Below, one piece after another: positions 1 through 64,000 of a stretch of DNA of 64,000 bases. Source of the DNA: a virus; the IMG/VR virus record IMGVR_UViG_3300034064_000912, positions 4,209 through 68,208 of that record, one strand, 5' to 3'. Numbering within the stretch: position 1 is the stretch's first letter; each line of letters starts with the position of its first letter. A program made the translations under genes and the position numbers. The notes under the pieces were generated by a model. It was not told the origin of the DNA and made no database searches. It saw only the letters and a list, made by a program, of their open reading frames with translations.

Positions 1-29
1 AAATTATTGAAGAAAAAAGACGAGGCCAC
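1..29 (-). CDS. gp14: 5' end of neck protein gp14 (runs off the window)
   Basis: GTG start giving MASSFFFNNF, typical of gp14 N-termini; AGGA SD and AATAAATA late-promoter-like box upstream; lies downstream of gp13. Confidence 0.65.
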
Positions 30-154
30 TACATATTCCTTTTTGTCTATTTATTCATTCAAAAATATGATAATATATATAGTGTGCTGTCATGCTCTTG
101 AAGCGTTTAATGATAGAGCCTGTGGGTTTTAATACCGCGACAGGCACTATCTAT

Positions 155-820
155 TTATTTAGACTTACATTTGTCATTATGATATCTTCCAATGTTACCT
201 GGATTTCCTATAAATCCACAATATTTGCATTCTATTTTCTTTTTATTTAATGAAGAAAATATACCAGCTGCAGCGATATTAGCTCTATGTTCTTCAGATA
301 AAGGAATACCGCGTCGCATTTCAGCCGATATATTAATAGCCTTTGCCCAGTTACCTTTATTCTTTCCCATCATAGACTTAGAGCGTTTGGCTCTTACTTC
401 TAAATCTGATGAGCGAGTATCTCTATTTTTTAGACTTTCTAGATAATTTTGTCTGACATCAGACCGTATCATTGCTTCTTTGGTCTTTACTGAGATCTTT
501 TGTGATATAGTCTTAATATTTTCATCATATTTGTGCCAAGTTTCATTTTGCGTAATTTTTAAGTTATAATATCTAATTTTTATCTCATCTAGTTTTATCA
601 TATTTAGATAACGTTGCTCTTCAGTATATGTTTGACGCCGATTTTCTATCTTAGTTTTAAGAATTTTCCTTTTAAAGTCTTTTGGACGTATTTTGTACGC
701 CTGCATCATCCATGTTGATGAACATATATAGCCGTCATCTTCAGTTCCCCAGTGACATCCAACATAATATCGCTTATGCTTACGATCAAACCAAATATAA
801 ACAAATCCATATTTTTCCAT
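155..820 (-). CDS. GIY-YIG (Seg-like) free-standing homing endonuclease
   Basis: GFVYIW...YYVGCHWG..DDGYICSS GIY-YIG motif; NUMOD3-like LSEEHRANI; C-terminal CxxC...H..C. Confidence 0.85.
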   Translation of the reverse strand: MEKYGFVYIWFDRKHKRYYVGCHWGTEDDGYICSSTWMMQAYKIRPKDFKRKILKTKIENRRQTYTEEQRYLNMIKLDEIKIRYYNLKITQNETWHKYDENIKTISQKISVKTKEAMIRSDVRQNYLESLKNRDTRSSDLEVRAKRSKSMMGKNKGNWAKAINISAEMRRGIPLSEEHRANIAAAGIFSSLNKKKIECKYCGFIGNPGNIGRYHNDKCKSK

Positions 821-841
821 AGAAATCTCCTTTTCTATGGT

Positions 842-849
842 TATTTATA
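842..849 (-). promoter_or_regulatory. T4-type late promoter TATAAATA for the endonuclease gene
   Basis: Exact TATAAATA on the minus strand, then an AGGAG SD, upstream of the ATG at 820. Confidence 0.7.
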
Positions 850-862
850 CAAAGTATATATT

Positions 863-1846
863 CTAGCCGATCATATCCGTAACTGGAAGTGAATATGAAT
901 AAATCATTTCTTTTTCTAGAGCTTCTCGTTCTGCAGTTGCATCATCTAAAATTTTAGCACCATTGAACATGACACCGCCGGGTAACTGCATACCGGAGAA
1001 TTTGGTGAGATTCCATCCCCACTGCTGCTTCATTAAACATGCAGCATAGCGCTGAAGCCAGCGATCTGACCATACCTTTGAATAAGTAGTTGGATCCACT
1101 ATTTGATATGCTTCTAAAATAACAAAATCTCCGGGACTAACAATACCCCAGTCCATATCAACATAACATGCATTTTTATGTCGATTATATCTGATAGGTT
1201 GTTGTCCTACTAACATTTGTTCTAAAAATTGAACATGTTGCAATGCCATATAATATGGAACCATTGAAACAGATGTTAAAGTATATAAATCATTAAGAGC
1301 AATTTGATATCTAATATTGAATAGGTTATTAGTATTCAACGCTTGACCAACGGGAAACATTGAAACAACACCAATAATATTATCTGGAATGGGAATAAAT
1401 CCGCCTTTACGCGGCTGAAGAACTGCACCCGAACCAGTAGAAGTAGTTATAGTATAACTTGGATCAGTTGATAGATGATAGGTATTACCATTTGTATATA
1501 GACTATCAACCGGAACAGAAAGAATAGTACCAGTTGTACTTGTAATTGGATTTAAATTAATTACATCTGAACCTTGTGTAATTACAATAGTATCTGAATT
1601 AGAATATCCAGTACCGCCATTTCCAACTACAACATCTGCTAAATTATATGGGTAGTTTTTAGCTTGAATTTGATACTTATAATATTGCTTGTCTGAACCA
1701 TCAAAATGATAATCGAAAAAATAACGAAGAGCTTCATCAATGCGATCATCAATTTGATCATCATCTATATTGATTTCAATAACGGGTTTGCCAAGTCTGC
1801 GTAGGCAATACTCTTTAAATGATGCTCTATCAGTTGCAATTGCCAT
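863..1846 (-). CDS. gp13: neck protein gp13, with an internal insertion
   Basis: YCLRRLGKPVIEIN.DDDQ.DDRIDEAL N-terminus and KQQWG.NLTKF.GMQLPGGV.FNG C-terminus. Confidence 0.92.
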   Translation of the reverse strand: MAIATDRASFKEYCLRRLGKPVIEINIDDDQIDDRIDEALRYFFDYHFDGSDKQYYKYQIQAKNYPYNLADVVVGNGGTGYSNSDTIVITQGSDVINLNPITSTTGTILSVPVDSLYTNGNTYHLSTDPSYTITTSTGSGAVLQPRKGGFIPIPDNIIGVVSMFPVGQALNTNNLFNIRYQIALNDLYTLTSVSMVPYYMALQHVQFLEQMLVGQQPIRYNRHKNACYVDMDWGIVSPGDFVILEAYQIVDPTTYSKVWSDRWLQRYAACLMKQQWGWNLTKFSGMQLPGGVMFNGAKILDDATAEREALEKEMIYSYSLPVTDMIG

Positions 1847-1928
1847 TTATACTCTCTTTTTCTATTATTTATCGTAAGTTTATGTTACCATAACGAGTAC
1901 GAGCTATCTCTTTTTTGATATATTTATT

Positions 1929-2630
1929 TTATTTCCATCGCGGACCGCAAAACCAATACACAAGTGTTTTTCTTGTGCCAGTTTCAACCGGTAAAACCCT
2001 GTGTGATAGAAATGATGGAAATAAAATCATAGATCCCGCATCCATTCGAATAGTATTAATGCAATTATTAGGATGATTCGGTAATATTATTTGAAAATCA
2101 CCACCGGTATATTTGTCCTGTGGTGTTAAACATAGAACAGCAGATAACTTTCTCCAACTAAGATCTCTTGGTATGCAGTTTAAACCACGACTATCTAATA
2201 CACCAAATGGTCCATCTGGATGCCAATCAAAATACATTTCTTCTTTATAAATTGTATATTGAGGAGCCATATAGTTTGAGAGTTCAAAATTAAAGATATT
2301 CTTATTAACTTCTTCTACAGTATTTACTATTCTATCTTCATATGTCTTAATAATATTTGAATCTTTAACAAAAAAAACATTTGAATTTCTGTAATTTTGA
2401 CCTATTGATTCTTTTTCATTTTTACCAACCACTGTTCCTTTTTCAGTTATATGATCATAATTTTGTAAGATATCATTTAGTTCAATAATTTCTGATTTAT
2501 TGAAAACATTTTCAATGATATAATAATAAGCATAAGTCAGATATCCACGTCTATTTTCATTAGATAATTTAATCTCATAATCTGTATAAAATTTTACATC
2601 TATAAGGTCGCGATCAATTCTTTCAATCAT
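1929..2630 (-). CDS. 2OG-Fe(II) oxygenase (PKHD/prolyl-4-hydroxylase-like)
   Basis: FDWHPD (HxD), RKLSAVL, YTGGDF, ILFPSFLSHRVLPVETGTRKTLVYW (distal His and 2OG-binding Arg). Confidence 0.9.
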   Translation of the reverse strand: MIERIDRDLIDVKFYTDYEIKLSNENRRGYLTYAYYYIIENVFNKSEIIELNDILQNYDHITEKGTVVGKNEKESIGQNYRNSNVFFVKDSNIIKTYEDRIVNTVEEVNKNIFNFELSNYMAPQYTIYKEEMYFDWHPDGPFGVLDSRGLNCIPRDLSWRKLSAVLCLTPQDKYTGGDFQIILPNHPNNCINTIRMDAGSMILFPSFLSHRVLPVETGTRKTLVYWFCGPRWK

Positions 2631-2644
2631 AATTAAAGCTTTCT

Positions 2645-2884
2645 TTATTTTGTCGGAGGCGTAGGAGGCGACACCGGCGGCGCTTCACCATATACATACC
2701 CATTAGAGCCTGGCGCTCCAGTTGGGCCTGGCGCTCCAGTTGGGCCTGGCGCTCCAGTCAGGCCTTGAGGTCCTTGATCCCCGACTAGTCCTCTAGTACC
2801 AGTTGGACCAGTTGGTATACTTGCAGATGTTTGCACAGTTGCGTCAGGAAATACTATTCCTGTAGAAGTAACCTTAGTAGGCAT
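2645..2884 (-). CDS. collagen-like mini-protein with Pro-rich tail
   Basis: [13 protein letters not shown]-terminal motif, Gly-X-Y run with (GAPGPT)x3, C-terminal [11 protein letters not shown]. Confidence 0.8.
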
Positions 2885-2890
2885 GAAATA

Positions 2891-3136
2891 TTACTTTGTT
2901 GGAGGAGTAGGAGGAGGAGGTGGAGGAGCACCAGGAGGTGCAATTGCAGGAGCTCCTTGCGGGCCAGATAAGCCACGTAGACCGGTTGGACCGCGTGGAC
3001 CAGTTGGACCTGTGAGACCCACAGAACCGGTATAGCCGGTTAGACCTATTGGACCGGTAGCACCTCTTATTTGAGCAGTTATTGCAGTAGTAGCATCTGG
3101 ATATAATATACCAGTGGTCTTAACAACAGTTGTCAT
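2891..3136 (-). CDS. collagen-like mini-protein with Pro-rich tail
   Basis: [14 protein letters not shown]-terminal motif, Gly-X-Y run, C-terminal [15 protein letters not shown]. Confidence 0.8.
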
Positions 3137-3151
3137 TTTATAACTCTTTTA

Positions 3152-3379
3152 TTATGGACACGGCGTATATGTAAATGTAGCTAAATTAAAACAAAATCCT
3201 TGTGAACCAGTATATCCAATAGAACCAGTATATCCCGTTGGTCCTGCTGCACCCCGCGAACCAGTATATCCAATAGAACCGGTATATCCAGCAGAACCAG
3301 TATAACCTACTACAGCCGCAGTAGTTTGTATTGAATTATCTGGAAATGTAATTCCAGTAAAAGTAATTTTAGTTGACAT
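3152..3379 (-). CDS. collagen-like mini-protein (GYTGSx repeats) with Cys-containing tail
   Basis: TGITFPDNSIQTTA N-terminal motif, GYTGSx repeats, C-terminal FCFNLATFTYTPCP. Confidence 0.8.
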   Translation of the reverse strand: MSTKITFTGITFPDNSIQTTAAVVGYTGSAGYTGSIGYTGSRGAAGPTGYTGSIGYTGSQGFCFNLATFTYTPCP

Positions 3380-3956
3380 CTGTGCAAATATATTTTCTTA
3401 TATACATTGGAACGTCATATGGTCTACGTAAAAGATATTTACGAAACAATTCATTCTTTGGAATCTCACCTGGATTAATTGTTTCAATTTCAATTACTTT
3501 ATATTGAGAAACGCGCGCATTTGGATTTGTATGTCGTGGCTTTAATTTAGTTTTTGTTGGATGAAAATGAGTTACTTGATATTCTGACTTATATCCAATA
3601 GATTCAAGATCTGTATAATGAAAGTTTATTAATTTAATTGAATCAGCAGGATGACCAAAATTATCTTTTATAATATTTCTTGGCCTGGTGAATATAGCAC
3701 TCGACCAAGTTGCAATATCCACAGGAAGTTCTGCCCATAGATGAATACATGAATAACAATTTAATACGCCATCATTAAAAAAACCATAATGTCTTGTATG
3801 TGTCAAATCATATGCTGCATCTGTATTTAACCAATCAGTATAGTCCGGTATTTTTACCGTTGAATTAGACATTGTAGATCTGCTTTTCATTAGATCTATA
3901 ATATCATTTGCATCAGTTTTAGTTAATAGTCTAATTTCTTCCATATTATTTCTCAT
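3369..3956 (-). CDS. hypothetical protein, possibly GNAT-fold acyltransferase (likely start 3944, MEEIRLLT)
   Basis: IRLLT..D..DIIDL ... HYGFFNDGVL..YSCIHLW resembles the GNAT beta1-alpha1 and beta2-beta3 pattern; overlaps both neighbours as in an operon. Confidence 0.5.
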   Translation of the reverse strand: MRNNMEEIRLLTKTDANDIIDLMKSRSTMSNSTVKIPDYTDWLNTDAAYDLTHTRHYGFFNDGVLNCYSCIHLWAELPVDIATWSSAIFTRPRNIIKDNFGHPADSIKLINFHYTDLESIGYKSEYQVTHFHPTKTKLKPRHTNPNARVSQYKVIEIETINPGEIPKNELFRKYLLRRPYDVPMYIRKYICTDVN

Positions 3957-6378
3957 TCTTTTTTAATTCATCAATTTCAATACTTAATTCTTTAATGGCC
4001 TCAATTAAAAGTCCTATCATATTGCCATATGTTACAGATAAATAACCATCATCATTTATTCGAACAGCTTCTGGTAAAACTTTTATAACATCTTGTGCTA
4101 TAACTCCAATTGATCTACCATCAATACCTATTTTATTAAATGATACACCTCTTAAATCTTTAACTATAGCTAATGCATTTACAATAGTAATTACATCTTT
4201 TTTTAATCTATAATCAGATGTCGAAGTTATATCACCGGCAACAGATAATGATGTAGAATTCATGAAAGTATTAACAGTTGTATTACCAATACTTATGCTG
4301 CTTGTACTAATATTAACATTAGCACCAACATTTAAAGCTGTAGTTAAATTAGCTGTTGCTGGAAGTCTAGCTGTATTTAATGTACCTGAAGTAATAGTCG
4401 TGGCATTAGCTGAAATAGTAATTGCATTAGAATAAGCTGTAGCTGCTACAGTATCTGAATATGCTCTTAGAGTAGTTGCAGTATTACCACCAACAGTGCT
4501 AGCATTAACACTAGTAATATTAACACCATTAGCTGTTATAACATTTGATACTAAATTGCCTGTTGTGCTTATAAGAGTAGAATTAACTGTCGTATTACCA
4601 GAAGTAATTAAAGATGCATTTACAACATTAAATACAGCATTAGCACCACCTACTATTGAAGTAGAATTAGCTATTAAATTAACTGTGGTATTACCAATAC
4701 TTATGCTGCTTGTACTAATATTAACATTAGCACCAACATTTAAAGCTGTAGTTAAATTAGCTGTAGCTGGAAGTCTAGCAGTATTCAATGTACCTGAAGT
4801 AATAGTCGTGGCATTAGCTGAAATGGCTACTGCATTAGAATAAGCTGTAGCTGCTAAATTAGTTGCATTAGCAACTGCATTAGCAACCGCATTTGCGAAA
4901 GCTGTAGCTGCAACAGTATCTGAATATGCTCTTAAAGTAGTTGCAGTATTGCCGCCGACTGTAGCAGAATTAACACTCGTGATTGCTGATCCAACACCAG
5001 AAAAAGATCCAGCAGTAATAAGACCTGTAAATGTTGCAGTATTACCAATTATGGTTGTGGAATTAACTGTTACATTACCTATTTTAATACTAGTTGTATT
5101 GGCAGTAACAACAGAACCAACATTTAATGCTGTAGTTAAATTAGCCGTCGCCGGAAGTCTGGCTGTATCAAGAGTGCCTGAAGAAATACTTGTGGCATTA
5201 ATTGAAGTTATTCCAGCGCCACTTCCAGAAATTGTAGTTGTAGTTAGTGCACCAATGGCTGCTGTATTTACAGAAATATTAGTAGAATTAGCTATTAAAT
5301 TAACTGTGGTATTACCAATAGACAATTGAATAGTGTTAAGACTTACATTAGAACCAATGTTTAATGCCGTAGTTAAATTAGCTGTTGCTGGAAGTCTAGC
5401 TGTATCAAGAGTACCTGAAGTAATAGTCGTGGCATTAGCTGAAATGGCTACTGCATTAGAATAAGCTGTAGCTGCTAAATTAGTTGCATTAGCAACTGCA
5501 TTAGCTACTGCATTAGAATAAGCTGTAGCTGCTACAGTATCTGAATATGCTCTAAGAGTAGTTGATGTATTACCACCAACTGTGCTGGCATTAACACTAG
5601 TGATTGCTGATCCAACACCAGAAAAAGATCCTGCAGTAATAGCGCCAGTAAATATAGCAGTATTACCAATTATAGATGTTGAATTAACTGTTACATTACC
5701 TATTTTAATACTAGTTGTATTGACAGTAGCATTAGCACCAACATTTAATGCCGTAGTTAAATTAGCTGTTGCTGGGAGTCTAGCTGTATCAAGAGTACCG
5801 GAAGAAATGCTTGTAGCGTTTATTCCAGTTATGCTTCCGCCACTTCCAGAAATTGTAGTTGTAGTCAATGTGCCAATTGTTGCACTAGATACAGAAATGT
5901 TAGTAGAATTAGCTAGTAAATTAACAGTTGTATTACCAATAGAAAACTGAGTAGTACTAAGATTTACATTGTCTCCAATATTTAATGCTGTAGTTAAATT
6001 AGCTGTTGCTGGAAGTCTAGCTGTATCAAGAGTACCTGAAGTAATAGTCGTGGCATTAGCTGAAATGGCTACTGCATTAGAATAAGCTGTAGAAGCATTG
6101 GCAGTAACTGATGAGTTTAATGCAAATGATGAAGCAGCAGTACCGCCTAAGTTAAGAGAATTATTTGCTGTACCCTGTAAAGTTGAATATATATTACCAG
6201 CAACAGTAAGATTTGCACTCATGGTAACATTACCAGAGACATTAGCAGTACCAACTACTTTAAAGCTAGCATCCGGCGTATTAGTGTTTATACCAACTAA
6301 TCCAGAAGTAGAATTTACTACTAATACTGATCCATTTACAGATATGCCATTTTTTACAACAAAATCTTTATCAGCCAT
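3946..6378 (-). CDS. tail fibre/spike with C-terminal intramolecular chaperone (Peptidase S74-like)
   Basis: MADKDFVVKNG N-terminus; six SGTL[DN]TARLP repeats; TSDYRLKKD...IGVIAQDV...V.YGNMIGLLIEAIKEL chaperone signature. Confidence 0.85.
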   Translation of the reverse strand: MADKDFVVKNGISVNGSVLVVNSTSGLVGINTNTPDASFKVVGTANVSGNVTMSANLTVAGNIYSTLQGTANNSLNLGGTAASSFALNSSVTANASTAYSNAVAISANATTITSGTLDTARLPATANLTTALNIGDNVNLSTTQFSIGNTTVNLLANSTNISVSSATIGTLTTTTISGSGGSITGINATSISSGTLDTARLPATANLTTALNVGANATVNTTSIKIGNVTVNSTSIIGNTAIFTGAITAGSFSGVGSAITSVNASTVGGNTSTTLRAYSDTVAATAYSNAVANAVANATNLAATAYSNAVAISANATTITSGTLDTARLPATANLTTALNIGSNVSLNTIQLSIGNTTVNLIANSTNISVNTAAIGALTTTTISGSGAGITSINATSISSGTLDTARLPATANLTTALNVGSVVTANTTSIKIGNVTVNSTTIIGNTATFTGLITAGSFSGVGSAITSVNSATVGGNTATTLRAYSDTVAATAFANAVANAVANATNLAATAYSNAVAISANATTITSGTLNTARLPATANLTTALNVGANVNISTSSISIGNTTVNLIANSTSIVGGANAVFNVVNASLITSGNTTVNSTLISTTGNLVSNVITANGVNITSVNASTVGGNTATTLRAYSDTVAATAYSNAITISANATTITSGTLNTARLPATANLTTALNVGANVNISTSSISIGNTTVNTFMNSTSLSVAGDITSTSDYRLKKDVITIVNALAIVKDLRGVSFNKIGIDGRSIGVIAQDVIKVLPEAVRINDDGYLSVTYGNMIGLLIEAIKELSIEIDELKKNEK
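4280..6095 (-). repeat. internal long repeats in the fibre gene
   Basis: Near-identical nucleotide blocks encoding AYSNAVAISANATTITSGTLDTARLPATANLTTALN recur, including two units of about 200 aa in tandem. Confidence 0.85.
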
Positions 6379-6409
6379 TTATCGAGTTCCCTTTCCCTCG
6401 TTTTTCTAT

Positions 6410-6417
6410 TATTTATA
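6410..6417 (-). promoter_or_regulatory. late promoter TATAAATA upstream of the fibre/collagen/oxygenase operon
   Basis: Exact consensus 32 nt upstream of the ATG at 6378. Confidence 0.75.
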
Positions 6418-6419
6418 AA

Positions 6420-8327
6420 TTATGTTATAACTGCATTCTGGTCAATATAATAAATATTAGATGTTTTAGCAGCATGTACTTTTAAGAATATAGATCCAAC
6501 CTGTCCGGCATTAAATGTAGTAGACATCTTAAATCTTGTACCGGCTGTAAATGTAGCTGTTCCATCAGTTATAACTGATCCATCTACTGCTGTAGTGTAT
6601 CCAGCCGGCTCTGCCGTATTACTTGTTCCAGCTGTAGTGCAAAAGAATATTCTACCTGGATTAGACGCAGTTTTTATAATATCATTTAAAACGTAAATAG
6701 TAGAATTAGCTCTACTAGTAACACTACTATCCCAACTAGTTGTATCAGCAGTAAGAGTAGTATTAGCAGTTATTGGATTGGCAATAGTACTAGTAACTAT
6801 AATTCCTTCTGGATTAGTGGCTGAATTAAGATAATCAGCACTAATCCAGATTTCATCATTATTTGGTCTTGATGTAGAATTAAATATTCCATAAACTGTT
6901 ATTGTATTAGAAGTACCAGTTGATGTATTCCAGACTGTCCATGGTAATGTTTCAAATGGATCAAACCATGATGAAAAAGCAGTTGTAGTTATTTTTTTAC
7001 TTACAAGACCAATATTATCCCGTGATCCACCAGTACGTACTACAGATCTGTCTTGTACTGAATAGCCTTTTCTATCATATTTTTCATTTCTTGGTATGCC
7101 AGATGCAACTCCAGAATTTACTAAAATAGTAGTCATATTAGTATTTGATGTAGAAGATGCATCAACTGTAACTGATGATCCAAGACGTACTCTTTTCATT
7201 ACTAAACGCGCACTTAAAACACTATCACCAACAATCGTTGTTCCTGATGTAAGTGCCGATAAATCTACATTTTCAAGTAAAATATCGCCATTTATACCCG
7301 ATGAACTAGTAGAAGCAATAGATCTAAATAATGTTGTTGGAAATACAGTTCCTGTTATAGCAGATGGCGTATTTTTCCAAATTAATCTTGTACCACGCGA
7401 ACGTATTAGTGCTGATTGTGAAGTAGAATTAAATTGCATCGATGTATTAGAAAGCACAATTCTGGCACTAGTTATTGTTGGGCTAGTAGTAATAAAATTT
7501 ATAGCTGATGTTACGGCTGTACTTCCAACTTGCAACTTACAAGACTCAAGAATATTTAAACTATTAAATGATGTAGTACTTCCTACATTGAGGAACGCAC
7601 TACCAGCCCCAGTACCAGTTGAAAAAGTAATACCATAGTAGTATGCAGATCCATAAAGTACTAAATTGCTAGTACCAGTTGCATTAATAGTAGCTGTAGT
7701 AGCAGCAACTCCCGAAGTTCTATTTATACATATTACACGTACTAAACTAGACGGAGTACCAGGCGATGTTAATGATATACTAGAAATTTCAGCTTGTGCA
7801 TAATCATGTGCTACATAAATAGTATCACCAGCGGCCACTCCACCATTTACACCATATGCATATGTTAATGTTGTATATGCATTAGTCCAACTTGTTCCTA
7901 CCGTTGAAATTGGATCAGCTGTAAATACAGCAGTACCATCAGTTATTACACTGCCATCAGTGGCAGTGGCATATGTAGTAGGTAAGGCAGTATTACTAGT
8001 ACCAGCAGTAGTACATGTAAAAGTTCTACTATTAGTGCCTGCTCCGACTAATATAACGGATACTGCGCCAGTTGTATTGCTGTATGCTGTAGAATTGACA
8101 CGGGTTAATAATATAATATCAGCTGTAAAAACTGCTGTACCGTCAGTTATAGTATTGCCATAAACTGCAGTTGCATATCCGGCTGGTTGTGAACTAGCAG
8201 TAGTGCCAGCTGTAGTACAAATAAAACGTCTTCCGGTAGTTCCACCCGTAACTGTAATTACAGAATTCAATTGATAAGATGTAGAATTAGCTCTTGCTGT
8301 CGGTGCATATACATATTTAATGGCCAT
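6420..8327 (-). CDS. putative virion adhesin/receptor-binding protein, paralog A (three CBM-like modules)
   Basis: Three RANST.Y...F.CTTAGT...GY.TA..G..ITDGTA.FTA modules; Ser/Thr-rich beta-type core; paralog of the next ORF. Confidence 0.6.
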   Translation of the reverse strand: MAIKYVYAPTARANSTSYQLNSVITVTGGTTGRRFICTTAGTTASSQPAGYATAVYGNTITDGTAVFTADIILLTRVNSTAYSNTTGAVSVILVGAGTNSRTFTCTTAGTSNTALPTTYATATDGSVITDGTAVFTADPISTVGTSWTNAYTTLTYAYGVNGGVAAGDTIYVAHDYAQAEISSISLTSPGTPSSLVRVICINRTSGVAATTATINATGTSNLVLYGSAYYYGITFSTGTGAGSAFLNVGSTTSFNSLNILESCKLQVGSTAVTSAINFITTSPTITSARIVLSNTSMQFNSTSQSALIRSRGTRLIWKNTPSAITGTVFPTTLFRSIASTSSSGINGDILLENVDLSALTSGTTIVGDSVLSARLVMKRVRLGSSVTVDASSTSNTNMTTILVNSGVASGIPRNEKYDRKGYSVQDRSVVRTGGSRDNIGLVSKKITTTAFSSWFDPFETLPWTVWNTSTGTSNTITVYGIFNSTSRPNNDEIWISADYLNSATNPEGIIVTSTIANPITANTTLTADTTSWDSSVTSRANSTIYVLNDIIKTASNPGRIFFCTTAGTSNTAEPAGYTTAVDGSVITDGTATFTAGTRFKMSTTFNAGQVGSIFLKVHAAKTSNIYYIDQNAVIT

Positions 8328-8338
8328 TATAATTATTC

Positions 8339-9838
8339 CTACGTTATAACTGCATTCTGGTCAATATAATACGTATTAGATGCTTTAGCAGCATGTACTT
8401 TTAAGAATATAGATCCAACCTGTCCGGCATTAAATGTAGTAGACATCTTAAACCGCATGCCAGCAGTAAATGTAGCTGTTCCATCAGTTATTACTGATCC
8501 GTCTACTGCTGTAGTGTATCCAGCTGGTTCTGCCGTATTACTTGTTCCAGCTGTAGTGCAAAAGAATATTCTACCAGAATTATTTGATGTTTTTACAATG
8601 TCATTTAAAGCATAAACTGTTGAGTTAATTCTTGCAGTAATAGCGTTGTCCCATGATGAAGTATCAGCTAAAAGAGTAGTATTAGATGTTAATAGATCTG
8701 CAGCAATAGTACCAGAAGACATTACTCCATTTGGATTAGTGGCTGAATTGAGATAATCAGCACTAATCCAGATTTCATCATTATTTGGACGTACGGTAGA
8801 ATTAAATATTCCATAAACTGTTATTGTATTAGAAGTACCAGTTGATGTATTCCAGACTGTCCATGGCAGCGTCTCATGTGGATTAAACCACTCAGGAAAA
8901 GCAGTTGTAGTTATTTTTTTACTTACAAGACCAATATTGTCACGTGATCCACCAGTACGTACTACAGATCTGTCTTGAACAGATGTTCCCATTTTATCAT
9001 ATTTTTCGTGTCGCGGTATACCGCTAGTCGTACTGCATCCAAGTAAAAATATTCGTTGAGTACTATTTGCCTGTACACCCGAAGTAATAGTAACTGATGA
9101 TCCAAGACGCGCTCTTTTTAATACAATTTTATTAGCAAGTGATGCTACATCTTGAAATAAAGTAGTAGATGATCCCATAGCTGAAAGATCAACATCTTCT
9201 ATCAAAAATGTTGCAGCAATTGTAGATACACTTATTGGCTTAATAAATGTTGTAGGTATATTATTAGCAATAGCCGATGGTGTATTTTTCCAAATTACAT
9301 CAGCACCACGTAATGCAATTCCTTGTCCAGCATTTCCAAATAAAAGTTGAGTATTACTAAGAGTTACTGTTAAACTAGTTCGGTCAAGTGCATAAAATTG
9401 TAAAACTGAAGTAGCTAAAGTAGAATTAATACTAAGTTTGCATGATTCGAATATTTGTATTGCACTTATATCAGTAGTCGCAGTTGCTGATTGAATAGTA
9501 GTAGATCCGCCAGATGTTCCTTGTCTAAAAGAAATTCCATAATAATACGCAGATCCAAGTAAAGTTAAACCTGCGTTGCCAGTTACAGTAATAGTAGCTG
9601 TAGTAGCAGCAACTCCCGAAGTTCTATTTATACATATTACACGTACTAAACTAGACGGAGTACCAGGCGATGTTAATGTTAAAGCACCAGCTGAAGTTTG
9701 TGCATGATCATGCGCTACATAAATAGTATCACCAGCAACTACTCCTGCATATGCTAATGTTAATGTTGTATAAGCATTAGTCCAATCATCACCTGTTCCA
9801 GTACCGACTGCTCCTGAATATAAGTATTTAATGGCCAT
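8339..9838 (-). CDS. putative virion adhesin/receptor-binding protein, paralog B
   Basis: GTGDDWTNAYTTL...AGDTIYVAHDH N-terminus (beta-helix-like start); C-terminal third nearly identical to paralog A. Confidence 0.6.
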   Translation of the reverse strand: MAIKYLYSGAVGTGTGDDWTNAYTTLTLAYAGVVAGDTIYVAHDHAQTSAGALTLTSPGTPSSLVRVICINRTSGVAATTATITVTGNAGLTLLGSAYYYGISFRQGTSGGSTTIQSATATTDISAIQIFESCKLSINSTLATSVLQFYALDRTSLTVTLSNTQLLFGNAGQGIALRGADVIWKNTPSAIANNIPTTFIKPISVSTIAATFLIEDVDLSAMGSSTTLFQDVASLANKIVLKRARLGSSVTITSGVQANSTQRIFLLGCSTTSGIPRHEKYDKMGTSVQDRSVVRTGGSRDNIGLVSKKITTTAFPEWFNPHETLPWTVWNTSTGTSNTITVYGIFNSTVRPNNDEIWISADYLNSATNPNGVMSSGTIAADLLTSNTTLLADTSSWDNAITARINSTVYALNDIVKTSNNSGRIFFCTTAGTSNTAEPAGYTTAVDGSVITDGTATFTAGMRFKMSTTFNAGQVGSIFLKVHAAKASNTYYIDQNAVIT

Positions 9839-10026
9839 TATTCATTTTCTCTACAAAGATCAGCAGATCTGATAGCAATAATATTTGGTAAATCTATATC
9901 TGAATTTATTAATGTATCATATGTAAATACTATATCATCAGATCTTGTGTAAATTTGTTTTAACCAATATGATCCATCTGGTTGCTTATCATGCACAATT
10001 GTTTCTATGTTTACTATTGAAAGCAT
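9838..10026 (-). CDS. hypothetical protein
   Basis: 62-aa ORF coupled to both neighbours by TAATG overlaps. Confidence 0.65.
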   Translation of the reverse strand: MLSIVNIETIVHDKQPDGSYWLKQIYTRSDDIVFTYDTLINSDIDLPNIIAIRSADLCRENE

Positions 10027-10355
10027 TATATGATAAACTCAGTATTTAGATTATATGGATAAGATCCGGTGTAACCAATTACACCCTGTGATCCAACAAA
10101 GCCAACTGAACCTGTAAAGCCAACTGAACCTGTAAAGCCAACTGAACCAACAAAACCAACTGAACCAGTATAACCAGTTGAACCGGTAAAGCCAACTGAA
10201 CCAGTGTAACCGCGTGATCCAGTATAACCAACTGCGGCATAAGCTCCTGAAGATCCAGTATAGCCGGTAGATCCTGTATAACCAAGTGATCCGGTATAGC
10301 CGCGCGAACCAGTATAGCCCGGTTCACCCTGTCTAAGTGAAGATTTTATTAGCAT
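10026..10355 (-). CDS. collagen-like protein, G[YF]TGSx hexapeptide repeats
   Basis: About 14 G[YF][TV]GSx units; GGAG SD; TATAAATA at 10380-10387. Confidence 0.8.
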   Translation of the reverse strand: MLIKSSLRQGEPGYTGSRGYTGSLGYTGSTGYTGSSGAYAAVGYTGSRGYTGSVGFTGSTGYTGSVGFVGSVGFTGSVGFTGSVGFVGSQGVIGYTGSYPYNLNTEFII

Positions 10356-10379
10356 TAGTGCTCCAATATACTGTTATTA

Positions 10380-10387
10380 TATTTATA
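10380..10387 (-). promoter_or_regulatory. late promoter TATAAATA
   Basis: Exact consensus upstream of the ATG at 10355. Confidence 0.7.
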
Positions 10388-10393
10388 TTATTT

Positions 10394-10781
10394 TTACATA
10401 AGCATAAAGAAGTTACCAGCAGAAGCGCCTGGTACTGGTGGAGCAGTAAATATCCAACCAGTATTATTACCGCCATCTGTGCTGTTTGCACCAGCATACC
10501 ATCCTGCACCAACTGAACCTGTATAACCTGTTGATCCAACCGAACCAGTGAATCCAGTAGTACCAGCAGAACCTGTAAAGCCAGCACCAACTGAACCGGT
10601 GAATCCTATATCACCAACCGAACCAGTGAATCCAGTAGTACCAGCAGAACCAGTGAAGCCAATTGCTGCATGCGCCAATAGAACCAGTATAACCACGCGA
10701 ACCAGTATAACCAATACCACCTTGTCTAAGTGTTGATTTAATAACAGATCCAGTATAACTGCCAGTAGATCGCGTAAGCAT
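10394..10781 (-). pseudogene. frameshifted collagen-like G[YF]TGSx protein (paralog of 10026..10355)
   Basis: ATG at 10781 after GGAG gives MLTRSTGSYTGSVIKSTLRQGGIGYTGSRGYTGSIGA; frame breaks near 10670 (GCATGCA where the paralog's GAYAA predicts GCATATGCA); collagen repeats continue in the other frame to 10394. Confidence 0.75.
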
Positions 10782-10822
10782 TAATGCTCCAGTATATTAT
10801 TATATGCATATACAAAGAATTA

Positions 10823-10844
10823 TATTTATATTTATATATAAATA
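10823..10844. promoter_or_regulatory. divergent late-promoter cluster
   Basis: TATAAATA on minus at 10823-10830 and 10829-10836, and on plus at 10837-10844. Confidence 0.75.
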
Positions 10845-10862
10845 AATGATCAATATTAAATT

Positions 10863-13800
10863 ATGCATTATTTTATAGGATTATATATTATGATATCTAT
10901 AGCAATTATTGACACAATAGGTTTAGTATATGATGGTTCTACATTATCTAAAAGAGGTTTAGGTGGTTCAGAATCAGCAGTAATTCTTATGTCAAGAGAG
11001 TTAACAAAACTCGGATTTGATGTAACTGTTTATAATAATTGTGAAGACTCAATAACTAAACCTGGTATATATGATGGTGTTAAATATAAACCATTTAAAG
11101 AATGTAAAAACTATACTCATGATGTTGTCATATCATCCAGAACAGTTTTACCATTATGTCCAGAACAATATTACAAAAATTTTACAAATACACCAGCAAC
11201 TTTTGAAACATTTCAAAATGTTCATAAAGCAAAACTTAAAATTCTATGGCTACATGATACTTTTTGCGTTGGTGATCAACTTATTGAAGAGTTAGTACTC
11301 AGTGGTTATATTGATGAACTTTTTACTCTTTCTGATTTTCATACTTCATATGTAACAAACTGTGATCATGGAAATAAAAGAAATTTTGAAGTATTGAAAA
11401 ACAAAATATTTATGACACGTAATGGTGTTATGAATCATCACAAATGGGTAGATATTAAAGCTAAAGATCCAAATTTATTTGTATATAATGCATCAGTTAC
11501 TAAAGGTATGATTCCATTAGTAACAAAAATTTGGCCAGAATTAAAAAAGAAAATACCAAATGGGCGTCTTATTATAATTGGTGGATTTTATAGATTCAGG
11601 GATACTGCACCACCAGATAAACAAGAAGAAGATTGGCATATTCTAAGAAAAGAATATGAAAGTATGAATATAGGTATTAGCTTTACTGGAATTATTCCGC
11701 AACATGAAATAGCTGACATATTATCAAGAGCAGCATATTTTCTATATCCTGGAGCATTTCCAGAAACGTTTGGAATATCGATGCTAGAATCAATGGTTTA
11801 TAATACTCCTCTCATTACTTGCAGATTCGGTGCTACTGAAGAAACGGCAATAGAACAAGCAAATTATCTTATTGATTATGCTATTGAACCAAATAGCTTA
11901 TTTCCAAATATTAATACAGATTCACAATGTGCTAAATTTATTGATATTACTTATCAAGCTTATAATAATACGTATTTGCATCAACAGAAAATGTATGCTT
12001 GTAATTTAGTAAAAGACATAGCTGAATGGAATACTGTAGCTTTACAGTGGAAACAACATATATTTAAAAAGCTTGGCGTCTATATGGATATTAATGAATA
12101 TAGATCTGTACAAGTTATTAATGATAGAGTTCATAAAGTATTTGGCAGAAAATTTTCTAATAGTGAAGAATGGCGAATTAGAAAAACTAAAGAACAAGAA
12201 ATTGTAGTAATAACACCTTTTTATAATGCTAGAAATTATATTGAAGAATGCATAGATTCCATAGCAGCACAAGACTATGATAATTGGAAACTAATTCTTA
12301 TTGATGATGCTTCAACTGATGATTCATTTGATGTTGCTAAAAACTATATTGCAACTTTTCCAAAAAATATTCAAAATAAAATTAATATACATCAAAATGC
12401 TAGAAATGTTGGCGCGGTGTGTAATCAAGTTACTACTCTTAAAAGTATTGATACCAGCATAACTGCTGATTCTATAATAATGTTTGTAGATGGTGATGAT
12501 TGTTTAGCTAATGATCCACATATATTTGATATGTATAATAATATGTTTCATGATGGAATTGAGTTTTCATATGGATCATGTTGGTCAATGGCTGATAATA
12601 TTCCACTTATAGCTCAACCATATCCACCAGAAGTCAAGAAAAATAAGTCTTATAGACAATACAAATTTAATTGGGGAATGCCATATACTCATCTTCGTGT
12701 ATTTAAAAAATATCTAATTGACCAAATTCCATATTCTTCTTTTCAGGATGCTGATGGTAATTGGTTTAAAGCAGGTGGAGATAATTCTACTTTCTATAAT
12801 ATTCTTGAAAAAGCTGATCCTAATAAAGTAAAAGCAGTATCAGATATAGTATATCTTTATAATGACAAAAATCCAATAAATGATTATAAGGTGAATTCAG
12901 AGGAGCAAACTAAAAATATGGAACAAGTGACTAATTCTAAAGCATATGTCTATAATCCAAAAAAGATTTTAATTGCTATTCCAACCGCCAAGTACATAGA
13001 ATCAGAAACATTCAAATCAATATATGATCTTGAAGTACCCATGGGTTATGAAACAGATTTTCAATTTTTCTATGGTTATAATATAGATCAAATTAGAAAT
13101 TTAATTGCAGATTGGGCACAAAAATACGATTATCTTTTTTCTGTTGATTCTGATATAGTAATGTCATCAGATACTCTTAAAAAGTTAATAGAGCATAATA
13201 AAGATATAGTAACTGGAATGTATATACAACGAATACCTGGAACACATGCTTTAGAATTATATGATAAAAATGGTAGAATTCCATATAATTTAATTAAAGG
13301 TAAAGGGCTTTTAGAAATTGATGCATGTGGATTTGGTTGCGTTCTTGTAAAAAGCGAAGTATTTAAAGTTGTTGGTTATCCACAGTTTGAATATCATTCA
13401 GCATTAAATCATAGAGATACTATTTCAGAAGATACTGATTTCTGTTTAAAGGCTAAAAATAAAGGCTTTAAGATATGGGTTGATACTAGTATTAAATGCA
13501 ATCATATAGGAAATGTGTGGTTTAACGTAGAAGATAATCAAGAAACCGAAACAGAAGAAAAGACTAAATTAAGAAATCTTGGTAATGAAAATTTGCTGCC
13601 ATTTGATCATATTATGTATCTTGCTTCAATGAAAAAAACAAATATAATTCCAGAAGTTATATATGATATAGGCGCGTGTGTATTACATTGGCATAAAGAA
13701 GCTGCAAAAATCTGGAATAATTCAAAATACTTTATATTTGAAGCAATGCATGAATCATCTTTCTTATATGAAGAAAAACAACTTCCATACCACTGTGGTG

Positions 13801-14225
13801 TTTTAACTGACTATGATAATAAAATAGTAGATTTTTATCAAAATACAGAGCATCCTGGTGGAAATTCATATTATTTAGAAAATCCAGATGTAAATCCAGA
13901 AGCGCATGATTATTTCAATGAATCACATCGTAGAAAAAAAGTAGGTATGAAGCTAGATACTATAGTAAAACAGAAGTCTTGGCCATTGCCTAATATGATT
14001 AAAATGGATATTCAAGGAGCTGAATTAGATGTATTAAAAGGAGCTGATATGTGTCTTAATCATGCCACAGATCTTATTCTTGAATTACAACATACAGAAT
14101 ATAATAAAAACGCGCCATCTGCTAAAGAAGTAATTGAGTACTTAAAAGAAAAAGGGTTTCAGTTAATTACTAAATTCACTGAAACCCCGTATGATGGCGA
14201 CTATCATTTTAGGAAAGTTATCTAG
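10863..14225 (+). CDS. multidomain glycosyltransferase-methyltransferase: GT4-like + GT2 + GT2-like + FkbM-type SAM methyltransferase (likely start 10890)
   Basis: GLGGSESA...WLHD...YPGAFPETFGISMLE (GT-B); IVVITPFYNA...IDDASTD...VDGDD (GT-A); ILIAIPT...VDSDIV...GFGCVLVK...SEDTDFC (GT-A); IYDIGAC...IKMDIQGAELDVLKG (FkbM). Confidence 0.9.
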   Translation: MHYFIGLYIMISIAIIDTIGLVYDGSTLSKRGLGGSESAVILMSRELTKLGFDVTVYNNCEDSITKPGIYDGVKYKPFKECKNYTHDVVISSRTVLPLCPEQYYKNFTNTPATFETFQNVHKAKLKILWLHDTFCVGDQLIEELVLSGYIDELFTLSDFHTSYVTNCDHGNKRNFEVLKNKIFMTRNGVMNHHKWVDIKAKDPNLFVYNASVTKGMIPLVTKIWPELKKKIPNGRLIIIGGFYRFRDTAPPDKQEEDWHILRKEYESMNIGISFTGIIPQHEIADILSRAAYFLYPGAFPETFGISMLESMVYNTPLITCRFGATEETAIEQANYLIDYAIEPNSLFPNINTDSQCAKFIDITYQAYNNTYLHQQKMYACNLVKDIAEWNTVALQWKQHIFKKLGVYMDINEYRSVQVINDRVHKVFGRKFSNSEEWRIRKTKEQEIVVITPFYNARNYIEECIDSIAAQDYDNWKLILIDDASTDDSFDVAKNYIATFPKNIQNKINIHQNARNVGAVCNQVTTLKSIDTSITADSIIMFVDGDDCLANDPHIFDMYNNMFHDGIEFSYGSCWSMADNIPLIAQPYPPEVKKNKSYRQYKFNWGMPYTHLRVFKKYLIDQIPYSSFQDADGNWFKAGGDNSTFYNILEKADPNKVKAVSDIVYLYNDKNPINDYKVNSEEQTKNMEQVTNSKAYVYNPKKILIAIPTAKYIESETFKSIYDLEVPMGYETDFQFFYGYNIDQIRNLIADWAQKYDYLFSVDSDIVMSSDTLKKLIEHNKDIVTGMYIQRIPGTHALELYDKNGRIPYNLIKGKGLLEIDACGFGCVLVKSEVFKVVGYPQFEYHSALNHRDTISEDTDFCLKAKNKGFKIWVDTSIKCNHIGNVWFNVEDNQETETEEKTKLRNLGNENLLPFDHIMYLASMKKTNIIPEVIYDIGACVLHWHKEAAKIWNNSKYFIFEAMHESSFLYEEKQLPYHCGVLTDYDNKIVDFYQNTEHPGGNSYYLENPDVNPEAHDYFNESHRRKKVGMKLDTIVKQKSWPLPNMIKMDIQGAELDVLKGADMCLNHATDLILELQHTEYNKNAPSAKEVIEYLKEKGFQLITKFTETPYDGDYHFRKVI

Positions 14226-14556
14226 TAACTCTCGGTGTTACTGTAACTATTCCTTCTAATACACGCGTAATAATATTTTCATTATTAATTATTGTTACAT
14301 CATATACATATCTGCCATAATCTAAATTTGCTGTTTGCTCAGCAGTTAATGATAATCTAATAACACCATTAGATGGTTCTATAGCAGTATTAGTAGCAAA
14401 TACTGCTGAAGGATTAACTGAGCTATACCATTTTCTCATCTGAGCATTAGCAACATAAGGTGACACATCAATGGGATCACCATTTTCATCAGTTAAATCA
14501 ATATATAAATCAAATGTAGTTCCTTGATCTATTACAAGATTGCTTTTATTAGACAT
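14218..14556 (-). CDS. small virion structural protein (Ig/BppU-like)
   Basis: NLVIDQGTTF...AQMRK...LSLTAEQT..L..GRYVYDV...RVLEGIVTVTP.VTR motif common in T4-like phages. Confidence 0.75.
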   Translation of the reverse strand: MSNKSNLVIDQGTTFDLYIDLTDENGDPIDVSPYVANAQMRKWYSSVNPSAVFATNTAIEPSNGVIRLSLTAEQTANLDYGRYVYDVTIINNENIITRVLEGIVTVTPRVTR

Positions 14557-17225
14557 TAGACTGTAATCGCACTTCTAAAGATTTTAGCTGTTATGGTATT
14601 TGAAGTAGGTGTTAACTGTAAATTAAAACTACCAGCTGAAATACTTGCAGAAAATACACCAGTTGAAGTACCATTATTAATTATGCCATATTCCGTAATA
14701 TATGCATTAGTGCCATCATGTATTCCTAAAATTTTACTAACTTGAAAAGTTGTTGTATTAGACGTTTGTACCAAGTATTCAACTGATCTATATGTAGCAA
14801 TTGCAAAAGCATCTACAGTTTGTATAGCCGCGGTTGGTCCCGTAAATGTATAAGAATTAGAACTACTCTGTATTGATCCAATTATAAGTGTATTTGCAAC
14901 ATTAGTATTAGCAGAAAATAATGTAAATCGATTTGTAGTATTACCAAGAGTATAGATACTATCAACTGATGGAATTATACTACCTAAAGCAGTTGTATTA
15001 CCAGAAGAAATAGTAGTACCTGAAACAGTAAGATTTCCAGATACAGTTAAATCTCTTTGTACTAATACTAAAAGTGCTGATGTATCAAATGTAGTATTAC
15101 CACTAAATGTAGAAGTATTAGATACAGCTAATTTACCGGTAATATTCACATTTGATGAAAGAGTAGTTACACCAGTTACATTTAAAGTATTAGAAAATGT
15201 AACTGCGCCAGTAGCTGATACAGTGTTAGATAGTGTTACTGCTCCAGTTAATGTGGTATTGCCAGTTACCGCTAATGTATTAGAAAATGTAGCAGAGCCT
15301 GTTAATGCTAATGTATTAGATAATGTAGTATTACCGGTAACTGTTACTGTGTTAGAGAAAGTAGCTGCACCTACGTATGATGTAGTATTAGAAAATGTAG
15401 CAGTACCGGTAATTGTTACTGTATTAGATAATGTAGTATTACCAGTTACTGCTAGTGTATTTGATAATGTAGTATTGCCAGTTACTGATAAAGTATTAGA
15501 AAATGTAGCAGAGCCTGTTAATGCTAATGTATTAGATAATGTAGTATTACCGGTAACTGTTACTGTGTTAGAAAATGTAGCTGCACCAACATGTGATGTA
15601 GTATTAGAAAATGTAGCAGAGCCGGTAACTGCTAATGTATTAGATAATGTAGTATTGCCAGTTACTATTACTGTGTTAGAAAATGTAGCAGATCCCGTTA
15701 CTGACATGACAGATAATGTAGTATTGCCTGTTACTGTTACTGTGTTAGAAAAAGTAGCAGAGCCGGTTAATGCTAATGTATTAGATAATGTAGTATTACC
15801 TGTTATAGTAACAGTATTAGAAAATGTAGCTGCGCCTATGTGTGATGTAGTATTAGAGAAAGTAGCTGCACCAGTTAATGCTAATGTATTAGATAATGTA
15901 GTATTACCAGTTACTGTTACTGTATTAGAAAATGTAGCTGCACCTACATGAGATGTAGTATTAGAGAAAGTAGCTGCACCAGTTAATGCTAATGTATTAG
16001 AGAAAGTAGCAGTACCAGTGACCAATGTAGTATTAGAAAATGTAGCTGCACCAACATGTGATGTAGTATTAGAGAAAGTAGCAGCACCAGTTAATGTAGT
16101 ATTGCCAGTTACTGTTACTGTATTAGAAAATGTAGCTGCACCTACATGAGATGTAGTATTAGAAAATGTAGCAGAGCCGGTAACTGTTACTGTATTTGAT
16201 AATGTAGCTGCACCAGTTAATGTAGTATTACCAGTTACTGATAAAGTATTAGATAATGTGGTAGTTCCAGTAACAGCTAATGTATTAGATAATGTAGTAT
16301 TACCAGTTACTGTTACTGTATTAGAAAATGTAGCTGCACCTACATGAGATGTAGTATTAGAAAATGTAGCAATACCAGTAGCTGTTACTGTATTTGATAA
16401 TGTAGCAGCACCGGTAACTGTTACTGTATTTGATAATGTAGTATTACCAGTTACTGATAAAGTATTAGATAATGTAGTATTACCGGTAACTGTTACTGTA
16501 TTAGAAAATGTAGCTGCACCAACATGTGATGTAGTATTAGAAAAAGTAGTATTACCAGTTACAGATAAAGTATTAGATAATGTAGTATTACCTGTTACTG
16601 TTACTGTATTAGAAAAACTGCCTGTGCCTACGTGTGTTGTAGTATTAGAGAAAGTAGCAGCACCAGTTAATGTAGTATTGCCGGTTACAGTAACAGTATT
16701 AGAAAATGTAGCTGCACCAACATGTGATGTAGTATTAGAAAATGTAGCTACACCAGTAGCTGTTACTGTATTTGATAATGTAGCTGCACCGGTAACTGTT
16801 ACTGTATTTGATAATGTAGTATTACCAGTTACTGTTAATGTATTAGAGAAAGAAACTGTGTCTGTTACATTTAATTTGCCGGTAATAGAAACATTAGCAG
16901 AAAATAAAGCATTACTTCCTATTACAACATTAGTTGATGTAGAATTAGCATATATCTGTAATGATCCATTTACAAATACTGCATTCGATGAAATATTAAT
17001 AACTGCTGGTGTTGATACTGTTCCGCCTCTAAGAGAACCATTTATTGCTAAAGTATTGGCGGAAAAGAAACCATTTACTACAACATTACCGGTAGTTACA
17101 GATCCAGAAGATGTAGAATCTGCTGTTAATGCATTCGATGAAATTATTTGAGCTATTTGATTGGTTCTTTCGAGCCATGTTCCAAACGACTGTGTGTTTG
17201 TTGTATTACTAACCGCAATAGTCAT
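14556..17225 (-). CDS. long repetitive fibre protein
   Basis: N-terminal SFGTWLERTN anchor motif, more than 40 12-aa SNTxxxTGxxT[FL] repeats, C-terminal YRSVEYLVQ...HDGTNAYITEYG domain. Confidence 0.75.
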   Translation of the reverse strand: MTIAVSNTTNTQSFGTWLERTNQIAQIISSNALTADSTSSGSVTTGNVVVNGFFSANTLAINGSLRGGTVSTPAVINISSNAVFVNGSLQIYANSTSTNVVIGSNALFSANVSITGKLNVTDTVSFSNTLTVTGNTTLSNTVTVTGAATLSNTVTATGVATFSNTTSHVGAATFSNTVTVTGNTTLTGAATFSNTTTHVGTGSFSNTVTVTGNTTLSNTLSVTGNTTFSNTTSHVGAATFSNTVTVTGNTTLSNTLSVTGNTTLSNTVTVTGAATLSNTVTATGIATFSNTTSHVGAATFSNTVTVTGNTTLSNTLAVTGTTTLSNTLSVTGNTTLTGAATLSNTVTVTGSATFSNTTSHVGAATFSNTVTVTGNTTLTGAATFSNTTSHVGAATFSNTTLVTGTATFSNTLALTGAATFSNTTSHVGAATFSNTVTVTGNTTLSNTLALTGAATFSNTTSHIGAATFSNTVTITGNTTLSNTLALTGSATFSNTVTVTGNTTLSVMSVTGSATFSNTVIVTGNTTLSNTLAVTGSATFSNTTSHVGAATFSNTVTVTGNTTLSNTLALTGSATFSNTLSVTGNTTLSNTLAVTGNTTLSNTVTITGTATFSNTTSYVGAATFSNTVTVTGNTTLSNTLALTGSATFSNTLAVTGNTTLTGAVTLSNTVSATGAVTFSNTLNVTGVTTLSSNVNITGKLAVSNTSTFSGNTTFDTSALLVLVQRDLTVSGNLTVSGTTISSGNTTALGSIIPSVDSIYTLGNTTNRFTLFSANTNVANTLIIGSIQSSSNSYTFTGPTAAIQTVDAFAIATYRSVEYLVQTSNTTTFQVSKILGIHDGTNAYITEYGIINNGTSTGVFSASISAGSFNLQLTPTSNTITAKIFRSAITV
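15120..16860 (-). repeat. 36-nt (12-aa) degenerate tandem repeat array
   Basis: Recurring units SNTVTVTGNTTL, SNTTSHVGAATF and SNTLALTGSATF with occasional 6-aa half units. Confidence 0.9.
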
Positions 17226-17446
17226 TATTGTTTATTCCCTAATAGCTGTCTTAGCATATTTTTTATCTCTGCTACATCTTCTTTAAGCTTATCAGTATCT
17301 TCTACAACTTTTGAAAGCTTTATCAATTTATCTCTTTCTTCACGATATTTATTCAAACTTTTTGAATCTGTATTAAGAATAGCTTTTGTATTAGCATTCT
17401 TTATTAAATGATCATTATCTCTTATTTTTAAAAAATCAGGTTTCAT
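17225..17446 (-). CDS. small coiled-coil protein conserved after DUF4815 genes
   Basis: LIKN.NTKAILNTD...Y...LKEDVAEIKNMLRQLL. Confidence 0.75.
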   Translation of the reverse strand: MKPDFLKIRDNDHLIKNANTKAILNTDSKSLNKYREERDKLIKLSKVVEDTDKLKEDVAEIKNMLRQLLGNKQ

Positions 17447-17447
17447 A

Positions 17448-19661
17448 TTATATCTGTAAAGCTATACAACGCATATTTTTCATTATTGGAACAAGAATAG
17501 AATTATTAGTAACGGGCACAATTTTAACAGCAAATGTCTTGTATGAATCATATACACCATCTGTAGAAGTTGTATATCTTAAAATACCATTATTGTTTGC
17601 ATATAAAAATGCACCAAATCTAGACTGAAGCCCAGGTATATTACCAACCGTAGCATTAGCAGTTGAAAATGTAGTATTAGATGATACAATCATAGTTGAA
17701 TTATTCACAATAGAACTTACTTTTCTTACATTAAAATGAGTAGTAGTATTGGCTATGTAAATATATGTATTAACAGTATAAAATGAAGTATCAGCAACTT
17801 TTACTGTTGTATTGCTAAATGTATTAGCACCAGATGAGTCTACTGGTACACTAGAAGGAAGACCAAACTGAAGTTCTACTGTATCATCTCTATTAATAGC
17901 TGAACTATATACTGCTGATGTTTGATCAAATTCAGCCATTACTGACCAATCTTTAGAATTAAATGTATCAGTATCAGCTCCATTTAGAAATTTACCATAC
18001 ACATTAAATTGTGTTCCGGCTGGTCTATATACAGTCAAATAACAATTTAAATCTTCAGCATCTTGCTTATCTGCTAATACTACATTTTTAGAAATATATC
18101 TAGAAGCACCGTAATAACCATTTTCAAGTGTTTCATCAAAATATGTTACTGTAGTAACATTTGCTGAAGCTGTAGAAGTTGCACCAACTATATTAGTATT
18201 AAGTACAAATTCCGAATTTGCTGAAATAATTCGAACATAGCTATTATTAGCTTCATCAATAATGCCGCCGACAGCTCCCTGAGTTACTGTTTCTCCTATC
18301 TGGAATTTACCGGTAGTATTAGCAATATTTAAATGATAACCAGTAAGTTGTGTTTGTGCAGTTGCTTGATTATATGCAATAGTTACAGATGTACCAAGTC
18401 TATCAATGAAAGGCGCAGTTAGATTATTTGATGTGCTTAAATCAGCTTTTACAATTAGAGTATTGTTAGTACCAATAGTAGCATTTGCTAAAGAATTACT
18501 TCGTGATAATAAAAGTCTTTCTGTATCAGTAAACTCATTTGGCAATCCTGGAAGCGCAGTTATGTCTGAATCTGCTATCATACTATTAGAGTAACCTTTA
18601 AATGATACAGTAATAGCAGTCTGAGCTGGTCTAATGAAATTAATTTGTGGTGTTATACTATCATATTGTTTATTTGCTACCGAAGCAATATTTGCTGACG
18701 CATTAGATTGAGTACCGAATATAAATTGATTAGCCGATGTTGAAAAATTAAGTGTTGTATTTGCGTTTGGACTTTCAATAATCAGTTCAAGTTCTTCTAG
18801 AGAATAGTACTGAGACTGAGCACTTAATATTCCACTAAGAGCACCATTACCAGCAATTCTACCAACTATACAGTTACTAGAAGTAAATGAAATATTTGAA
18901 GTTACAGTAAATGCGGTAGTATTTGAAATTGCTGTATTTACTTGTCTAAAATTAATCGTTGATCTATCTGTAGTAGCCACATAAATCCAGCAGTTTGCAG
19001 CAAATGTAGTTAGTGATGTATTTGGAACTCTTACAATTGTGGTATTAGCAGTTGTATTTGCTTCTGTAATAATATTATTTGATATCCAGATTTTTTCTGT
19101 ATTATAAAAAGTTCCAACAACATTATTAATTTTAATAAATTCAGTAGGAGTAGGCGTTAAATATACAGATGCTGATGACGAAGTAAAATTAGCAATATAC
19201 ATATCATACTTCATACTTTCAGTAATTACTGGTGTCCATACTAAATCGTTTGATGATATAAAGAGATTTCCAAGCTGATTATTAGTATATATCGGAGCTT
19301 GTGTATTTACATCAACACCACCTAATTCACCAGTCCACACTTGATATTCATCAGTACCACCATCTGGAATAAGTACCATTGCATATTGCACATTAGACTG
19401 AAGAAATGGTGGTGATACAAATGTAAATGTAGAGGCAGCAGTAGCTGAGTCTGATGCTGTTACATTAGCAGCATCTAATCTAGATATACCACCACTAAGT
19501 CTATTAGGTGTAGGAAATCCATTATCTACTGTTCTAATCTCTAATGTGATACCATATAAAGATGATACAGATTTAAAATAGACATTTATCTTAGTTAAAA
19601 AAACGCCATCTATTCCAGTATTAGGCTGGGATACTAAGAAAGTTTGAGCTATTGGTTTCAT
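17448..19661 (-). CDS. virion structural protein (C-terminal part of the DUF4815/VrlC-like family)
   Basis: PIAQTF...GVFLTKINVYF...EIRTVDNGFP N-terminus; SRYISKNVVL...AEDL...YKTFAVKIV...RCIALQ C-terminus. Confidence 0.75.
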   Translation of the reverse strand: MKPIAQTFLVSQPNTGIDGVFLTKINVYFKSVSSLYGITLEIRTVDNGFPTPNRLSGGISRLDAANVTASDSATAASTFTFVSPPFLQSNVQYAMVLIPDGGTDEYQVWTGELGGVDVNTQAPIYTNNQLGNLFISSNDLVWTPVITESMKYDMYIANFTSSSASVYLTPTPTEFIKINNVVGTFYNTEKIWISNNIITEANTTANTTIVRVPNTSLTTFAANCWIYVATTDRSTINFRQVNTAISNTTAFTVTSNISFTSSNCIVGRIAGNGALSGILSAQSQYYSLEELELIIESPNANTTLNFSTSANQFIFGTQSNASANIASVANKQYDSITPQINFIRPAQTAITVSFKGYSNSMIADSDITALPGLPNEFTDTERLLLSRSNSLANATIGTNNTLIVKADLSTSNNLTAPFIDRLGTSVTIAYNQATAQTQLTGYHLNIANTTGKFQIGETVTQGAVGGIIDEANNSYVRIISANSEFVLNTNIVGATSTASANVTTVTYFDETLENGYYGASRYISKNVVLADKQDAEDLNCYLTVYRPAGTQFNVYGKFLNGADTDTFNSKDWSVMAEFDQTSAVYSSAINRDDTVELQFGLPSSVPVDSSGANTFSNTTVKVADTSFYTVNTYIYIANTTTHFNVRKVSSIVNNSTMIVSSNTTFSTANATVGNIPGLQSRFGAFLYANNNGILRYTTSTDGVYDSYKTFAVKIVPVTNNSILVPIMKNMRCIALQI

Positions 19662-19728
19662 TTAATTAATATCTTTTTAAAGGATTAAAATTCAAAGTAT
19701 TACCAGTCATAGACTACTTTATCCATCA

Positions 19729-22700
19729 TTACAAGCCACCACCATTATCATATGAATTATAATAATATGGCGTATACCATATATATTCTTCAATGGGTGC
19801 TGGCGGAGGCGGTGGATAAGTAATAATTACCGGTGGACCCGATACAACGCTATTTGTTTGAATAGTTTGATTTTGTGTAACTTCATTAATTGCTACGGTT
19901 GCATTTCTTGTATTTAGTATAGAACTTCCATATGATATCGATAATCCGCTTCCTGCATAAGTAGCTACTGCTTCAGTAGTTATAGCACTTTGTCCCTGAG
20001 TTAGATCTGATATATCTGTAAGTCTAAACTGAATATCTCCAGCTTTAAATGTTTCTGGTGGTATAGAAAATAATCCACGCACTGTTCCATCAGATTGTAC
20101 AATTAAATTACTTGACCATGTATTGTTATTTAGTGTATAATATGAATATACAATACTGCCTGTAGCATCAACAGTTTTAAGAGTATATAATACACTACCA
20201 TCGGCAGCTTTATTAATATTATTTACATTTGTTACTACACCAGTATAAACAAATAGCGGCATACAGAAACTACTAACTGGAGTATCGCCAAAGTATGGAT
20301 ATACTCTAGTATTTGGTCTTAGTCCTTTAGCAGAAAAGAATACTACTTTGGGCATAATATACGGCTTAATACTTATGTCAGTAACATAAGTGCCTAGATT
20401 TAAAGCACTGCTAGATTCTGTAAGACCAAGTTGTGCACCAGTCTTTGTTTGATTGGCAGTAGTTGTAGTATTTATCTGTGTCTGATATGCTGTTGTTGTC
20501 GAGCCATCAGCATTAGTTACAGAAGAAGAAATTCCACCAGTTTGATAGGCACTTCCATATGCAGTACTTGAGCTAGTAGTTACCCAATTCCCCCAAGAAG
20601 TTCCCCAGCCCTGTTGTGCTCTAAGATTAATCCAATTGGATGCTAAATCAAGATTATTGACTATAGCTGGAGAAACTGTAGTATCAGGCTGTGTATCACC
20701 AGAAGGAAATAGTGATATGCTACCCCTAAAGTTATAGATATTACCCTCAATACAGTTATGATACTTAGATGCATATGGTTGTTGCTGAAGTAATGTATCA
20801 TCAGTATGATTTAAAGTAATTAGATGTCCACGTTGTTTATATCCAGTACTAAGTGCTGTATCTACACTTAGATTTAAATTCAACTGTCTAAAAAATGGTC
20901 TAGCTTCCTGCCTATTTGGATCTATTGCAATTGAATATTGCGGATGTAGAGTATTACCAATATCATGACCTCTAAATGGATCTACAAGAATACCATTCTT
21001 AAATCTATTTTGTCCTGATGTGCCACTTCTTACAAGAAGATTAGTTGCTGATTGCTCAAGAAGAGAAAGTGAAGTATAATATTCTAGATTATCTATTCTA
21101 TTTGAAAGTGTACCAATATCTGCCATTGTATAGCGCTTAATCTGAGATAGATTAATTGTAGTGGCATAATCATATCTGCCATAAGTCTTAGCACTTACTG
21201 CGGATAGTGTAGGATATGGAGGCACATCGATAATACCAAGAGACATTGTTCCAGGAATTTCAGATGGTGCTCTTGGTGACGGATCTGATAATCCTTCTGT
21301 TACTAATAATTGTCCGCCTGTAGTTAAAGAAATTCTATCTCTACGTGGCAAATAATGTGTTATGTTAGTTTTAAATGTTTGATTAGGCGCAATGATATAT
21401 GCCCCAGCTGCACCTGTAGGTATGCTTGAATCTGTAGCACCAGAAAAAGTAAGAGTAGTGCTTGGATTAACTGTAGCAGATGCAAGTACCGGTGTAATTA
21501 CGGTTGTATTAGCGCCAAATGGGCGGAAATCAACACAATCTCTTAAATCAAATGTTGAACCTTTAGACGGTGAGAAAAATAAAGGTATTTCAGCTGTATT
21601 AATTCCATCAGTATTAGCAGTATTAACATCATCTATTGGATATGAATTAGCAGTAAAGAATCCAACACCTTGAGATTGTGTATGTGTAAAATGATCAACT
21701 GATACTAAGATTGTACTATTTACCGGTAATGATGTAATTTTAGACTTAAGATATGCTAATCCATAATGAGAATCACGCTGGCCATTATCAAGCACAAATG
21801 AACCTACTGAATTAGTTACAGTATTTGAATAACTGCCACTTGAAATCCATACACCATTAACTCTAAAAGCATCTGTAACACCTAAACACCAAGGACCTGT
21901 AGTACTACCTATATTAGTGTTTGTTGCAATTTTTACAAGAGTATTTCTTGTAATTGCTTTTTTCATGGGTACTGTATTATATCTTTCAATATCATGATAT
22001 ACATTTGCTGCAAATGTTGCGCTAGTAGTATTACCCAGACTTAATGTTGCAGTTGTAGAACCTGTAATAGTTATTGATCTTTTTGGTCTATTTACAAACG
22101 GAATAGGTATACCAGCTGGAAAAGCTTCTCTATGAGTGGCTGTAGTATTTGCTACAGCAAACGCACTATACGCTGTCATATATGTACTATTTACAATAGA
22201 TGTAAGTGTTTTTAAATCAGTACCAACATTAATTATATCGCCAACAACATATTCATTGGTAAATGATGTACTAGTGCCTGTAATTATATTAGAAGTAGTG
22301 TTTACTGATACAGTACCAGTATTATTTGAACTATAACCATTTACAGCTGGTATTACAGTAAATGTAGAAGCTTGAATCTGACTAAGTGTTCCAATACCAT
22401 ATGTAAAACGTTCAGCGCCAGTACCAACTGCAGCTGATAAAGTTATATTAAGATTACCATTAGTGCCAAAAGTAGAATTAGCTCTATTTCTGTATATGAA
22501 TGATGTAGTATTACCAAATCCATCATTCTTAACAGCTTTCTGACCAAATGAATATATCATTGTATTATTAACAATTTCTTCTAGTTCTGCAGTATAAGAA
22601 CTAGTTCTACTATCATATGTTAATACGATATCAGCCACAGCTGTATATACGCCTGATGGCGCATATATTATGCTACGTGCGGAATTAAAATTAAAGCCTG

Positions 22701-24087
22701 GATTCATTTCTATATTAAATAGATACATAATATATTTTGCATCATATACGCCGGGTGTTCCAGAAAAATATTCTATACCTCTGATATAAGCAGTACCAAT
22801 TTTAGTAGCAGAATTATATGCTGGTGTTAAAAATGTACCGGTACTAATAGCAGTTTTTGCCACAGAATGAAGTTCTACTTGTGTAATATTATCTGTATTA
22901 AAATCACCAATAAATTCTTTACCATAAACATAATAACCAAAGTTTGCTGATATAATCTGATTAGTAAAACTTTCAGTATCAAGACCTTTTCTTAAATCGA
23001 CCGCATTTCTATTAAGAAATTCTACTCTATATCCTTTGGCATATGCCAAACCAGGTGATGATATTAAACTCAAATAATTAGAATTAGCTGTAGTATTAGA
23101 TGAATCTGTATTGGCTTTTTTGTTTTCAGTTGTAAGTAAAAATGGATTAACTACAAAATCACCATTAGTTTCAAATGTTCTTCTTGCAAGTTCAGTTCCA
23201 AGTGCAGCATATTGTGGATCATTTTTAATAGTAACTGGACGGCCTGAATTAAAATCGCAGATAGAAAAGAATGTTTCAGTATTTGAAATATCAGAAGTTG
23301 TCTTAACAATTAAATTGGGTGTTAACTTCAAACGATGTGCACCAGGAGCGCCATAATTTGGCGTATCAGCAGCATTATCATATAGAGCTGTATTAGAAGC
23401 TGGTGTTTCAATTGTTTCTTCTACACCAAAACCAACTGAATAATTATTAGGAGTATTCGAATATTTCGAAACAACTACTGACTGAGCTGGAACTCTTACA
23501 AAATAACCTTTTTTGAATATAATGCCATCAGTTACAGACATGGAATAGCCATAACCAACAGCATTACCAAAACTGCCACCAGAATTTGCTACAGTAACAT
23601 TGCCAATGGCTACATTGGCCGTAGTAGAAATTACTAGATTTTCAGTTGAATCAAATGTTGATTGTATTGCACCATTTGTATAAGTACCAGAATTTATGTA
23701 TTTGATATACAGTGTATTTAATTCAGGTGCTTGAGAAATGTATCCTTGAACACTATCTACAATAATTGCAGTAAGATTGCTGCTGGATTTTATAATCCTA
23801 CCATTAAAGTCTTCAATAGTAAAAGCAGAACCATTTGCATAATTATCATTAATTTTTACATATGAATATTGATTATCAAATGTAAAAGCACAACCTTCTA
23901 AAACTGATCCTTCTTTATATATGCTTTTACCGAATTTGTTAAGTTGATCTTGCAGTATACTTTGAGCAGCATTCATTTCGCGTGCTTGAACAGGCACACC
24001 AGGTCTAAACAATACGGCATACTGGTTTGAATTAGAATTATAGTCGTCGAAGTATGGACTGCGTGATAGATCCGTGTCTAAAGTCAT
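19729..24087 (-). CDS. large virion structural protein, DUF4815/VrlC-like
   Basis: SPYFDDY...VLFRPGVPVQARE...QSILQ; APGAHRLK; RYTMADIG.L..RIDNLEYYTSLSLLE; RFKNGILVDPF. Confidence 0.85.
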   Translation of the reverse strand: MTLDTDLSRSPYFDDYNSNSNQYAVLFRPGVPVQAREMNAAQSILQDQLNKFGKSIYKEGSVLEGCAFTFDNQYSYVKINDNYANGSAFTIEDFNGRIIKSSSNLTAIIVDSVQGYISQAPELNTLYIKYINSGTYTNGAIQSTFDSTENLVISTTANVAIGNVTVANSGGSFGNAVGYGYSMSVTDGIIFKKGYFVRVPAQSVVVSKYSNTPNNYSVGFGVEETIETPASNTALYDNAADTPNYGAPGAHRLKLTPNLIVKTTSDISNTETFFSICDFNSGRPVTIKNDPQYAALGTELARRTFETNGDFVVNPFLLTTENKKANTDSSNTTANSNYLSLISSPGLAYAKGYRVEFLNRNAVDLRKGLDTESFTNQIISANFGYYVYGKEFIGDFNTDNITQVELHSVAKTAISTGTFLTPAYNSATKIGTAYIRGIEYFSGTPGVYDAKYIMYLFNIEMNPGFNFNSARSIIYAPSGVYTAVADIVLTYDSRTSSYTAELEEIVNNTMIYSFGQKAVKNDGFGNTTSFIYRNRANSTFGTNGNLNITLSAAVGTGAERFTYGIGTLSQIQASTFTVIPAVNGYSSNNTGTVSVNTTSNIITGTSTSFTNEYVVGDIINVGTDLKTLTSIVNSTYMTAYSAFAVANTTATHREAFPAGIPIPFVNRPKRSITITGSTTATLSLGNTTSATFAANVYHDIERYNTVPMKKAITRNTLVKIATNTNIGSTTGPWCLGVTDAFRVNGVWISSGSYSNTVTNSVGSFVLDNGQRDSHYGLAYLKSKITSLPVNSTILVSVDHFTHTQSQGVGFFTANSYPIDDVNTANTDGINTAEIPLFFSPSKGSTFDLRDCVDFRPFGANTTVITPVLASATVNPSTTLTFSGATDSSIPTGAAGAYIIAPNQTFKTNITHYLPRRDRISLTTGGQLLVTEGLSDPSPRAPSEIPGTMSLGIIDVPPYPTLSAVSAKTYGRYDYATTINLSQIKRYTMADIGTLSNRIDNLEYYTSLSLLEQSATNLLVRSGTSGQNRFKNGILVDPFRGHDIGNTLHPQYSIAIDPNRQEARPFFRQLNLNLSVDTALSTGYKQRGHLITLNHTDDTLLQQQPYASKYHNCIEGNIYNFRGSISLFPSGDTQPDTTVSPAIVNNLDLASNWINLRAQQGWGTSWGNWVTTSSSTAYGSAYQTGGISSSVTNADGSTTTAYQTQINTTTTANQTKTGAQLGLTESSSALNLGTYVTDISIKPYIMPKVVFFSAKGLRPNTRVYPYFGDTPVSSFCMPLFVYTGVVTNVNNINKAADGSVLYTLKTVDATGSIVYSYYTLNNNTWSSNLIVQSDGTVRGLFSIPPETFKAGDIQFRLTDISDLTQGQSAITTEAVATYAGSGLSISYGSSILNTRNATVAINEVTQNQTIQTNSVVSGPPVIITYPPPPPAPIEEYIWYTPYYYNSYDNGGGL

Positions 24088-24095
24088 TATTTCCT

Positions 24096-27000
24096 CTAAA
24101 ACTTGATAACTATATTTATTTTCTCAGTTGATGTATTAGATCTTGTAAATGGAACAACATTTTCAATATAAGAAGTTGTTCCAGATCCTCTTACAAGTTC
24201 TGGATATAATATAGTATCTGATAATGTTGCAATTCCAGTTGCGCCAGAAGTAGCACCAGTTATAATATTAGTACCAGTATTAAATGTATTATACACATTA
24301 TATAATACTAATGCTGGATATATATTAGTTATCTGTGCTTGTGTTGATAATTGATTTATCACTATTTCATTAGATGCAAAAGTGCCATTCGTATCAGTAC
24401 ATCTGACATAAGAATTATTTGCCCATAAAACAATAGCAGATGCACCAGTAGTATTACCCGTTAATTTATCACCATTTATAAATGTGCCAGTAGGTGCAGT
24501 TAATGTAAAATCAATATCTTTATTATATGTAAGTACAGTGCCAGTTCCATTAGAATACTGCTGTGTTACTTTTTCAAACTGAGAAAATACGCCAGTATTT
24601 GAAGTAAGAGGTATTCTGCAAGTCTGATTAAATGTATGACCAAAATTGGTTGTAGCATCTATATTACCATTTGCTATTGATATAGAAACAATATTAGCAT
24701 AAGCATTTGTTTGTGAATCATATAATATATCATTAGCATTAAAATGACCGCTTATATCTGATAGTCTAACAATAGTATTATTTGGTGTTTGTATTATTCT
24801 ACCGGTTGCACCGGTTTTTATTTGTGATACAGACTGCACATTGGAATAAACAGAAAAATAAGAAACACTAGAATTGACCATGCCATTTGCAGCAGTAGTT
24901 ACTACATTGGCTCTAGCACCAGAAGCTAATCCAACTACACTGGTATTTACTGACTCTGTACCTGGAGTGCCATAAGTATAAAATGGCAAACTTGTTGCTG
25001 TATTAGAAACATTTTTTAATTCAAGATAAGAAGAATTAGCAAATACCATAACACCAGCTTTACCGGTATTAGCTTGATATACTATTTCATCATTAACAAA
25101 ACTTGTACCATTATTACTGCCAAGATATAATTTTACTCTGTCAAATGTGTTTAATGTAAGTGTAGCATCATTAATTGTCGGATCTTCTAAAATACCTATT
25201 CTTCTATAATTTCCAGTTACTGGAAACTTATAACTTTCATTATCACCATTTGCAAATGTTACTGATATGCCAGCATATTTTGCAGCAAGTTCCATATATG
25301 TATTTGATCCATGACCATTTTCTGGACTTATTACCGTCTCTGCAGTAGCGCCAGAACCCCATACATTATTAGATGTTATAGTTACATTTGCTGTAGTATA
25401 ATTTTGACCAGTGTTAATCATATATACTTCAGATATAGATCTATTTGGATTAACTGAGTCATCAGTATTAACGTACGCATATGCTAATGCACCATTTCCA
25501 TCACCTGTAATAGATACTTTAGGTGATATAACATATTCTGTTAATTGATTTGGTGTTATACTGGTAAATAATACTTGAGCATTTCCAGTAGTATTACCAG
25601 AAGAGTTTGCTACAAAAATAGGCTGAGAACTATTAAAATCACCTATTGGCTGTTCTATTGTTATATTTGGATAACTTGTTACAGAATATATTTGTGCTTT
25701 TACATTTGAAGATTTGCCAATAACAAATAAATTGGCAGTCATTGTTCCACTTACAGATGTCAATTGTAATACTGAGTCATTTGCAAATGATACTATGCCA
25801 TTTGCGCCTTGATTAATATCATATTCATTTATCTGTGTTACTTGCTCACCGGGTATGAATAACTTCCCAATTGGCTGTGTATTAGTAATACTAATATTAA
25901 TTCCATTTAAATTTGTATAACTTATAGTTCCATATGCACTATATGTACTTGTAGATACTGGGATAGCAGCAGAAGGAATTAGATAATGCACATTTGAAAT
26001 ATAAGTTTGTGAAAATGGTGTATTAGCATCACAGATTATTACAGTAGAATTTACTGAAATAATTCTTCTAATCTGTGTATTAGATGTAGTATTTCCAATT
26101 TTAATATAATTACCAGAAGCATAGTTAGAAGTAAATCCAGTACCAGTATTTGCTATTACAAAATTATTTCCAGCTATAACAGTAACGTTACCAGATTTAA
26201 GAGTACCGGTTGAAGCAGAATTATAGAAAGGTAAATCTAAACTAAAATTATTAGATGAATTATTTTTTGTAACTATAAAATTAGATGAATTAGCTACTGC
26301 TATCGTGCCGGTAGCGCCTGTATCAGTCTGAATAATATTATTTCCAACAGAAAAATTACCAGTACTATATAGATATGATACATAAACTGAATTTTGTGTT
26401 ACTCTATTACCAACTGATATTGTGCCTTGAACATTGGCAAGATTTAAATTTACATATACTGTAAATGGCGGATTTACTGAAAGACGTCTATCTAATCCAG
26501 AGTATTCAGTAACGTCTCTAATTTGACCAGCACCAGCACCTGCTTTTAAATATATGGTTGAACCAACATATAATCCATTTATTTGTGATGCTGTATTTGG
26601 AAGAATTACTTGATAGCCGCCTAAAAGTGTATTACGCAAAAATCCTTCATCATAAACTTGATAATTTGTACCTGAAGATGTAATATTAATATAATCTATA
26701 GTTCCAGCCACCGCTGATGATTCAACATTAGAGTTAATTGTAACTGGAATATATGAACTAGTAGAAAATTTATTATTAGCACTAGTTTCAACAGTATACA
26801 TATATTTCCAAATATATCCATCAGAAGTTCTAAATGTGCCAGTAGGTGTATTTAATGATGGTTTAATAGTAGAAACTGAATTTTGATTATTGTATATACA
26901 CTTATATACTTCACCTAGATCTGTTAATACATAAAAATCTTTATCAACTAAATCTGGATCATTTTTTGAATACTGCGCATAGATTGTATTATTAGTCCAT

Positions 27001-27239
27001 GAATTCTTGCGAATCATATATGAAACATCAGTATTAGCTATAAGTTTGCCGTATACTAAATCTCTATACAGAGAGAGTTCAGTTTGTTCTATAGAAGCAT
27101 TTGCTATAGGAGGATTAGCGTCATCACTCCATGGATCCGGCTTACCGACAAATATATAATATGATTTGCTAAGCTTTTTAATATTATTAATAAAGCTATC
27201 AATATTGTCAATTATTTGATTTACTGTCAGAATAGCCAT
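24096..27239 (-). CDS. gp8: baseplate wedge subunit gp8-like, greatly expanded
   Basis: YYIFVGKPDPW, FYVLTD..VYKCIYN, DGYIWKYMY, GHGSN, YRRIGILEDP, YIENV.P.TR...TEKINIVIKF. Confidence 0.8.
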   Translation of the reverse strand: MAILTVNQIIDNIDSFINNIKKLSKSYYIFVGKPDPWSDDANPPIANASIEQTELSLYRDLVYGKLIANTDVSYMIRKNSWTNNTIYAQYSKNDPDLVDKDFYVLTDLGEVYKCIYNNQNSVSTIKPSLNTPTGTFRTSDGYIWKYMYTVETSANNKFSTSSYIPVTINSNVESSAVAGTIDYINITSSGTNYQVYDEGFLRNTLLGGYQVILPNTASQINGLYVGSTIYLKAGAGAGQIRDVTEYSGLDRRLSVNPPFTVYVNLNLANVQGTISVGNRVTQNSVYVSYLYSTGNFSVGNNIIQTDTGATGTIAVANSSNFIVTKNNSSNNFSLDLPFYNSASTGTLKSGNVTVIAGNNFVIANTGTGFTSNYASGNYIKIGNTTSNTQIRRIISVNSTVIICDANTPFSQTYISNVHYLIPSAAIPVSTSTYSAYGTISYTNLNGINISITNTQPIGKLFIPGEQVTQINEYDINQGANGIVSFANDSVLQLTSVSGTMTANLFVIGKSSNVKAQIYSVTSYPNITIEQPIGDFNSSQPIFVANSSGNTTGNAQVLFTSITPNQLTEYVISPKVSITGDGNGALAYAYVNTDDSVNPNRSISEVYMINTGQNYTTANVTITSNNVWGSGATAETVISPENGHGSNTYMELAAKYAGISVTFANGDNESYKFPVTGNYRRIGILEDPTINDATLTLNTFDRVKLYLGSNNGTSFVNDEIVYQANTGKAGVMVFANSSYLELKNVSNTATSLPFYTYGTPGTESVNTSVVGLASGARANVVTTAANGMVNSSVSYFSVYSNVQSVSQIKTGATGRIIQTPNNTIVRLSDISGHFNANDILYDSQTNAYANIVSISIANGNIDATTNFGHTFNQTCRIPLTSNTGVFSQFEKVTQQYSNGTGTVLTYNKDIDFTLTAPTGTFINGDKLTGNTTGASAIVLWANNSYVRCTDTNGTFASNEIVINQLSTQAQITNIYPALVLYNVYNTFNTGTNIITGATSGATGIATLSDTILYPELVRGSGTTSYIENVVPFTRSNTSTEKINIVIKF

Positions 27240-27317
27240 TGTTTTTTCCAGATATCTTTATATATTCTATTTATGGTAATAATTCTAATTAAGCTAGAAT
27301 TTCTAAATGATTTTTAA

Positions 27318-30194
27318 CTATACTGATGCTCCTACAGAAACCATATATGATTCAACCGCGCTATCTAGAGTAAAGTGCTGAGTATCAGTAAGCGAACCAC
27401 CCACTGACGCAAAAGCAATATTGGAACTATTTTTTGCAGATAGGGTAATGTCAAAAGAATTAAGTCCGACAATATATAAGCTATATTGCACTGGCGATAT
27501 ATTGTAATATGTAGAAGGCACCGTTACTGAAAGTGAAGTACCGCGCTTAAATATCCCAACAGTATTGTTACTACGATTAATTGATGTTAGACCTAAATTT
27601 GTATTTGCTACAGCTGTAAAACCAGAAGTGTTTAAATATGCAAGAACTGTGTTTCCCGTAGTTCTGGAATTAAAATACATTTGTCTATCTGCATTAACAT
27701 CATCTTGAGCGCCCATGTCATATCTACTAGTAGAATTATTAAATCTATTATATACAGACATATGCATACTATTACTATTAAGAGTTATCGCATGAACAGA
27801 CGGTATAAAATTAGTATTATACATAATGTTTGTTCCGTGAAAACCTCTATCTATAGTAAACGATGGGTTGTTTAAAAGTGTGGCAGTACGCAGCTGTTTC
27901 AAAGAAGTAGTAGCTTGAATAACATTTTCACATGCCGTTAGCCATAAATCATCTATATTATAAAAAGTATTATTAACTAATAAATTTTCAAATAATGTTG
28001 ATACTAATGCAAGACGTGATGCTGATACACTTCCACCACGTGCAACTACAGTTGATGCCCATCTAGATGCTAAATCGTAACCTATACTTCCAATTGTAAA
28101 ACTTTCTGGTATTGCTACTTCATTTTGTATTTCATTTACTATTCTAAATGAACCATATAATGCTATACCAGCTGGATGCACAAGATCTCTAACAAATTTT
28201 TCATAGCTACTAAGCATTTTAGTAGCTATAATATCATATGATTGTGTTTGCCAATATTGACTATCAATCACACGCTGTGTATCAGATAAAAATCCACTTC
28301 TATTAGCAAAAAAACCTGTTCCTATTCCATGCTTATCAACTACTGTAGTTCCAGTAACAACAGTTTGATTTTGTGTATTAGAAGAACTTAAAGTAACATA
28401 AGAATCAGGTGAATATGCAAAACCAGAATCATATATATCTGCGGCTATAGCTATACCGACAGCACTTCCAGTATCGCCTGTAACCGTAGCATTATAACCT
28501 TTAAACCCAGTTCCATCTTGTATTTTTAAGTCATAAATTTCTGGTTGTTGAATTGTTACAATTGGATCAGATGAATAACCACTTCCAGGATTAATTTCAG
28601 ATAAGTATGCTATAGTTCCAACTTCTATATCATAAGAATTTAAAGCTAATCCAATTTGTATATCTAAATTTTTATTTGCAATAGTCGGTTTTGTAAACTC
28701 TGGCCAATTTGTATTTCTAGTAAATGAGCTAACAGTGGCAGTTGCAGTAGTATTAATATTAGTTATACTTGATCCTGGCACAAAATAGCCAAAATTTGCA
28801 CCAGTTATAGTAAGAACACCACCAAGATAACTACTAATAATGCCATTTCCATATGCATTTTGTACTGGCAAAATTGTATTAATACTCATTATTGAACTGG
28901 TAGTATTACTAATTAAAGTAATACCTGATACAAGATTTGCATTAGTTATATCAGTACCATTTACATATATTAAAGTTCCATCTGATCTATATACAGTAAG
29001 ATTAGTTATATTGAGACTGGAATTAGATAAATTTTCTCCATTTGCTAAAGAATTATCTACTAATAAATTAATGTCCATTGGCACTACATTAACACTAGAT
29101 GTACTTCTAACTGTATCACCATTATTCCAAGTACCAGTAGCGCCTGTTATAGCTACATTACATCCAACAGCTATATTATCCATTGTAGTATTATTAGAGT
29201 TACCGATAATATCTGTTGTTATATTAAATATTTCTTTATCTACAAGATCTCCTATTTTAAATGTAGCACCAGCCCCACCACCGCCTGTTACACTAATAGC
29301 AGGATTAATTGAAAATCCAGAACCACCATTTATTAAATTAAAAGTAACTTTTCCATTTTCATCTCTAACTGCGGAAATACGTGCTATACCACCAGTGCCA
29401 TCACCATTAACATTTAAAAATTCTCCAACAGAAAAACCAGCACCGCCATTTATAATACCAATTGAAGAAAGTGAACCAATAATAAGTGGTGCATTATCTA
29501 TGGAAATTGCTAAATTATAATCAGATTTTTCTATTTCAGTTAACTGATTATACTCAAAATTACTTATTTTATTACCAAATGCATTAACATAAAGATCATT
29601 ACAAATAATTTTATAACCATATCTAAAAGATCCAGTAACTGCTGAAAGTGTTAATATATTAATAGTTTCATTATTTACTATTTTTGTAGAATAGTTTTCA
29701 ACTACAGCAGATGACTGTAATGAACTATCATATATGATTTTTCCAACTATATCACTTAAATATTTGTTACTAGATATTTCAATATAAATTGGCCTGGTAT
29801 ATTGATTATTTGAAAGTCTAAATAAATCATTGCCAGGTATATATACTTGTATATCTTCATTGAAAAGTATTCTGAATAGCAATTCATAAGATCTAAGGGA
29901 TCCCTTTGATCTATATAAATCTAATATATGCTTAGAAAGAAGACGCTTATCAGCCACAATGCTTTCTGGTATAGAAAGCATATACTTATTTTTAAAATAC
30001 TTAATAAAAGTATCAAGAGTATTATCAATATCAGAATACTCATATAGGCTTCTAGATTGCTCTAAAGGATTACCTACTGATTCTAGCCATTCGTAATAAG
30101 CTCGAGTAAACGCAATAAAATTTGATCCATATTCTTTATAGAATTCTGGAAAATGCGTCTGAATAAATGGCGATATATATTTTTCTACAGACAT
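27318..30194 (-). CDS. gp7: baseplate wedge protein gp7-like with C-terminal extension
   Basis: FPEFY...FIAF.RAYYEWLE; HILDLYRSKGS.RSYELLFRILFNE; DSQYWQ..SY...VHPAG. Confidence 0.75.
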   Translation of the reverse strand: MSVEKYISPFIQTHFPEFYKEYGSNFIAFTRAYYEWLESVGNPLEQSRSLYEYSDIDNTLDTFIKYFKNKYMLSIPESIVADKRLLSKHILDLYRSKGSLRSYELLFRILFNEDIQVYIPGNDLFRLSNNQYTRPIYIEISSNKYLSDIVGKIIYDSSLQSSAVVENYSTKIVNNETINILTLSAVTGSFRYGYKIICNDLYVNAFGNKISNFEYNQLTEIEKSDYNLAISIDNAPLIIGSLSSIGIINGGAGFSVGEFLNVNGDGTGGIARISAVRDENGKVTFNLINGGSGFSINPAISVTGGGGAGATFKIGDLVDKEIFNITTDIIGNSNNTTMDNIAVGCNVAITGATGTWNNGDTVRSTSSVNVVPMDINLLVDNSLANGENLSNSSLNITNLTVYRSDGTLIYVNGTDITNANLVSGITLISNTTSSIMSINTILPVQNAYGNGIISSYLGGVLTITGANFGYFVPGSSITNINTTATATVSSFTRNTNWPEFTKPTIANKNLDIQIGLALNSYDIEVGTIAYLSEINPGSGYSSDPIVTIQQPEIYDLKIQDGTGFKGYNATVTGDTGSAVGIAIAADIYDSGFAYSPDSYVTLSSSNTQNQTVVTGTTVVDKHGIGTGFFANRSGFLSDTQRVIDSQYWQTQSYDIIATKMLSSYEKFVRDLVHPAGIALYGSFRIVNEIQNEVAIPESFTIGSIGYDLASRWASTVVARGGSVSASRLALVSTLFENLLVNNTFYNIDDLWLTACENVIQATTSLKQLRTATLLNNPSFTIDRGFHGTNIMYNTNFIPSVHAITLNSNSMHMSVYNRFNNSTSRYDMGAQDDVNADRQMYFNSRTTGNTVLAYLNTSGFTAVANTNLGLTSINRSNNTVGIFKRGTSLSVTVPSTYYNISPVQYSLYIVGLNSFDITLSAKNSSNIAFASVGGSLTDTQHFTLDSAVESYMVSVGASV

Positions 30195-31993
30195 TATCCG
30201 CTTACTACACTAACAGAAACACCAGAACCAGTATCTATCTGAAGAAGATTATTACGACTACAATATATATCTTGATTTACTGGTGCTGCAAAAATTCTAA
30301 GACCACCTGTTGGTACTGCATCATAAATATATGAATTAATATTAATTATACCATTATTATAATCAATAAATCCTGCTATACTATAATTACTCGCAGTTGT
30401 TGTTACAGTTTTTTCTAGTCTAAATAAATTGCCTGCAGTATTATTTACACCTGAAATATAATCAGTATATACGTACGTTTTACCTTCAGACAAGAATTCA
30501 TTACTGATAATACTAGCTTGCTGTATTTCATTTGAATGAAAATCAACTTTTAGTGATACGGCATTTATTGGATTAAGATCAATGAATTTTTTGTATATAA
30601 ATGCAGTTGTTTCATTACTTAATATACTATAATCGGTATTATCTATCGCACTAGTTAAATTAGACATACGAAAATTTCTACCAAACTGTTTTAAGTTATT
30701 ATCATTAAAATCTGAAATAGTATCAATTACTACTGTTTGCATCTGATATGGTGTTAAACCGGTTTGATTATAGTCAATATGAACTTTAGATAAAAGAGTA
30801 ATATATACAAATTCAGGATCAATAATAACAGGAGAAATTCCAAGAGATGATCTTGGTTGTAGAAATGCAATTAAATCTTTTTTTCTAGAATCGGTTAGTG
30901 CTGTTCCACTATATGTAGAACATGATACGTAAACTTTGCCATATTCAACATCACCAATACCTGATATAGTTTCACCACCATACGCATTAACACTTTCTAT
31001 ATCTGGAAAATTTGCCAAAATAAGATCAATGTAATCTTGTGTAGTAACAACACGTTCTTGAGTTTGGAAATAACGTGGGGCATTATATCTAATAGATTCA
31101 ATACTTTCTGCATCTGCACCACTAGAAGATATTGCAACAGTAGTAGTGGTCATACCACTTTCTATTCTAGTATTATTTATTCCACTTAAATCAACTTCAA
31201 TTGTAAATGTATCAATACCATTAGCAGCAGTTCCAGCGGTTGTTCTATATTCTGCTGTAATAACTGCGCCATTTAATGGTTTTCTTCCAAATACACCATC
31301 ACCAAATACTATTTGATATCTATTATCAATATCGCATTGAAGAAAATATACTTCTGATAATCCATCTAAATCATATAAACTTTTAGTCTGCACATATTCG
31401 CTTATATATTGTCCATCATTTTCTGAAACGACAACTACCAAACTATTAGTATCTATATTTGAATCAAGAAGTGTAAATTTTTGGCCTTCATCATTATAAT
31501 TAACTATAAATGTATCTTGAGAATATGAACCTTCATAAATAGCTAGATTATTGGCTGTAAAAGTTTGATTACCAGATAAAAGTGTTAATGTCTTGTCAGT
31601 TGTAAAAGTGTAGTTTCCAGATGAATTTTTACCGGTAAAAGATGTTCCTTTTGGAATAGTAAATGAAACAGCATTAGATGTAGGTATAATAAGATCAATT
31701 ACAGCTTTAGAAGATCTATTAGATCTAGCTGTATAATTAAGCATTTTTGCATGAGATACTACAGAAGATCTTAGTTGCGCTGAATCTAAAAACATTTCAG
31801 AAGCAGCCATATTCAAATAAAATGCATTCATGAAAGTATTATAAGAAAGCACATCTAACAGGACGTTCATATTAGACCCGTCATAGTCATAATCTTTAAA
31901 CGCAGACTGTGTGCGTAAAAAATTCTTAAGATTAGCTTTTAAAGTATCAAAATCCAGCGAGGCTAGACTAATTGATGAGTTTCCTGTTGCCAT
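30194..31993 (-). CDS. gp6: baseplate wedge subunit gp6
   Basis: LDFDTLKANLK.FL, LLDVLSYNT, EMFLDSAQLRSSVVSHAK.LNY, FGDGVFG, ESIESIRYNAP...Q.RVVT..DY. Confidence 0.93.
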   Translation of the reverse strand: MATGNSSISLASLDFDTLKANLKNFLRTQSAFKDYDYDGSNMNVLLDVLSYNTFMNAFYLNMAASEMFLDSAQLRSSVVSHAKMLNYTARSNRSSKAVIDLIIPTSNAVSFTIPKGTSFTGKNSSGNYTFTTDKTLTLLSGNQTFTANNLAIYEGSYSQDTFIVNYNDEGQKFTLLDSNIDTNSLVVVVSENDGQYISEYVQTKSLYDLDGLSEVYFLQCDIDNRYQIVFGDGVFGRKPLNGAVITAEYRTTAGTAANGIDTFTIEVDLSGINNTRIESGMTTTTVAISSSGADAESIESIRYNAPRYFQTQERVVTTQDYIDLILANFPDIESVNAYGGETISGIGDVEYGKVYVSCSTYSGTALTDSRKKDLIAFLQPRSSLGISPVIIDPEFVYITLLSKVHIDYNQTGLTPYQMQTVVIDTISDFNDNNLKQFGRNFRMSNLTSAIDNTDYSILSNETTAFIYKKFIDLNPINAVSLKVDFHSNEIQQASIISNEFLSEGKTYVYTDYISGVNNTAGNLFRLEKTVTTTASNYSIAGFIDYNNGIININSYIYDAVPTGGLRIFAAPVNQDIYCSRNNLLQIDTGSGVSVSVVSG

Positions 31994-31994
31994 C

Positions 31995-32414
31995 TTATCT
32001 TACTCGCTGAAGAACTAGTTCCAGTGACAATTGATTTGGATTATTTATGATAAAGAAAAATATATTCACTGTAAATCTATTTTGATCTTCGTTATTAATA
32101 ACATTAACTGATATATCATTTGCGCGTGTTTCATTTTGTTTTATTGTATTTATTATATCTTTTTTAAGATCATCTGCAGTAAATCCAGTATATGGCTCAA
32201 ACAGCATTCTACTAACATTACCACCAATATTTGGATTAAATAATCTTTCACCAAGATTTGTAAGAACTAAGTTTCTTATTGACTGCTTTATAGAATTTTC
32301 ATTAGTTATTCTAGCAATATCACTAGACAATGGACTCTTGTCAAATGATGACAAGAAATCACTGAAGTATTCTTGCTGTTTTGCAGTTGGTGTTTGATAG
32401 TCTATTCGTGCCAT
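31995..32414 (-). CDS. gp25: baseplate wedge subunit gp25
   Basis: SIKQSIRNLVLTNLGERLFNPNIG...LFEP. Confidence 0.92.
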   Translation of the reverse strand: MARIDYQTPTAKQQEYFSDFLSSFDKSPLSSDIARITNENSIKQSIRNLVLTNLGERLFNPNIGGNVSRMLFEPYTGFTADDLKKDIINTIKQNETRANDISVNVINNEDQNRFTVNIFFFIINNPNQLSLELVLQRVR

Positions 32415-32430
32415 TGATGTTATTTATATC

Positions 32431-33264
32431 CTATGGAGTAGGAACTTTAGGCGGCTGTTTTACACTAGATGTACTAGTAACACCATTTGTATAAGTGTAT
32501 ATATGATTATTAGTATAAACATATCCAACACCGTAAGTATCCCATGCATTCCATGTAATTGCATGAGTAAATACTTTATCACCAGTAATATTAAATTCGC
32601 CCGATGATGTCATATTTATAGAAGCAGCAGATATGGTATAGTCTCCAGTAACTTCAACCGTCTTGCTTCCGCTTACTAATTCATAAGAATCGCCATTTAC
32701 TACTGCGGTCATATTTCCAGCTACTATAGATGTTAAATCTTGACCAGCCGATGCATAGATATTTTTGCTTGCAGTAGCTGTCATATTACCACCAGATGTT
32801 ACTGTGACATCTGATCCAGCATGTATTTCTGCATTTTTATTGACTGCTGCTATCAGATCTCCACCTATAGATGTAGTAACATTGCCATTCACTTCTATAT
32901 GAGCATCTCCACCAACAACTAGACGGATATTACCACCTACTTTAATATCACCATTTTTGTCTATAGTAAGAGTAAGACCGCCCTTGATATACTTATAATC
33001 ATTTGTTTGAACTAGCTCTACTTTTCTTCCATCTTCTGATATTTCAAAATAAGTGCCAGTCTTATGAGATAATCTGATACGTTCTCTGCCAGGAGTATCA
33101 TCCCAATGCATCTCGTGCCCAGCACGAGTTATAGTAGCATTATTATATGGATACTTTGGAGCAGCAGTAGAAGGCGGAAGCCGACTATCTGCTTCAGAAG
33201 AACTGTTTAAAGTTTCTGTTCCAACCAGTTGACCCGTAACTAAATCGTATGTTGAAATTTCCAT
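32431..33264 (-). CDS. gp5: gp5 C-terminal part (beta-helix spike)
   Basis: YPYNNAT.TRAGH...DDTPGRERIRL.HKTGTYFEI..DG and VxGN/D octapeptide repeats. Confidence 0.85.
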   Translation of the reverse strand: MEISTYDLVTGQLVGTETLNSSSEADSRLPPSTAAPKYPYNNATITRAGHEMHWDDTPGRERIRLSHKTGTYFEISEDGRKVELVQTNDYKYIKGGLTLTIDKNGDIKVGGNIRLVVGGDAHIEVNGNVTTSIGGDLIAAVNKNAEIHAGSDVTVTSGGNMTATASKNIYASAGQDLTSIVAGNMTAVVNGDSYELVSGSKTVEVTGDYTISAASINMTSSGEFNITGDKVFTHAITWNAWDTYGVGYVYTNNHIYTYTNGVTSTSSVKQPPKVPTP

Positions 33265-34581
33265 TTATCGCCTTCTAGCTGCGCGCGCAGCAACAGCTTC
33301 AGCTATAACATTTCTTGATTCAGCGGCTGCAGCTTGCTGTGTTTCTTGCTGTGCGCCAATCTGTTTCATTATATTTTCATTGTCTATTGCTGCAGAATCT
33401 ATTTGCGCACTACTTACTATACTAGCATCTATTTGGTTTGCTAAATTGGTATTATCTACTGCTGTATCTGTCTGAGTACTATTTACTTCACTTGCTAGAG
33501 GATCTGTCGGCGATGCATTTACTTCATTAAATTCAGCTTGTTGCTGTTCTGATATCAGATAAGGATTAGAACTGGCAATTGTTGTATTAGAAGAAGGTTT
33601 AGTCGATGCTTTAGATGACGTAGTAGCAGGAGGATCTGCCTGAAGAGGCGGATCTGGATCAGCAGCTTCAATAGCAAATTCTCTGCTTTTATTTACAGAT
33701 ACCAGCACACTAGCTACTTGATTAATGCTGCTAGTAAAAGCGCTTCCAAATGAAGAAACCGTGCTTATGGCTTGATTTATTGTAGATCCAACATTAAGAG
33801 ATAAAAATGAATTAACACTAGACAAAGATGTTGCTAAACTAAGTAAAGAAGATACTCCGCCAGGATATTGTGCTACTAAAGTTTGAAGTTGAATAGGAAG
33901 AGATGTTAGTGCTATTTGTCCAGTCGAAACTAGTCCGAGCACACTTGTTATTGCCTGCATTCCGCCTGGATATGTTTGAGCAAAACTAGATAACTTATTC
34001 ATAACAGTATTTTTAGCAAATCCTGTAACAGAATTAACCATAGCGCCTGATAAATTATCTGGATCAACTTTACTTAATAAATTTAATATTCCCGGTGAAT
34101 AAGATGTTAAATAACCTACACCTGCCGATACTGCTGGAAATACTGCACCAACTTGCGATATAGCAATAAGATTTTTTAATCCAAGAGCTGCATTCAAATC
34201 TTGACCACGAGCAGCATTTGCCATATCATTATTTTTTTGATCTATAACATAAGAACCATCTACAGTCTGACCAGTTTTAGTCGTACCAGCAGACTGCAAA
34301 GTTCCTGTTGTTATTAATATAGTTCTTTCGGAATCAGCAAAATAGCCATCTACTATAGTTCCAACAACAGCACCAACCGGCGAACTACCAACACCGAGAA
34401 GAGAAGCTCCCCATTGACTTCTTGGTATTGCCCATGGCAATTCACTATCTGGTATTAAAGATTGATTATCATGTAGACCAAATAAACGGACTTGAAGACG
34501 ACCTTGTTGCTTCGGATCCATAACATTTACTACACGACCACGCCATCTTGTTCCACTATAGTCTGCTGTTCTATCTAACAT
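33265..34581 (-). CDS. gp5: gp5 N-terminal part (OB-fold), no lysozyme domain recognised
   Basis: WRGRVVNVMDP...GRLQVRLFGLH...IPDSELPWA...G.IVDGYFAD. Confidence 0.8.
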   Translation of the reverse strand: MLDRTADYSGTRWRGRVVNVMDPKQQGRLQVRLFGLHDNQSLIPDSELPWAIPRSQWGASLLGVGSSPVGAVVGTIVDGYFADSERTILITTGTLQSAGTTKTGQTVDGSYVIDQKNNDMANAARGQDLNAALGLKNLIAISQVGAVFPAVSAGVGYLTSYSPGILNLLSKVDPDNLSGAMVNSVTGFAKNTVMNKLSSFAQTYPGGMQAITSVLGLVSTGQIALTSLPIQLQTLVAQYPGGVSSLLSLATSLSSVNSFLSLNVGSTINQAISTVSSFGSAFTSSINQVASVLVSVNKSREFAIEAADPDPPLQADPPATTSSKASTKPSSNTTIASSNPYLISEQQQAEFNEVNASPTDPLASEVNSTQTDTAVDNTNLANQIDASIVSSAQIDSAAIDNENIMKQIGAQQETQQAAAAESRNVIAEAVAARAARRR

Positions 34582-34594
34582 AATATGTTATCCT

Positions 34595-35800
34595 TTAATT
34601 CAAGCATTCAAGTACGCACGAATAACGTGGTCTTTCACCCTCTGGATTAATCATATGACGAAGAGAAGAAATTATAAAATTGCCAGACACATTATCTTTT
34701 TTAGGGTTACCACTTAAAGCACTCTGTTGTTGAATATTAATATTGATTAGATCACCTGCTTTAAGTTTTGTATCTCCGAAAACTCTTAATCTTACTATAT
34801 TTTGCATAAGCATACCTGAATATGCTAATCTATTAGGTGTTGATTCTGGTATATTAGTAATTGGTAATCTATTATCATATGGAATTGTAGAAGTGCTGCC
34901 AGGATATTTTCCAAACTTTGATATAAATGAAGGCTTATTCCAATTATTAGGATCACCATACTTATCATTTTTAGCAGGAAAATCAATAGACTTAGATATA
35001 TACTCGTTAGTTTCAAAATTAAAAGTATTATAACGAGATTTCATCGTTCCTCTATCTATTCTATCTATTGCATTAAAATTATATGGTAATTCATATCCAA
35101 ATATATTATTATCAGTAAGTTTAGTAATATCTGAACTAACTGCACTATCTTGTATAAAATTCTTTATGACACTTCCTTTAAACATACTTTCAATAGTTAT
35201 AAAGTTGAACCCAGTTTGATTTTCAAAAAATACATAGCTTGAAGATTGGTTCTGAGCCGATACTGCTCTGTTGCGAATTCTATCTATGAATGGCCAAACT
35301 TTTTCGTTTTGTGCCAAAATATCTTGAATTCCTTTAGTCTCTTCAATATTAATCTTCTTTTTAGTTTTTAAGTAGTTTTTCAAAACATCTTGAATATTAT
35401 GAGATATTAATTTTCCTTTATAACTCTTTTGTATATAGCCATATGTATCAACACCGCCAGATGCATAAAAAGCTTCCTCGGAAGTGCAAAGAAGAGTCAT
35501 AGTTCTAGATTTATATTGCGCACTAGGCTCAAGATTCATTGGTTTGTTTATAAGAAACTTATATGTTATTTTATTACCGCCGGGTGTTTGAAATGTTATA
35601 TCAAATGGTTCGCCACCTGATAATTTAAGAGCTGAAAACAATACATCATCATTATCTCTTACATTAATTTCGGCAACAATACATGGTACAAATATACTTT
35701 CATATATTGAACATGATATAAAACCAGTAGAAATATTTCTACCAGCTAATGTCATGCTATTAATAATAAGATCACCTGGTTGATATGAGTTTAATGCCAT
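34595..35800 (-). CDS. baseplate hub protein (gp27-like position and family)
   Basis: SIYESIF.P; YVFFENQ.GFNFITIE; V.GD..LKAGD.I...SGNFIISSLRH; located between gp53 and gp5. Confidence 0.65.
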   Translation of the reverse strand: MALNSYQPGDLIINSMTLAGRNISTGFISCSIYESIFVPCIVAEINVRDNDDVLFSALKLSGGEPFDITFQTPGGNKITYKFLINKPMNLEPSAQYKSRTMTLLCTSEEAFYASGGVDTYGYIQKSYKGKLISHNIQDVLKNYLKTKKKINIEETKGIQDILAQNEKVWPFIDRIRNRAVSAQNQSSSYVFFENQTGFNFITIESMFKGSVIKNFIQDSAVSSDITKLTDNNIFGYELPYNFNAIDRIDRGTMKSRYNTFNFETNEYISKSIDFPAKNDKYGDPNNWNKPSFISKFGKYPGSTSTIPYDNRLPITNIPESTPNRLAYSGMLMQNIVRLRVFGDTKLKAGDLININIQQQSALSGNPKKDNVSGNFIISSLRHMINPEGERPRYSCVLECLN

Positions 35801-35804
35801 ATGA

Positions 35805-36749
35805 TTAAAGTAAATTAGCTAATGTATCAGACATCTGTGAAGATATATCTTCAGCTGCAGATGGATTAATTAATCTTATTGTTTTATTTTTTAGATTTTT
35901 TTCTAATTCATCTTCATATATTGTTACTGGACTCCAATATACAGAATCTGCAGTTGTAATATTATTAGCCAATACTGATACACTGGTTATAATATTATTT
36001 GTAGAACTTTCCGTTCCATAGATATAACTGTTTGAAAAACTAATAGTGTAACCATCTGGTGCAGTATCGACATAACCACTGGTATGCTGAATAGTAACAA
36101 CTGTTGTATTTGTTGTTAGTACTTGTCCACTGCCAGTAGTAGAATAAGAACTACTATTATAACCAAATCTTACATTAACTATTTCATTATTTACATATAA
36201 TGCATTTCCTAGTATATTATATTTTACTATTTTATTAGTTTTAATAATACTATCTAGTCTTTTTCTCTTATATCCAGTAATATTAGATCCTGTAAAAGTT
36301 GGTTCATAATAGCGTTTAGCTGTATCTAGATATGTATTTCCAAATGCATTTTGTTTAGATATATCTGGTAAACTATTATAAGTTGATATATCTATTATGA
36401 TTTGATCATTATACCAATTATTTCTATAATAACTAATTTTTGCAGTAATCTTATCGATATTTCCATACTTTTTAAACAAATAATCATTAAAAACATTATC
36501 GGGCATATACCAGTCATAGTATGGATCGGTTATCCCATTAGATAGATATACTATCCAGCTCATATATTGATCATTTAATAGACGATCAGCTAATTGGTCA
36601 GGTCTTTCATTATTGTCAATATCATATGGATAATATAAGAAATCATTTTTAGCTGGAAAATCACGTACTACTACTCTTTCTGTTATATTAACAGCTAAAG
36701 AATTATTATAATTAATAAGTGGAAATTTGGAAAAATAACTTTCAGACAT
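35805..36749 (-). CDS. gp53: baseplate wedge protein gp53
   Basis: YFSKFPLINY, ERPDQLA..., WIVYL.N.I.DPYYDW, YEDELEKN..NKTIRLI. Confidence 0.88.
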   Translation of the reverse strand: MSESYFSKFPLINYNNSLAVNITERVVVRDFPAKNDFLYYPYDIDNNERPDQLADRLLNDQYMSWIVYLSNGITDPYYDWYMPDNVFNDYLFKKYGNIDKITAKISYYRNNWYNDQIIIDISTYNSLPDISKQNAFGNTYLDTAKRYYEPTFTGSNITGYKRKRLDSIIKTNKIVKYNILGNALYVNNEIVNVRFGYNSSSYSTTGSGQVLTTNTTVVTIQHTSGYVDTAPDGYTISFSNSYIYGTESSTNNIITSVSVLANNITTADSVYWSPVTIYEDELEKNLKNKTIRLINPSAAEDISSQMSDTLANLL

Positions 36750-36758
36750 TATTCAACC

Positions 36759-37748
36759 TTATTTTCGTGACATCATTGATGCACCAGCGACCATATTATT
36801 TTGAAAATCTAACTTTGTCCAGTATTCAATTTCCATTAATTGAATATCTATACTTACTTCAGTTGGTACATTTTGACTACCTTTAAAGAAGGAAGGTGTA
36901 GAAGCAGGTGCATAATTAACTGACAAATCTGTAATTGCACACGGCTTGAATCTATATAGAAAATCATCATTTGAGTAAAATCCAACCTGAACCATACTTG
37001 GATAATTTAAAAGTGTGCCGCTTGAACTTGCTGCTACATCAGGAAGCATATGCCATTTAAATTCATTTACTATAGAAGTTATTATTCTAGACTCTTCTGG
37101 ATCTCTTGCTAATAATTTCCAGTTAAAACTATGTTTTTTGAAACTTGGTTCTTTAAACATAACAGTTAAAAATGGATTGACAGCAAGTCCTAATGGTTGT
37201 AAAAGTTGTTCTAATCTTAAATCAGCACCAGCACCCAATGTTTGATTAACACTTGATAAAGTATCTTTAAATTTTCCAATTGATGCACCTGCTGCTGCAG
37301 CTAAACCCGTTTCTCCTGCAGCTATAAGACCGGCTGTTAATTTATCTATAGTATTAGCATTGGGATCTGATTCTTTTTGAGCATGAAAAAGTACTGATTC
37401 TAAAATTGCACCAACAATTGGATCTGATTTGTCTGTACTCCATTCAGCATGAAATTTATCTTGTATACTTTTAGCAACTGGTAATCTAATAGTGCCAGCT
37501 TTTTTCATATATGGTTGATCAAAAATTGATCTACGCTTATATTCATGAAAATCAAATGACATGCTTAGTGAAAATTTATCTAAATCTCTTGGAAATACGA
37601 GTGGCAAAGTACTTATTTTTTTCTCAAATGGTCTTTTACTGGCAAGAGCAAGACCTACTACTGCAGCTGTACCTGCAGTAGCTAGTAGATTTGATAATCC
37701 AACTCTGTTAAATAATGTTCTAGCTAAATCTATTGTAGTATTCGCCAT
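36759..37748 (-). CDS. gp48: baseplate tail-tube cap gp48
   Basis: IRLP, NPFLTVMF..P.FKKHSFNWKL...E, YPSMV, C.ITDLSVNY.P, PTEV.IDIQLMEIE. Confidence 0.8.
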   Translation of the reverse strand: MANTTIDLARTLFNRVGLSNLLATAGTAAVVGLALASKRPFEKKISTLPLVFPRDLDKFSLSMSFDFHEYKRRSIFDQPYMKKAGTIRLPVAKSIQDKFHAEWSTDKSDPIVGAILESVLFHAQKESDPNANTIDKLTAGLIAAGETGLAAAAGASIGKFKDTLSSVNQTLGAGADLRLEQLLQPLGLAVNPFLTVMFKEPSFKKHSFNWKLLARDPEESRIITSIVNEFKWHMLPDVAASSSGTLLNYPSMVQVGFYSNDDFLYRFKPCAITDLSVNYAPASTPSFFKGSQNVPTEVSIDIQLMEIEYWTKLDFQNNMVAGASMMSRK

Positions 37749-37775
37749 ATCTTATTATTTTTCCTCATATTGACT

Positions 37776-37794
37776 TATTTATCATACATAAATA
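37776..37794. promoter_or_regulatory. divergent late promoters between gp48 and gp4
   Basis: GATAAATA on minus and CATAAATA on plus in the 52-nt divergent gap. Confidence 0.6.
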
Positions 37795-37800
37795 GCAATC

Positions 37801-38235
37801 ATGAAAGGTTTATTTAAGCCACAAAATCCAGCTAAATATATGGGTGATCCAACAAAGATCGTATTCAGATCATCTTGGGAACTAAAATTTATGTCTTATC
37901 TTGATCAACACACCGATGTTATTTATTGGCAATCTGAAGAGCTTTTCATACCATATAAATCGCCAGTAGATGGTAGATATCATAGATATTTTCCTGATTT
38001 TATTGTTAAAAAGAAAGAAAGTGATGGTAGTATAAAAACTGCCATTATAGAAATAAAGCCAGAAAAACAAACAAAACCACCAAAGCATCCTGGAAAAGTG
38101 ACCAAAAGATATATTAATGAAGTATATACTTGGGGCATAAATGATTCTAAATGGAAAGCTGCAAGAGAATATTGCGCTGATAGAAAGTGGACTTTTCACA
38201 TATTTACTGAGAAAGAACTAGGCATAAAATGGTAA
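37801..38235 (+). CDS. gp4: head completion nuclease gp4
   Basis: FKPQNPAKYMGDPTKIVFRSSWE...YFPDF...IEIKP.KQT...N..KWKAA. Confidence 0.93.
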   Translation: MKGLFKPQNPAKYMGDPTKIVFRSSWELKFMSYLDQHTDVIYWQSEELFIPYKSPVDGRYHRYFPDFIVKKKESDGSIKTAIIEIKPEKQTKPPKHPGKVTKRYINEVYTWGINDSKWKAAREYCADRKWTFHIFTEKELGIKW

Positions 38236-38834
38236 CCTCTATCTTTCAGACATTATCAGAAAAAGCACAAAATGCTAAGATAAATCCAAAGAATGCAATT
38301 GTATCACGGGAATGGTATAGAAATACAGCTGCTAAGATTCAACAAATAAACAATAACCGTGTTATAGATCCTAAAAATGTTAGAAGTAATCTAAATACTC
38401 AAAATATTGGTCAAATGTTTATGTTCTTTTATGATCCTAAAAATAAACAATCTCTTCCATATTATGACAGATTTCCTTTAGTATTTCCTGTAGAACTATA
38501 TTCAGATGGTTTCCTTGGAATTAATTTACATTATTTGCCACACAAATACAGAGCAAATCTAATGGATGCTTTATACTCAACTATAAATAATAACAAGAAT
38601 GATAAAACTACACATCTTAGAATAAATTACGAAATATTAAGGTCAGCATCTAAAATGAGATATTTTAAGCCATGCTTAAAGAGATATCTATCAGCACATG
38701 TACTTCAGAAATTTCTATACATAGATCCTGAAAACTGGGATAAGTGTCTAATGCTTCCTACAGAACGTTTTGCTAAAAAGAGTAAGTCATATGTTCAAGC
38801 TGAAAGCACACGTATGGTAGCTGGAAGACTATAA
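38229..38834 (+). CDS. gp2: DNA end protector gp2
   Basis: MFFYDPK.K..LPYYDRFPLV...GFLGINLHYLP; KPCLKRYL. Confidence 0.93.
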   Translation: MVTSIFQTLSEKAQNAKINPKNAIVSREWYRNTAAKIQQINNNRVIDPKNVRSNLNTQNIGQMFMFFYDPKNKQSLPYYDRFPLVFPVELYSDGFLGINLHYLPHKYRANLMDALYSTINNNKNDKTTHLRINYEILRSASKMRYFKPCLKRYLSAHVLQKFLYIDPENWDKCLMLPTERFAKKSKSYVQAESTRMVAGRL

Positions 38835-39628
38835 TGTTTAATGTAGCAGATTTCAAAAGCTATCTATCAGGAACAGGCACTCTACCTACAAACAGATTTT
38901 CTGTAGAGATTCCTGTACCAAGAGTTTTATTTGGTGCAGAAGTAGTAGTAAATAACTGGAGAAGACCAATGCCAGGCTTTACTGAAGATTTGCAGTTTAG
39001 AGCAGAATCTATTACTGCACCTGGTGTTTCATTAGATATGACTAATGTCAATAGATATGGTATTGGTCCAATTCAGAAATTTCCATTTAATGCTAATTTT
39101 ACACCAGTTTCTATAACATTTTTAGCTGATAAAGATAGTCTTGTTTGGATATTCTTTTATAACTGGCTAAACAACATTTTTTCATATAGTCATGATGATA
39201 CAAATCCAAATGCAGACTTTTTAAGATATCGTGCTAACTACATGGTAGACTATGTAGTAGATCCTAAAATAAATGTATATGATTATGATAAAGTATTGTC
39301 TACTACTATACAACTTATCGATGCTTATCCAATAAGTATGAATGATATAAATTTATCATGGAGTGATAATAATCAACTGATGCGTATAACAGTGACATTT
39401 GCTTATCGTCACTGGAGAATAACAAATGCTGTAATGGCTGATAATTCTACCAAGAGTCCTGGGGTTGCATCACTTAGTATTCCACAGAGATCAAATCCAT
39501 TAAGTACTACAAAATATTCATCAAATACATTTACAAATACTCTTGGTGAAGAAGTATATACCGGCGGTGCCGGTGCATCAAGAGGCAATCGTAATAGAGC
39601 TATTAGAACAATTAATAATCCGGATTAA
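38834..39628 (+). CDS. tail tube initiator gp54/gp19-family protein
   Basis: NRFSVEI, FRAESITAPG, L.DAYPISM..I.LSW...NQLMRITVTFAY. Confidence 0.75.
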   Translation: MFNVADFKSYLSGTGTLPTNRFSVEIPVPRVLFGAEVVVNNWRRPMPGFTEDLQFRAESITAPGVSLDMTNVNRYGIGPIQKFPFNANFTPVSITFLADKDSLVWIFFYNWLNNIFSYSHDDTNPNADFLRYRANYMVDYVVDPKINVYDYDKVLSTTIQLIDAYPISMNDINLSWSDNNQLMRITVTFAYRHWRITNAVMADNSTKSPGVASLSIPQRSNPLSTTKYSSNTFTNTLGEEVYTGGAGASRGNRNRAIRTINNPD

Positions 39629-39641
39629 TACATTATAAGGT

Positions 39642-40358
39642 TTGATTATGACATTACCTAAAATACAGCATCCTACATTTAAAATTGTTGTTCCATCTAC
39701 TAAGAAACAATTATTATTTAGACCATTTTTGGTAAAAGAAGAAAAAATTCTTCTTATTGCTAAAGTTGGTGAAGATTCAACTGATATTTTATCAGCAATA
39801 AAACAAGTTGTAAATAATTGCTGTGAAGAAAAGAACTTCAATATTAATAAACTAACTATTTTTGATATTGAATATATCTTTTTAAAGATTAGAGCTAATT
39901 CTGTAAGTAATAAGGTAAATCTTACTTTTAAAGATTTAGAAGATGAAAAAGAATATACTTTTGAAATTGATTTAAATACTGTAGAAGTAGAATATCCAAA
40001 AAACGTTGATAACAGAATTATTATTGATGAAAAAGTGGGTATTATAATGAAGTATCCAAGCGCATCGATATATGATGATAAAGACTTTATGAAACTTGGT
40101 AAAGATTCATTATTTGAATTAATCATTCGATGCATAGACAAAATCTATAAAAATGATGAAATGTTTGATACTTCTAGTTACACAAGAGATGAATTAATTG
40201 AATTCTTAGATAACTTGAATGTTAATACATTTGAAAAGATACAGCAATTTCTTACTGACTCACCTACTATGAGATATGTGATAAATTATAAAAATTCACT
40301 TGGAAATGATCGTAAAATTGAGCTAACGACTCTAACTGATTTTTTTACATTGCGCTGA
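39642..40358 (+). CDS. gp26: baseplate hub assembly protein gp26
   Basis: LPKI..P.F...VPST...FRPFLVKEEKILL; FDIEYIFLKIRA.SV; ends L.DFF. Confidence 0.92.
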   Translation: MIMTLPKIQHPTFKIVVPSTKKQLLFRPFLVKEEKILLIAKVGEDSTDILSAIKQVVNNCCEEKNFNINKLTIFDIEYIFLKIRANSVSNKVNLTFKDLEDEKEYTFEIDLNTVEVEYPKNVDNRIIIDEKVGIIMKYPSASIYDDKDFMKLGKDSLFELIIRCIDKIYKNDEMFDTSSYTRDELIEFLDNLNVNTFEKIQQFLTDSPTMRYVINYKNSLGNDRKIELTTLTDFFTLR

Positions 40359-40531
40359 GTCATAATACTCTAGAAAATTATTATAAGACTTTATTTGGTC
40401 TGGCTCAGCATCATAAATATAGTATTAACGATTTAGAGAATATTATACCATTTGAATTAGATATATATGTAAATATGTTGAAAGAATACATCCGTGAGCA
40501 AGAAGAAAAACAAAGAAACAGCGGAATGTAA
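40340..40531 (+). CDS. gp51: baseplate hub assembly catalyst gp51; no ATG at the 5' end, probably expressed by -1 frameshift from gp26
   Basis: Frame reads FFYIALSHNTLENYYKTLFGLAQHHKYSINDLENIIPFELDIYVNML..., a gp51 signature; missed by the ORF track. Confidence 0.85.
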   Translation, partial: FFYIALSHNTLENYYKTLFGLAQHHKYSINDLENIIPFELDIYVNMLKEYIREQEEKQRNSGM

Positions 40532-42981
40532 TGAAAAAAAAACGCGGTAGGAAGTCAAAACAACAAACAGATAATTTCAACACAAAAGAAGGTGTATTGA
40601 AATTCGTTGATGATATGTTCGATAATAAAACATCAGCATCAAATTCATCTGACACGAAACAATCTGCTAAGATTATTGATATACGCAAATTTGCTCAAGA
40701 AAAAAGTAAAGGCGCAACAGGTGGAGCGCTTAAGCAATTAGATCCAATTATTCGTAAAATAAGCGGTGATTCTAAAAAAACTGACAGTGATACTATAGCA
40801 ATTAAAAAAAATATTAATGATAATGCTTCATCCATAAGACGTGTATCTTCTTCTGTAAGTATTTTAGAAACACGTGTAGGAGATTTAACCGAGCAATCTA
40901 ATAAAACACTTGGTATGCTTGGAGATTTAATATCTGAATTCAATAAATTTAAAAATGAAACCAGTAAACAATTTGAAAAAATAAGTAAACAATCAGATAG
41001 TTCAAGCGGTGGTATACTTGGCACTATAAGTGATTTAACATCTGGAATACAAAATAATAAATCCAAAGCAAATGCCGCAAAAGCTCCAGCCAAAACTGTA
41101 TCTACAGCAAATAGTGCATTGAAATCGGTAAGCTCAGCCGCTAAACTTGGTCTTAAAACACTTCCTGGTGTTGGCGGCCTAGTAAGTGGTGTGGCTGAAT
41201 ATATGGAAGGTGGTGAATTAGGTCGTTCAATTGCAGCTGGTGCTGGCACTATTCTGGGTGGTATACTCGGCGGTGTTCTTGGATCTGCTCTTGGCCCTGT
41301 TGGTACCGCTGCTGGTGGTTTGGCTGGTTCAATGGCTGGGGAAGAATTAGCTAAATCTGGGTATGACTGGATTTTTGGTAAAAAGAAACCGGCAGAATCT
41401 GATGCTATAAAAAAATCGCGTGAAGATCGAGAAAAACCGAGTGATTCTAAGTCTGGCACATCAGTATCTTCTCCATCTCCTGGTATGACACCTGGTGTGA
41501 CAACAACAACTGCTGGTAATGGATTATCTGGCGATAAATCGCAACCACAACTAAAAGGTATAGGCGAAACCGGTAATGCTACAGAAGCTATAAACTATTT
41601 TACACAAAATGGTTGGACACGCGAGCAAGCAGCTGGAATTGTAGGAAATCTACAGGCAGAGTCCGGACCAAATATGAAAACTGACTCAATAGGTGATGGT
41701 GGAAAAGCGTATGGTATAGCTCAATGGCACCCAGATCGTCAAGCAGTCTTTAAAAAAGTATATAATAAAGATATAAGAGAAGCTGGATTTAAAGAGCAAT
41801 TAGCATATGTTAATTGGGAATTAAATAATACAGAAATCGCAGCTGGTCGTGCTTTAAGAGCAGCAAAAACTGCAGAAGAAGCTGCTGATTTAATTAATAG
41901 ACTATATGAAAGATCAGCAGATAAAACAGGTCAGCGCGCTGCTAATGCTATTGCTTTAATAAAAAATAATCAACAAGCAGTTTCACCAACAGCGGCGCCG
42001 GAAGGCACTTCAGCGCCAAATGCAGTGCCAGTAGAAACCGGTGTAGCTACACCTGGTGAAACTTTTGTTAAACCGGTTGCCGGTAATGCACCAGTAACTG
42101 GCAGTGATTCGTCAACAACCTCAACACAGGGTATTAACAAAGGTATTGCAGAAAAAATATCATCAATTGAATCTAGCTTTGGTAAACTTAGTGTAACAAG
42201 CGGTTATAGAGATCAAAAGAAAAATGATGCGGTGGGTGGCGCTAAAAATTCAGCGCATACAAGAGCAAATGCTGTTGATGTTACATTTAGTGGTGATGAA
42301 GTTAAGACATTAAAACTTGTAGAAATTGCATCTAAAGCTGGTATTGGTGGAATAGGTGTATACAAACCAGGTGTTGTACATCTAGATACAGAATCACGCA
42401 GAGTATGGGGCCCAGATTTTACACAAAATTCAATTCCTAAATGGGCAGCCGGTGCATTACAGGCTCATATGACTGGGCAATGGGGTCAGTATGATGCTAC
42501 TGCTGCAGGAACAAAAGCAAATATTTCTGAAACAGGTAATACAAATACTACGAGTCCAGGCAGATCTACAACTTCTTTTGAAGGTAGTACTGCTGGTTTA
42601 AGTGGTATGAATTTCAAAGGAATGGGTGCAACTTCTCAAGGTATGTCATCGGGATCTATACAGACATCTAAAGCACAGATTCCTGGTCCACTTGGCATGG
42701 TAACTAGAACACCTGGAATAGGACAAATGGCTGGTCTAATAAGCACTGTGTCAACTGGTGGTTCATTAATACCAAAATCTCCAATGGATATGATTGGCAT
42801 GTTTGGAAGTATACTTAATGCTATAAGCAGCGGCAAAAATAATAATGTAAGAGCACCAAATCCTACATTTACACCAGATGCATATCAGAATAATAATGTT
42901 CCGCCAGCTTTGCCTTCACAGCAAATACTAAGTGAACTATTTGATATGAAAAATGCACCAGATTATAATCCAGGTGGATAA
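40531..42981 (+). CDS. tape-measure/gp29-position protein with phage tail lysozyme and peptidase M15 domains
   Basis: Coiled-coil and Gly-rich N-terminal half; QAAGIVGNLQAES...AYGIAQW (Phage_lysozyme2-like); VTSGYRD..N.AVGGAKNSAH...AVD...GIGVY...HLD (M15). Confidence 0.75.
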   Translation: MKKKRGRKSKQQTDNFNTKEGVLKFVDDMFDNKTSASNSSDTKQSAKIIDIRKFAQEKSKGATGGALKQLDPIIRKISGDSKKTDSDTIAIKKNINDNASSIRRVSSSVSILETRVGDLTEQSNKTLGMLGDLISEFNKFKNETSKQFEKISKQSDSSSGGILGTISDLTSGIQNNKSKANAAKAPAKTVSTANSALKSVSSAAKLGLKTLPGVGGLVSGVAEYMEGGELGRSIAAGAGTILGGILGGVLGSALGPVGTAAGGLAGSMAGEELAKSGYDWIFGKKKPAESDAIKKSREDREKPSDSKSGTSVSSPSPGMTPGVTTTTAGNGLSGDKSQPQLKGIGETGNATEAINYFTQNGWTREQAAGIVGNLQAESGPNMKTDSIGDGGKAYGIAQWHPDRQAVFKKVYNKDIREAGFKEQLAYVNWELNNTEIAAGRALRAAKTAEEAADLINRLYERSADKTGQRAANAIALIKNNQQAVSPTAAPEGTSAPNAVPVETGVATPGETFVKPVAGNAPVTGSDSSTTSTQGINKGIAEKISSIESSFGKLSVTSGYRDQKKNDAVGGAKNSAHTRANAVDVTFSGDEVKTLKLVEIASKAGIGGIGVYKPGVVHLDTESRRVWGPDFTQNSIPKWAAGALQAHMTGQWGQYDATAAGTKANISETGNTNTTSPGRSTTSFEGSTAGLSGMNFKGMGATSQGMSSGSIQTSKAQIPGPLGMVTRTPGIGQMAGLISTVSTGGSLIPKSPMDMIGMFGSILNAISSGKNNNVRAPNPTFTPDAYQNNNVPPALPSQQILSELFDMKNAPDYNPGG

Positions 42982-42982
42982 A

Positions 42983-43008
42983 AAAAAGGACCCAACTGGG
43001 TCCTTTTT
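42983..43008. terminator. bidirectional intrinsic terminator
   Basis: AAAAAGGACCC-AACT-GGGTCCTTTTT between convergent genes. Confidence 0.9.
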
Positions 43009-43011
43009 GTT

Positions 43012-43902
43012 TTAGGAAGCTAACTTCCGGAAGAAATTAAGATCATCATCTTTTTCGTTTGCTTCATCCATTACTGGAGATGGAGCAACACGCGATCTTG
43101 ACTGTGGAGGAGCAATAGTATCTTCCTGCTCCATAACATTTGAAGTGCGTCCTTCCATAGGAGTTGAAAGTACGCGGGTTAGCTTTTCCTTAAGCTCTTC
43201 ATACGTCTTAAAGTTAGATGGCTTCAAGAATTCCTGTAGTGAGTATTCCTGTGAGTGAATCATCTCTAGCTTACTATCATCCTTATGAAGTACTGAAGGA
43301 TTCATGAAAGCTGACTTATCGTAGTTGCGATATCCTTCAACATTACGAATCTTAAGTGCGAGATTTGCGCCTTCCCAGAAGTCAAATGGATTTAGCGGCT
43401 TTTCATCAGGAAACTGAGGATTCATAACCTCATTCAACTTATCAAAAATCTTCTTACCATACTTGAATAGAAAAACCTTACCATTATTCTCTGGATTTCC
43501 ATGATCTTCAACAACATAGATATTAGAGATAAAGTGAAGACGTCGCTTCTGCTTACGCGCGGTATCCTTATCAGACTCTACACCAGAATTCCAGAGAGCC
43601 GAATTTACTTCACTAACTGGATCTTTCTGTCCAATTGTAGTAAGAGAGTTTTCAATATACCAAGAACCAGATGGACCCTTGAAACCATGATCAAAGATAC
43701 GTACAAAGGGAACTTCTTCATCTCCTGGTGCAGGAAGAAATCTAATGACTGCATAACCATTGCCAACCTTATCTACAGTTGGTGCCCAAAATCGCTCGTC
43801 ATTCTTGCGCTCATACTTAGCATTAAGCTTCTCAAGCTCTGATGTCAAAGTCGAAAGTGACTGTTCACCGCGCATTGCCTTAAGTCGTGCAAAATCTACC
43901 AT
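43012..43902 (-). CDS. gp32: single-stranded DNA-binding protein gp32
   Basis: DERFW.P..DKVGNGYAVIRFLP, WYIENSLTT.G..DPV, KYGKKIFDK, RNYDKS.F, acidic tail; start set at MVDF (43902) by the GGAG SD. Confidence 0.95.
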   Translation of the reverse strand: MVDFARLKAMRGEQSLSTLTSELEKLNAKYERKNDERFWAPTVDKVGNGYAVIRFLPAPGDEEVPFVRIFDHGFKGPSGSWYIENSLTTIGQKDPVSEVNSALWNSGVESDKDTARKQKRRLHFISNIYVVEDHGNPENNGKVFLFKYGKKIFDKLNEVMNPQFPDEKPLNPFDFWEGANLALKIRNVEGYRNYDKSAFMNPSVLHKDDSKLEMIHSQEYSLQEFLKPSNFKTYEELKEKLTRVLSTPMEGRTSNVMEQEDTIAPPQSRSRVAPSPVMDEANEKDDDLNFFRKLAS

Positions 43903-43969
43903 TTTATTTCTCCGTATTAATGTGTATTGTTGTATTGAACATATTTTCTTAGGACAGCGTGTCCTCAAT

Positions 43970-43977
43970 TATTTATA
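43970..43977 (-). promoter_or_regulatory. late promoter TATAAATA upstream of gp32
   Basis: Exact consensus. Confidence 0.65.
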
Positions 43978-43979
43978 TG

Positions 43980-44561
43980 TCAATCTTGCATCTTGAATGT
44001 GTCAAGAATAATTTGTTTATATTTTGTTGTATCAATATCCATGAATGGCATATACTTTGCAATCTTATGCGATAGTTCATCCCACACAGGATCATCAGCC
44101 ATTTTCTTATTCCAATGTTTTATACACCCTGTAAGTGTACATATAATACAAAGTGTTTCAAACATAATCTCACCAGATAAGTACTGTACTACTATTTTAG
44201 GATGTGTATTAGCCTCCACAATTAAGTTAGAATTAAAATCGGAGTTTAATTTTCTAAGATCTTGTTTAAACATATATGACATAGACTGCTTTTTCTTAAG
44301 CCAGTCTGCATACTTTATTTCTGCTTGTTTATCATATGCAAGTGTTCTAATCCATATCTTTGGATTATCTAGAATATTAACCATCAAAAAATTAAGTGGA
44401 TCATTATGCTTTGCAATTTTAGCAAAAAAGATCTTATCATTTCGTTTTTCAAATGATTCTGGTTTGAGTTTAGTTTGACCTTTATAATGAAAATAGTTAT
44501 AGTCAGAAGTAAAATGCAGTTTTAAAGCAGAATAAGTCTTATAAACTTCAAATGGGCTCAT
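43980..44561 (-). CDS. gp59: helicase loader gp59
   Basis: FEVYK.Y.ALKLHFT.DYNYF.Y.G...SFEKR.DK.FF; HP.I...YL.GEI..ET. Confidence 0.88.
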   Translation of the reverse strand: MSPFEVYKTYSALKLHFTSDYNYFHYKGQTKLKPESFEKRNDKIFFAKIAKHNDPLNFLMVNILDNPKIWIRTLAYDKQAEIKYADWLKKKQSMSYMFKQDLRKLNSDFNSNLIVEANTHPKIVVQYLSGEIMFETLCIICTLTGCIKHWNKKMADDPVWDELSHKIAKYMPFMDIDTTKYKQIILDTFKMQD

Positions 44562-44725
44562 GGCTGCTTATCTAGAATATCTTTAAAAAAATGCTTAAGT
44601 TTTTGATCAAAATCGGTGTGTGATAATGTTATTTTTGCAATATAAAGATTATGAATCTCATCCAAGAATCGGCTCGTGGTCATAGAATTCATAGACTTTC
44701 TATCATCAAATTCAAATTTATTCAT
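44558..44725 (-). CDS. hypothetical 55-aa protein (not in the ORF track)
   Basis: MNKFEFDDRK...DILDKQP fills the gap with ATGA overlaps at both ends. Confidence 0.6.
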   Translation of the reverse strand: MNKFEFDDRKSMNSMTTSRFLDEIHNLYIAKITLSHTDFDQKLKHFFKDILDKQP

Positions 44726-45189
44726 ATCTTACCTTTTTCTATCATATCATTTATGAATCTAATATAAAGACCAAATTCTCTACCAGCAGCATCTATTTCC
44801 CATGGTTGATCCCAATAATCTACTTCATTTATGTCATATTTTTTGCCGTTAAATTTCACTAAATGATGCATGGTTTTTCTATTATAATGCACATATTGGT
44901 ATGATGCATATTGATGTGCATGTACCATTTCATGCGCAAGAGTAATAAGTAGTGGTTTTTGACTCAATTTTTTATTGATAAAAATATCATACTTGTATTT
45001 ACACTGTTTTGGATTTTTATATGTGCATTCGCCAAAAAGATCCATGGACAAAGGTGCAATATGTATGGTCAATTTCATTTTTCTATATATTTTACTACCA
45101 AAAAGATGGCGACCATACCATCTAGCTGCAAACTTTATTAGTTTTTTATTTACTTTCTTGGTGGTTCTGCCCTTGATAGTAAGCTGCAT
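44722..45189 (-). CDS. putative zinc metallopeptidase (HExxH)
   Basis: TLAHEMVHAHQY...YWDQPWEIDA. Confidence 0.75.
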   Translation of the reverse strand: MQLTIKGRTTKKVNKKLIKFAARWYGRHLFGSKIYRKMKLTIHIAPLSMDLFGECTYKNPKQCKYKYDIFINKKLSQKPLLITLAHEMVHAHQYASYQYVHYNRKTMHHLVKFNGKKYDINEVDYWDQPWEIDAAGREFGLYIRFINDMIEKGKI

Positions 45190-45228
45190 AGAATCTCCGA
45201 GTAGTATTCATGAGTATATATACTACTT

Positions 45229-45480
45229 TTAGATTGGCAGTTTAGCGCCTTTCTTCTTCATAAAATTAAGATCTTCTGCTTCTTGTCTGATTCTAGACTT
45301 AAGAACACGATTATTTTTGACTATAGAAGATACAGTTTCAACTTCTAGTCCTTTTGCTTCACACCAATATACAACTGATTCCATGTAACTAAGATTGAGA
45401 GATTGATGAATAGTTTCAATATCAGAAATAAATTCTGTAATATTAATTACGCCCACAATACAACTCCCAAAATTAAACAA
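45229..45480 (-). CDS. gp33: late promoter transcription co-activator gp33
   Basis: F..DIE...LSYMESVVYWCE..GLEVE...LKSRI..EAEDLNF. Confidence 0.85.
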   Translation of the reverse strand: MFNFGSCIVGVINITEFISDIETIHQSLNLSYMESVVYWCEAKGLEVETVSSIVKNNRVLKSRIRQEAEDLNFMKKKGAKLPI

Positions 45481-45486
45481 TTTACT

Positions 45487-45975
45487 TTATGCAATAGTAA
45501 AAATGGCATCAAATCCCTCTTCTTTATTTGGAAAATCAAAATTAGAAATCATATCATCAATAACATTTTGTGGAATATACTTCCCAGGTCTAGAAGCAAG
45601 TCGGTGCTGCCATTCATCTTTTTCAGGTGTAGGAAAATAATATGCATACTTAGAATAATGCTCAGGCACCTGAGACATTAAGCGTTTACGTGATGCACGT
45701 GTAAGATTAGTTCTATCAATAATAATATCATTCTTGTTTTTAAGAGCAATAGCCAACTGCTTATTAAAACGTTTAGTTGCTTCATCAATAAAAAGTTTAA
45801 ATCCCTGGGTATAAGTAATTCCCTGCAAGGCACACATTTTTTCTACAATAGCGTCTGTAGAAAGAACTATTGTACCTGGATTCTTATTGTTATTGATGTA
45901 GGTAGACTTGCCAACACCCGGCAAGCCTACCAATACAATAAATGAATGAATATTCTTAGACATTATTATTACCAA
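45487..45975 (-). CDS. P-loop kinase (AAA_33/polynucleotide kinase-like)
   Basis: LVGLPGVGKST, STD, IIIDRTNLT..SR. Confidence 0.8.
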   Translation of the reverse strand: MVIIMSKNIHSFIVLVGLPGVGKSTYINNNKNPGTIVLSTDAIVEKMCALQGITYTQGFKLFIDEATKRFNKQLAIALKNKNDIIIDRTNLTRASRKRLMSQVPEHYSKYAYYFPTPEKDEWQHRLASRPGKYIPQNVIDDMISNFDFPNKEEGFDAIFTIA

Positions 45976-47099
45976 TCGTGTTTAATAATAGTATTACATT
46001 TTTGAAATGATCGATTAGATCCAAGATGTGACATTACAAAAGTAATTACTGATTCAATAGTGCATCGACTATCCCAATTAGCAAATACAAAAGTTCTCAT
46101 AGTGTCATCAATATGCTTAAAGTTGAGAGCAAAATCTTTACGAGTTACTGTTTTTTTATGAAGATCTTCCAAAATATAATTAACTTCATCACAAAATACA
46201 GTAATATCATGCATAATATCAGTTGCAAACTTTTTAAGTCGTGCCTTATCAACATCAGAAAGCAATGAATAAAGATCATCTACTTTATTATCAAGAATAA
46301 GAGCAATTACATCTTTTTCATTTTCCAAAAGAGACTTAGCACGATGAAGTGACACATACGTATCAGTTTTTAGCTTTACCATGTGTCCATCGTCAAATCT
46401 AATAACTACTCCCTCAATATCTTCTCTCTTACGCAGTTCCTGTATAAATGTATCTAGATCAGAAATAGGTTCCATGGTCTGTACCATGGGAATTTGCAAA
46501 TCATGACATAGTCGATCAAATGAAACATACTCTCCAGTTTCATTATCACGCACAGCAATAAGAACAAGGCGATCTTCAGGATAGTCAATAACAATCTGCT
46601 GCGAACGTGAGCACCACTCAAAAATAGGAGTACAGTCTTGCTCAATTACATTCAACACAAATCGTTCATAAGGAATAGTAGATTTAGATACAAATTCTGC
46701 TGCCTGCGCACTGACATCAGTAATACCCATCTTAGTAGCCCAATTCAATTGGCTATTAATCATCAATGGAGTTATCATAGAACCATCTAGCTTTTCAAGA
46801 ATTACATGATGCTTAGACAAATCAATCATGGACACGTCTTCACGTTCACCGAAATTGAAAAACTTATGAAGACGCCGTGATAGAATTTTACCATCAGTAT
46901 CAAAGATAAGCCCGCGCATTTCACGCATTACTGCAGTACGACGATCGATCACTTGTGGATGAGTGTCTTTTCCTGCAACTAGATAATTGGCAACTACATA
47001 GCCATCACGCTCGCCAATATAAAAATTGGGATTGTCATTAACAATTGCTTGAACTTCTTCAAGCGTTATATTTTTGGGGAATTCATAATGTAAAGTCAT
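45969..47099 (-). CDS. rnlA: RNA ligase 1
   Basis: REMRGLIF, HKFFN, EKLDGSMI (motif I), FEW, EGVVI, KLKT. Confidence 0.88.
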   Translation of the reverse strand: MTLHYEFPKNITLEEVQAIVNDNPNFYIGERDGYVVANYLVAGKDTHPQVIDRRTAVMREMRGLIFDTDGKILSRRLHKFFNFGEREDVSMIDLSKHHVILEKLDGSMITPLMINSQLNWATKMGITDVSAQAAEFVSKSTIPYERFVLNVIEQDCTPIFEWCSRSQQIVIDYPEDRLVLIAVRDNETGEYVSFDRLCHDLQIPMVQTMEPISDLDTFIQELRKREDIEGVVIRFDDGHMVKLKTDTYVSLHRAKSLLENEKDVIALILDNKVDDLYSLLSDVDKARLKKFATDIMHDITVFCDEVNYILEDLHKKTVTRKDFALNFKHIDDTMRTFVFANWDSRCTIESVITFVMSHLGSNRSFQKCNTIIKHDW

Positions 47100-47104
47100 A
47101 ATTA

Positions 47105-47134
47105 ATATTACACCAATTATTAGTATAAGTACAC
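47105..47134 (-). promoter_or_regulatory. early-type promoter GTGTAC-N18-TAATAT
   Basis: One of five copies of a conserved motif resembling T4 early promoters (GTTTAC -35). Confidence 0.55.
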
Positions 47135-48294
47135 TACAGTTTTACTACTTTAAGAAGAATAGTATCAGAACTAATTCGCGACTTACATACAATATTCTTA
47201 CTAGTAATTTCATTCATAATATTCTTTAGAGTTACTTTACCACCAGACAAAATCTTAGAAAGTACTTGTTCCGGCTTACGCAGTTTTTTACTGAATGAAG
47301 TAGTATCAGCGAATCCAGTAATATTAACAGTCTTCACACCAAGACCGCTTTGATCTTGAGCTCTATATACACTCAAGATGCGTGTTTTAGTATTGAAAGT
47401 CCACAATTCTTGTGCAGCAAATATTTGCTGCGGATCAATAGATACTAGCTTATATTCCTGATCATTCTTTTTATACTTGAAGTTACGAAGAAGTTTTTCA
47501 GTAGAAATAGTCTTCGGCTTACGATTAGCCTTACGAACTTTCTTAGCATTTTCGCCAAAGACAGTAGCATCATGTATAATAGACTTATACATTTCTAGCA
47601 TCTTTTTAACGCGTTGCTTGCTATACCGTGAATACGCTTCTTTGAGTTGCAGATCGGTTCCTTCCAGAACTTCTTCGAGTTCTAGAACCATTTTGATATA
47701 ATAATCACAGATAAACGTAGAATATGTCGGAGGAATCATATTCTTCTGAAGATATTCATATGTAGAGAAAGTATCACCCTTATCGATAAGGGTTTCAATT
47801 CCACCAATAATATCTCTGGCACGTTCACGGATATTTGCCTGAATATCTACTGGAATCTTTTCAACTTTTTGTTTTTCTTTCTTAGTAGTCTTAAGAGGAT
47901 CATCTTCTTTAATAGCAATAGCTTTCGTAATACGATCGATAAGAAACAGTTTCGAACGTTCAGTAACTGAGCCACCGAGCATAATGGTTCGACAAATCCA
48001 GCCAGCAGTCGTGGGAACACGGCCATCAGGAATTGCTGCGCACTGGTGGGCAATCTGCTTTTTGCCAAGTTTATTCATATAATCTACAATGTAGTCGCGT
48101 GCATCGGCTGCACTACACATATAACTATACCAAGAATAAATCTTGCCAAGTTCAGTGTCAGTAAGAACATGACCATCGTGAACTGGCTCTTCACCAATAT
48201 ACTTAGAGTTAATAAGAAACTCTTCAGTACTAGAAATGCGATTTTTCTTTGGTCGCTTGAAACGACGGTCTTGGATTCGTTTAGTAGCAGCCAT
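47134..48294 (-). CDS. conserved hypothetical protein of T4-like phages
   Basis: GEEP...WYSY; KLVSIDP..I..AQELWTFNTK.R.L..Y; S.SKKLRKPE. Confidence 0.7.
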   Translation of the reverse strand: MAATKRIQDRRFKRPKKNRISSTEEFLINSKYIGEEPVHDGHVLTDTELGKIYSWYSYMCSAADARDYIVDYMNKLGKKQIAHQCAAIPDGRVPTTAGWICRTIMLGGSVTERSKLFLIDRITKAIAIKEDDPLKTTKKEKQKVEKIPVDIQANIRERARDIIGGIETLIDKGDTFSTYEYLQKNMIPPTYSTFICDYYIKMVLELEEVLEGTDLQLKEAYSRYSKQRVKKMLEMYKSIIHDATVFGENAKKVRKANRKPKTISTEKLLRNFKYKKNDQEYKLVSIDPQQIFAAQELWTFNTKTRILSVYRAQDQSGLGVKTVNITGFADTTSFSKKLRKPEQVLSKILSGGKVTLKNIMNEITSKNIVCKSRISSDTILLKVVKL

Positions 48295-48317
48295 TAATAA
48301 TTCTCCATCATATGATA

Positions 48318-48347
48318 ATTATACCATATATCTAGACCAATGTACAA
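48318..48347 (-). promoter_or_regulatory. early-type promoter TTGTAC-N18-TATAAT (extended -10)
   Basis: Motif copy directly after the terminator. Confidence 0.7.
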
Positions 48348-48352
48348 TAAAA

Positions 48353-48380
48353 AAAAAGGGGGAGAATTCTCCCCCTTTTT
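48353..48380. terminator. intrinsic terminator
   Basis: Perfect palindrome AAAAAGGGGGAGAATTCTCCCCCTTTTT right after the stop at 48383. Confidence 0.88.
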
Positions 48381-48382
48381 AA

Positions 48383-49333
48383 CTAACCTGCCATTTCAAG
48401 AGCCTTTTCCATTGCCTTGGTTTTAAGATTTCGATTGTATCCATACCAAGAGTTGGTAAGACGATTATCTACACTCTTACCAAGAAGATGATCAGTCATA
48501 TATGTTACAGTATTAAACAACTGCCAGAAGCTGCCCTTTGCAAACTCAGCACCAGGCTGAGTCTCGACAATGCTAAGAGCAGTATTTGCATTACGAGAGA
48601 GCTTCAGATCACCAGTAGCATTAGCTGCCGTGGGGAAGACAAACCTAAAATAGTCCATGGCATTTTCAGCGGTAGCCTGCTTAGAGCCAAGGAACTGAGC
48701 CATATCCTTGTACTTAGCCAGTTTACCGGTAGCAATACCAAGCATGGTCTTGACGTCACCAGCATTGAACTGAGTACGATGTGAAATCTTAATCATTCGC
48801 TCTACAGCAGAGTTAAGTGAAAGAGTAAGAGTATTATTACACACAACACGAATTGGAGTAAAACGCACATCAGTAGAAAATCCATACTTATGGAAATTAC
48901 TGAAAAGCATATAGGAATCAATTCTATCACCCTTGAAGAGTTCAAAGGATTCCTTTACCTTGGCAAGACCCCAGACAATCTGGCCATTCTTAAGTGAGCC
49001 TGCAGTTTCCATATGCATATCGCCTGCCATAATATATTCATTAAAGAATTCAAAGGCTTCCTGATTCTGTACAGGATTCCAGTCTTCCGAAACAACATCA
49101 ATCATGTGATGATCAGTATTTCGGACAAGAGCAGACTTACCAATAGCTACATTCTTACCATTGATATTAGCATAAGCCGGAATCTTTTCCACTGTCCAAT
49201 CAAGATTAGCAGCCTTAAGCATCTGCTCAGGAGTCAGATCAGGAAGAACTTCCTTACCCAAGCCGTGCCAGGGCTTCTGACCAACATACGCCATCGAAGC
49301 CTTACCATCAACCATTTCAATTTCATGTGCCAT
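48383..49333 (-). CDS. DUF932/DUF945-family protein
   Basis: MAHEIE...MAYVG..PWHGLG, PVQN.EAF.FF, METAGSLK.G, TPIRVVCNNTL; start set at MAHE. Confidence 0.85.
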   Translation of the reverse strand: MAHEIEMVDGKASMAYVGQKPWHGLGKEVLPDLTPEQMLKAANLDWTVEKIPAYANINGKNVAIGKSALVRNTDHHMIDVVSEDWNPVQNQEAFEFFNEYIMAGDMHMETAGSLKNGQIVWGLAKVKESFELFKGDRIDSYMLFSNFHKYGFSTDVRFTPIRVVCNNTLTLSLNSAVERMIKISHRTQFNAGDVKTMLGIATGKLAKYKDMAQFLGSKQATAENAMDYFRFVFPTAANATGDLKLSRNANTALSIVETQPGAEFAKGSFWQLFNTVTYMTDHLLGKSVDNRLTNSWYGYNRNLKTKAMEKALEMAG

Positions 49334-49391
49334 AACAAATATCCTATTCACTGTTTCACTGTATAGGATGGAATTCCCATCCAATATAGTC

Positions 49392-49421
49392 ATTCTATAT
49401 CATATAGATCTAAATGTACAC
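49392..49421 (-). promoter_or_regulatory. early-type promoter GTGTAC-N18-TAGAAT
   Basis: Motif copy in the intergenic gap. Confidence 0.65.
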
Positions 49422-49458
49422 AACTAAATGATGTAATTTTATTATTTTTATTTGATAA

Positions 49459-50112
49459 CTATTGAAACTTATGATTTTTGAACATAGAAACAACTTCTTG
49501 TACGTAATCCATAGTATTCTGTACAAACACCTGAGGACCATCATGTTGAGTACAGATTAGTACTACAATTTGTGGTATGTTTATGTTATGCAGCTCGCCA
49601 GTCATAAGAGCATAACATGTAGCTTGCTGAAAATAACCGCGTATATTATTAATGTCTTTTGGTTGTGATGCTGTCTTAAAATCTACAATAGATGGAATTC
49701 CATCAAATCTAGCTATTACATCAGATCTACCTGCTGTACGAAGACGATGAGAATATAGTGGATGTTCTACTCCATATACTACATCTAGTCTCTTGTCAAC
49801 AATAGGTTTCATTTCATCGAAAAGCATCTTATTGAATGGCATGATTTTATCGATATCAATATCATTCATAAGATATTTTTCAAACATCTTATGAACAGCT
49901 GTGCCTCTGACAGCTGCTCTATTTGTAATTTCTTGAGCTTTTTCTTTACCTACTCGTTTTTGCCATTCCCAGAGCCATGTTTTATCTGAGTATGAACCAA
50001 TAACAGTAGTAACAGATGGATATTTTTTACCGTCAGGTGTTGTATAAAATCTTCCTGTATCAGTAGTTATAGATTTTAATTCTTGCTTTTCTAGCAATTC
50101 ATACTTAAACAC
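49459..50112 (-). CDS. PD-(D/E)xK exonuclease (Cas4-like phage exonuclease)
   Basis: YPSVTTV, RGTAVH, AGRSD, IVDFKT, YFQQ...YA. Confidence 0.85.
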   Translation of the reverse strand: MFKYELLEKQELKSITTDTGRFYTTPDGKKYPSVTTVIGSYSDKTWLWEWQKRVGKEKAQEITNRAAVRGTAVHKMFEKYLMNDIDIDKIMPFNKMLFDEMKPIVDKRLDVVYGVEHPLYSHRLRTAGRSDVIARFDGIPSIVDFKTASQPKDINNIRGYFQQATCYALMTGELHNINIPQIVVLICTQHDGPQVFVQNTMDYVQEVVSMFKNHKFQ

Positions 50113-50854
50113 TTATTCCCAATCTATCCTTAGTAATAATATAATCGCGCACAAGACTTGATCTGACAATATCATCGCTATTAAAATCTACAAATTTAAA
50201 CGACTTCATCTGTTTAATAATAGACATAAATTTTATAATACCGCTTTTTTCGTTTTCACGACGAAAATCAGATTGTCTAAAATCACCACACATTAATATT
50301 TTACAATTTTTTCCAATTCTAGTAATTACAGAATCGAGTTCGCCCAAGTCCATATTCTGAATCTCATCGGCGATAATAATAGAATCATTAAAAGTAGTGC
50401 CACGTACGAAAGAAGTAGATATGAACTCCAAGTGGCCCTTATTGCATAACATCGTATAAGCATCACTTCTGCCAAAAAGCTCTGTACATATAGCTGTATA
50501 TGGAGCTTCATAAACTTTTGATTTGTCTTTATTGCTTCCAGGAAGAAATCCCATGTCTCTCGTTGGAACAACGCTCCGAACAATGATGACTTTTTCATAA
50601 GGCGATTTACCATCAATAATTTGTTTAATAGATAAATATAAAGATAAAAAGCTTTTACCAGTACCAGCTACGCCATGCAATAATATATTTTCATTATCTG
50701 AAAAATAATCAAATACTAATTTTTGATTATTTGTTAAGGGTGTTATATTTTTTATTTGAAGAGTATTCTTAGATAATCCATCTTTATTTTTATCATTCAC
50801 ACCAGCATTTTGAAGTTTTCTTTTTTCTTTTCTAGTCAATCTTCTTTGCTGCAT
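50105..50854 (-). CDS. phoH: PhoH-family ATPase
   Basis: GVAGTGKS, RS.V..RDMGFLPG, RGTTF, DEIQN, GDFRQSD, DIVRS. Confidence 0.93.
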   Translation of the reverse strand: MQQRRLTRKEKRKLQNAGVNDKNKDGLSKNTLQIKNITPLTNNQKLVFDYFSDNENILLHGVAGTGKSFLSLYLSIKQIIDGKSPYEKVIIVRSVVPTRDMGFLPGSNKDKSKVYEAPYTAICTELFGRSDAYTMLCNKGHLEFISTSFVRGTTFNDSIIIADEIQNMDLGELDSVITRIGKNCKILMCGDFRQSDFRRENEKSGIIKFMSIIKQMKSFKFVDFNSDDIVRSSLVRDYIITKDRLGISV

Positions 50855-50867
50855 TTTACTCTACTGG

Positions 50868-51113
50868 TTAAAAAGTGTTTACAGTTGATTTGCTAAATCC
50901 CTTAGAATGTTGCTTCTTAATTTCTTTAAGACGATCTCTAAAAGCAGCATCAGGCTTTCTTAGGCCTAATCTAATGGAATCGCCAATTGCTGGTGCGCCA
51001 ACAATAAATTCAAGATGAGAATTGTCTTTAATGAATTTATTAAGAGAAGACATTGACATAATTTCTTCCGTCTCCTCCCCTGTTTCTTTATTTCTAAAAC
51101 TATAGATTGGCAT
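50868..51113 (-). CDS. FmdB-like small protein
   Basis: MPIYSFRNKETGE...KPD..FRDRLKEIK. Confidence 0.65.
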   Translation of the reverse strand: MPIYSFRNKETGEETEEIMSMSSLNKFIKDNSHLEFIVGAPAIGDSIRLGLRKPDAAFRDRLKEIKKQHSKGFSKSTVNTF

Positions 51114-51143
51114 TAATAATTATTTCTTTCTATATTTATCCTA

Positions 51144-51323
51144 TTATTCATTATCTTCATAATCGTCATTTTGCTGCAAAAGACTATCAATATCTTTAAT
51201 TCTCAATGCTTTCTGCATGCGCTTTTTGCGCTTCTTTTCAAGATATTCTGATCGGCGAGAATATGGATTATAAGATGCGCCGTCATTATAATCGTCTTCG
51301 TACTTATTTCTACTTTTGCTCAT
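51144..51323 (-). CDS. hypothetical 59-aa charged protein (not in the ORF track)
   Basis: MSKSRNKYEDDY...DIDSLLQQNDDYEDNE fills the gap in the operon. Confidence 0.6.
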   Translation of the reverse strand: MSKSRNKYEDDYNDGASYNPYSRRSEYLEKKRKKRMQKALRIKDIDSLLQQNDDYEDNE

Positions 51324-51738
51324 TTGGCAATAAACCTGGAAATGCTTCTTTCACTAGTTGTTGAGTAATTCCCTTGTATGGCATCTTCTTGTCCTTAATG
51401 GCACATAGAAGATCAGCATCCGCGGGCGCTAATGACTCGAGAAGTTGTATAAACAACGCCTCGCGTCTAAGTGGTTTAAGACTATCATTACCACCTTTAA
51501 CAAACAGATATAATTTACGTGCTTCTGTATATAATACATTTTCAAGATCATGTAAATTATTCTTATTATAAGGTGGTACACCTTCTGGTAAGAGCCATTC
51601 AATACGTGGATCGAATGCCCCTTGCAGAATTGTTAAAAGAGTAGAATTACCAGCATGCTTTTGTAGTTCAGCAAGTTTATCTACTTTCTTGGGAATCTTA
51701 GAGATCTGTTCAAGAATCTCCGCGACACCTAATTTCAT
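51310..51738 (-). CDS. conserved hypothetical protein (T4-like, follows rnh)
   Basis: FDP.I.WLLPEG.PPY...RREALFIQLLESL...DA.LL..IKDKK. Confidence 0.75.
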   Translation of the reverse strand: MKLGVAEILEQISKIPKKVDKLAELQKHAGNSTLLTILQGAFDPRIEWLLPEGVPPYNKNNLHDLENVLYTEARKLYLFVKGGNDSLKPLRREALFIQLLESLAPADADLLCAIKDKKMPYKGITQQLVKEAFPGLLPNEQK

Positions 51739-52583
51739 ACAAAATCTCCCATATGTTCCATTAAATTCTTCAATCTATTAGTCATAAAATAATTCATAAG
51801 TTTAGATCCATTCTTATTAGACTGTTCTTCATATGAATTAATAATATTTTGCTTTAGCTCATCAGGCGTTCTAGACAGATCAATAAGAATGCTATTTCTA
51901 ATATAATTACGATACAATGGATGATCGAACTTGCCAGCCAACCCAAGATGCTTAAGTTCATCTATCTTTCTTTGAGTAAGTGTTTTCTGACGTTTGCCAA
52001 CTACAAATGTATCAGCATCGGATAGAATATTTGGAATTCCATCACCCTTATCACCACGCAGAATATGCTCTTCTAGATATTCATCTGGAGCTGCGCAACT
52101 AATAAACTTTTTACGTGTAGGATCATATTGCTTAACACTATCATATTGCAATTGATTGAAGTCTTTATCACCTGATACAATTAGAATATTATCAGTCTTA
52201 TGAAAAGTGTTTACTAGACATGCAATTGCATCATCAGCTTCACATTCATTTAGATGAATAACACGATATGGGAAATATTCTTTTAGTTCTGTACGAATCT
52301 TGTTCATACACTCAAAAATACTAGGCCAATTGATTTCAGATGTTTCTTGTCCCTTTTTACGATTGGCCTTATAGTAAGGGAAACTCTTTTTACGCCAACA
52401 GTTACCACCATCAGCTGTAATTACAAACTCACCATATTCATCCCGGAACTTTATATTCAAAGAACGAATAGTGTTAAGAATCATATGTCGAAACATATTT
52501 TCTTCAACAGCAGCATTGGTGTGATTACCAATCTGTACCATCAAATTAGAAATCATGACCTGATTAAGGTCCAAAATAATCAT
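51735..52583 (-). CDS. rnh: RNase H / 5'-3' exonuclease
   Basis: DLNQ, WRK..FPYYKANRK, EADD, SGDKDFNQL, GDKGDGIPN. Confidence 0.93.
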   Translation of the reverse strand: MIILDLNQVMISNLMVQIGNHTNAAVEENMFRHMILNTIRSLNIKFRDEYGEFVITADGGNCWRKKSFPYYKANRKKGQETSEINWPSIFECMNKIRTELKEYFPYRVIHLNECEADDAIACLVNTFHKTDNILIVSGDKDFNQLQYDSVKQYDPTRKKFISCAAPDEYLEEHILRGDKGDGIPNILSDADTFVVGKRQKTLTQRKIDELKHLGLAGKFDHPLYRNYIRNSILIDLSRTPDELKQNIINSYEEQSNKNGSKLMNYFMTNRLKNLMEHMGDFV

Positions 52584-52597
52584 AATGTATTTCTCTT

Positions 52598-52975
52598 TTA
52601 CTCTGTTTTTGTATCAATAAATTTTAGATGAATTTCATCTGCTATGGTAAAGTCTTCGTCATCAGTTCTTACAAATATGTGTTCCGCTACTGTTTGAAAT
52701 GGATGATAGAGATCATAATATTTAGAAAGAAGTGCATGCATAGATTCAATGAGAAATGATCCATATTTAAGTTCATTTTCATTCTTAAAATCTGAAAAGT
52801 CAAATCCAGCTGCTTGTAATCTTTCAAATAACATTGGCGAAATAGCAAGAAGTGTTTCTTGTATATGTTGGCTTTTCATAGTATCTACAGCATGCTGCGA
52901 CTCGACATCATTAGGCGGAATACGCGTATTTTTAACATTATTTTTAACAGGAAAAGAGATAATCTCAGCTGTCAT
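52598..52975 (-). CDS. hypothetical protein
   Basis: Intact ORF with IISFP N-terminus and YHPFQ motif, in the operon with rnh. Confidence 0.65.
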   Translation of the reverse strand: MTAEIISFPVKNNVKNTRIPPNDVESQHAVDTMKSQHIQETLLAISPMLFERLQAAGFDFSDFKNENELKYGSFLIESMHALLSKYYDLYHPFQTVAEHIFVRTDDEDFTIADEIHLKFIDTKTE

Positions 52976-53001
52976 ATGATTCTATGATTGTTTATATAGT
53001 C

Positions 53002-53031
53002 ATTATATTTATAATTCATGATTATGTACAC
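53002..53031 (-). promoter_or_regulatory. early-type promoter GTGTAC-N18-TATAAT overlapping a late TATAAATA (53006-53013)
   Basis: Both motifs are visible in the gap. Confidence 0.65.
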
Positions 53032-53038
53032 TACTAAT

Positions 53039-54061
53039 TTACACTTTATAAATGAATTTCTTTTCGTACTTCGCTGGAAGTCTGGAATCATGCGGATATT
53101 TATCGTTAAGTTCTAATAGAGCATTTTCCCACTTCTTAAGAATTAGCGCAATATCAAAGCGCTGATTAGCATAATGGCTGACAGCTTCAGCACGATTCAA
53201 GAGCTGTTGCCTATTAGTATTATACTGTTCAATTACGTAATCTAAATTTGCTGCAAATATATTAGCATGAATAGTTTTATCAGCTGAACCATGATACATA
53301 TGAGTCAATGAGCCACTTGTATCAGGCAGTGCTCCATAATTAGGATGAACACACGCTAGTCCAGCTGACATAGATTCCATCAATACACGACATCCCGTCT
53401 CAAGCCAGATAGATGGATATGCTAAAATATGACACTTTGCTAGATGCGATTTAACTTGATCATTGGGAGTAAAACCATGATATGTCATCTGTGGGTGCTG
53501 AGAAATGCGATTATATAGCGGCTGAAAATTCTTATCAGCATCTTCCCATCCATAAATCTTAAAACTAGAAAATACATCTAGATGAATATTATTATACTTC
53601 TCTGCCAACTTTTCAAATACAGGAACAAGAATTTCTAAGCCGCGGTGTGGAGTAGAACAATATACAAGACGAATAGTATCATCCGCAAGCTTAGATTCCC
53701 AGTCTGGACTAATTGGAGTAACACCATTTTCAATTACAATATCTCTATCAGAATATTCCATACCAAGAACATACTGATAACGCGAATACTGCCAATTAGA
53801 TACAAATATAAACTTATGAAAATTAAGTCTAAATTGTGGATCTTTAAACTTTAGCGACTCAGGATCTTCTGGAAGATCATGAACATTCATAATTCTAATC
53901 TTATCGTTCTTTATATTGCGCACACGTGATGGAATAATTTGAAAATTTTCAAGTAAAGCTCGATCAATAGTCCCATCATAGACAGAACGGAGCATTAGCT
54001 CCGTTCCACCACTGGCATTCATTGATACTTCATTCTTTTCAAGCAAATCATAATTATTCAT
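53039..54061 (-). CDS. GT-B (GT4-like) glycosyltransferase
   Basis: GGTE, HD, FVSNWQ, Y.STPHRGL, AYPSIWLETGC..LME.M.AG, GALP.T. Confidence 0.88.
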   Translation of the reverse strand: MNNYDLLEKNEVSMNASGGTELMLRSVYDGTIDRALLENFQIIPSRVRNIKNDKIRIMNVHDLPEDPESLKFKDPQFRLNFHKFIFVSNWQYSRYQYVLGMEYSDRDIVIENGVTPISPDWESKLADDTIRLVYCSTPHRGLEILVPVFEKLAEKYNNIHLDVFSSFKIYGWEDADKNFQPLYNRISQHPQMTYHGFTPNDQVKSHLAKCHILAYPSIWLETGCRVLMESMSAGLACVHPNYGALPDTSGSLTHMYHGSADKTIHANIFAANLDYVIEQYNTNRQQLLNRAEAVSHYANQRFDIALILKKWENALLELNDKYPHDSRLPAKYEKKFIYKV

Positions 54062-54111
54062 TATATAAACTTTCTTATTTTTAATAGATAAACAGTTGCA
54101 AAATATATTTA

Positions 54112-54393
54112 TTAAAAACTATTATCTAGTACTTGCGCATAATCTACTAAATCAATTCTAAAAGATCGCCAGCCACCATTCTGAAGATCCCAGACTGCAA
54201 GAGTTTCCTTATTTTCATCATGAAACTTCTTTTCAGTTTCCTGTTCATTAATATTTTCAGAATACGAAGCTGGAAGATACTTTGGCATTAATGTACAGCG
54301 CATTGTTCTAGACTGGCCATTAACCTTAGTAAATTGTACTTCAATAATATTTTCCTTAAGATCCTTAAGTAGTTCATCACGCTTATAAATCAT
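54112..54393 (-). CDS. Sm-like/WYL_2 (DUF2693-type) protein
   Basis: V.FTKVNG..R.MRCTL...VWDL...GWRSFR.D. Confidence 0.8.
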   Translation of the reverse strand: MIYKRDELLKDLKENIIEVQFTKVNGQSRTMRCTLMPKYLPASYSENINEQETEKKFHDENKETLAVWDLQNGGWRSFRIDLVDYAQVLDNSF

Positions 54394-54396
54394 AAT

Positions 54397-54657
54397 TTAT
54401 GCCTCTCTTAGATATTGTTTAGTATCTCGTGATTGCTGTTCTACAATCATTTGAAATTCGTTAAAACCACCAATATAGAAACCATCAACTACTATTACCG
54501 GATAAGTCTTTGCAGTTGAAAATTTTTCACTAATAAAAGAACGTGTAAAGTCTATATTTAATTTATGTTCCTTGTAAACTATCCCCTTTGTATTCATTAA
54601 ATCTTTAGCTCTATCACAAAAACTACATCCAGGTCTTGTATAAATTTCCACATGCAT
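54397..54657 (-). CDS. nrdC: glutaredoxin
   Basis: CSFC active site, TYPVI, IGGF. Confidence 0.88.
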   Translation of the reverse strand: MHVEIYTRPGCSFCDRAKDLMNTKGIVYKEHKLNIDFTRSFISEKFSTAKTYPVIVVDGFYIGGFNEFQMIVEQQSRDTKQYLREA

Positions 54658-54676
54658 TAATCAACTCCTTTAATAA

Positions 54677-55156
54677 TTAGGCTGACATTTTTGTTATACT
54701 TTTATATCTATCAGCAGCATAAGTAGCAGCAAATGCATTTGGCTTAACCATGGGTATTACATTACACATAGCGCGTATGTAACCAATTGCTTCCTGCATA
54801 ACACAATGTGAACCTTGCTTTGAATCTGAATTAATATCTAGATGAATTTCAAAATGACGATCGCCGATTGAATCGGCTAATTCAAGATACAAACCGGCAA
54901 CTTTGTATACTTCATTCATAAGACGGAAACGCGGTCGATCCCGGCGCTGATCAAAATCGCGTTGAGATTGAATCTCACCAAAGATTTTACAACCACGGCA
55001 GCCATCATAATGAATAACTGCTGCAAGAGTATAATCTGCATGCCACACTTCATTTTTAATATATCTTGCTGAGTCTGCACCCAGATATATTTTACTTGTC
55101 TGAGATGACTTAGAAATAAAGTCTCTTACATAATCTAGATTCATTTTAGAACGCAT
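54677..55156 (-). CDS. RNase H-like YkuK (DUF458) family protein
   Basis: IYLGADS, RLMNEVYK, EIHLDIN, KPNAFAATYAAD. Confidence 0.8.
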   Translation of the reverse strand: MRSKMNLDYVRDFISKSSQTSKIYLGADSARYIKNEVWHADYTLAAVIHYDGCRGCKIFGEIQSQRDFDQRRDRPRFRLMNEVYKVAGLYLELADSIGDRHFEIHLDINSDSKQGSHCVMQEAIGYIRAMCNVIPMVKPNAFAATYAADRYKSITKMSA

Positions 55157-55174
55157 TTTATACTCTTATGATAA

Positions 55175-55250
55175 TGGAGCGGGATGCCGGTAACGCTCCG
55201 GTCCTTTCTAGCTTGGAAGGCTAGTGCACATCTATCTATACCAATCCCGC
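55175..55250 (-). tRNA. tRNA-Gly(UCC) with encoded CCA and atypical D/T loops
   Basis: Acceptor stem GCGGGAT/ATCCCGC, U73-CCA, anticodon arm CTAGC-CTTCCAA-GCTAG, 76 nt. Confidence 0.88.
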
Positions 55251-55258
55251 TTTATTTC

Positions 55259-55266
55259 TATAAATA
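55259..55266 (+). promoter_or_regulatory. late promoter TATAAATA for the HNH-like gene
   Basis: Exact consensus just upstream of the ATG at 55272. Confidence 0.6.
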
Positions 55267-55271
55267 TATAT

Positions 55272-55817
55272 ATGAACACAATTGAAAACACAATTGAAAA
55301 CACAATTGAACAACTAATATGGTGGCTTGCCAATGAAAGAGGCTGTTGCTGCGAAATATGCAAAGCTGGAATATGGCTTAAGAAATTCGAGCAAACTAAA
55401 AGTCTACCATCATATCTTTCATTATACCATAAAAATGGTGATAAAGAAAACTATAATTTAAATAATGTTGCAATAAGATGTACTTATTGTGCAAAGTATA
55501 AACATATTACTCCCGCATCATTTAAATTAATGAGAAAAAAAATCAATCTAGATCATGGTCATTCAGGATCTAGATGGTATAATAATGGTCTTATGAGTAA
55601 ATTCTTAAAACAACATGAAGTAGATATTTTTGTTCAGATGGGTTGGCAAAAAGGTAGAATAGTTAAAAAAGGTCCACCATCTACCAGTGGAAAAATAAGA
55701 ATTACTAATGGTGTTATGAATTCGCATATATGGCCAGATGAAAATGTTCCTGAAGGATGGTGGAAAGGAAAAGCAAATTTTATCGCGAAATATGATTCTT
55801 CCTTACTTTACAAATAA
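55272..55817 (+). CDS. HNH-like homing endonuclease, possibly degenerate
   Basis: CEIC...L.LYHKNGD..N....N...RC..C plus two WYNNG/ITNG...GW.KG NUMOD-type repeats; start moved from 55224, which lies inside the tRNA. Confidence 0.65.
   Translation: MNTIENTIENTIEQLIWWLANERGCCCEICKAGIWLKKFEQTKSLPSYLSLYHKNGDKENYNLNNVAIRCTYCAKYKHITPASFKLMRKKINLDHGHSGSRWYNNGLMSKFLKQHEVDIFVQMGWQKGRIVKKGPPSTSGKIRITNGVMNSHIWPDENVPEGWWKGKANFIAKYDSSLLYK
55275..55310 (+). repeat. 12-nt tandem repeat x3 (AACACAATTGAA; NTIE x3)
   Basis: Three exact copies. Confidence 0.9.
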
Positions 55818-56184
55818 TCCACTGGTTGTAATACTGATCAGATTCTAATACCTTATATTCAAATTGAAGTCTGGCCTCATGATAAGACGCATCTCCTTTT
55901 GTTTTACAGAGTATTAGTATTTCGCGCTTAAACTTATCTTTTCCATATTTTACTATGTCAGCAATTAAATCTGCTGATGAACCATAATAGTCTTTCCAAT
56001 CAGATTCAAGCTTAATGCGTTTAGCACGTTTCTTTCCTTTAATCTTTTTCTTTCGTAAAGACCAAAACCATTTTTTTCCAATGTATTTTTTGTCATTAAC
56101 TGTATTAGTGATGATATAGACAAATCCATAATTGGATTTTATATCATCACTAGTGAATTTTTTAATACCATATGTCCATGTCAT
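55780..56184 (-). CDS. short GIY-YIG (Seg-like) nuclease
   Basis: YGFVYIITN....KKYIGKK...ESDWKDYYGSS...F.REIL...YYN. Confidence 0.85.
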   Translation of the reverse strand: MTWTYGIKKFTSDDIKSNYGFVYIITNTVNDKKYIGKKWFWSLRKKKIKGKKRAKRIKLESDWKDYYGSSADLIADIVKYGKDKFKREILILCKTKGDASYHEARLQFEYKVLESDQYYNQWIICKVRKNHISR

Positions 56185-56198
56185 GGACCTATTTATAT

Positions 56199-57296
56199 CT
56201 AAAGTGATAAACCTTTAAACGTTTCTTGATTAATATCTTGTATAACACCACCGACAATATAGGAACTAATCTGTGTTTCCTGTGGAGCCACTTGAACTTC
56301 AGAACCTGATATCCATTTAGAAGTCCATGGAAGAGGATTAGAACCTCCCTTATAAGTTGTATTCAATCCAACTGCTGTCATTCTTTTATTAGCAATCCAT
56401 TCAATATAATTGATAAGAAGATTTTCATTTAAACCCACAATTGAACCATCTTTAAATAAGTATTTTGCCCATGTTTTTTCTTGCTCAACAGCTGAATTAA
56501 ACATGGCAATACATTGTTTTTCAGTTTGCTTGGCAATCTTAGCAAAGTCTTTATCATCTTGAGGAAGTACTTTTATAAGCTGTTGAGTTGCTGCAAGATG
56601 CAGATTTTCATCGCGACAGATTAACTTAATAATCTTTGCATTACCTTCCATCTTTTTTACTTCAGCAAAAGCCCATGAACATGCAAATGATACATAAAAA
56701 CGAATACCTTCAAGAATATTCACGGACATAATAGCTAGCCAAAGTGCTTTCTTATGCTCATATTCATTACCAATATATGAACTTGCATCTCCAAATTTAG
56801 TATTATTAAGCGCAATAAGATTATCATAATAATGTGATATATCTTGAGCGCAATCTACAATTTCTTTAATATCCAAAATGCTATTAAATATCGAAGATGG
56901 ATCTGAATACACATTTTGAATAATATATGAATATGATTTAGAATGAATAGTCTCAGAAAATGTCCAAGCTGCTAACCATAGTTCAAGTTCTGGAAGAGAA
57001 CAAATTGGACCAAAAGCTGCAGAAGGTGCTCGCCCTTGAACAGAATCTAATAGAATTTGTCTTTTTAAATTAGAAGTAAAAATATGTTGTTCATGTCGTG
57101 AAAGAGATCTAAAATCTTTAGCATCTCTAATAATATCTACTTCCTGAGGACGCCAGAAAAATCCATACTGTTTTTCAGTAAGTTTATCTAGCCATGCATA
57201 TTTATGCACATCATATCTAGCAATAGCAACTGTATCATCAAAGAATAACTTAGACTTAGTTCTATCGCGTGTTGCAGTTATATTAAATACACTCAT
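56199..57296 (-). CDS. nrdB: ribonucleotide reductase class Ia beta subunit
   Basis: FFWRPQEV, QILLDSVQGR, ETIHSKSY, LEGIRFYVSFAC, RDENLH, VAPQETQISSY. Confidence 0.96.
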   Translation of the reverse strand: MSVFNITATRDRTKSKLFFDDTVAIARYDVHKYAWLDKLTEKQYGFFWRPQEVDIIRDAKDFRSLSRHEQHIFTSNLKRQILLDSVQGRAPSAAFGPICSLPELELWLAAWTFSETIHSKSYSYIIQNVYSDPSSIFNSILDIKEIVDCAQDISHYYDNLIALNNTKFGDASSYIGNEYEHKKALWLAIMSVNILEGIRFYVSFACSWAFAEVKKMEGNAKIIKLICRDENLHLAATQQLIKVLPQDDKDFAKIAKQTEKQCIAMFNSAVEQEKTWAKYLFKDGSIVGLNENLLINYIEWIANKRMTAVGLNTTYKGGSNPLPWTSKWISGSEVQVAPQETQISSYIVGGVIQDINQETFKGLSL

Positions 57297-57537
57297 TTTT
57301 TTCCGACGCCCAATTTACAGTAACCCAATCATCAATACAATGTTCTCTTAAAGCTTTCATAATAGTCTGTTTTGCATTACTAGCATTTGGACTATGATAC
57401 GCTATAATCATTTTATGAAACCAATAATCCCAATATTGCTCAATAATTTGATCTTCAGTTATTTCTTTTATACTATTTACGTCAGATATATTACTGTTAT
57501 CAATATCGATATATTCGTTATAAACATATGTTTTCAT
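57283..57537 (-). CDS. hypothetical protein
   Basis: EDQII.QYWDYW...CIDDWVTVNWA small phage family; between nrdA and nrdB. Confidence 0.65.
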   Translation of the reverse strand: MKTYVYNEYIDIDNSNISDVNSIKEITEDQIIEQYWDYWFHKMIIAYHSPNASNAKQTIMKALREHCIDDWVTVNWASEKNECI

Positions 57538-57559
57538 ATTTTTATCTTTGGTTAAATTT

Positions 57560-59845
57560 CTAAATTACACATGACTCACAGGAATCATCCTCAGAAAATA
57601 CTGCTTCTAACTCAGGTAATTCAATTTCTCCAGCACCATCGAATGTATTAAAATAATAAAGTTGCTTAAGACCATACTTATAGCACATTACAATATGCTG
57701 CATAAGTTCAGACATTGGAATCTGTTCACCAGCATAATGAAGCGGATTATATGAAGTATTAACTGAAATACCCTGATCAACAAACTTCTGAATTACAGCA
57801 CAGATTTTTAGATAACCCTCTGGAGACTTTTGATCCCAAAGCAAATCATACTTATTTTTAAGTCGTCTAATATCAGGCACAACCTGCTTCATCACACCAT
57901 CTTTACTCTGTTTAATAGACACGAGAGATCGTGGTGGTTCAATGCCATTAGTAGAGTTAGAAACTTGTGCAGATGTTTCAGCCGGCATGATAGCCATAAG
58001 TGTAGAATTTCTAATTCCAGAACGAGATGCAGTTTTTCTTAACTTTTCCCAATCCATCTTATACACTGGTGGTACTAATTCATCTACTTCTTTTTTATAT
58101 GTGTCAATTGGAAAAATACCCTGTGAATATTTTGTTTCACTAGTTTTTTCGCATGATCCTTTTTCTTGAGCTAATTCTACTGAGGCTTTAATAAGATAAT
58201 AAGACCATGCTTCGAGATATTCATGGAGTTTAGCCAAGCCCAAGGAATCGATTTCGCTGTAACGTAGATCATTTCGTGCAAGCCAATAAGCGAGATTAAT
58301 AATCCCAATACCGAGAGGACGACGATCCATAGTCGAGATACAGGCCGCTGCCACTGGATATTCTTGATAGTCCAGCAAAGCATCAAGAGCCCGCACAACA
58401 AGAGTACAGGGCCGCTCAAAATCAGATGGTTCACGAATTTTTCCCCAGTTTATAGCAGCAAGTGTGCAAAGTGAAATCTCTCCATTAGTATCAAGAATAT
58501 TATTAATAGGCTTTGTAGGTAAATCAATTTCACAGCAAAGATTGCTTTGATGTATTGGTGCCAAATGCTTAATGAATGAACCATGATCATTTGCATGATC
58601 AACATTCATTAAATAGATACGTCCAGTATCTTTACGCTCTTGTAAGAATTTCGAAAATAATTCAATTGCTGGAATTATCTTCTTACGTAGCTTTGTGTTT
58701 TTTTCAGCACGCTCATATAATTCGCGAAACTTATCTACATCAATAAAAAACGAATCATAAAGTTCTGGAACATCATTAGGAGAAAATAAAGTAATATTAC
58801 CGCCAGTTAATAGACGTTCATACATAACTTTATTGAACTGGACACAATAGTCCATATGTCTAATTCTATTATCTTCAGTGCCTTTATTATTCTTTAATAC
58901 TAGTAGATCTTCTACTTCCAAATGCCATGCAGGATAGTAAAGAGTCGCTGCACCGTTTCGTACGCTGCCTTGTGAGCAAGAACGTACTGCTGACTGGAAT
59001 AGCCTGAAGAATGGAATAACACCAGTATGTGAAGTATCCCCGTTCCTAATAGGAGACCCAATAGCGCGAATCCTACCGGCATTGATTCCAATACCAGCTT
59101 TTTGAGAAACATACTTAGTAATCGCAGAAGTTGTAGCGGTGATTGAATCCAACGAATCATCTGACTCGATAAGAACACACGAACTGAATTGCTTCTGTGG
59201 AGTACGGAGTCCAGCCATAATTGGAGTTGGGAGAGAAATTTGAAAAGTAGATACTGCATCGTAAAAATCCTTTACCCATCCCAGCCTTGTATTAGCTGGA
59301 TAGTCTTTAAATAAAATCATAGCAATAAGCATCATAGACATCTGCGGTGTCTCAAAGATCTTGCCAGTAACTCTATTTTTAACTAGATATTTACCACGAA
59401 ACTGTTCCATACCAGCATATGCAATATTAAAATCACGTTCATGATTAATATATGAACTTAATTCTGCCATATCATCGAGTGTATAGTACTTAAGAATATC
59501 TTTATCATAGTAATCATAAGATACTACTTCTAGAATATGATTACCTAGTTCCCATGGAGTATAATTACCATATACTTCTTTACGAAGATGATAATTAATC
59601 AAACGTCCCGCGACATACTGATATCCAGGGGTTTCCTCTGAAATAAGATCAGCAGCTGCTTTAATAAGAGTTTCTTGAATATCGGAAGTCTTTATTCCAT
59701 TATAGAATTGAATACTAGACTTCATTTCAATTTCAGAAGCTGATACATTGGACAAACCTTCGCATGCCCACATAGTAACTTTATGAAATTTTTCTAGATT
59801 AAGAGGTTCACGCCGTCCATCACGTTTTACTACAGTCAATGTCAT
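57560..59845 (-). CDS. nrdA: ribonucleotide reductase class Ia alpha subunit with ATP cone
   Basis: VVKRDG ATP cone, PTPIM, QFSSCVL, SNLCCEI, MPAETS, LYY, CESC. Confidence 0.97.
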   Translation of the reverse strand: MTLTVVKRDGRREPLNLEKFHKVTMWACEGLSNVSASEIEMKSSIQFYNGIKTSDIQETLIKAAADLISEETPGYQYVAGRLINYHLRKEVYGNYTPWELGNHILEVVSYDYYDKDILKYYTLDDMAELSSYINHERDFNIAYAGMEQFRGKYLVKNRVTGKIFETPQMSMMLIAMILFKDYPANTRLGWVKDFYDAVSTFQISLPTPIMAGLRTPQKQFSSCVLIESDDSLDSITATTSAITKYVSQKAGIGINAGRIRAIGSPIRNGDTSHTGVIPFFRLFQSAVRSCSQGSVRNGAATLYYPAWHLEVEDLLVLKNNKGTEDNRIRHMDYCVQFNKVMYERLLTGGNITLFSPNDVPELYDSFFIDVDKFRELYERAEKNTKLRKKIIPAIELFSKFLQERKDTGRIYLMNVDHANDHGSFIKHLAPIHQSNLCCEIDLPTKPINNILDTNGEISLCTLAAINWGKIREPSDFERPCTLVVRALDALLDYQEYPVAAACISTMDRRPLGIGIINLAYWLARNDLRYSEIDSLGLAKLHEYLEAWSYYLIKASVELAQEKGSCEKTSETKYSQGIFPIDTYKKEVDELVPPVYKMDWEKLRKTASRSGIRNSTLMAIMPAETSAQVSNSTNGIEPPRSLVSIKQSKDGVMKQVVPDIRRLKNKYDLLWDQKSPEGYLKICAVIQKFVDQGISVNTSYNPLHYAGEQIPMSELMQHIVMCYKYGLKQLYYFNTFDGAGEIELPELEAVFSEDDSCESCVI

Positions 59846-59888
59846 TATATTTTTTCCAAAGTAATCTATTATAATAATATTTATTCAA

Positions 59889-60551
59889 TTAATCTCGAAG
59901 GGAATCTTTTATTGAAGTGTAGTGATTAGTCAATTCATACCATGCTGAAGTTGCAACATCACGATGCTCTTTCTGAGTTTCAACACCCATACGCAACTGG
60001 CAATAGTGAATCCATGATCGAACGGATCCAGACATATAGAGTCTTGAAACTGTTAGTCCTTCTGGCAATAATGCACGTGCTTGTTCTTTAGCAATACCAT
60101 TAGCTACAGCCCAACTGTAGTGACGGTTAATACTCTCAATAACTACTTCTTGGCGTTGTACCCATTCATGCTTAAGTTCAGTATCATCAGTAATATCAAT
60201 TGAATTTTGTCGATTTTTCAAATCTTGTAGACGTGCATCTCGTGTAACAAACCCTAGATCATTCGTTGGATCCGCATAACGCTGTGAAAATTCTTGAAAT
60301 GAAAATGAGCGATGACGCAAAATCTGACGCGCAATATCGCGTGTTGTAGTAATCTCCATTACAGCATGCGCCATTTCAAATGGCGACCAATGATTATTTT
60401 TACGCAGATACTTAATAAGCTTTGGTGCGGTCTGAGTATTAGATTGATTAGATGGATTAGAAACACGTGCTACATATGCAATAAAATCATCTCCTGTATT
60501 GACTTCTTTTATTATCGGTTGTGTTACTGCTACTAGCATGGCGTGATTCAT
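59889..60551 (-). CDS. thyX: flavin-dependent thymidylate synthase
   Basis: ARVSNP, HWSPFE, RQILRHRSFSFQEFSQRY, AKEQAR, TQKEHR; start uncertain (60551 or 60572). Confidence 0.95.
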   Translation of the reverse strand: MNHAMLVAVTQPIIKEVNTGDDFIAYVARVSNPSNQSNTQTAPKLIKYLRKNNHWSPFEMAHAVMEITTTRDIARQILRHRSFSFQEFSQRYADPTNDLGFVTRDARLQDLKNRQNSIDITDDTELKHEWVQRQEVVIESINRHYSWAVANGIAKEQARALLPEGLTVSRLYMSGSVRSWIHYCQLRMGVETQKEHRDVATSAWYELTNHYTSIKDSLRD

Positions 60552-60665
60552 GATAACTCCTAATATATTCAATTAATACTTTATTATTATATCTATAAAT
60601 TTGTATAAAACTATTATAGCTAAATTGTTTATTAGCTACATCATCTAATGCGCTATGTTTACCTT

Positions 60666-61739
60666 CTAGTTTTGCATAGAATAATTCTTGTTCTTTGAGA
60701 GGTCGACGCGCTTCCATTTACTCAATTCCATTTCAGCGGCAAGTCCTGAATATATGTTTTGCTCGATAATAAGCTGCACATATTCAGGTTTCATACCCGA
60801 TTTTACCATATCATTGATGTCTTTGTACACTACTGATTCAGGCCATAGACAAACTTTATATCCATCATTAATACACTTTGCAATTTTTTCAACAGTATGT
60901 TTAGACCTGCGTTCATTATCATAAACAATAACAAGTTTATTTTTATCTAAACATTTTGCAGCAGATGATAGATCTCCACCAGCAGTTGCAATTCCATTAT
61001 CTAAAAACATAGAATCAATTGGGCCTTCAGTAACATAGATATTATCATTTTCATTTACTGTATCTAAACCATAAATCTTTGGTACAGTATCATCTAGTAC
61101 TATAGTTATATACTTTGATTTAGAACGTTCATTAAATGATCTACCTTGTAAAGCATGAACTCTATTATTTTTGTCAATAAATGGAATTAGCAATCTAGGC
61201 TCATCATTTAAGAGAACTTTTTCATCAAATTTATTTGGAATAAGTGTATTAATGTATGCAAAAAATGCATCAACAATATATAGTTTATAATGAAACTTAA
61301 ATGGAATACGTCTAGAAACTATATATTTTTTATACGGGTCATCGTGATGCAATTGTGATACTCTCTTTAATCCACGAAGAGCAGTATCTTTTTCAAACAA
61401 TGGTCTATATGGCTGAATAGTCTCTACTACATCTTTAGACTTATTAGTATTTGTAGCATGTTCTTTAAGTCTTTCAATCTTTAATTCTTGATAAAGTTGT
61501 GTATCGACATGCTTAACTAAGCCAATGAAAGACATTGATGCATTACAGTTATGACAATAGAATCTAGATTTACCAGATCGATCAAAGATCCAGCCTCTAG
61601 CTTTAGATGTACTTTTCTTAGAGTCTCCGCATACTGGACATCTAAAATTATAGGATGAACCAGACTTGCGTTTAAAACCGTCTAATTTAGACGATAGCAA
61701 TCCAATGTATTTTGTTTCTAGCCAATCCATATTGATCAT
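60666..61739 (-). CDS. gp61: DNA primase gp61
   Basis: NFRCPVCGDS...CHNC zinc finger, QGRS, EGPIDSMFL, YDNE.R, KDINDM. Confidence 0.94.
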   Translation of the reverse strand: MINMDWLETKYIGLLSSKLDGFKRKSGSSYNFRCPVCGDSKKSTSKARGWIFDRSGKSRFYCHNCNASMSFIGLVKHVDTQLYQELKIERLKEHATNTNKSKDVVETIQPYRPLFEKDTALRGLKRVSQLHHDDPYKKYIVSRRIPFKFHYKLYIVDAFFAYINTLIPNKFDEKVLLNDEPRLLIPFIDKNNRVHALQGRSFNERSKSKYITIVLDDTVPKIYGLDTVNENDNIYVTEGPIDSMFLDNGIATAGGDLSSAAKCLDKNKLVIVYDNERRSKHTVEKIAKCINDGYKVCLWPESVVYKDINDMVKSGMKPEYVQLIIEQNIYSGLAAEMELSKWKRVDLSKNKNYSMQN

Positions 61740-61764
61740 CCATTATTTCATTGACCATATATGG

Positions 61765-61794
61765 ATTATACCATGCTTTGCACATGTTGTAAAC
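61765..61794 (-). promoter_or_regulatory. early-type promoter GTTTAC-N18-TATAAT (extended -10)
   Basis: Matches the T4 early consensus; upstream of the primase. Confidence 0.75.
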
Positions 61795-61796
61795 TA

Positions 61797-62186
61797 CTAT
61801 TTTGTTAAATTATGATAATTGACTATAAAGGAGAATATCCAACTAAGGCCAACACTGGCACCAATTGCCATCCAAATATACTTTTCAAAATTAACCATTC
61901 TGTCTCGTAATTTGCTTGTTTGTTCTGAACTCTTGCTATAATTTTCTTTAATTTCATCCATAATTTTATCAGTTTTGATATCAATAGCTTTATATAAGTC
62001 ACCTGTTACTTCATTAATTTCTATTCTGCGCTTTTCTACATCGCTCATAAGTGTTTCATGAACTTTTTCGTGTTGATTTAATCTTTGTTCGTGCACAGCT
62101 AAAATCTTACTAATATCTGCCTGAATATCCGAAAGCTTTTCTAAATTTCTATGCCAGTTTGAATTAGATGATCTATTAGTTGCCAT
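61797..62186 (-). CDS. coiled-coil protein with C-terminal transmembrane helix
   Basis: LEKLSD...ISKILAVHEQRL; YIWMAIGASVGLSWIFSFIV. Confidence 0.7.
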   Translation of the reverse strand: MATNRSSNSNWHRNLEKLSDIQADISKILAVHEQRLNQHEKVHETLMSDVEKRRIEINEVTGDLYKAIDIKTDKIMDEIKENYSKSSEQTSKLRDRMVNFEKYIWMAIGASVGLSWIFSFIVNYHNLTK

Positions 62187-62469
62187 TGCTATGTTCCATC
62201 ATTTTACGCTTGAACATAGAAGAAAATTTCTTAATTTTACGATTTTTTATTTGCAGCAATGGATCATATGTTTGAATTGGACCAGATGAAGAAGATGATG
62301 CGCCCATAGCATTTACTGGAACGACAGAGTCAGTTTCATTAACCATTTTCCTGTCGCGCTTCCTATCATATGCTTTCTTACTCTTGATCACTCGCTTAGC
62401 AAAGCGATTGTCTTTAAATAATTCCAAAGCCCTGCGAGCTGTTCTGCTTGGTTTCTTATTTTTTGACAT
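62176..62469 (-). CDS. small basic hypothetical protein (ArfA-like N-terminus)
   Basis: ALELFKDNRFAKRVIKSKKAYDRK followed by PVNAMG...YDPLL. Confidence 0.6.
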   Translation of the reverse strand: MSKNKKPSRTARRALELFKDNRFAKRVIKSKKAYDRKRDRKMVNETDSVVPVNAMGASSSSSGPIQTYDPLLQIKNRKIKKFSSMFKRKMMEHSNGN

Positions 62470-62858
62470 TAGATCTTCCTAAGCTTATCTACTATCTTAG
62501 AATCCATAATAATAACATCAAGATTTATTACGGCATCATTGCCTATATTGTATAGTTTATCTGGTAATATATTTAGCAATACTAAAAATGGTATAATTTG
62601 TTCAAAATATTTGCTCAATTTCAAATATAATATTCTGCATGCATGCTCAGCGCCAAATACATTATTAAGTACAATAATATGATTCAATATTAATTGTTCT
62701 TTAAGTTCTCCACCTTCATTATATCTAGTCAATAATTTTTTTATATATTTAAGTCTTTTTAAATCTTGTAAAAATTCATCGGTTGAGCAACATAAAGCTG
62801 TATCATAATATTTTGCTGCATATATTAAAAAGTTATCATCAGTAAGTTTTTCATTCAT
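62469..62858 (-). CDS. conserved hypothetical protein of T4-like phages
   Basis: LT.DNFL.YA.K.Y...EF..DLKR.KYIKKL..RY...GELKE.LILNHIIVL.NVFG. Confidence 0.8.
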   Translation of the reverse strand: MNEKLTDDNFLIYAAKYYDTALCCSTDEFLQDLKRLKYIKKLLTRYNEGGELKEQLILNHIIVLNNVFGAEHACRILYLKLSKYFEQIIPFLVLLNILPDKLYNIGNDAVINLDVIIMDSKIVDKLRKI

Positions 62859-62864
62859 ATTATA

Positions 62865-63113
62865 TTATACTAGTCTAATCCTCACTGATCCTGATGCATC
62901 ATAATAAAGTCCATTAATAGATACACCGGCATTATTGGCACCAGTATCATTTGCATATGGACCTGGTACTATACTAGTTATAAAATTTTGACGAGTAATA
63001 GTACGTGTTGAAGGTGAAGAAGTATTCGCTTGATAAAGAAATACTAATCTATCGGAGCCGCCAATAGTATTGGCTGTAGGCAGCTCCGATGTTCTTTTTG
63101 CATTGTCTGTCAT
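62865..63113 (-). CDS. small putative virion protein
   Basis: K.SELP.A.......D.L N-terminus and GPYAND..A..AGV..NGLYY C-terminus. Confidence 0.6.
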   Translation of the reverse strand: MTDNAKRTSELPTANTIGGSDRLVFLYQANTSSPSTRTITRQNFITSIVPGPYANDTGANNAGVSINGLYYDASGSVRIRLV

Positions 63114-63135
63114 GATAAATTATATTTAAATAATA

Positions 63136-63873
63136 TTAACGACCAGGATAGTAAGTATTATCACTTGTAGCATCAGCAACTGTGGTTGCATCACCAACTA
63201 CACCAGTAGATGAAGTTGTATTTGAACCAAGCGAACCAAATGCTACTAAAGTTTCAGAATGTATGCGCCCGGCTCTACCACCCGCCGTAACAGTAATATT
63301 AGTTACTGTAGAGTTGCCAGCCGCGGTTCCGCCTGTAGCATTAGTAATTACTAGATTTGATACAGGAATAGATGTAACAAGGAATCCAGCTCCAGGATTT
63401 ACAATATTAAATGTAAGACTGCCACCAGTTGCATTAGTAGTAAATGCAATACTTGCATTTCCCCCGGCCTGTGTAGATCTAACTACAAGTAAATCATTAT
63501 TGTTATAGGCACTAGCACCTGTTGCCGTCATAGTTACAGAAACAATTGGACCTGTACCAGCTTTACGATATACCCAACCAGCATGCGCTGGCTGATCGGC
63601 TACCTTATTTGTAGTATTGTTAGCCATTTCGCCGGCAGATACACCAAAAATGCCAGCAGCCATATTAGGCATAAATGCGCCAGGAGTGACATTACTAAAC
63701 ATGTTAACATCAGTTGCAGCACGTGATCCGGCAGAAGTATTGCCATAGTGCGCATTAGCACCGCCACCTAACTTAACCAATGCATATGTACCAATCGGTG
63801 CACCATTAGAGGTTTCTTTTGTCGTAGTGCTGTTTGCTGTAACAGCCTGATCGTTTCTGCCCCATTGTGCCAT
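63136..63873 (-). CDS. putative virion structural/decoration protein
   Basis: MAQWG..D, HAGWV, GGRAGR...ETLVA; late promoter upstream. Confidence 0.65.
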   Translation of the reverse strand: MAQWGRNDQAVTANSTTTKETSNGAPIGTYALVKLGGGANAHYGNTSAGSRAATDVNMFSNVTPGAFMPNMAAGIFGVSAGEMANNTTNKVADQPAHAGWVYRKAGTGPIVSVTMTATGASAYNNNDLLVVRSTQAGGNASIAFTTNATGGSLTFNIVNPGAGFLVTSIPVSNLVITNATGGTAAGNSTVTNITVTAGGRAGRIHSETLVAFGSLGSNTTSSTGVVGDATTVADATSDNTYYPGR

Positions 63874-63906
63874 GTTTTCTATTCTCCTGAATATAATTTC
63901 TTTTGA

Positions 63907-63914
63907 TATTTATA
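63907..63914 (-). promoter_or_regulatory. late promoter TATAAATA
   Basis: Exact consensus followed by an AGGAG SD. Confidence 0.7.
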
Positions 63915-63918
63915 TTTC

Positions 63919-64000
63919 TTAATCACTTACTGTATAATCAGCAGTATCGTGACTTGGGCTTATGCCAGAATAATCTTGATTAGCTCCTCTTAAAGGAGAA
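63919..64000 (-). CDS. 3' end of an upstream gene (partial)
   Basis: Open frame ...SPLRGANQDYSGISPSHDTADYTVSD-stop entering from the window edge. Confidence 0.4.
   Translation of the reverse strand, partial: SPLRGANQDYSGISPSHDTADYTVSD

Follow-up and report, generated by a model that had tools for sequence, protein, structure and literature searches.

We uncovered a candidate fibre-tailoring system in a T4-like myophage from lake water, which is centred on three short collagen-like chains and an Fe(II)/2-oxoglutarate (2OG) oxygenase encoded side by side. We give a probability of about one half to the reading that these genes constitute a late-expressed structural module, in which the enzyme is a dedicated 2OG hydroxylase acting on the three fibre chains. 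This reading builds on the observed gene structure, protein folds, conservation of the triad and adjacency of the chain C and oxygenase genes, from which we infer the virion location, co-assembly, substrate and chemistry. The window is the whole 64,000-nucleotide stretch of viral DNA that was analysed, and its relevant features are:

6410..6417, minus strand: TATAAATA, a T4-type late-promoter-like motif, 31 nt upstream of the fibre start
3946..6378, minus strand: tail-fibre protein, 810 aa, repetitive, with a C-terminal Peptidase_S74 intramolecular chaperone domain (PF13884, E 5.9e-14)
3369..3956, minus strand: GNAT-fold protein, 195 aa (191 aa if the start is at 3944), from profile search, AlphaFold2 and Foldseek
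3152..3379, minus strand: collagen-like chain A, 75 aa, with connector motif, 13 G-X-Y triplets and a tail ending in ..GFCFNLATFTYTPCP (Pfam, alignment)
2891..3136, minus strand: collagen-like chain B, 81 aa, with a Y-P-D-type N-terminal motif, 13 triplets and a Pro-rich tail (Pfam, alignment)
2645..2884, minus strand: collagen-like chain C, 79 aa, with a ..QTSA..TG-type N-terminal motif, 13 triplets and a tail (Pfam, alignment)
1929..2630, minus strand: 2OG-Fe(II) oxygenase, 233 aa, prolyl-hydroxylase/PKHD branch (Pfam, profile search, AlphaFold2/Foldseek)
863..1846, minus strand: T4 gp13-type neck protein (PHROG, gene order), context that places the cassette at the wac position of T4
10863..14225, plus strand: 1120-aa protein with GT4, GT2, an Anp1-like region and an FkbM methyltransferase domain (domain matches)

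Genomic setting of the cassette

An initial annotation of this DNA had described five tightly packed, co-oriented genes behind the fibre gene, and had drawn attention to a late promoter at 6410. The gene arrangement holds, and a late-promoter-like motif does lie at 6410. The ORF list places all five genes on the minus strand where they had been annotated, between the tail-fibre gene and the gp13-type neck gene, in the order: GNAT-fold protein, chains A, B and C, oxygenase. The stop of the fibre gene overlaps the start of the 195-aa ORF, which in turn shares 11 nt with the chain A ORF; from there on, the genes are spaced 15, 6 and 14 nt apart. Contigs covering the cassette (1929-3956) came from four independent lake-water metagenome runs and show 0-1 differences from it, without listed indels. 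As for the promoter, TATAAATA is not commoner than chance in the window (16 observed vs 20.7 expected); 11 of the 16 nevertheless precede an ORF start on the same strand by 1-47 nt. A motif scan found no further copy between 6410 and 1929, and hence none inside the cassette, so the six genes downstream of 6410 are probably expressed as a single late transcript. The large glycosyltransferase gene at 10863 has its own TATAAATA 18 nt upstream, and its product is a candidate fibre glycosylation enzyme. A second collagen-like gene of the window, at 10394-10781, is split by a frame change.

The order in the window is fibre, cassette, gp13, (homing endonuclease), and gp14-, gp15-, gp16- and gp17-like genes, for comparison with 12-wac-13-14-15-16-17 in T4. 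We read the cassette as a structural fibre module that takes the place of T4 fibritin (wac), its neighbours being the fibre genes and gene 13; this slot suggests where its products sit in the virion and agrees with the earlier suggestion that they form whiskers. T4 fibritin is a single 487-aa coiled-coil chain that forms a homotrimer with a C-terminal foldon. The likeness to it lies in the shared slot and, presumably, in a thin trimer-forming fibre with an N-terminal attachment part, whereas the window has three collagen-type chains of 75-81 aa. We considered the chains as fibritin homologs and rejected this, since their only matches are to Collagen in Pfam and collagen-type fibre in PHROGs, with none to fibritin in Pfam; they are at most positional analogues.

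The three collagen-like chains

The chains had been annotated as three paralogs sharing an N-terminal motif and a Gly-X-Y run, and this description is upheld by their matches to the Pfam Collagen model PF01391 (29.7, 26.9 and 32.8 bits for A, B and C against a cut-off of 27.2, with chain B just under it) and by the presence in every one of them of exactly 13 uninterrupted G-X-Y triplets after a common 24-25-residue N-terminal motif. Each chain also has its own N- and C-terminal signature, which is conserved across its relatives; on the evidence of their sequences, A, B and C are ancient paralogs. We propose that each is built of an N-terminal connector, followed by a collagen stalk of 13 triplets and a tail peculiar to that chain: Cys...PCP in chain A, and Pro-rich with a terminal Thr-Lys in chains B and C. 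The Lys is missing from chain C in the related loci L006-L011 (loci are designated L005 and so on). The Pro-rich tail is a constant of chain C, with 1-14 Pro in 12 of 12 loci.

In the collagen run itself, the Pro residues stand almost always at X, and the pattern at Y is Thr or Gln. Y-position Pro is rare (0-4 per chain) and wanting altogether in chain C of L014, L022, L009 and L021. Canonical X-Pro-Gly sites of collagen P4Hs are thus few, and sites of the GAPG type are not what is conserved.

The oxygenase and the GNAT-fold protein

The prediction of a 2OG-Fe(II) prolyl-hydroxylase-like enzyme with an intact HxD...H...R motif is confirmed by concordant Pfam, PDB-profile and structure-model results. 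The enzyme matches PF13640 (2OG-FeII_Oxy_3) with an E-value of 9.4e-12 (46.2 bits; cut-off 27), a domain recorded for 36 of 37 homologs in precomputed Pfam annotation, and the residues H137, D139, H210 and R220 are invariant in all 29 aligned family members. In 2OG oxygenases HxD...H is the iron-binding triad, and the basic residue binds the C5 carboxylate of 2OG. Searching PDB sequences with a 29-ortholog profile recovered the PKHD hydroxylases 3dkq (E 4e-10) and PiuC (about 9e-8), with weak, non-significant matches to prolyl 3-hydroxylase 1 (E 0.061) and the Chlamydomonas P4H (E 0.085). An AlphaFold2 model (pLDDT 84.0, pTM 0.78) has the double-stranded beta-helix fold of solved prolyl hydroxylases: Foldseek places 3dkq and PiuC best, followed by PHD2, the Dictyostelium PHD, the Pseudomonas putida P4H bound to EF-Tu and the chlorovirus enzyme 5c5t (rank 33, E 7.4e-9), with a probability of 1.00 and TM of 0.55-0.75 for 3dkq, PiuC, PHD2, the P. 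putida P4H and the chlorovirus enzyme vCPH. Together with its predicted model, these matches place the oxygenase in the prolyl-hydroxylase-like/PKHD branch of 2OG oxygenases.

The PKHD enzymes (YbiX, PiuC, Sbal_3634; 3dkq, 9ghl, 9qn0-4) are thus its closest relatives both by sequence (profile E 4e-10 to about 1e-7) and by fold, sharing the PF13640 core and the HxD...H...R residues. The phage family differs from them in having its own conserved loop and a conserved WFCGPRW C-terminus, and it falls under all the NCBIfam PKHD equivalog cut-offs (NF003972-NF003975): the best is NF003974 at 60.6 bits vs 143, and the YbiX model NF003972 gives 24.8 bits vs 399. The loop, residues 140-160, has many invariant or near-invariant columns yet a pLDDT of about 60, as a mobile substrate-binding loop would. 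The family was not found in a survey of 185,579 bacterial and archaeal species, represented by one genome apiece, which argues that it is not a borrowed host housekeeping enzyme. Distant homologs, all below 60% identity, occur in 351 phage records; among the matches listed, the annotations under or beside them are mostly helicase (uvsW) and uvsY rather than fibre genes. A literature search found no substrate for PiuC or YbiX.

The 195-aa ORF had been called GNAT-like, and this proves correct at the level of the fold. It has no match among Pfam, PHROG and NCBIfam models, but in a search of the PDB with its family profile all 12 listed matches are GNAT acetyltransferases (best E 1.5e-4), and the listed Foldseek PDB matches of its AlphaFold2 model (pLDDT 94.4, pTM 0.89) are likewise GNAT acetyltransferases throughout (TM 0.51-0.70). 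It belongs to a phage family of 75 sequence clusters, and of 60 members none matched a Pfam GNAT family at E up to 0.01 or a PHROG. The acetyl-CoA pyrophosphate loop of GNATs reads Q/R-x-x-G-x-G/A between strand 4 and helix 3; at this site the window protein reads K97-D-N-F-G101-H-P-A-D-S, which is not recognisably canonical, and only a Lys and one Gly recur in the family consensus. The gene is missing from L006-L011/L021 as far as their flanks are sequenced. We suggest that the protein is an accessory that accompanies clusters of oxygenases in certain lineages.

Coupling of chain C to the oxygenase

A chain C gene stands directly upstream of the oxygenase in all 21 ORFs with an ortholog-profile score of 300 bits or more (the window and 20 copies of the locus, amounting to about 11 distinct sequences in 4 lineages). 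These orthologs are 42-50% identical to the window enzyme, and the intervening gaps are 13-91 nt, typically 13-14 nt, with negative values only where the longest-ORF call begins too early. L022 shows the same arrangement, with its oxygenase running off the contig end. None of 10 lower-scoring paralogous oxygenase ORFs, 3 of which have less than 200 nt of upstream sequence, lies directly behind a collagen gene. The adjacency outlasts changes both in chain order (A-B-C in the window, L006-L011/L021 and L019/L020; B-A-C in L005/L018) and in what lies downstream of the oxygenase (gp13 in two lineages; in another, an endolysin plus additional oxygenases and GNAT-fold genes). Furthermore, L056, a fifth and more distant triad that was located via the chain C N-terminus rather than via the oxygenase, comprises a fibre gene and three collagen chains, and has a 202-aa oxygenase (77 bits, ending in WYRGPQWR) two genes beyond the triad and within 2 kb. 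The co-occurrence across phage genomes that the initial annotation had put forward as a check is seen both in the 21 of 21 orthologs and in L056. No fused collagen-oxygenase protein was found in the search, which is weak evidence.

Gene order thus supports a genetic coupling of the Pro-bearing collagen-like chains to the oxygenase. The layout of triad plus hydroxylase-type gene is found again in several phage lineages far apart, and this suggests that certain tailed phages hydroxylate the collagen-like fibres they encode. We propose that the gene behind chain C specifies a protein hydroxylase dedicated to these fibres, an Fe(II)/2-oxoglutarate enzyme of the prolyl-hydroxylase/PKHD branch, and that it would hydroxylate the chains before or during assembly. 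The likeliest targets would be prolines in the Pro-rich C-terminal tails, much as algal, plant and chlorovirus prolyl 4-hydroxylases act on poly-Pro; the collagen helix itself would be a less likely one.

The chief alternative, which we consider possible but distinctly less probable, is that the oxygenase acts elsewhere, for instance on a host protein such as a translation factor or ribosomal protein, on a small molecule or on a virion protein other than the chains, with the chains left unmodified and the adjacency reflecting shared ancestry at an accessory-gene border. Indeed, adjacency in syntenic phage structural modules can persist without a functional link. In the Pelagibacter phage HTVC008M four 2OG oxygenases adjoin the gp13 gene with no collagen triad, and hence the gp13 border may merely collect such genes. 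The closest solved relatives of the enzyme are PKHD/PiuC rather than collagen P4Hs, its distant phage homologs listed sit mostly with uvsW and uvsY, Y-position Pro is rare in the chains, and a published account (PMC3368898) describes phage and bacterial collagens as managing without hydroxyproline. However, an enzyme acting elsewhere does not readily account for an adjacency kept at 21 of 21 orthologs with its typical 13-14-nt spacing through rearrangements of order and neighbours, for the return of an oxygenase in the independently located L056 module, for the paralogous oxygenases of the same loci, which do not share this adjacency, or for the failure to find the family in the bacterial and archaeal genomes surveyed. 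Fibre proteins with the same N-terminal motif and collagen runs mostly have no nearby oxygenase: one is present only at L048/L050 among 23 loci and, in a second set of 25, only at L056, plus a weak 23-bit match in L064-L069.

Matched stalks and the arrangement of the chains

Within a given phage the collagen run is equal across the chains (39/39/39 residues in the window), while between phages it ranges from 18 to 364 residues. The spans of A/B/C are:

L005: 72/72/75
L006-L011 and L021: 355/364/351
L019: 29/30/29
L020: 21/18/21
L014: 45/-/45
L018: 54/75/57, with chain B out of step
L056 triad: 39/36/36

When the seven distinct A-C pairs are permuted, just 1 of the 5040 arrangements leaves no pair more than 4 residues apart. 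DNA identity among the chains in their collagen part is low in the window (51-57%) and L009 (51-58%), and hence the equal lengths there are not due to recent gene conversion. This covariation of stalk lengths between phages suggests that the chains are made to fit, either in one mixed triple helix or as matched fibres. A joint fold of the three chains lends weak support to the heterotrimer considered below, with a score of 0.46 against 0.02 for the best control, a mark that 51 of 78 solved complexes attain, as do 2 of 108 mismatched pairs; in the range up to 0.60, only 5 of those 78 reached it, alongside all 4 passing mismatches (of 180). At least 98% of contacts are consistent between runs, and the partner has a pLDDT of at least 80. 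The test is blind to a mixed trimer versus homotrimers and may mirror the model's memory of collagen helices.

A more elaborate form of the proposal, which we regard as doubtful, has A, B and C joined in a heterotrimeric collagen helix, as a neck whisker or short fibre, with the Pro-rich ends hydroxylated by the phage enzyme and the Thr-rich Y positions perhaps O-glycosylated by the 10863 glycosyltransferase. The three-chain heterotrimer as such is possible. For it speak the three ancient paralogs kept side by side and the covarying stalks; against it, the deviant length of chain B in L018, and the S74 chaperone domain that, in one lineage, chain A alone carries. The S74 domain works as a homotrimer.

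The initial annotation had further envisaged a RiPP-like precursor/modifier layout. Taken strictly, this would make the mini-proteins leader-bearing precursors, which the oxygenase and the GNAT would turn into small modified peptides in place of fibre subunits. What invites this are the small ORFs (75-81 aa) with a common N-terminal motif and variable C-terminal parts, the two adjoining enzyme genes and one weak NCBIfam match, to the peptide-maturing 2OG oxygenase YhhC (E 0.049, far under the cut-off). However, the orthologous chains of L006-L011/L021 are 388-405 aa long, chain A of L017/L019/L020 runs on into a Peptidase_S74-type chaperone segment where that of the window stops, and two L056 chains carry Hint-like domains. 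Moreover, the supposed leader recurs inside phage fibre proteins of 386-1738 aa, often just ahead of a collagen run or other fibre segment; by this distribution it is a connector common in large phage fibre proteins and not a leader peptide. With no leader peptidase, transporter or recognition-element protein detected in the cassette (ORFs, Pfam, PHROG), which sits inside a virion structural module behind a late-promoter-like motif, we set the precursor layout aside as highly improbable. Equally improbable is that the three short ORFs are decayed, non-functional remnants of a larger collagen-like fibre gene with accidentally equal lengths: they are indeed far shorter than the L006-L011/L021 orthologs, chain A is without the chaperone domain of some orthologs and the window's other collagen-like gene is frame-split, but short, intact, length-matched triads recur in L005, L014, L018, L019, L020, L022 and L056, the chain-specific terminal signatures are conserved, contigs of the four metagenome runs carry the cassette almost unchanged and the genes keep operon-like spacing or overlaps.

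Relationship to known systems and implications

The fibre module with its putative hydroxylase has partial parallels in other viruses and in bacteria. The PBCV-1 vCPH (5c5t) is likewise a virus-encoded 2OG-Fe(II) prolyl-hydroxylase fold, in a genome that also encodes Pro-rich repeats, and it aligns with our oxygenase model with a Foldseek E of 7.4e-9 and TM of 0.55/0.69. Pro/Lys-rich repeat peptides were reportedly described as vCPH substrates by Eriksson and colleagues in 1999, and the ...TPPTK tails of the window chains resemble them. The differences are that PBCV-1 is a giant eukaryotic virus rather than a tailed phage, that there is no significant sequence match (the profile gets to the related algal P4H at E 0.085), and that the phage has three dedicated fibre chains as presumed substrates, with their genes just upstream. 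Scl1/2, BclA and the E. coli prophage EPclPs share the G-X-Y pattern of the window chains and a fibre or filament function, and the GPT repeats of the BclA type are said to be glycosylated on Thr. The literature describes bacterial and prophage collagens as having Pro in X and Thr or Gln in Y (PMC3368898), and as homotrimers without hydroxyproline (PMC8968730, PMC3368898), unlike the three distinct, length-matched chains encoded here with a hydroxylase-type enzyme. Mimivirus has collagen-like proteins together with its own hydroxylating and glycosylating enzymes (L230 and related; PMC8968730, see also PMC9546862), and so resembles the phage in coding for both collagen-like proteins and a hydroxylase-type enzyme. 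Its documented chemistry is lysyl hydroxylation and glycosylation by enzymes homologous to animal ones, whereas here the virus is a bacteriophage, the enzyme is PKHD/prolyl-hydroxylase-like and Lys is scarce (one terminal Lys).

Our literature search found no paper on such a collagen-hydroxylase system in tailed phages. Ocean and lake phage genomes are rich in 2OG-Fe(II) oxygenase and 'prolyl 4-hydroxylase' genes of unexplained role. The use of prolyl 4-hydroxylase by viruses 'remains cryptic' in the words of one survey (PMC9301287). Against this setting, the module offers a concrete, testable enzyme-substrate pairing in tailed phages, in which one oxygenase subfamily is always directly behind a Pro-tailed collagen-like fibre chain (in every orthologous ORF). 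Its three length-matched short chains, with a 39-residue helix, might also serve as a minimal system for collagen chain selection and register. If both the heterotrimer and the hydroxylation are true, a prokaryotic virus would for the first time be described with a heterotrimeric collagen and with a hydroxyproline-bearing virion protein, contradicting the view, stated in reviews, that bacterial and viral collagens are homotrimeric and without hydroxyproline (PMC8968730, PMC3368898). If the hydroxylation is true, post-translational tailoring of virion fibres would join the structural strategies of phages, and the module would provide a compact prolyl hydroxylase from a bacterial system along with its own cognate substrates.

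A collagen-oxygenase cassette in the fibritin slot

The window is 64 kb out of a single 68.2-kb contig (G+C ~33%) and carries the structural module of a T4-like myophage, in which the minus-strand genes run from several fibre-type genes through an 810-aa fibre protein and the five genes of the cassette to a gp13-type neck gene and a homing endonuclease. The features concerned are:

155-820, minus strand: homing endonuclease (phrog_314)
863-1846, minus strand: gp13-type neck protein (phrog_211; "neck protein" genes matched in 1758 phage records, including T4-like coliphages)
1929-2630, minus strand: 233-aa 2OG-Fe(II) oxygenase
2645-2884, minus strand: collagen-like chain C, 79 aa
2891-3136, minus strand: collagen-like chain B, 81 aa
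3152-3379, minus strand: collagen-like chain A, 75 aa
3369-3956, minus strand: 195-aa GNAT-fold protein
3946-6378, minus strand: 810-aa fibre protein with a C-terminal Peptidase_S74 chaperone domain (domain match)
10863-14225, plus strand: 1120-aa protein with GT4, GT2, an Anp1-like region and an FkbM methyltransferase domain (domain matches)

Outside the window start, the ORFs are ordered as T4 genes 14, 15, 16 and 17, the names resting on their position and on annotated relatives with the same order. Since this arrangement matches the T4 order 12-wac-13-14-15-16-17, the cassette stands where T4 has its neck whisker gene, fibritin. Its five ORFs are present as described in the initial annotation, and overlap or lie 6-15 nt apart. 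A TATAAATA motif is found 31 nt upstream of the fibre gene, with zero copies within the cassette; the motif is not above chance in the window (16 observed versus 20.7 expected), and 11 of the 16 copies lie 1-47 nt upstream of same-strand ORF starts, as expected for T4-type late promoters.

The neighboring genes show variations of their own. The gp13-type protein has 327 aa in the window versus 246 aa in a group of related loci (L006-L011 and L021), and several of its phage homologs align in two pieces, covering 74-82%, which suggests, at the sequence level, a segment inserted around residues 70-150 of the window protein. The homing endonuclease between the gp13- and gp14-like genes is present in the window and L006-L011 and absent from the closely related L021, a presence/absence polymorphism typical of a mobile endonuclease. 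Further upstream lie two paralogous proteins of 635 and 499 aa (6420-8327 and 8339-9838, minus strand), both starting with MAIKY and having nearly identical C-terminal thirds; neither has a Pfam match, and they are probably receptor-binding or fibre proteins.

The three chains as fibre subunits

Each chain consists of a 24-25 residue N-terminal motif (consensus M-x-T-K-I-T-x-S-G-I-x-F-x-D-x-T-x-Q-T-T-A), 13 uninterrupted G-X-Y triplets and a short tail. Across related loci, which were fetched via the oxygenase, the chains sort into three orthologous types. Chain A ends in G-[LFQ]-C...P-C-P, and in three loci (L017, L019 and L020) it runs on into an S74-type chaperone segment (S-D-R-R-L-K...) exactly at the stop of the window's chain A. 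In chain B, the N-terminal motif takes a Y-P-D form and the end is a Pro-rich tail or a bare G-P-N-G; chain C shows a Q-T-S-A-x-x-x-T-G form in three of four lineages and a tail of the type G-Y-x-[IV]-x-x-(C)-P-P-P...[TG]-K. Motif scans recovered the N-terminal motif also inside fibre proteins of 386-1738 aa, often right before a collagen run, and at the start of small "collar"-type proteins. The initial annotation had read the locus as a RiPP-like array of precursors beside their modifying enzymes; that layout is not borne out, for the same three chains reach 388-405 aa in L006-L011 and L021. These long orthologs, the S74 continuation and the presence of the motif in large fibre proteins together indicate that the chains are fibre subunits and not peptide precursors.

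Other small fibre-type genes were seen alongside. Small fibre proteins of another kind also form a length-matched triad: in one locus (L081, 3525-4950), three paralogs in tandem, all exactly 157 aa long, have the same N-terminal connector motif and a collar-type domain, and no collagen. The window itself has a second collagen-like gene at 10394-10781 (minus strand), with GYTGS/GFTGS repeats and a different N-terminus (ML..S..IKSTLRQG); its frame changes near 10665-10690, which splits it into two overlapping ORFs (10611-10781 and 10394-10720). The sequence recurs without gaps in a metagenome contig of independent origin (run X3, 10622-11000), and in two runs a 1-nt deletion and a 1-nt insertion at 10696/10699 offset each other. 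The locus may use a programmed frameshift, be a pseudogene or consist of two genes. Its paralog at 10026-10355 is intact, and TATAAATA precedes both.

Matched collagen lengths

The collagen spans of the three chains vary widely between loci and remain closely matched within them:

Collagen spans (residues) in the window and related loci; L056 is a separately found triad
Window: A 39, B 39, C 39
L005: A 72, B 72, C 75
L006-L011, L021: A 355, B 364, C 351
L014: A 45, B not on contig, C 45
L018: A 54, B 75, C 57
L017: A 29, B not scored by script, C 29
L019: A 29, B 30, C 29
L022: A 29, B not scored, C 29
L020: A 21, B 18, C 21
L056: 39/36/36

The A-C difference is always at most 4 residues, and of the 5040 permutations of the seven distinct A-C pairs only one, the observed pairing, does this. 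The loci, being related, are not independent, but lengths shift even within lineages: one has 72, 54 and 45, another 29 and 21. At each such shift the A and C lengths change together. Gene conversion among the paralogs would be a rival source of equal lengths; however, the collagen parts of the paralogs are only 51-58% identical in DNA in the window and L009, and hence it does not explain the matching there. In the GPT-rich lineages, with 60-75% identity, it might contribute. Most simply, the chains would assemble together or next to one another.

Folded jointly, the three chains scored 0.46 against 0.02 for the best control. That mark is attained by 51 of the 78 solved complexes and by 2 of 108 mismatched pairs; at scores of 0.60 or below, it was reached by only 5 of the 78 complexes and by all 4 passing mismatches (of 180). 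At least 98% of contacts agreed between runs, and partner pLDDT was at least 80. This modeling lends weak support to chain association and fits a mixed trimer and homotrimers alike, and the score may reflect memory of collagen helices. Two observations speak against a strict heterotrimer: the S74 domain, which acts as a homotrimer, is on chain A only, in one lineage, and chain B of L018 is out of step in length.

Coupling of chain C and the oxygenase

Counting as orthologs those ORFs with at least 300 bits against the profile built from the oxygenase family (n=21), the chain-C gene is directly upstream in 21/21, usually 13-14 nt off. These 21 rows amount to ~11 distinct sequences, as the window type recurs in three further contigs, L005/L016 are one contig in two collections and L006-L011 encode one protein; the ~11 form four lineages, 42-50% identical to the window enzyme. 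L022 shares the arrangement, its oxygenase being cut off by the contig end, and L012, which has no upstream sequence, is uninformative. Chain order and downstream neighbors vary among loci, with the chain C-oxygenase junction constant throughout: gp13 follows the oxygenase in the window and L006-L011/L021, one or two more oxygenases follow the first in L015, L018, L019 and L020, and L020 adds GNAT-fold genes, a DUF7936 protein and an endolysin. The G+C content of the loci ranges from 33% to 50%, and thus their hosts probably differ. Of ten lower-scoring oxygenase paralogs located farther downstream in these or similar loci, none is preceded by a collagen gene (0/10, three with too little upstream sequence).

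Against the coupling, an oxygenase is usually missing within 4-5 kb of fibre proteins that combine the motif with collagen runs, four oxygenases adjoin gp13 in Pelagibacter phage HTVC008M, which lacks a triad, and Melnitz has neither triad nor oxygenases. As for triads without an oxygenase, the matches listed from motif scans were mostly large fibre proteins, with one new triad, L056, retrieved via the chain-C N-terminus, where a fibre gene is followed by three collagen chains, two further ORFs and a 202-aa oxygenase ending in W-Y-R-G-P-Q-W-R. No fused collagen-oxygenase form was found among longer proteins, which is weak evidence.

Some of these loci have additional features. In L056 (1354-3323), two chains end in a Hint-like C-G-C-F-L-D-G-T domain and one in an S74-type segment; going by sequence, a 312-aa neighbor may hold another Hint-like part. 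In HTVC008M (record positions 56808-59681), the four annotated 2OG-Fe(II) oxygenase genes adjoin the gp13 neck gene divergently, collagen genes are absent, and the run includes a fifth gene, annotated as a ferrochelatase, that is oxygenase-like in sequence. Two further loci (L048/L050, 5001-6684) encode a 174-aa protein with the connector motif and a collar-type domain and, ~600 nt downstream, a 2OG oxygenase of 184 aa, which matches the ortholog profile at E 1e-7 to 5e-9, with lysis genes closing the module.

Class and likely substrate of the oxygenase

The oxygenase matches PF13640 and phrog_61, and the PKHD-type NCBIfam models below their cut-offs only. Metagenome protein collections hold 37 homologs, 34 of them 44-100% identical; no relatives were found in bacteria or archaea among one genome each of 185,579 species. 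In a 29-sequence alignment, H137, D139, H210, R220 and the C-terminal G-P-R-W are invariant, as are many positions in loop 140-160. The AlphaFold2 model (pLDDT 84.0) has low confidence precisely at this loop, which might be a mobile substrate-binding lid. Foldseek with this model places the PKHD proteins 3dkq and PiuC on top, with protein prolyl hydroxylases next: PHD2, a Dictyostelium PHD, a P. putida enzyme in an EF-Tu complex structure and 5c5t, the collagen prolyl hydroxylase of a chlorovirus. A profile search of PDB sequences recovers 3dkq at 4e-10 and PiuC at ~9e-8, with P3H1 and an algal P4H at 0.06-0.09 only. The two rankings agree, and hence the enzyme is of the protein-hydroxylase type, in the prolyl-hydroxylase/PKHD branch, and not demonstrably a collagen P4H. 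The literature on PiuC/PKHD substrates yielded nothing useful.

Y-position prolines number only 0-4 per chain, with zero in several chain C orthologs; therefore, helix-stabilizing X-Pro-Gly hydroxylation is not the conserved theme. What stays constant beside the enzyme gene is that chain C has a Pro-rich tail (12/12 loci; chain B often has one), which favors the tail prolines as the target. The oxygenase would then hydroxylate these prolines in the manner of the poly-Pro-directed P4Hs known from algae, plants and a chlorovirus. Other possible targets are X-position prolines and the lysine of the terminal T-K, which is absent in L006-L011. A second Pro-rich substrate, proposed from a Drf_FH1 match of an 889-aa protein (14556-17225), was rejected, this region being a Thr/Ser/Asn repeat without proline runs. 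Overall, we put the chance that the oxygenase modifies these chains at about even (roughly 0.5). From the initial proposal, a structural fibre with a dedicated hydroxylase-type enzyme is what survives, without the RiPP-like layout.

The GNAT-fold protein and the glycosyltransferase

The initial GNAT-like call is upheld at the level of the fold: the model of the 195-aa protein is a GNAT fold (pLDDT 94.4), and its family profile matches only acetyltransferases in the PDB. Its acetyl-CoA loop is not canonical, and 60 family members gave no match to a Pfam GNAT family or to a PHROG. A word-based search found two sequences only, an exhaustive profile search 75 clusters, and scans with two alignments the window's own contigs only. 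Relatives of 20-28% identity lie downstream of oxygenase paralogs in four loci (L020, L023, L024 and L025) and are absent from the flanks of L006-L011/L021; this link to oxygenases comes from loci found via the oxygenase, a biased sample.

The 1120-aa protein is, from its domains, a candidate virion glycosylation enzyme. Its gene lies within the virion module, divergently oriented and with its own TATAAATA 18 nt upstream, and this shared module is its sole link to the cassette. By analogy with BclA-type GPT repeats, which are O-glycosylated, the Thr-rich Y positions of the chains would suit O-glycosylation.

Occurrence and relation to known systems

Part of 1800-11000 recurs in lake water in 24 metagenome runs (24 coded studies), 10 of which contain at least half of the sampled words; no RNA data set is listed as containing it. 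Across the cassette (1929-3956), contigs from four runs show 0-1 differences, with no indel listed; the two variants are 2779 C>T, which by codon reading turns Asp36 of chain C into Asn, and 3516 C>T. Megablast of window positions 1-8000 against the phage collection gave no match, nor did tblastn of the GNAT-fold protein and chain C against named phages, among which every match of the oxygenase is below 60% identity. The nearest relative is represented by proteins P0002 and P0004, 74-76% identical, on ~57.8-kb contigs that are absent from the viral and metagenome collections scanned.

Collagen modification is encoded by giant viruses, namely by the chlorovirus vCPH and by a mimivirus hydroxylase and glycosyltransferases (PMC8968730; PMC9546862). 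Another source describes bacterial and phage collagens as lacking Hyp and the enzymes for it (PMC3368898), and a further one calls the viral use of prolyl 4-hydroxylase genes "cryptic" (PMC9301287). Our search of the literature outside subscription journals brought up neither a collagen-hydroxylase module in tailed phages nor phage collagens with three chains. The enzyme class is already known, as is the idea that viruses tailor collagen; what is new is the tailed-phage setting, the conserved design of three chains matched in length and the constant pairing of the oxygenase with chain C.
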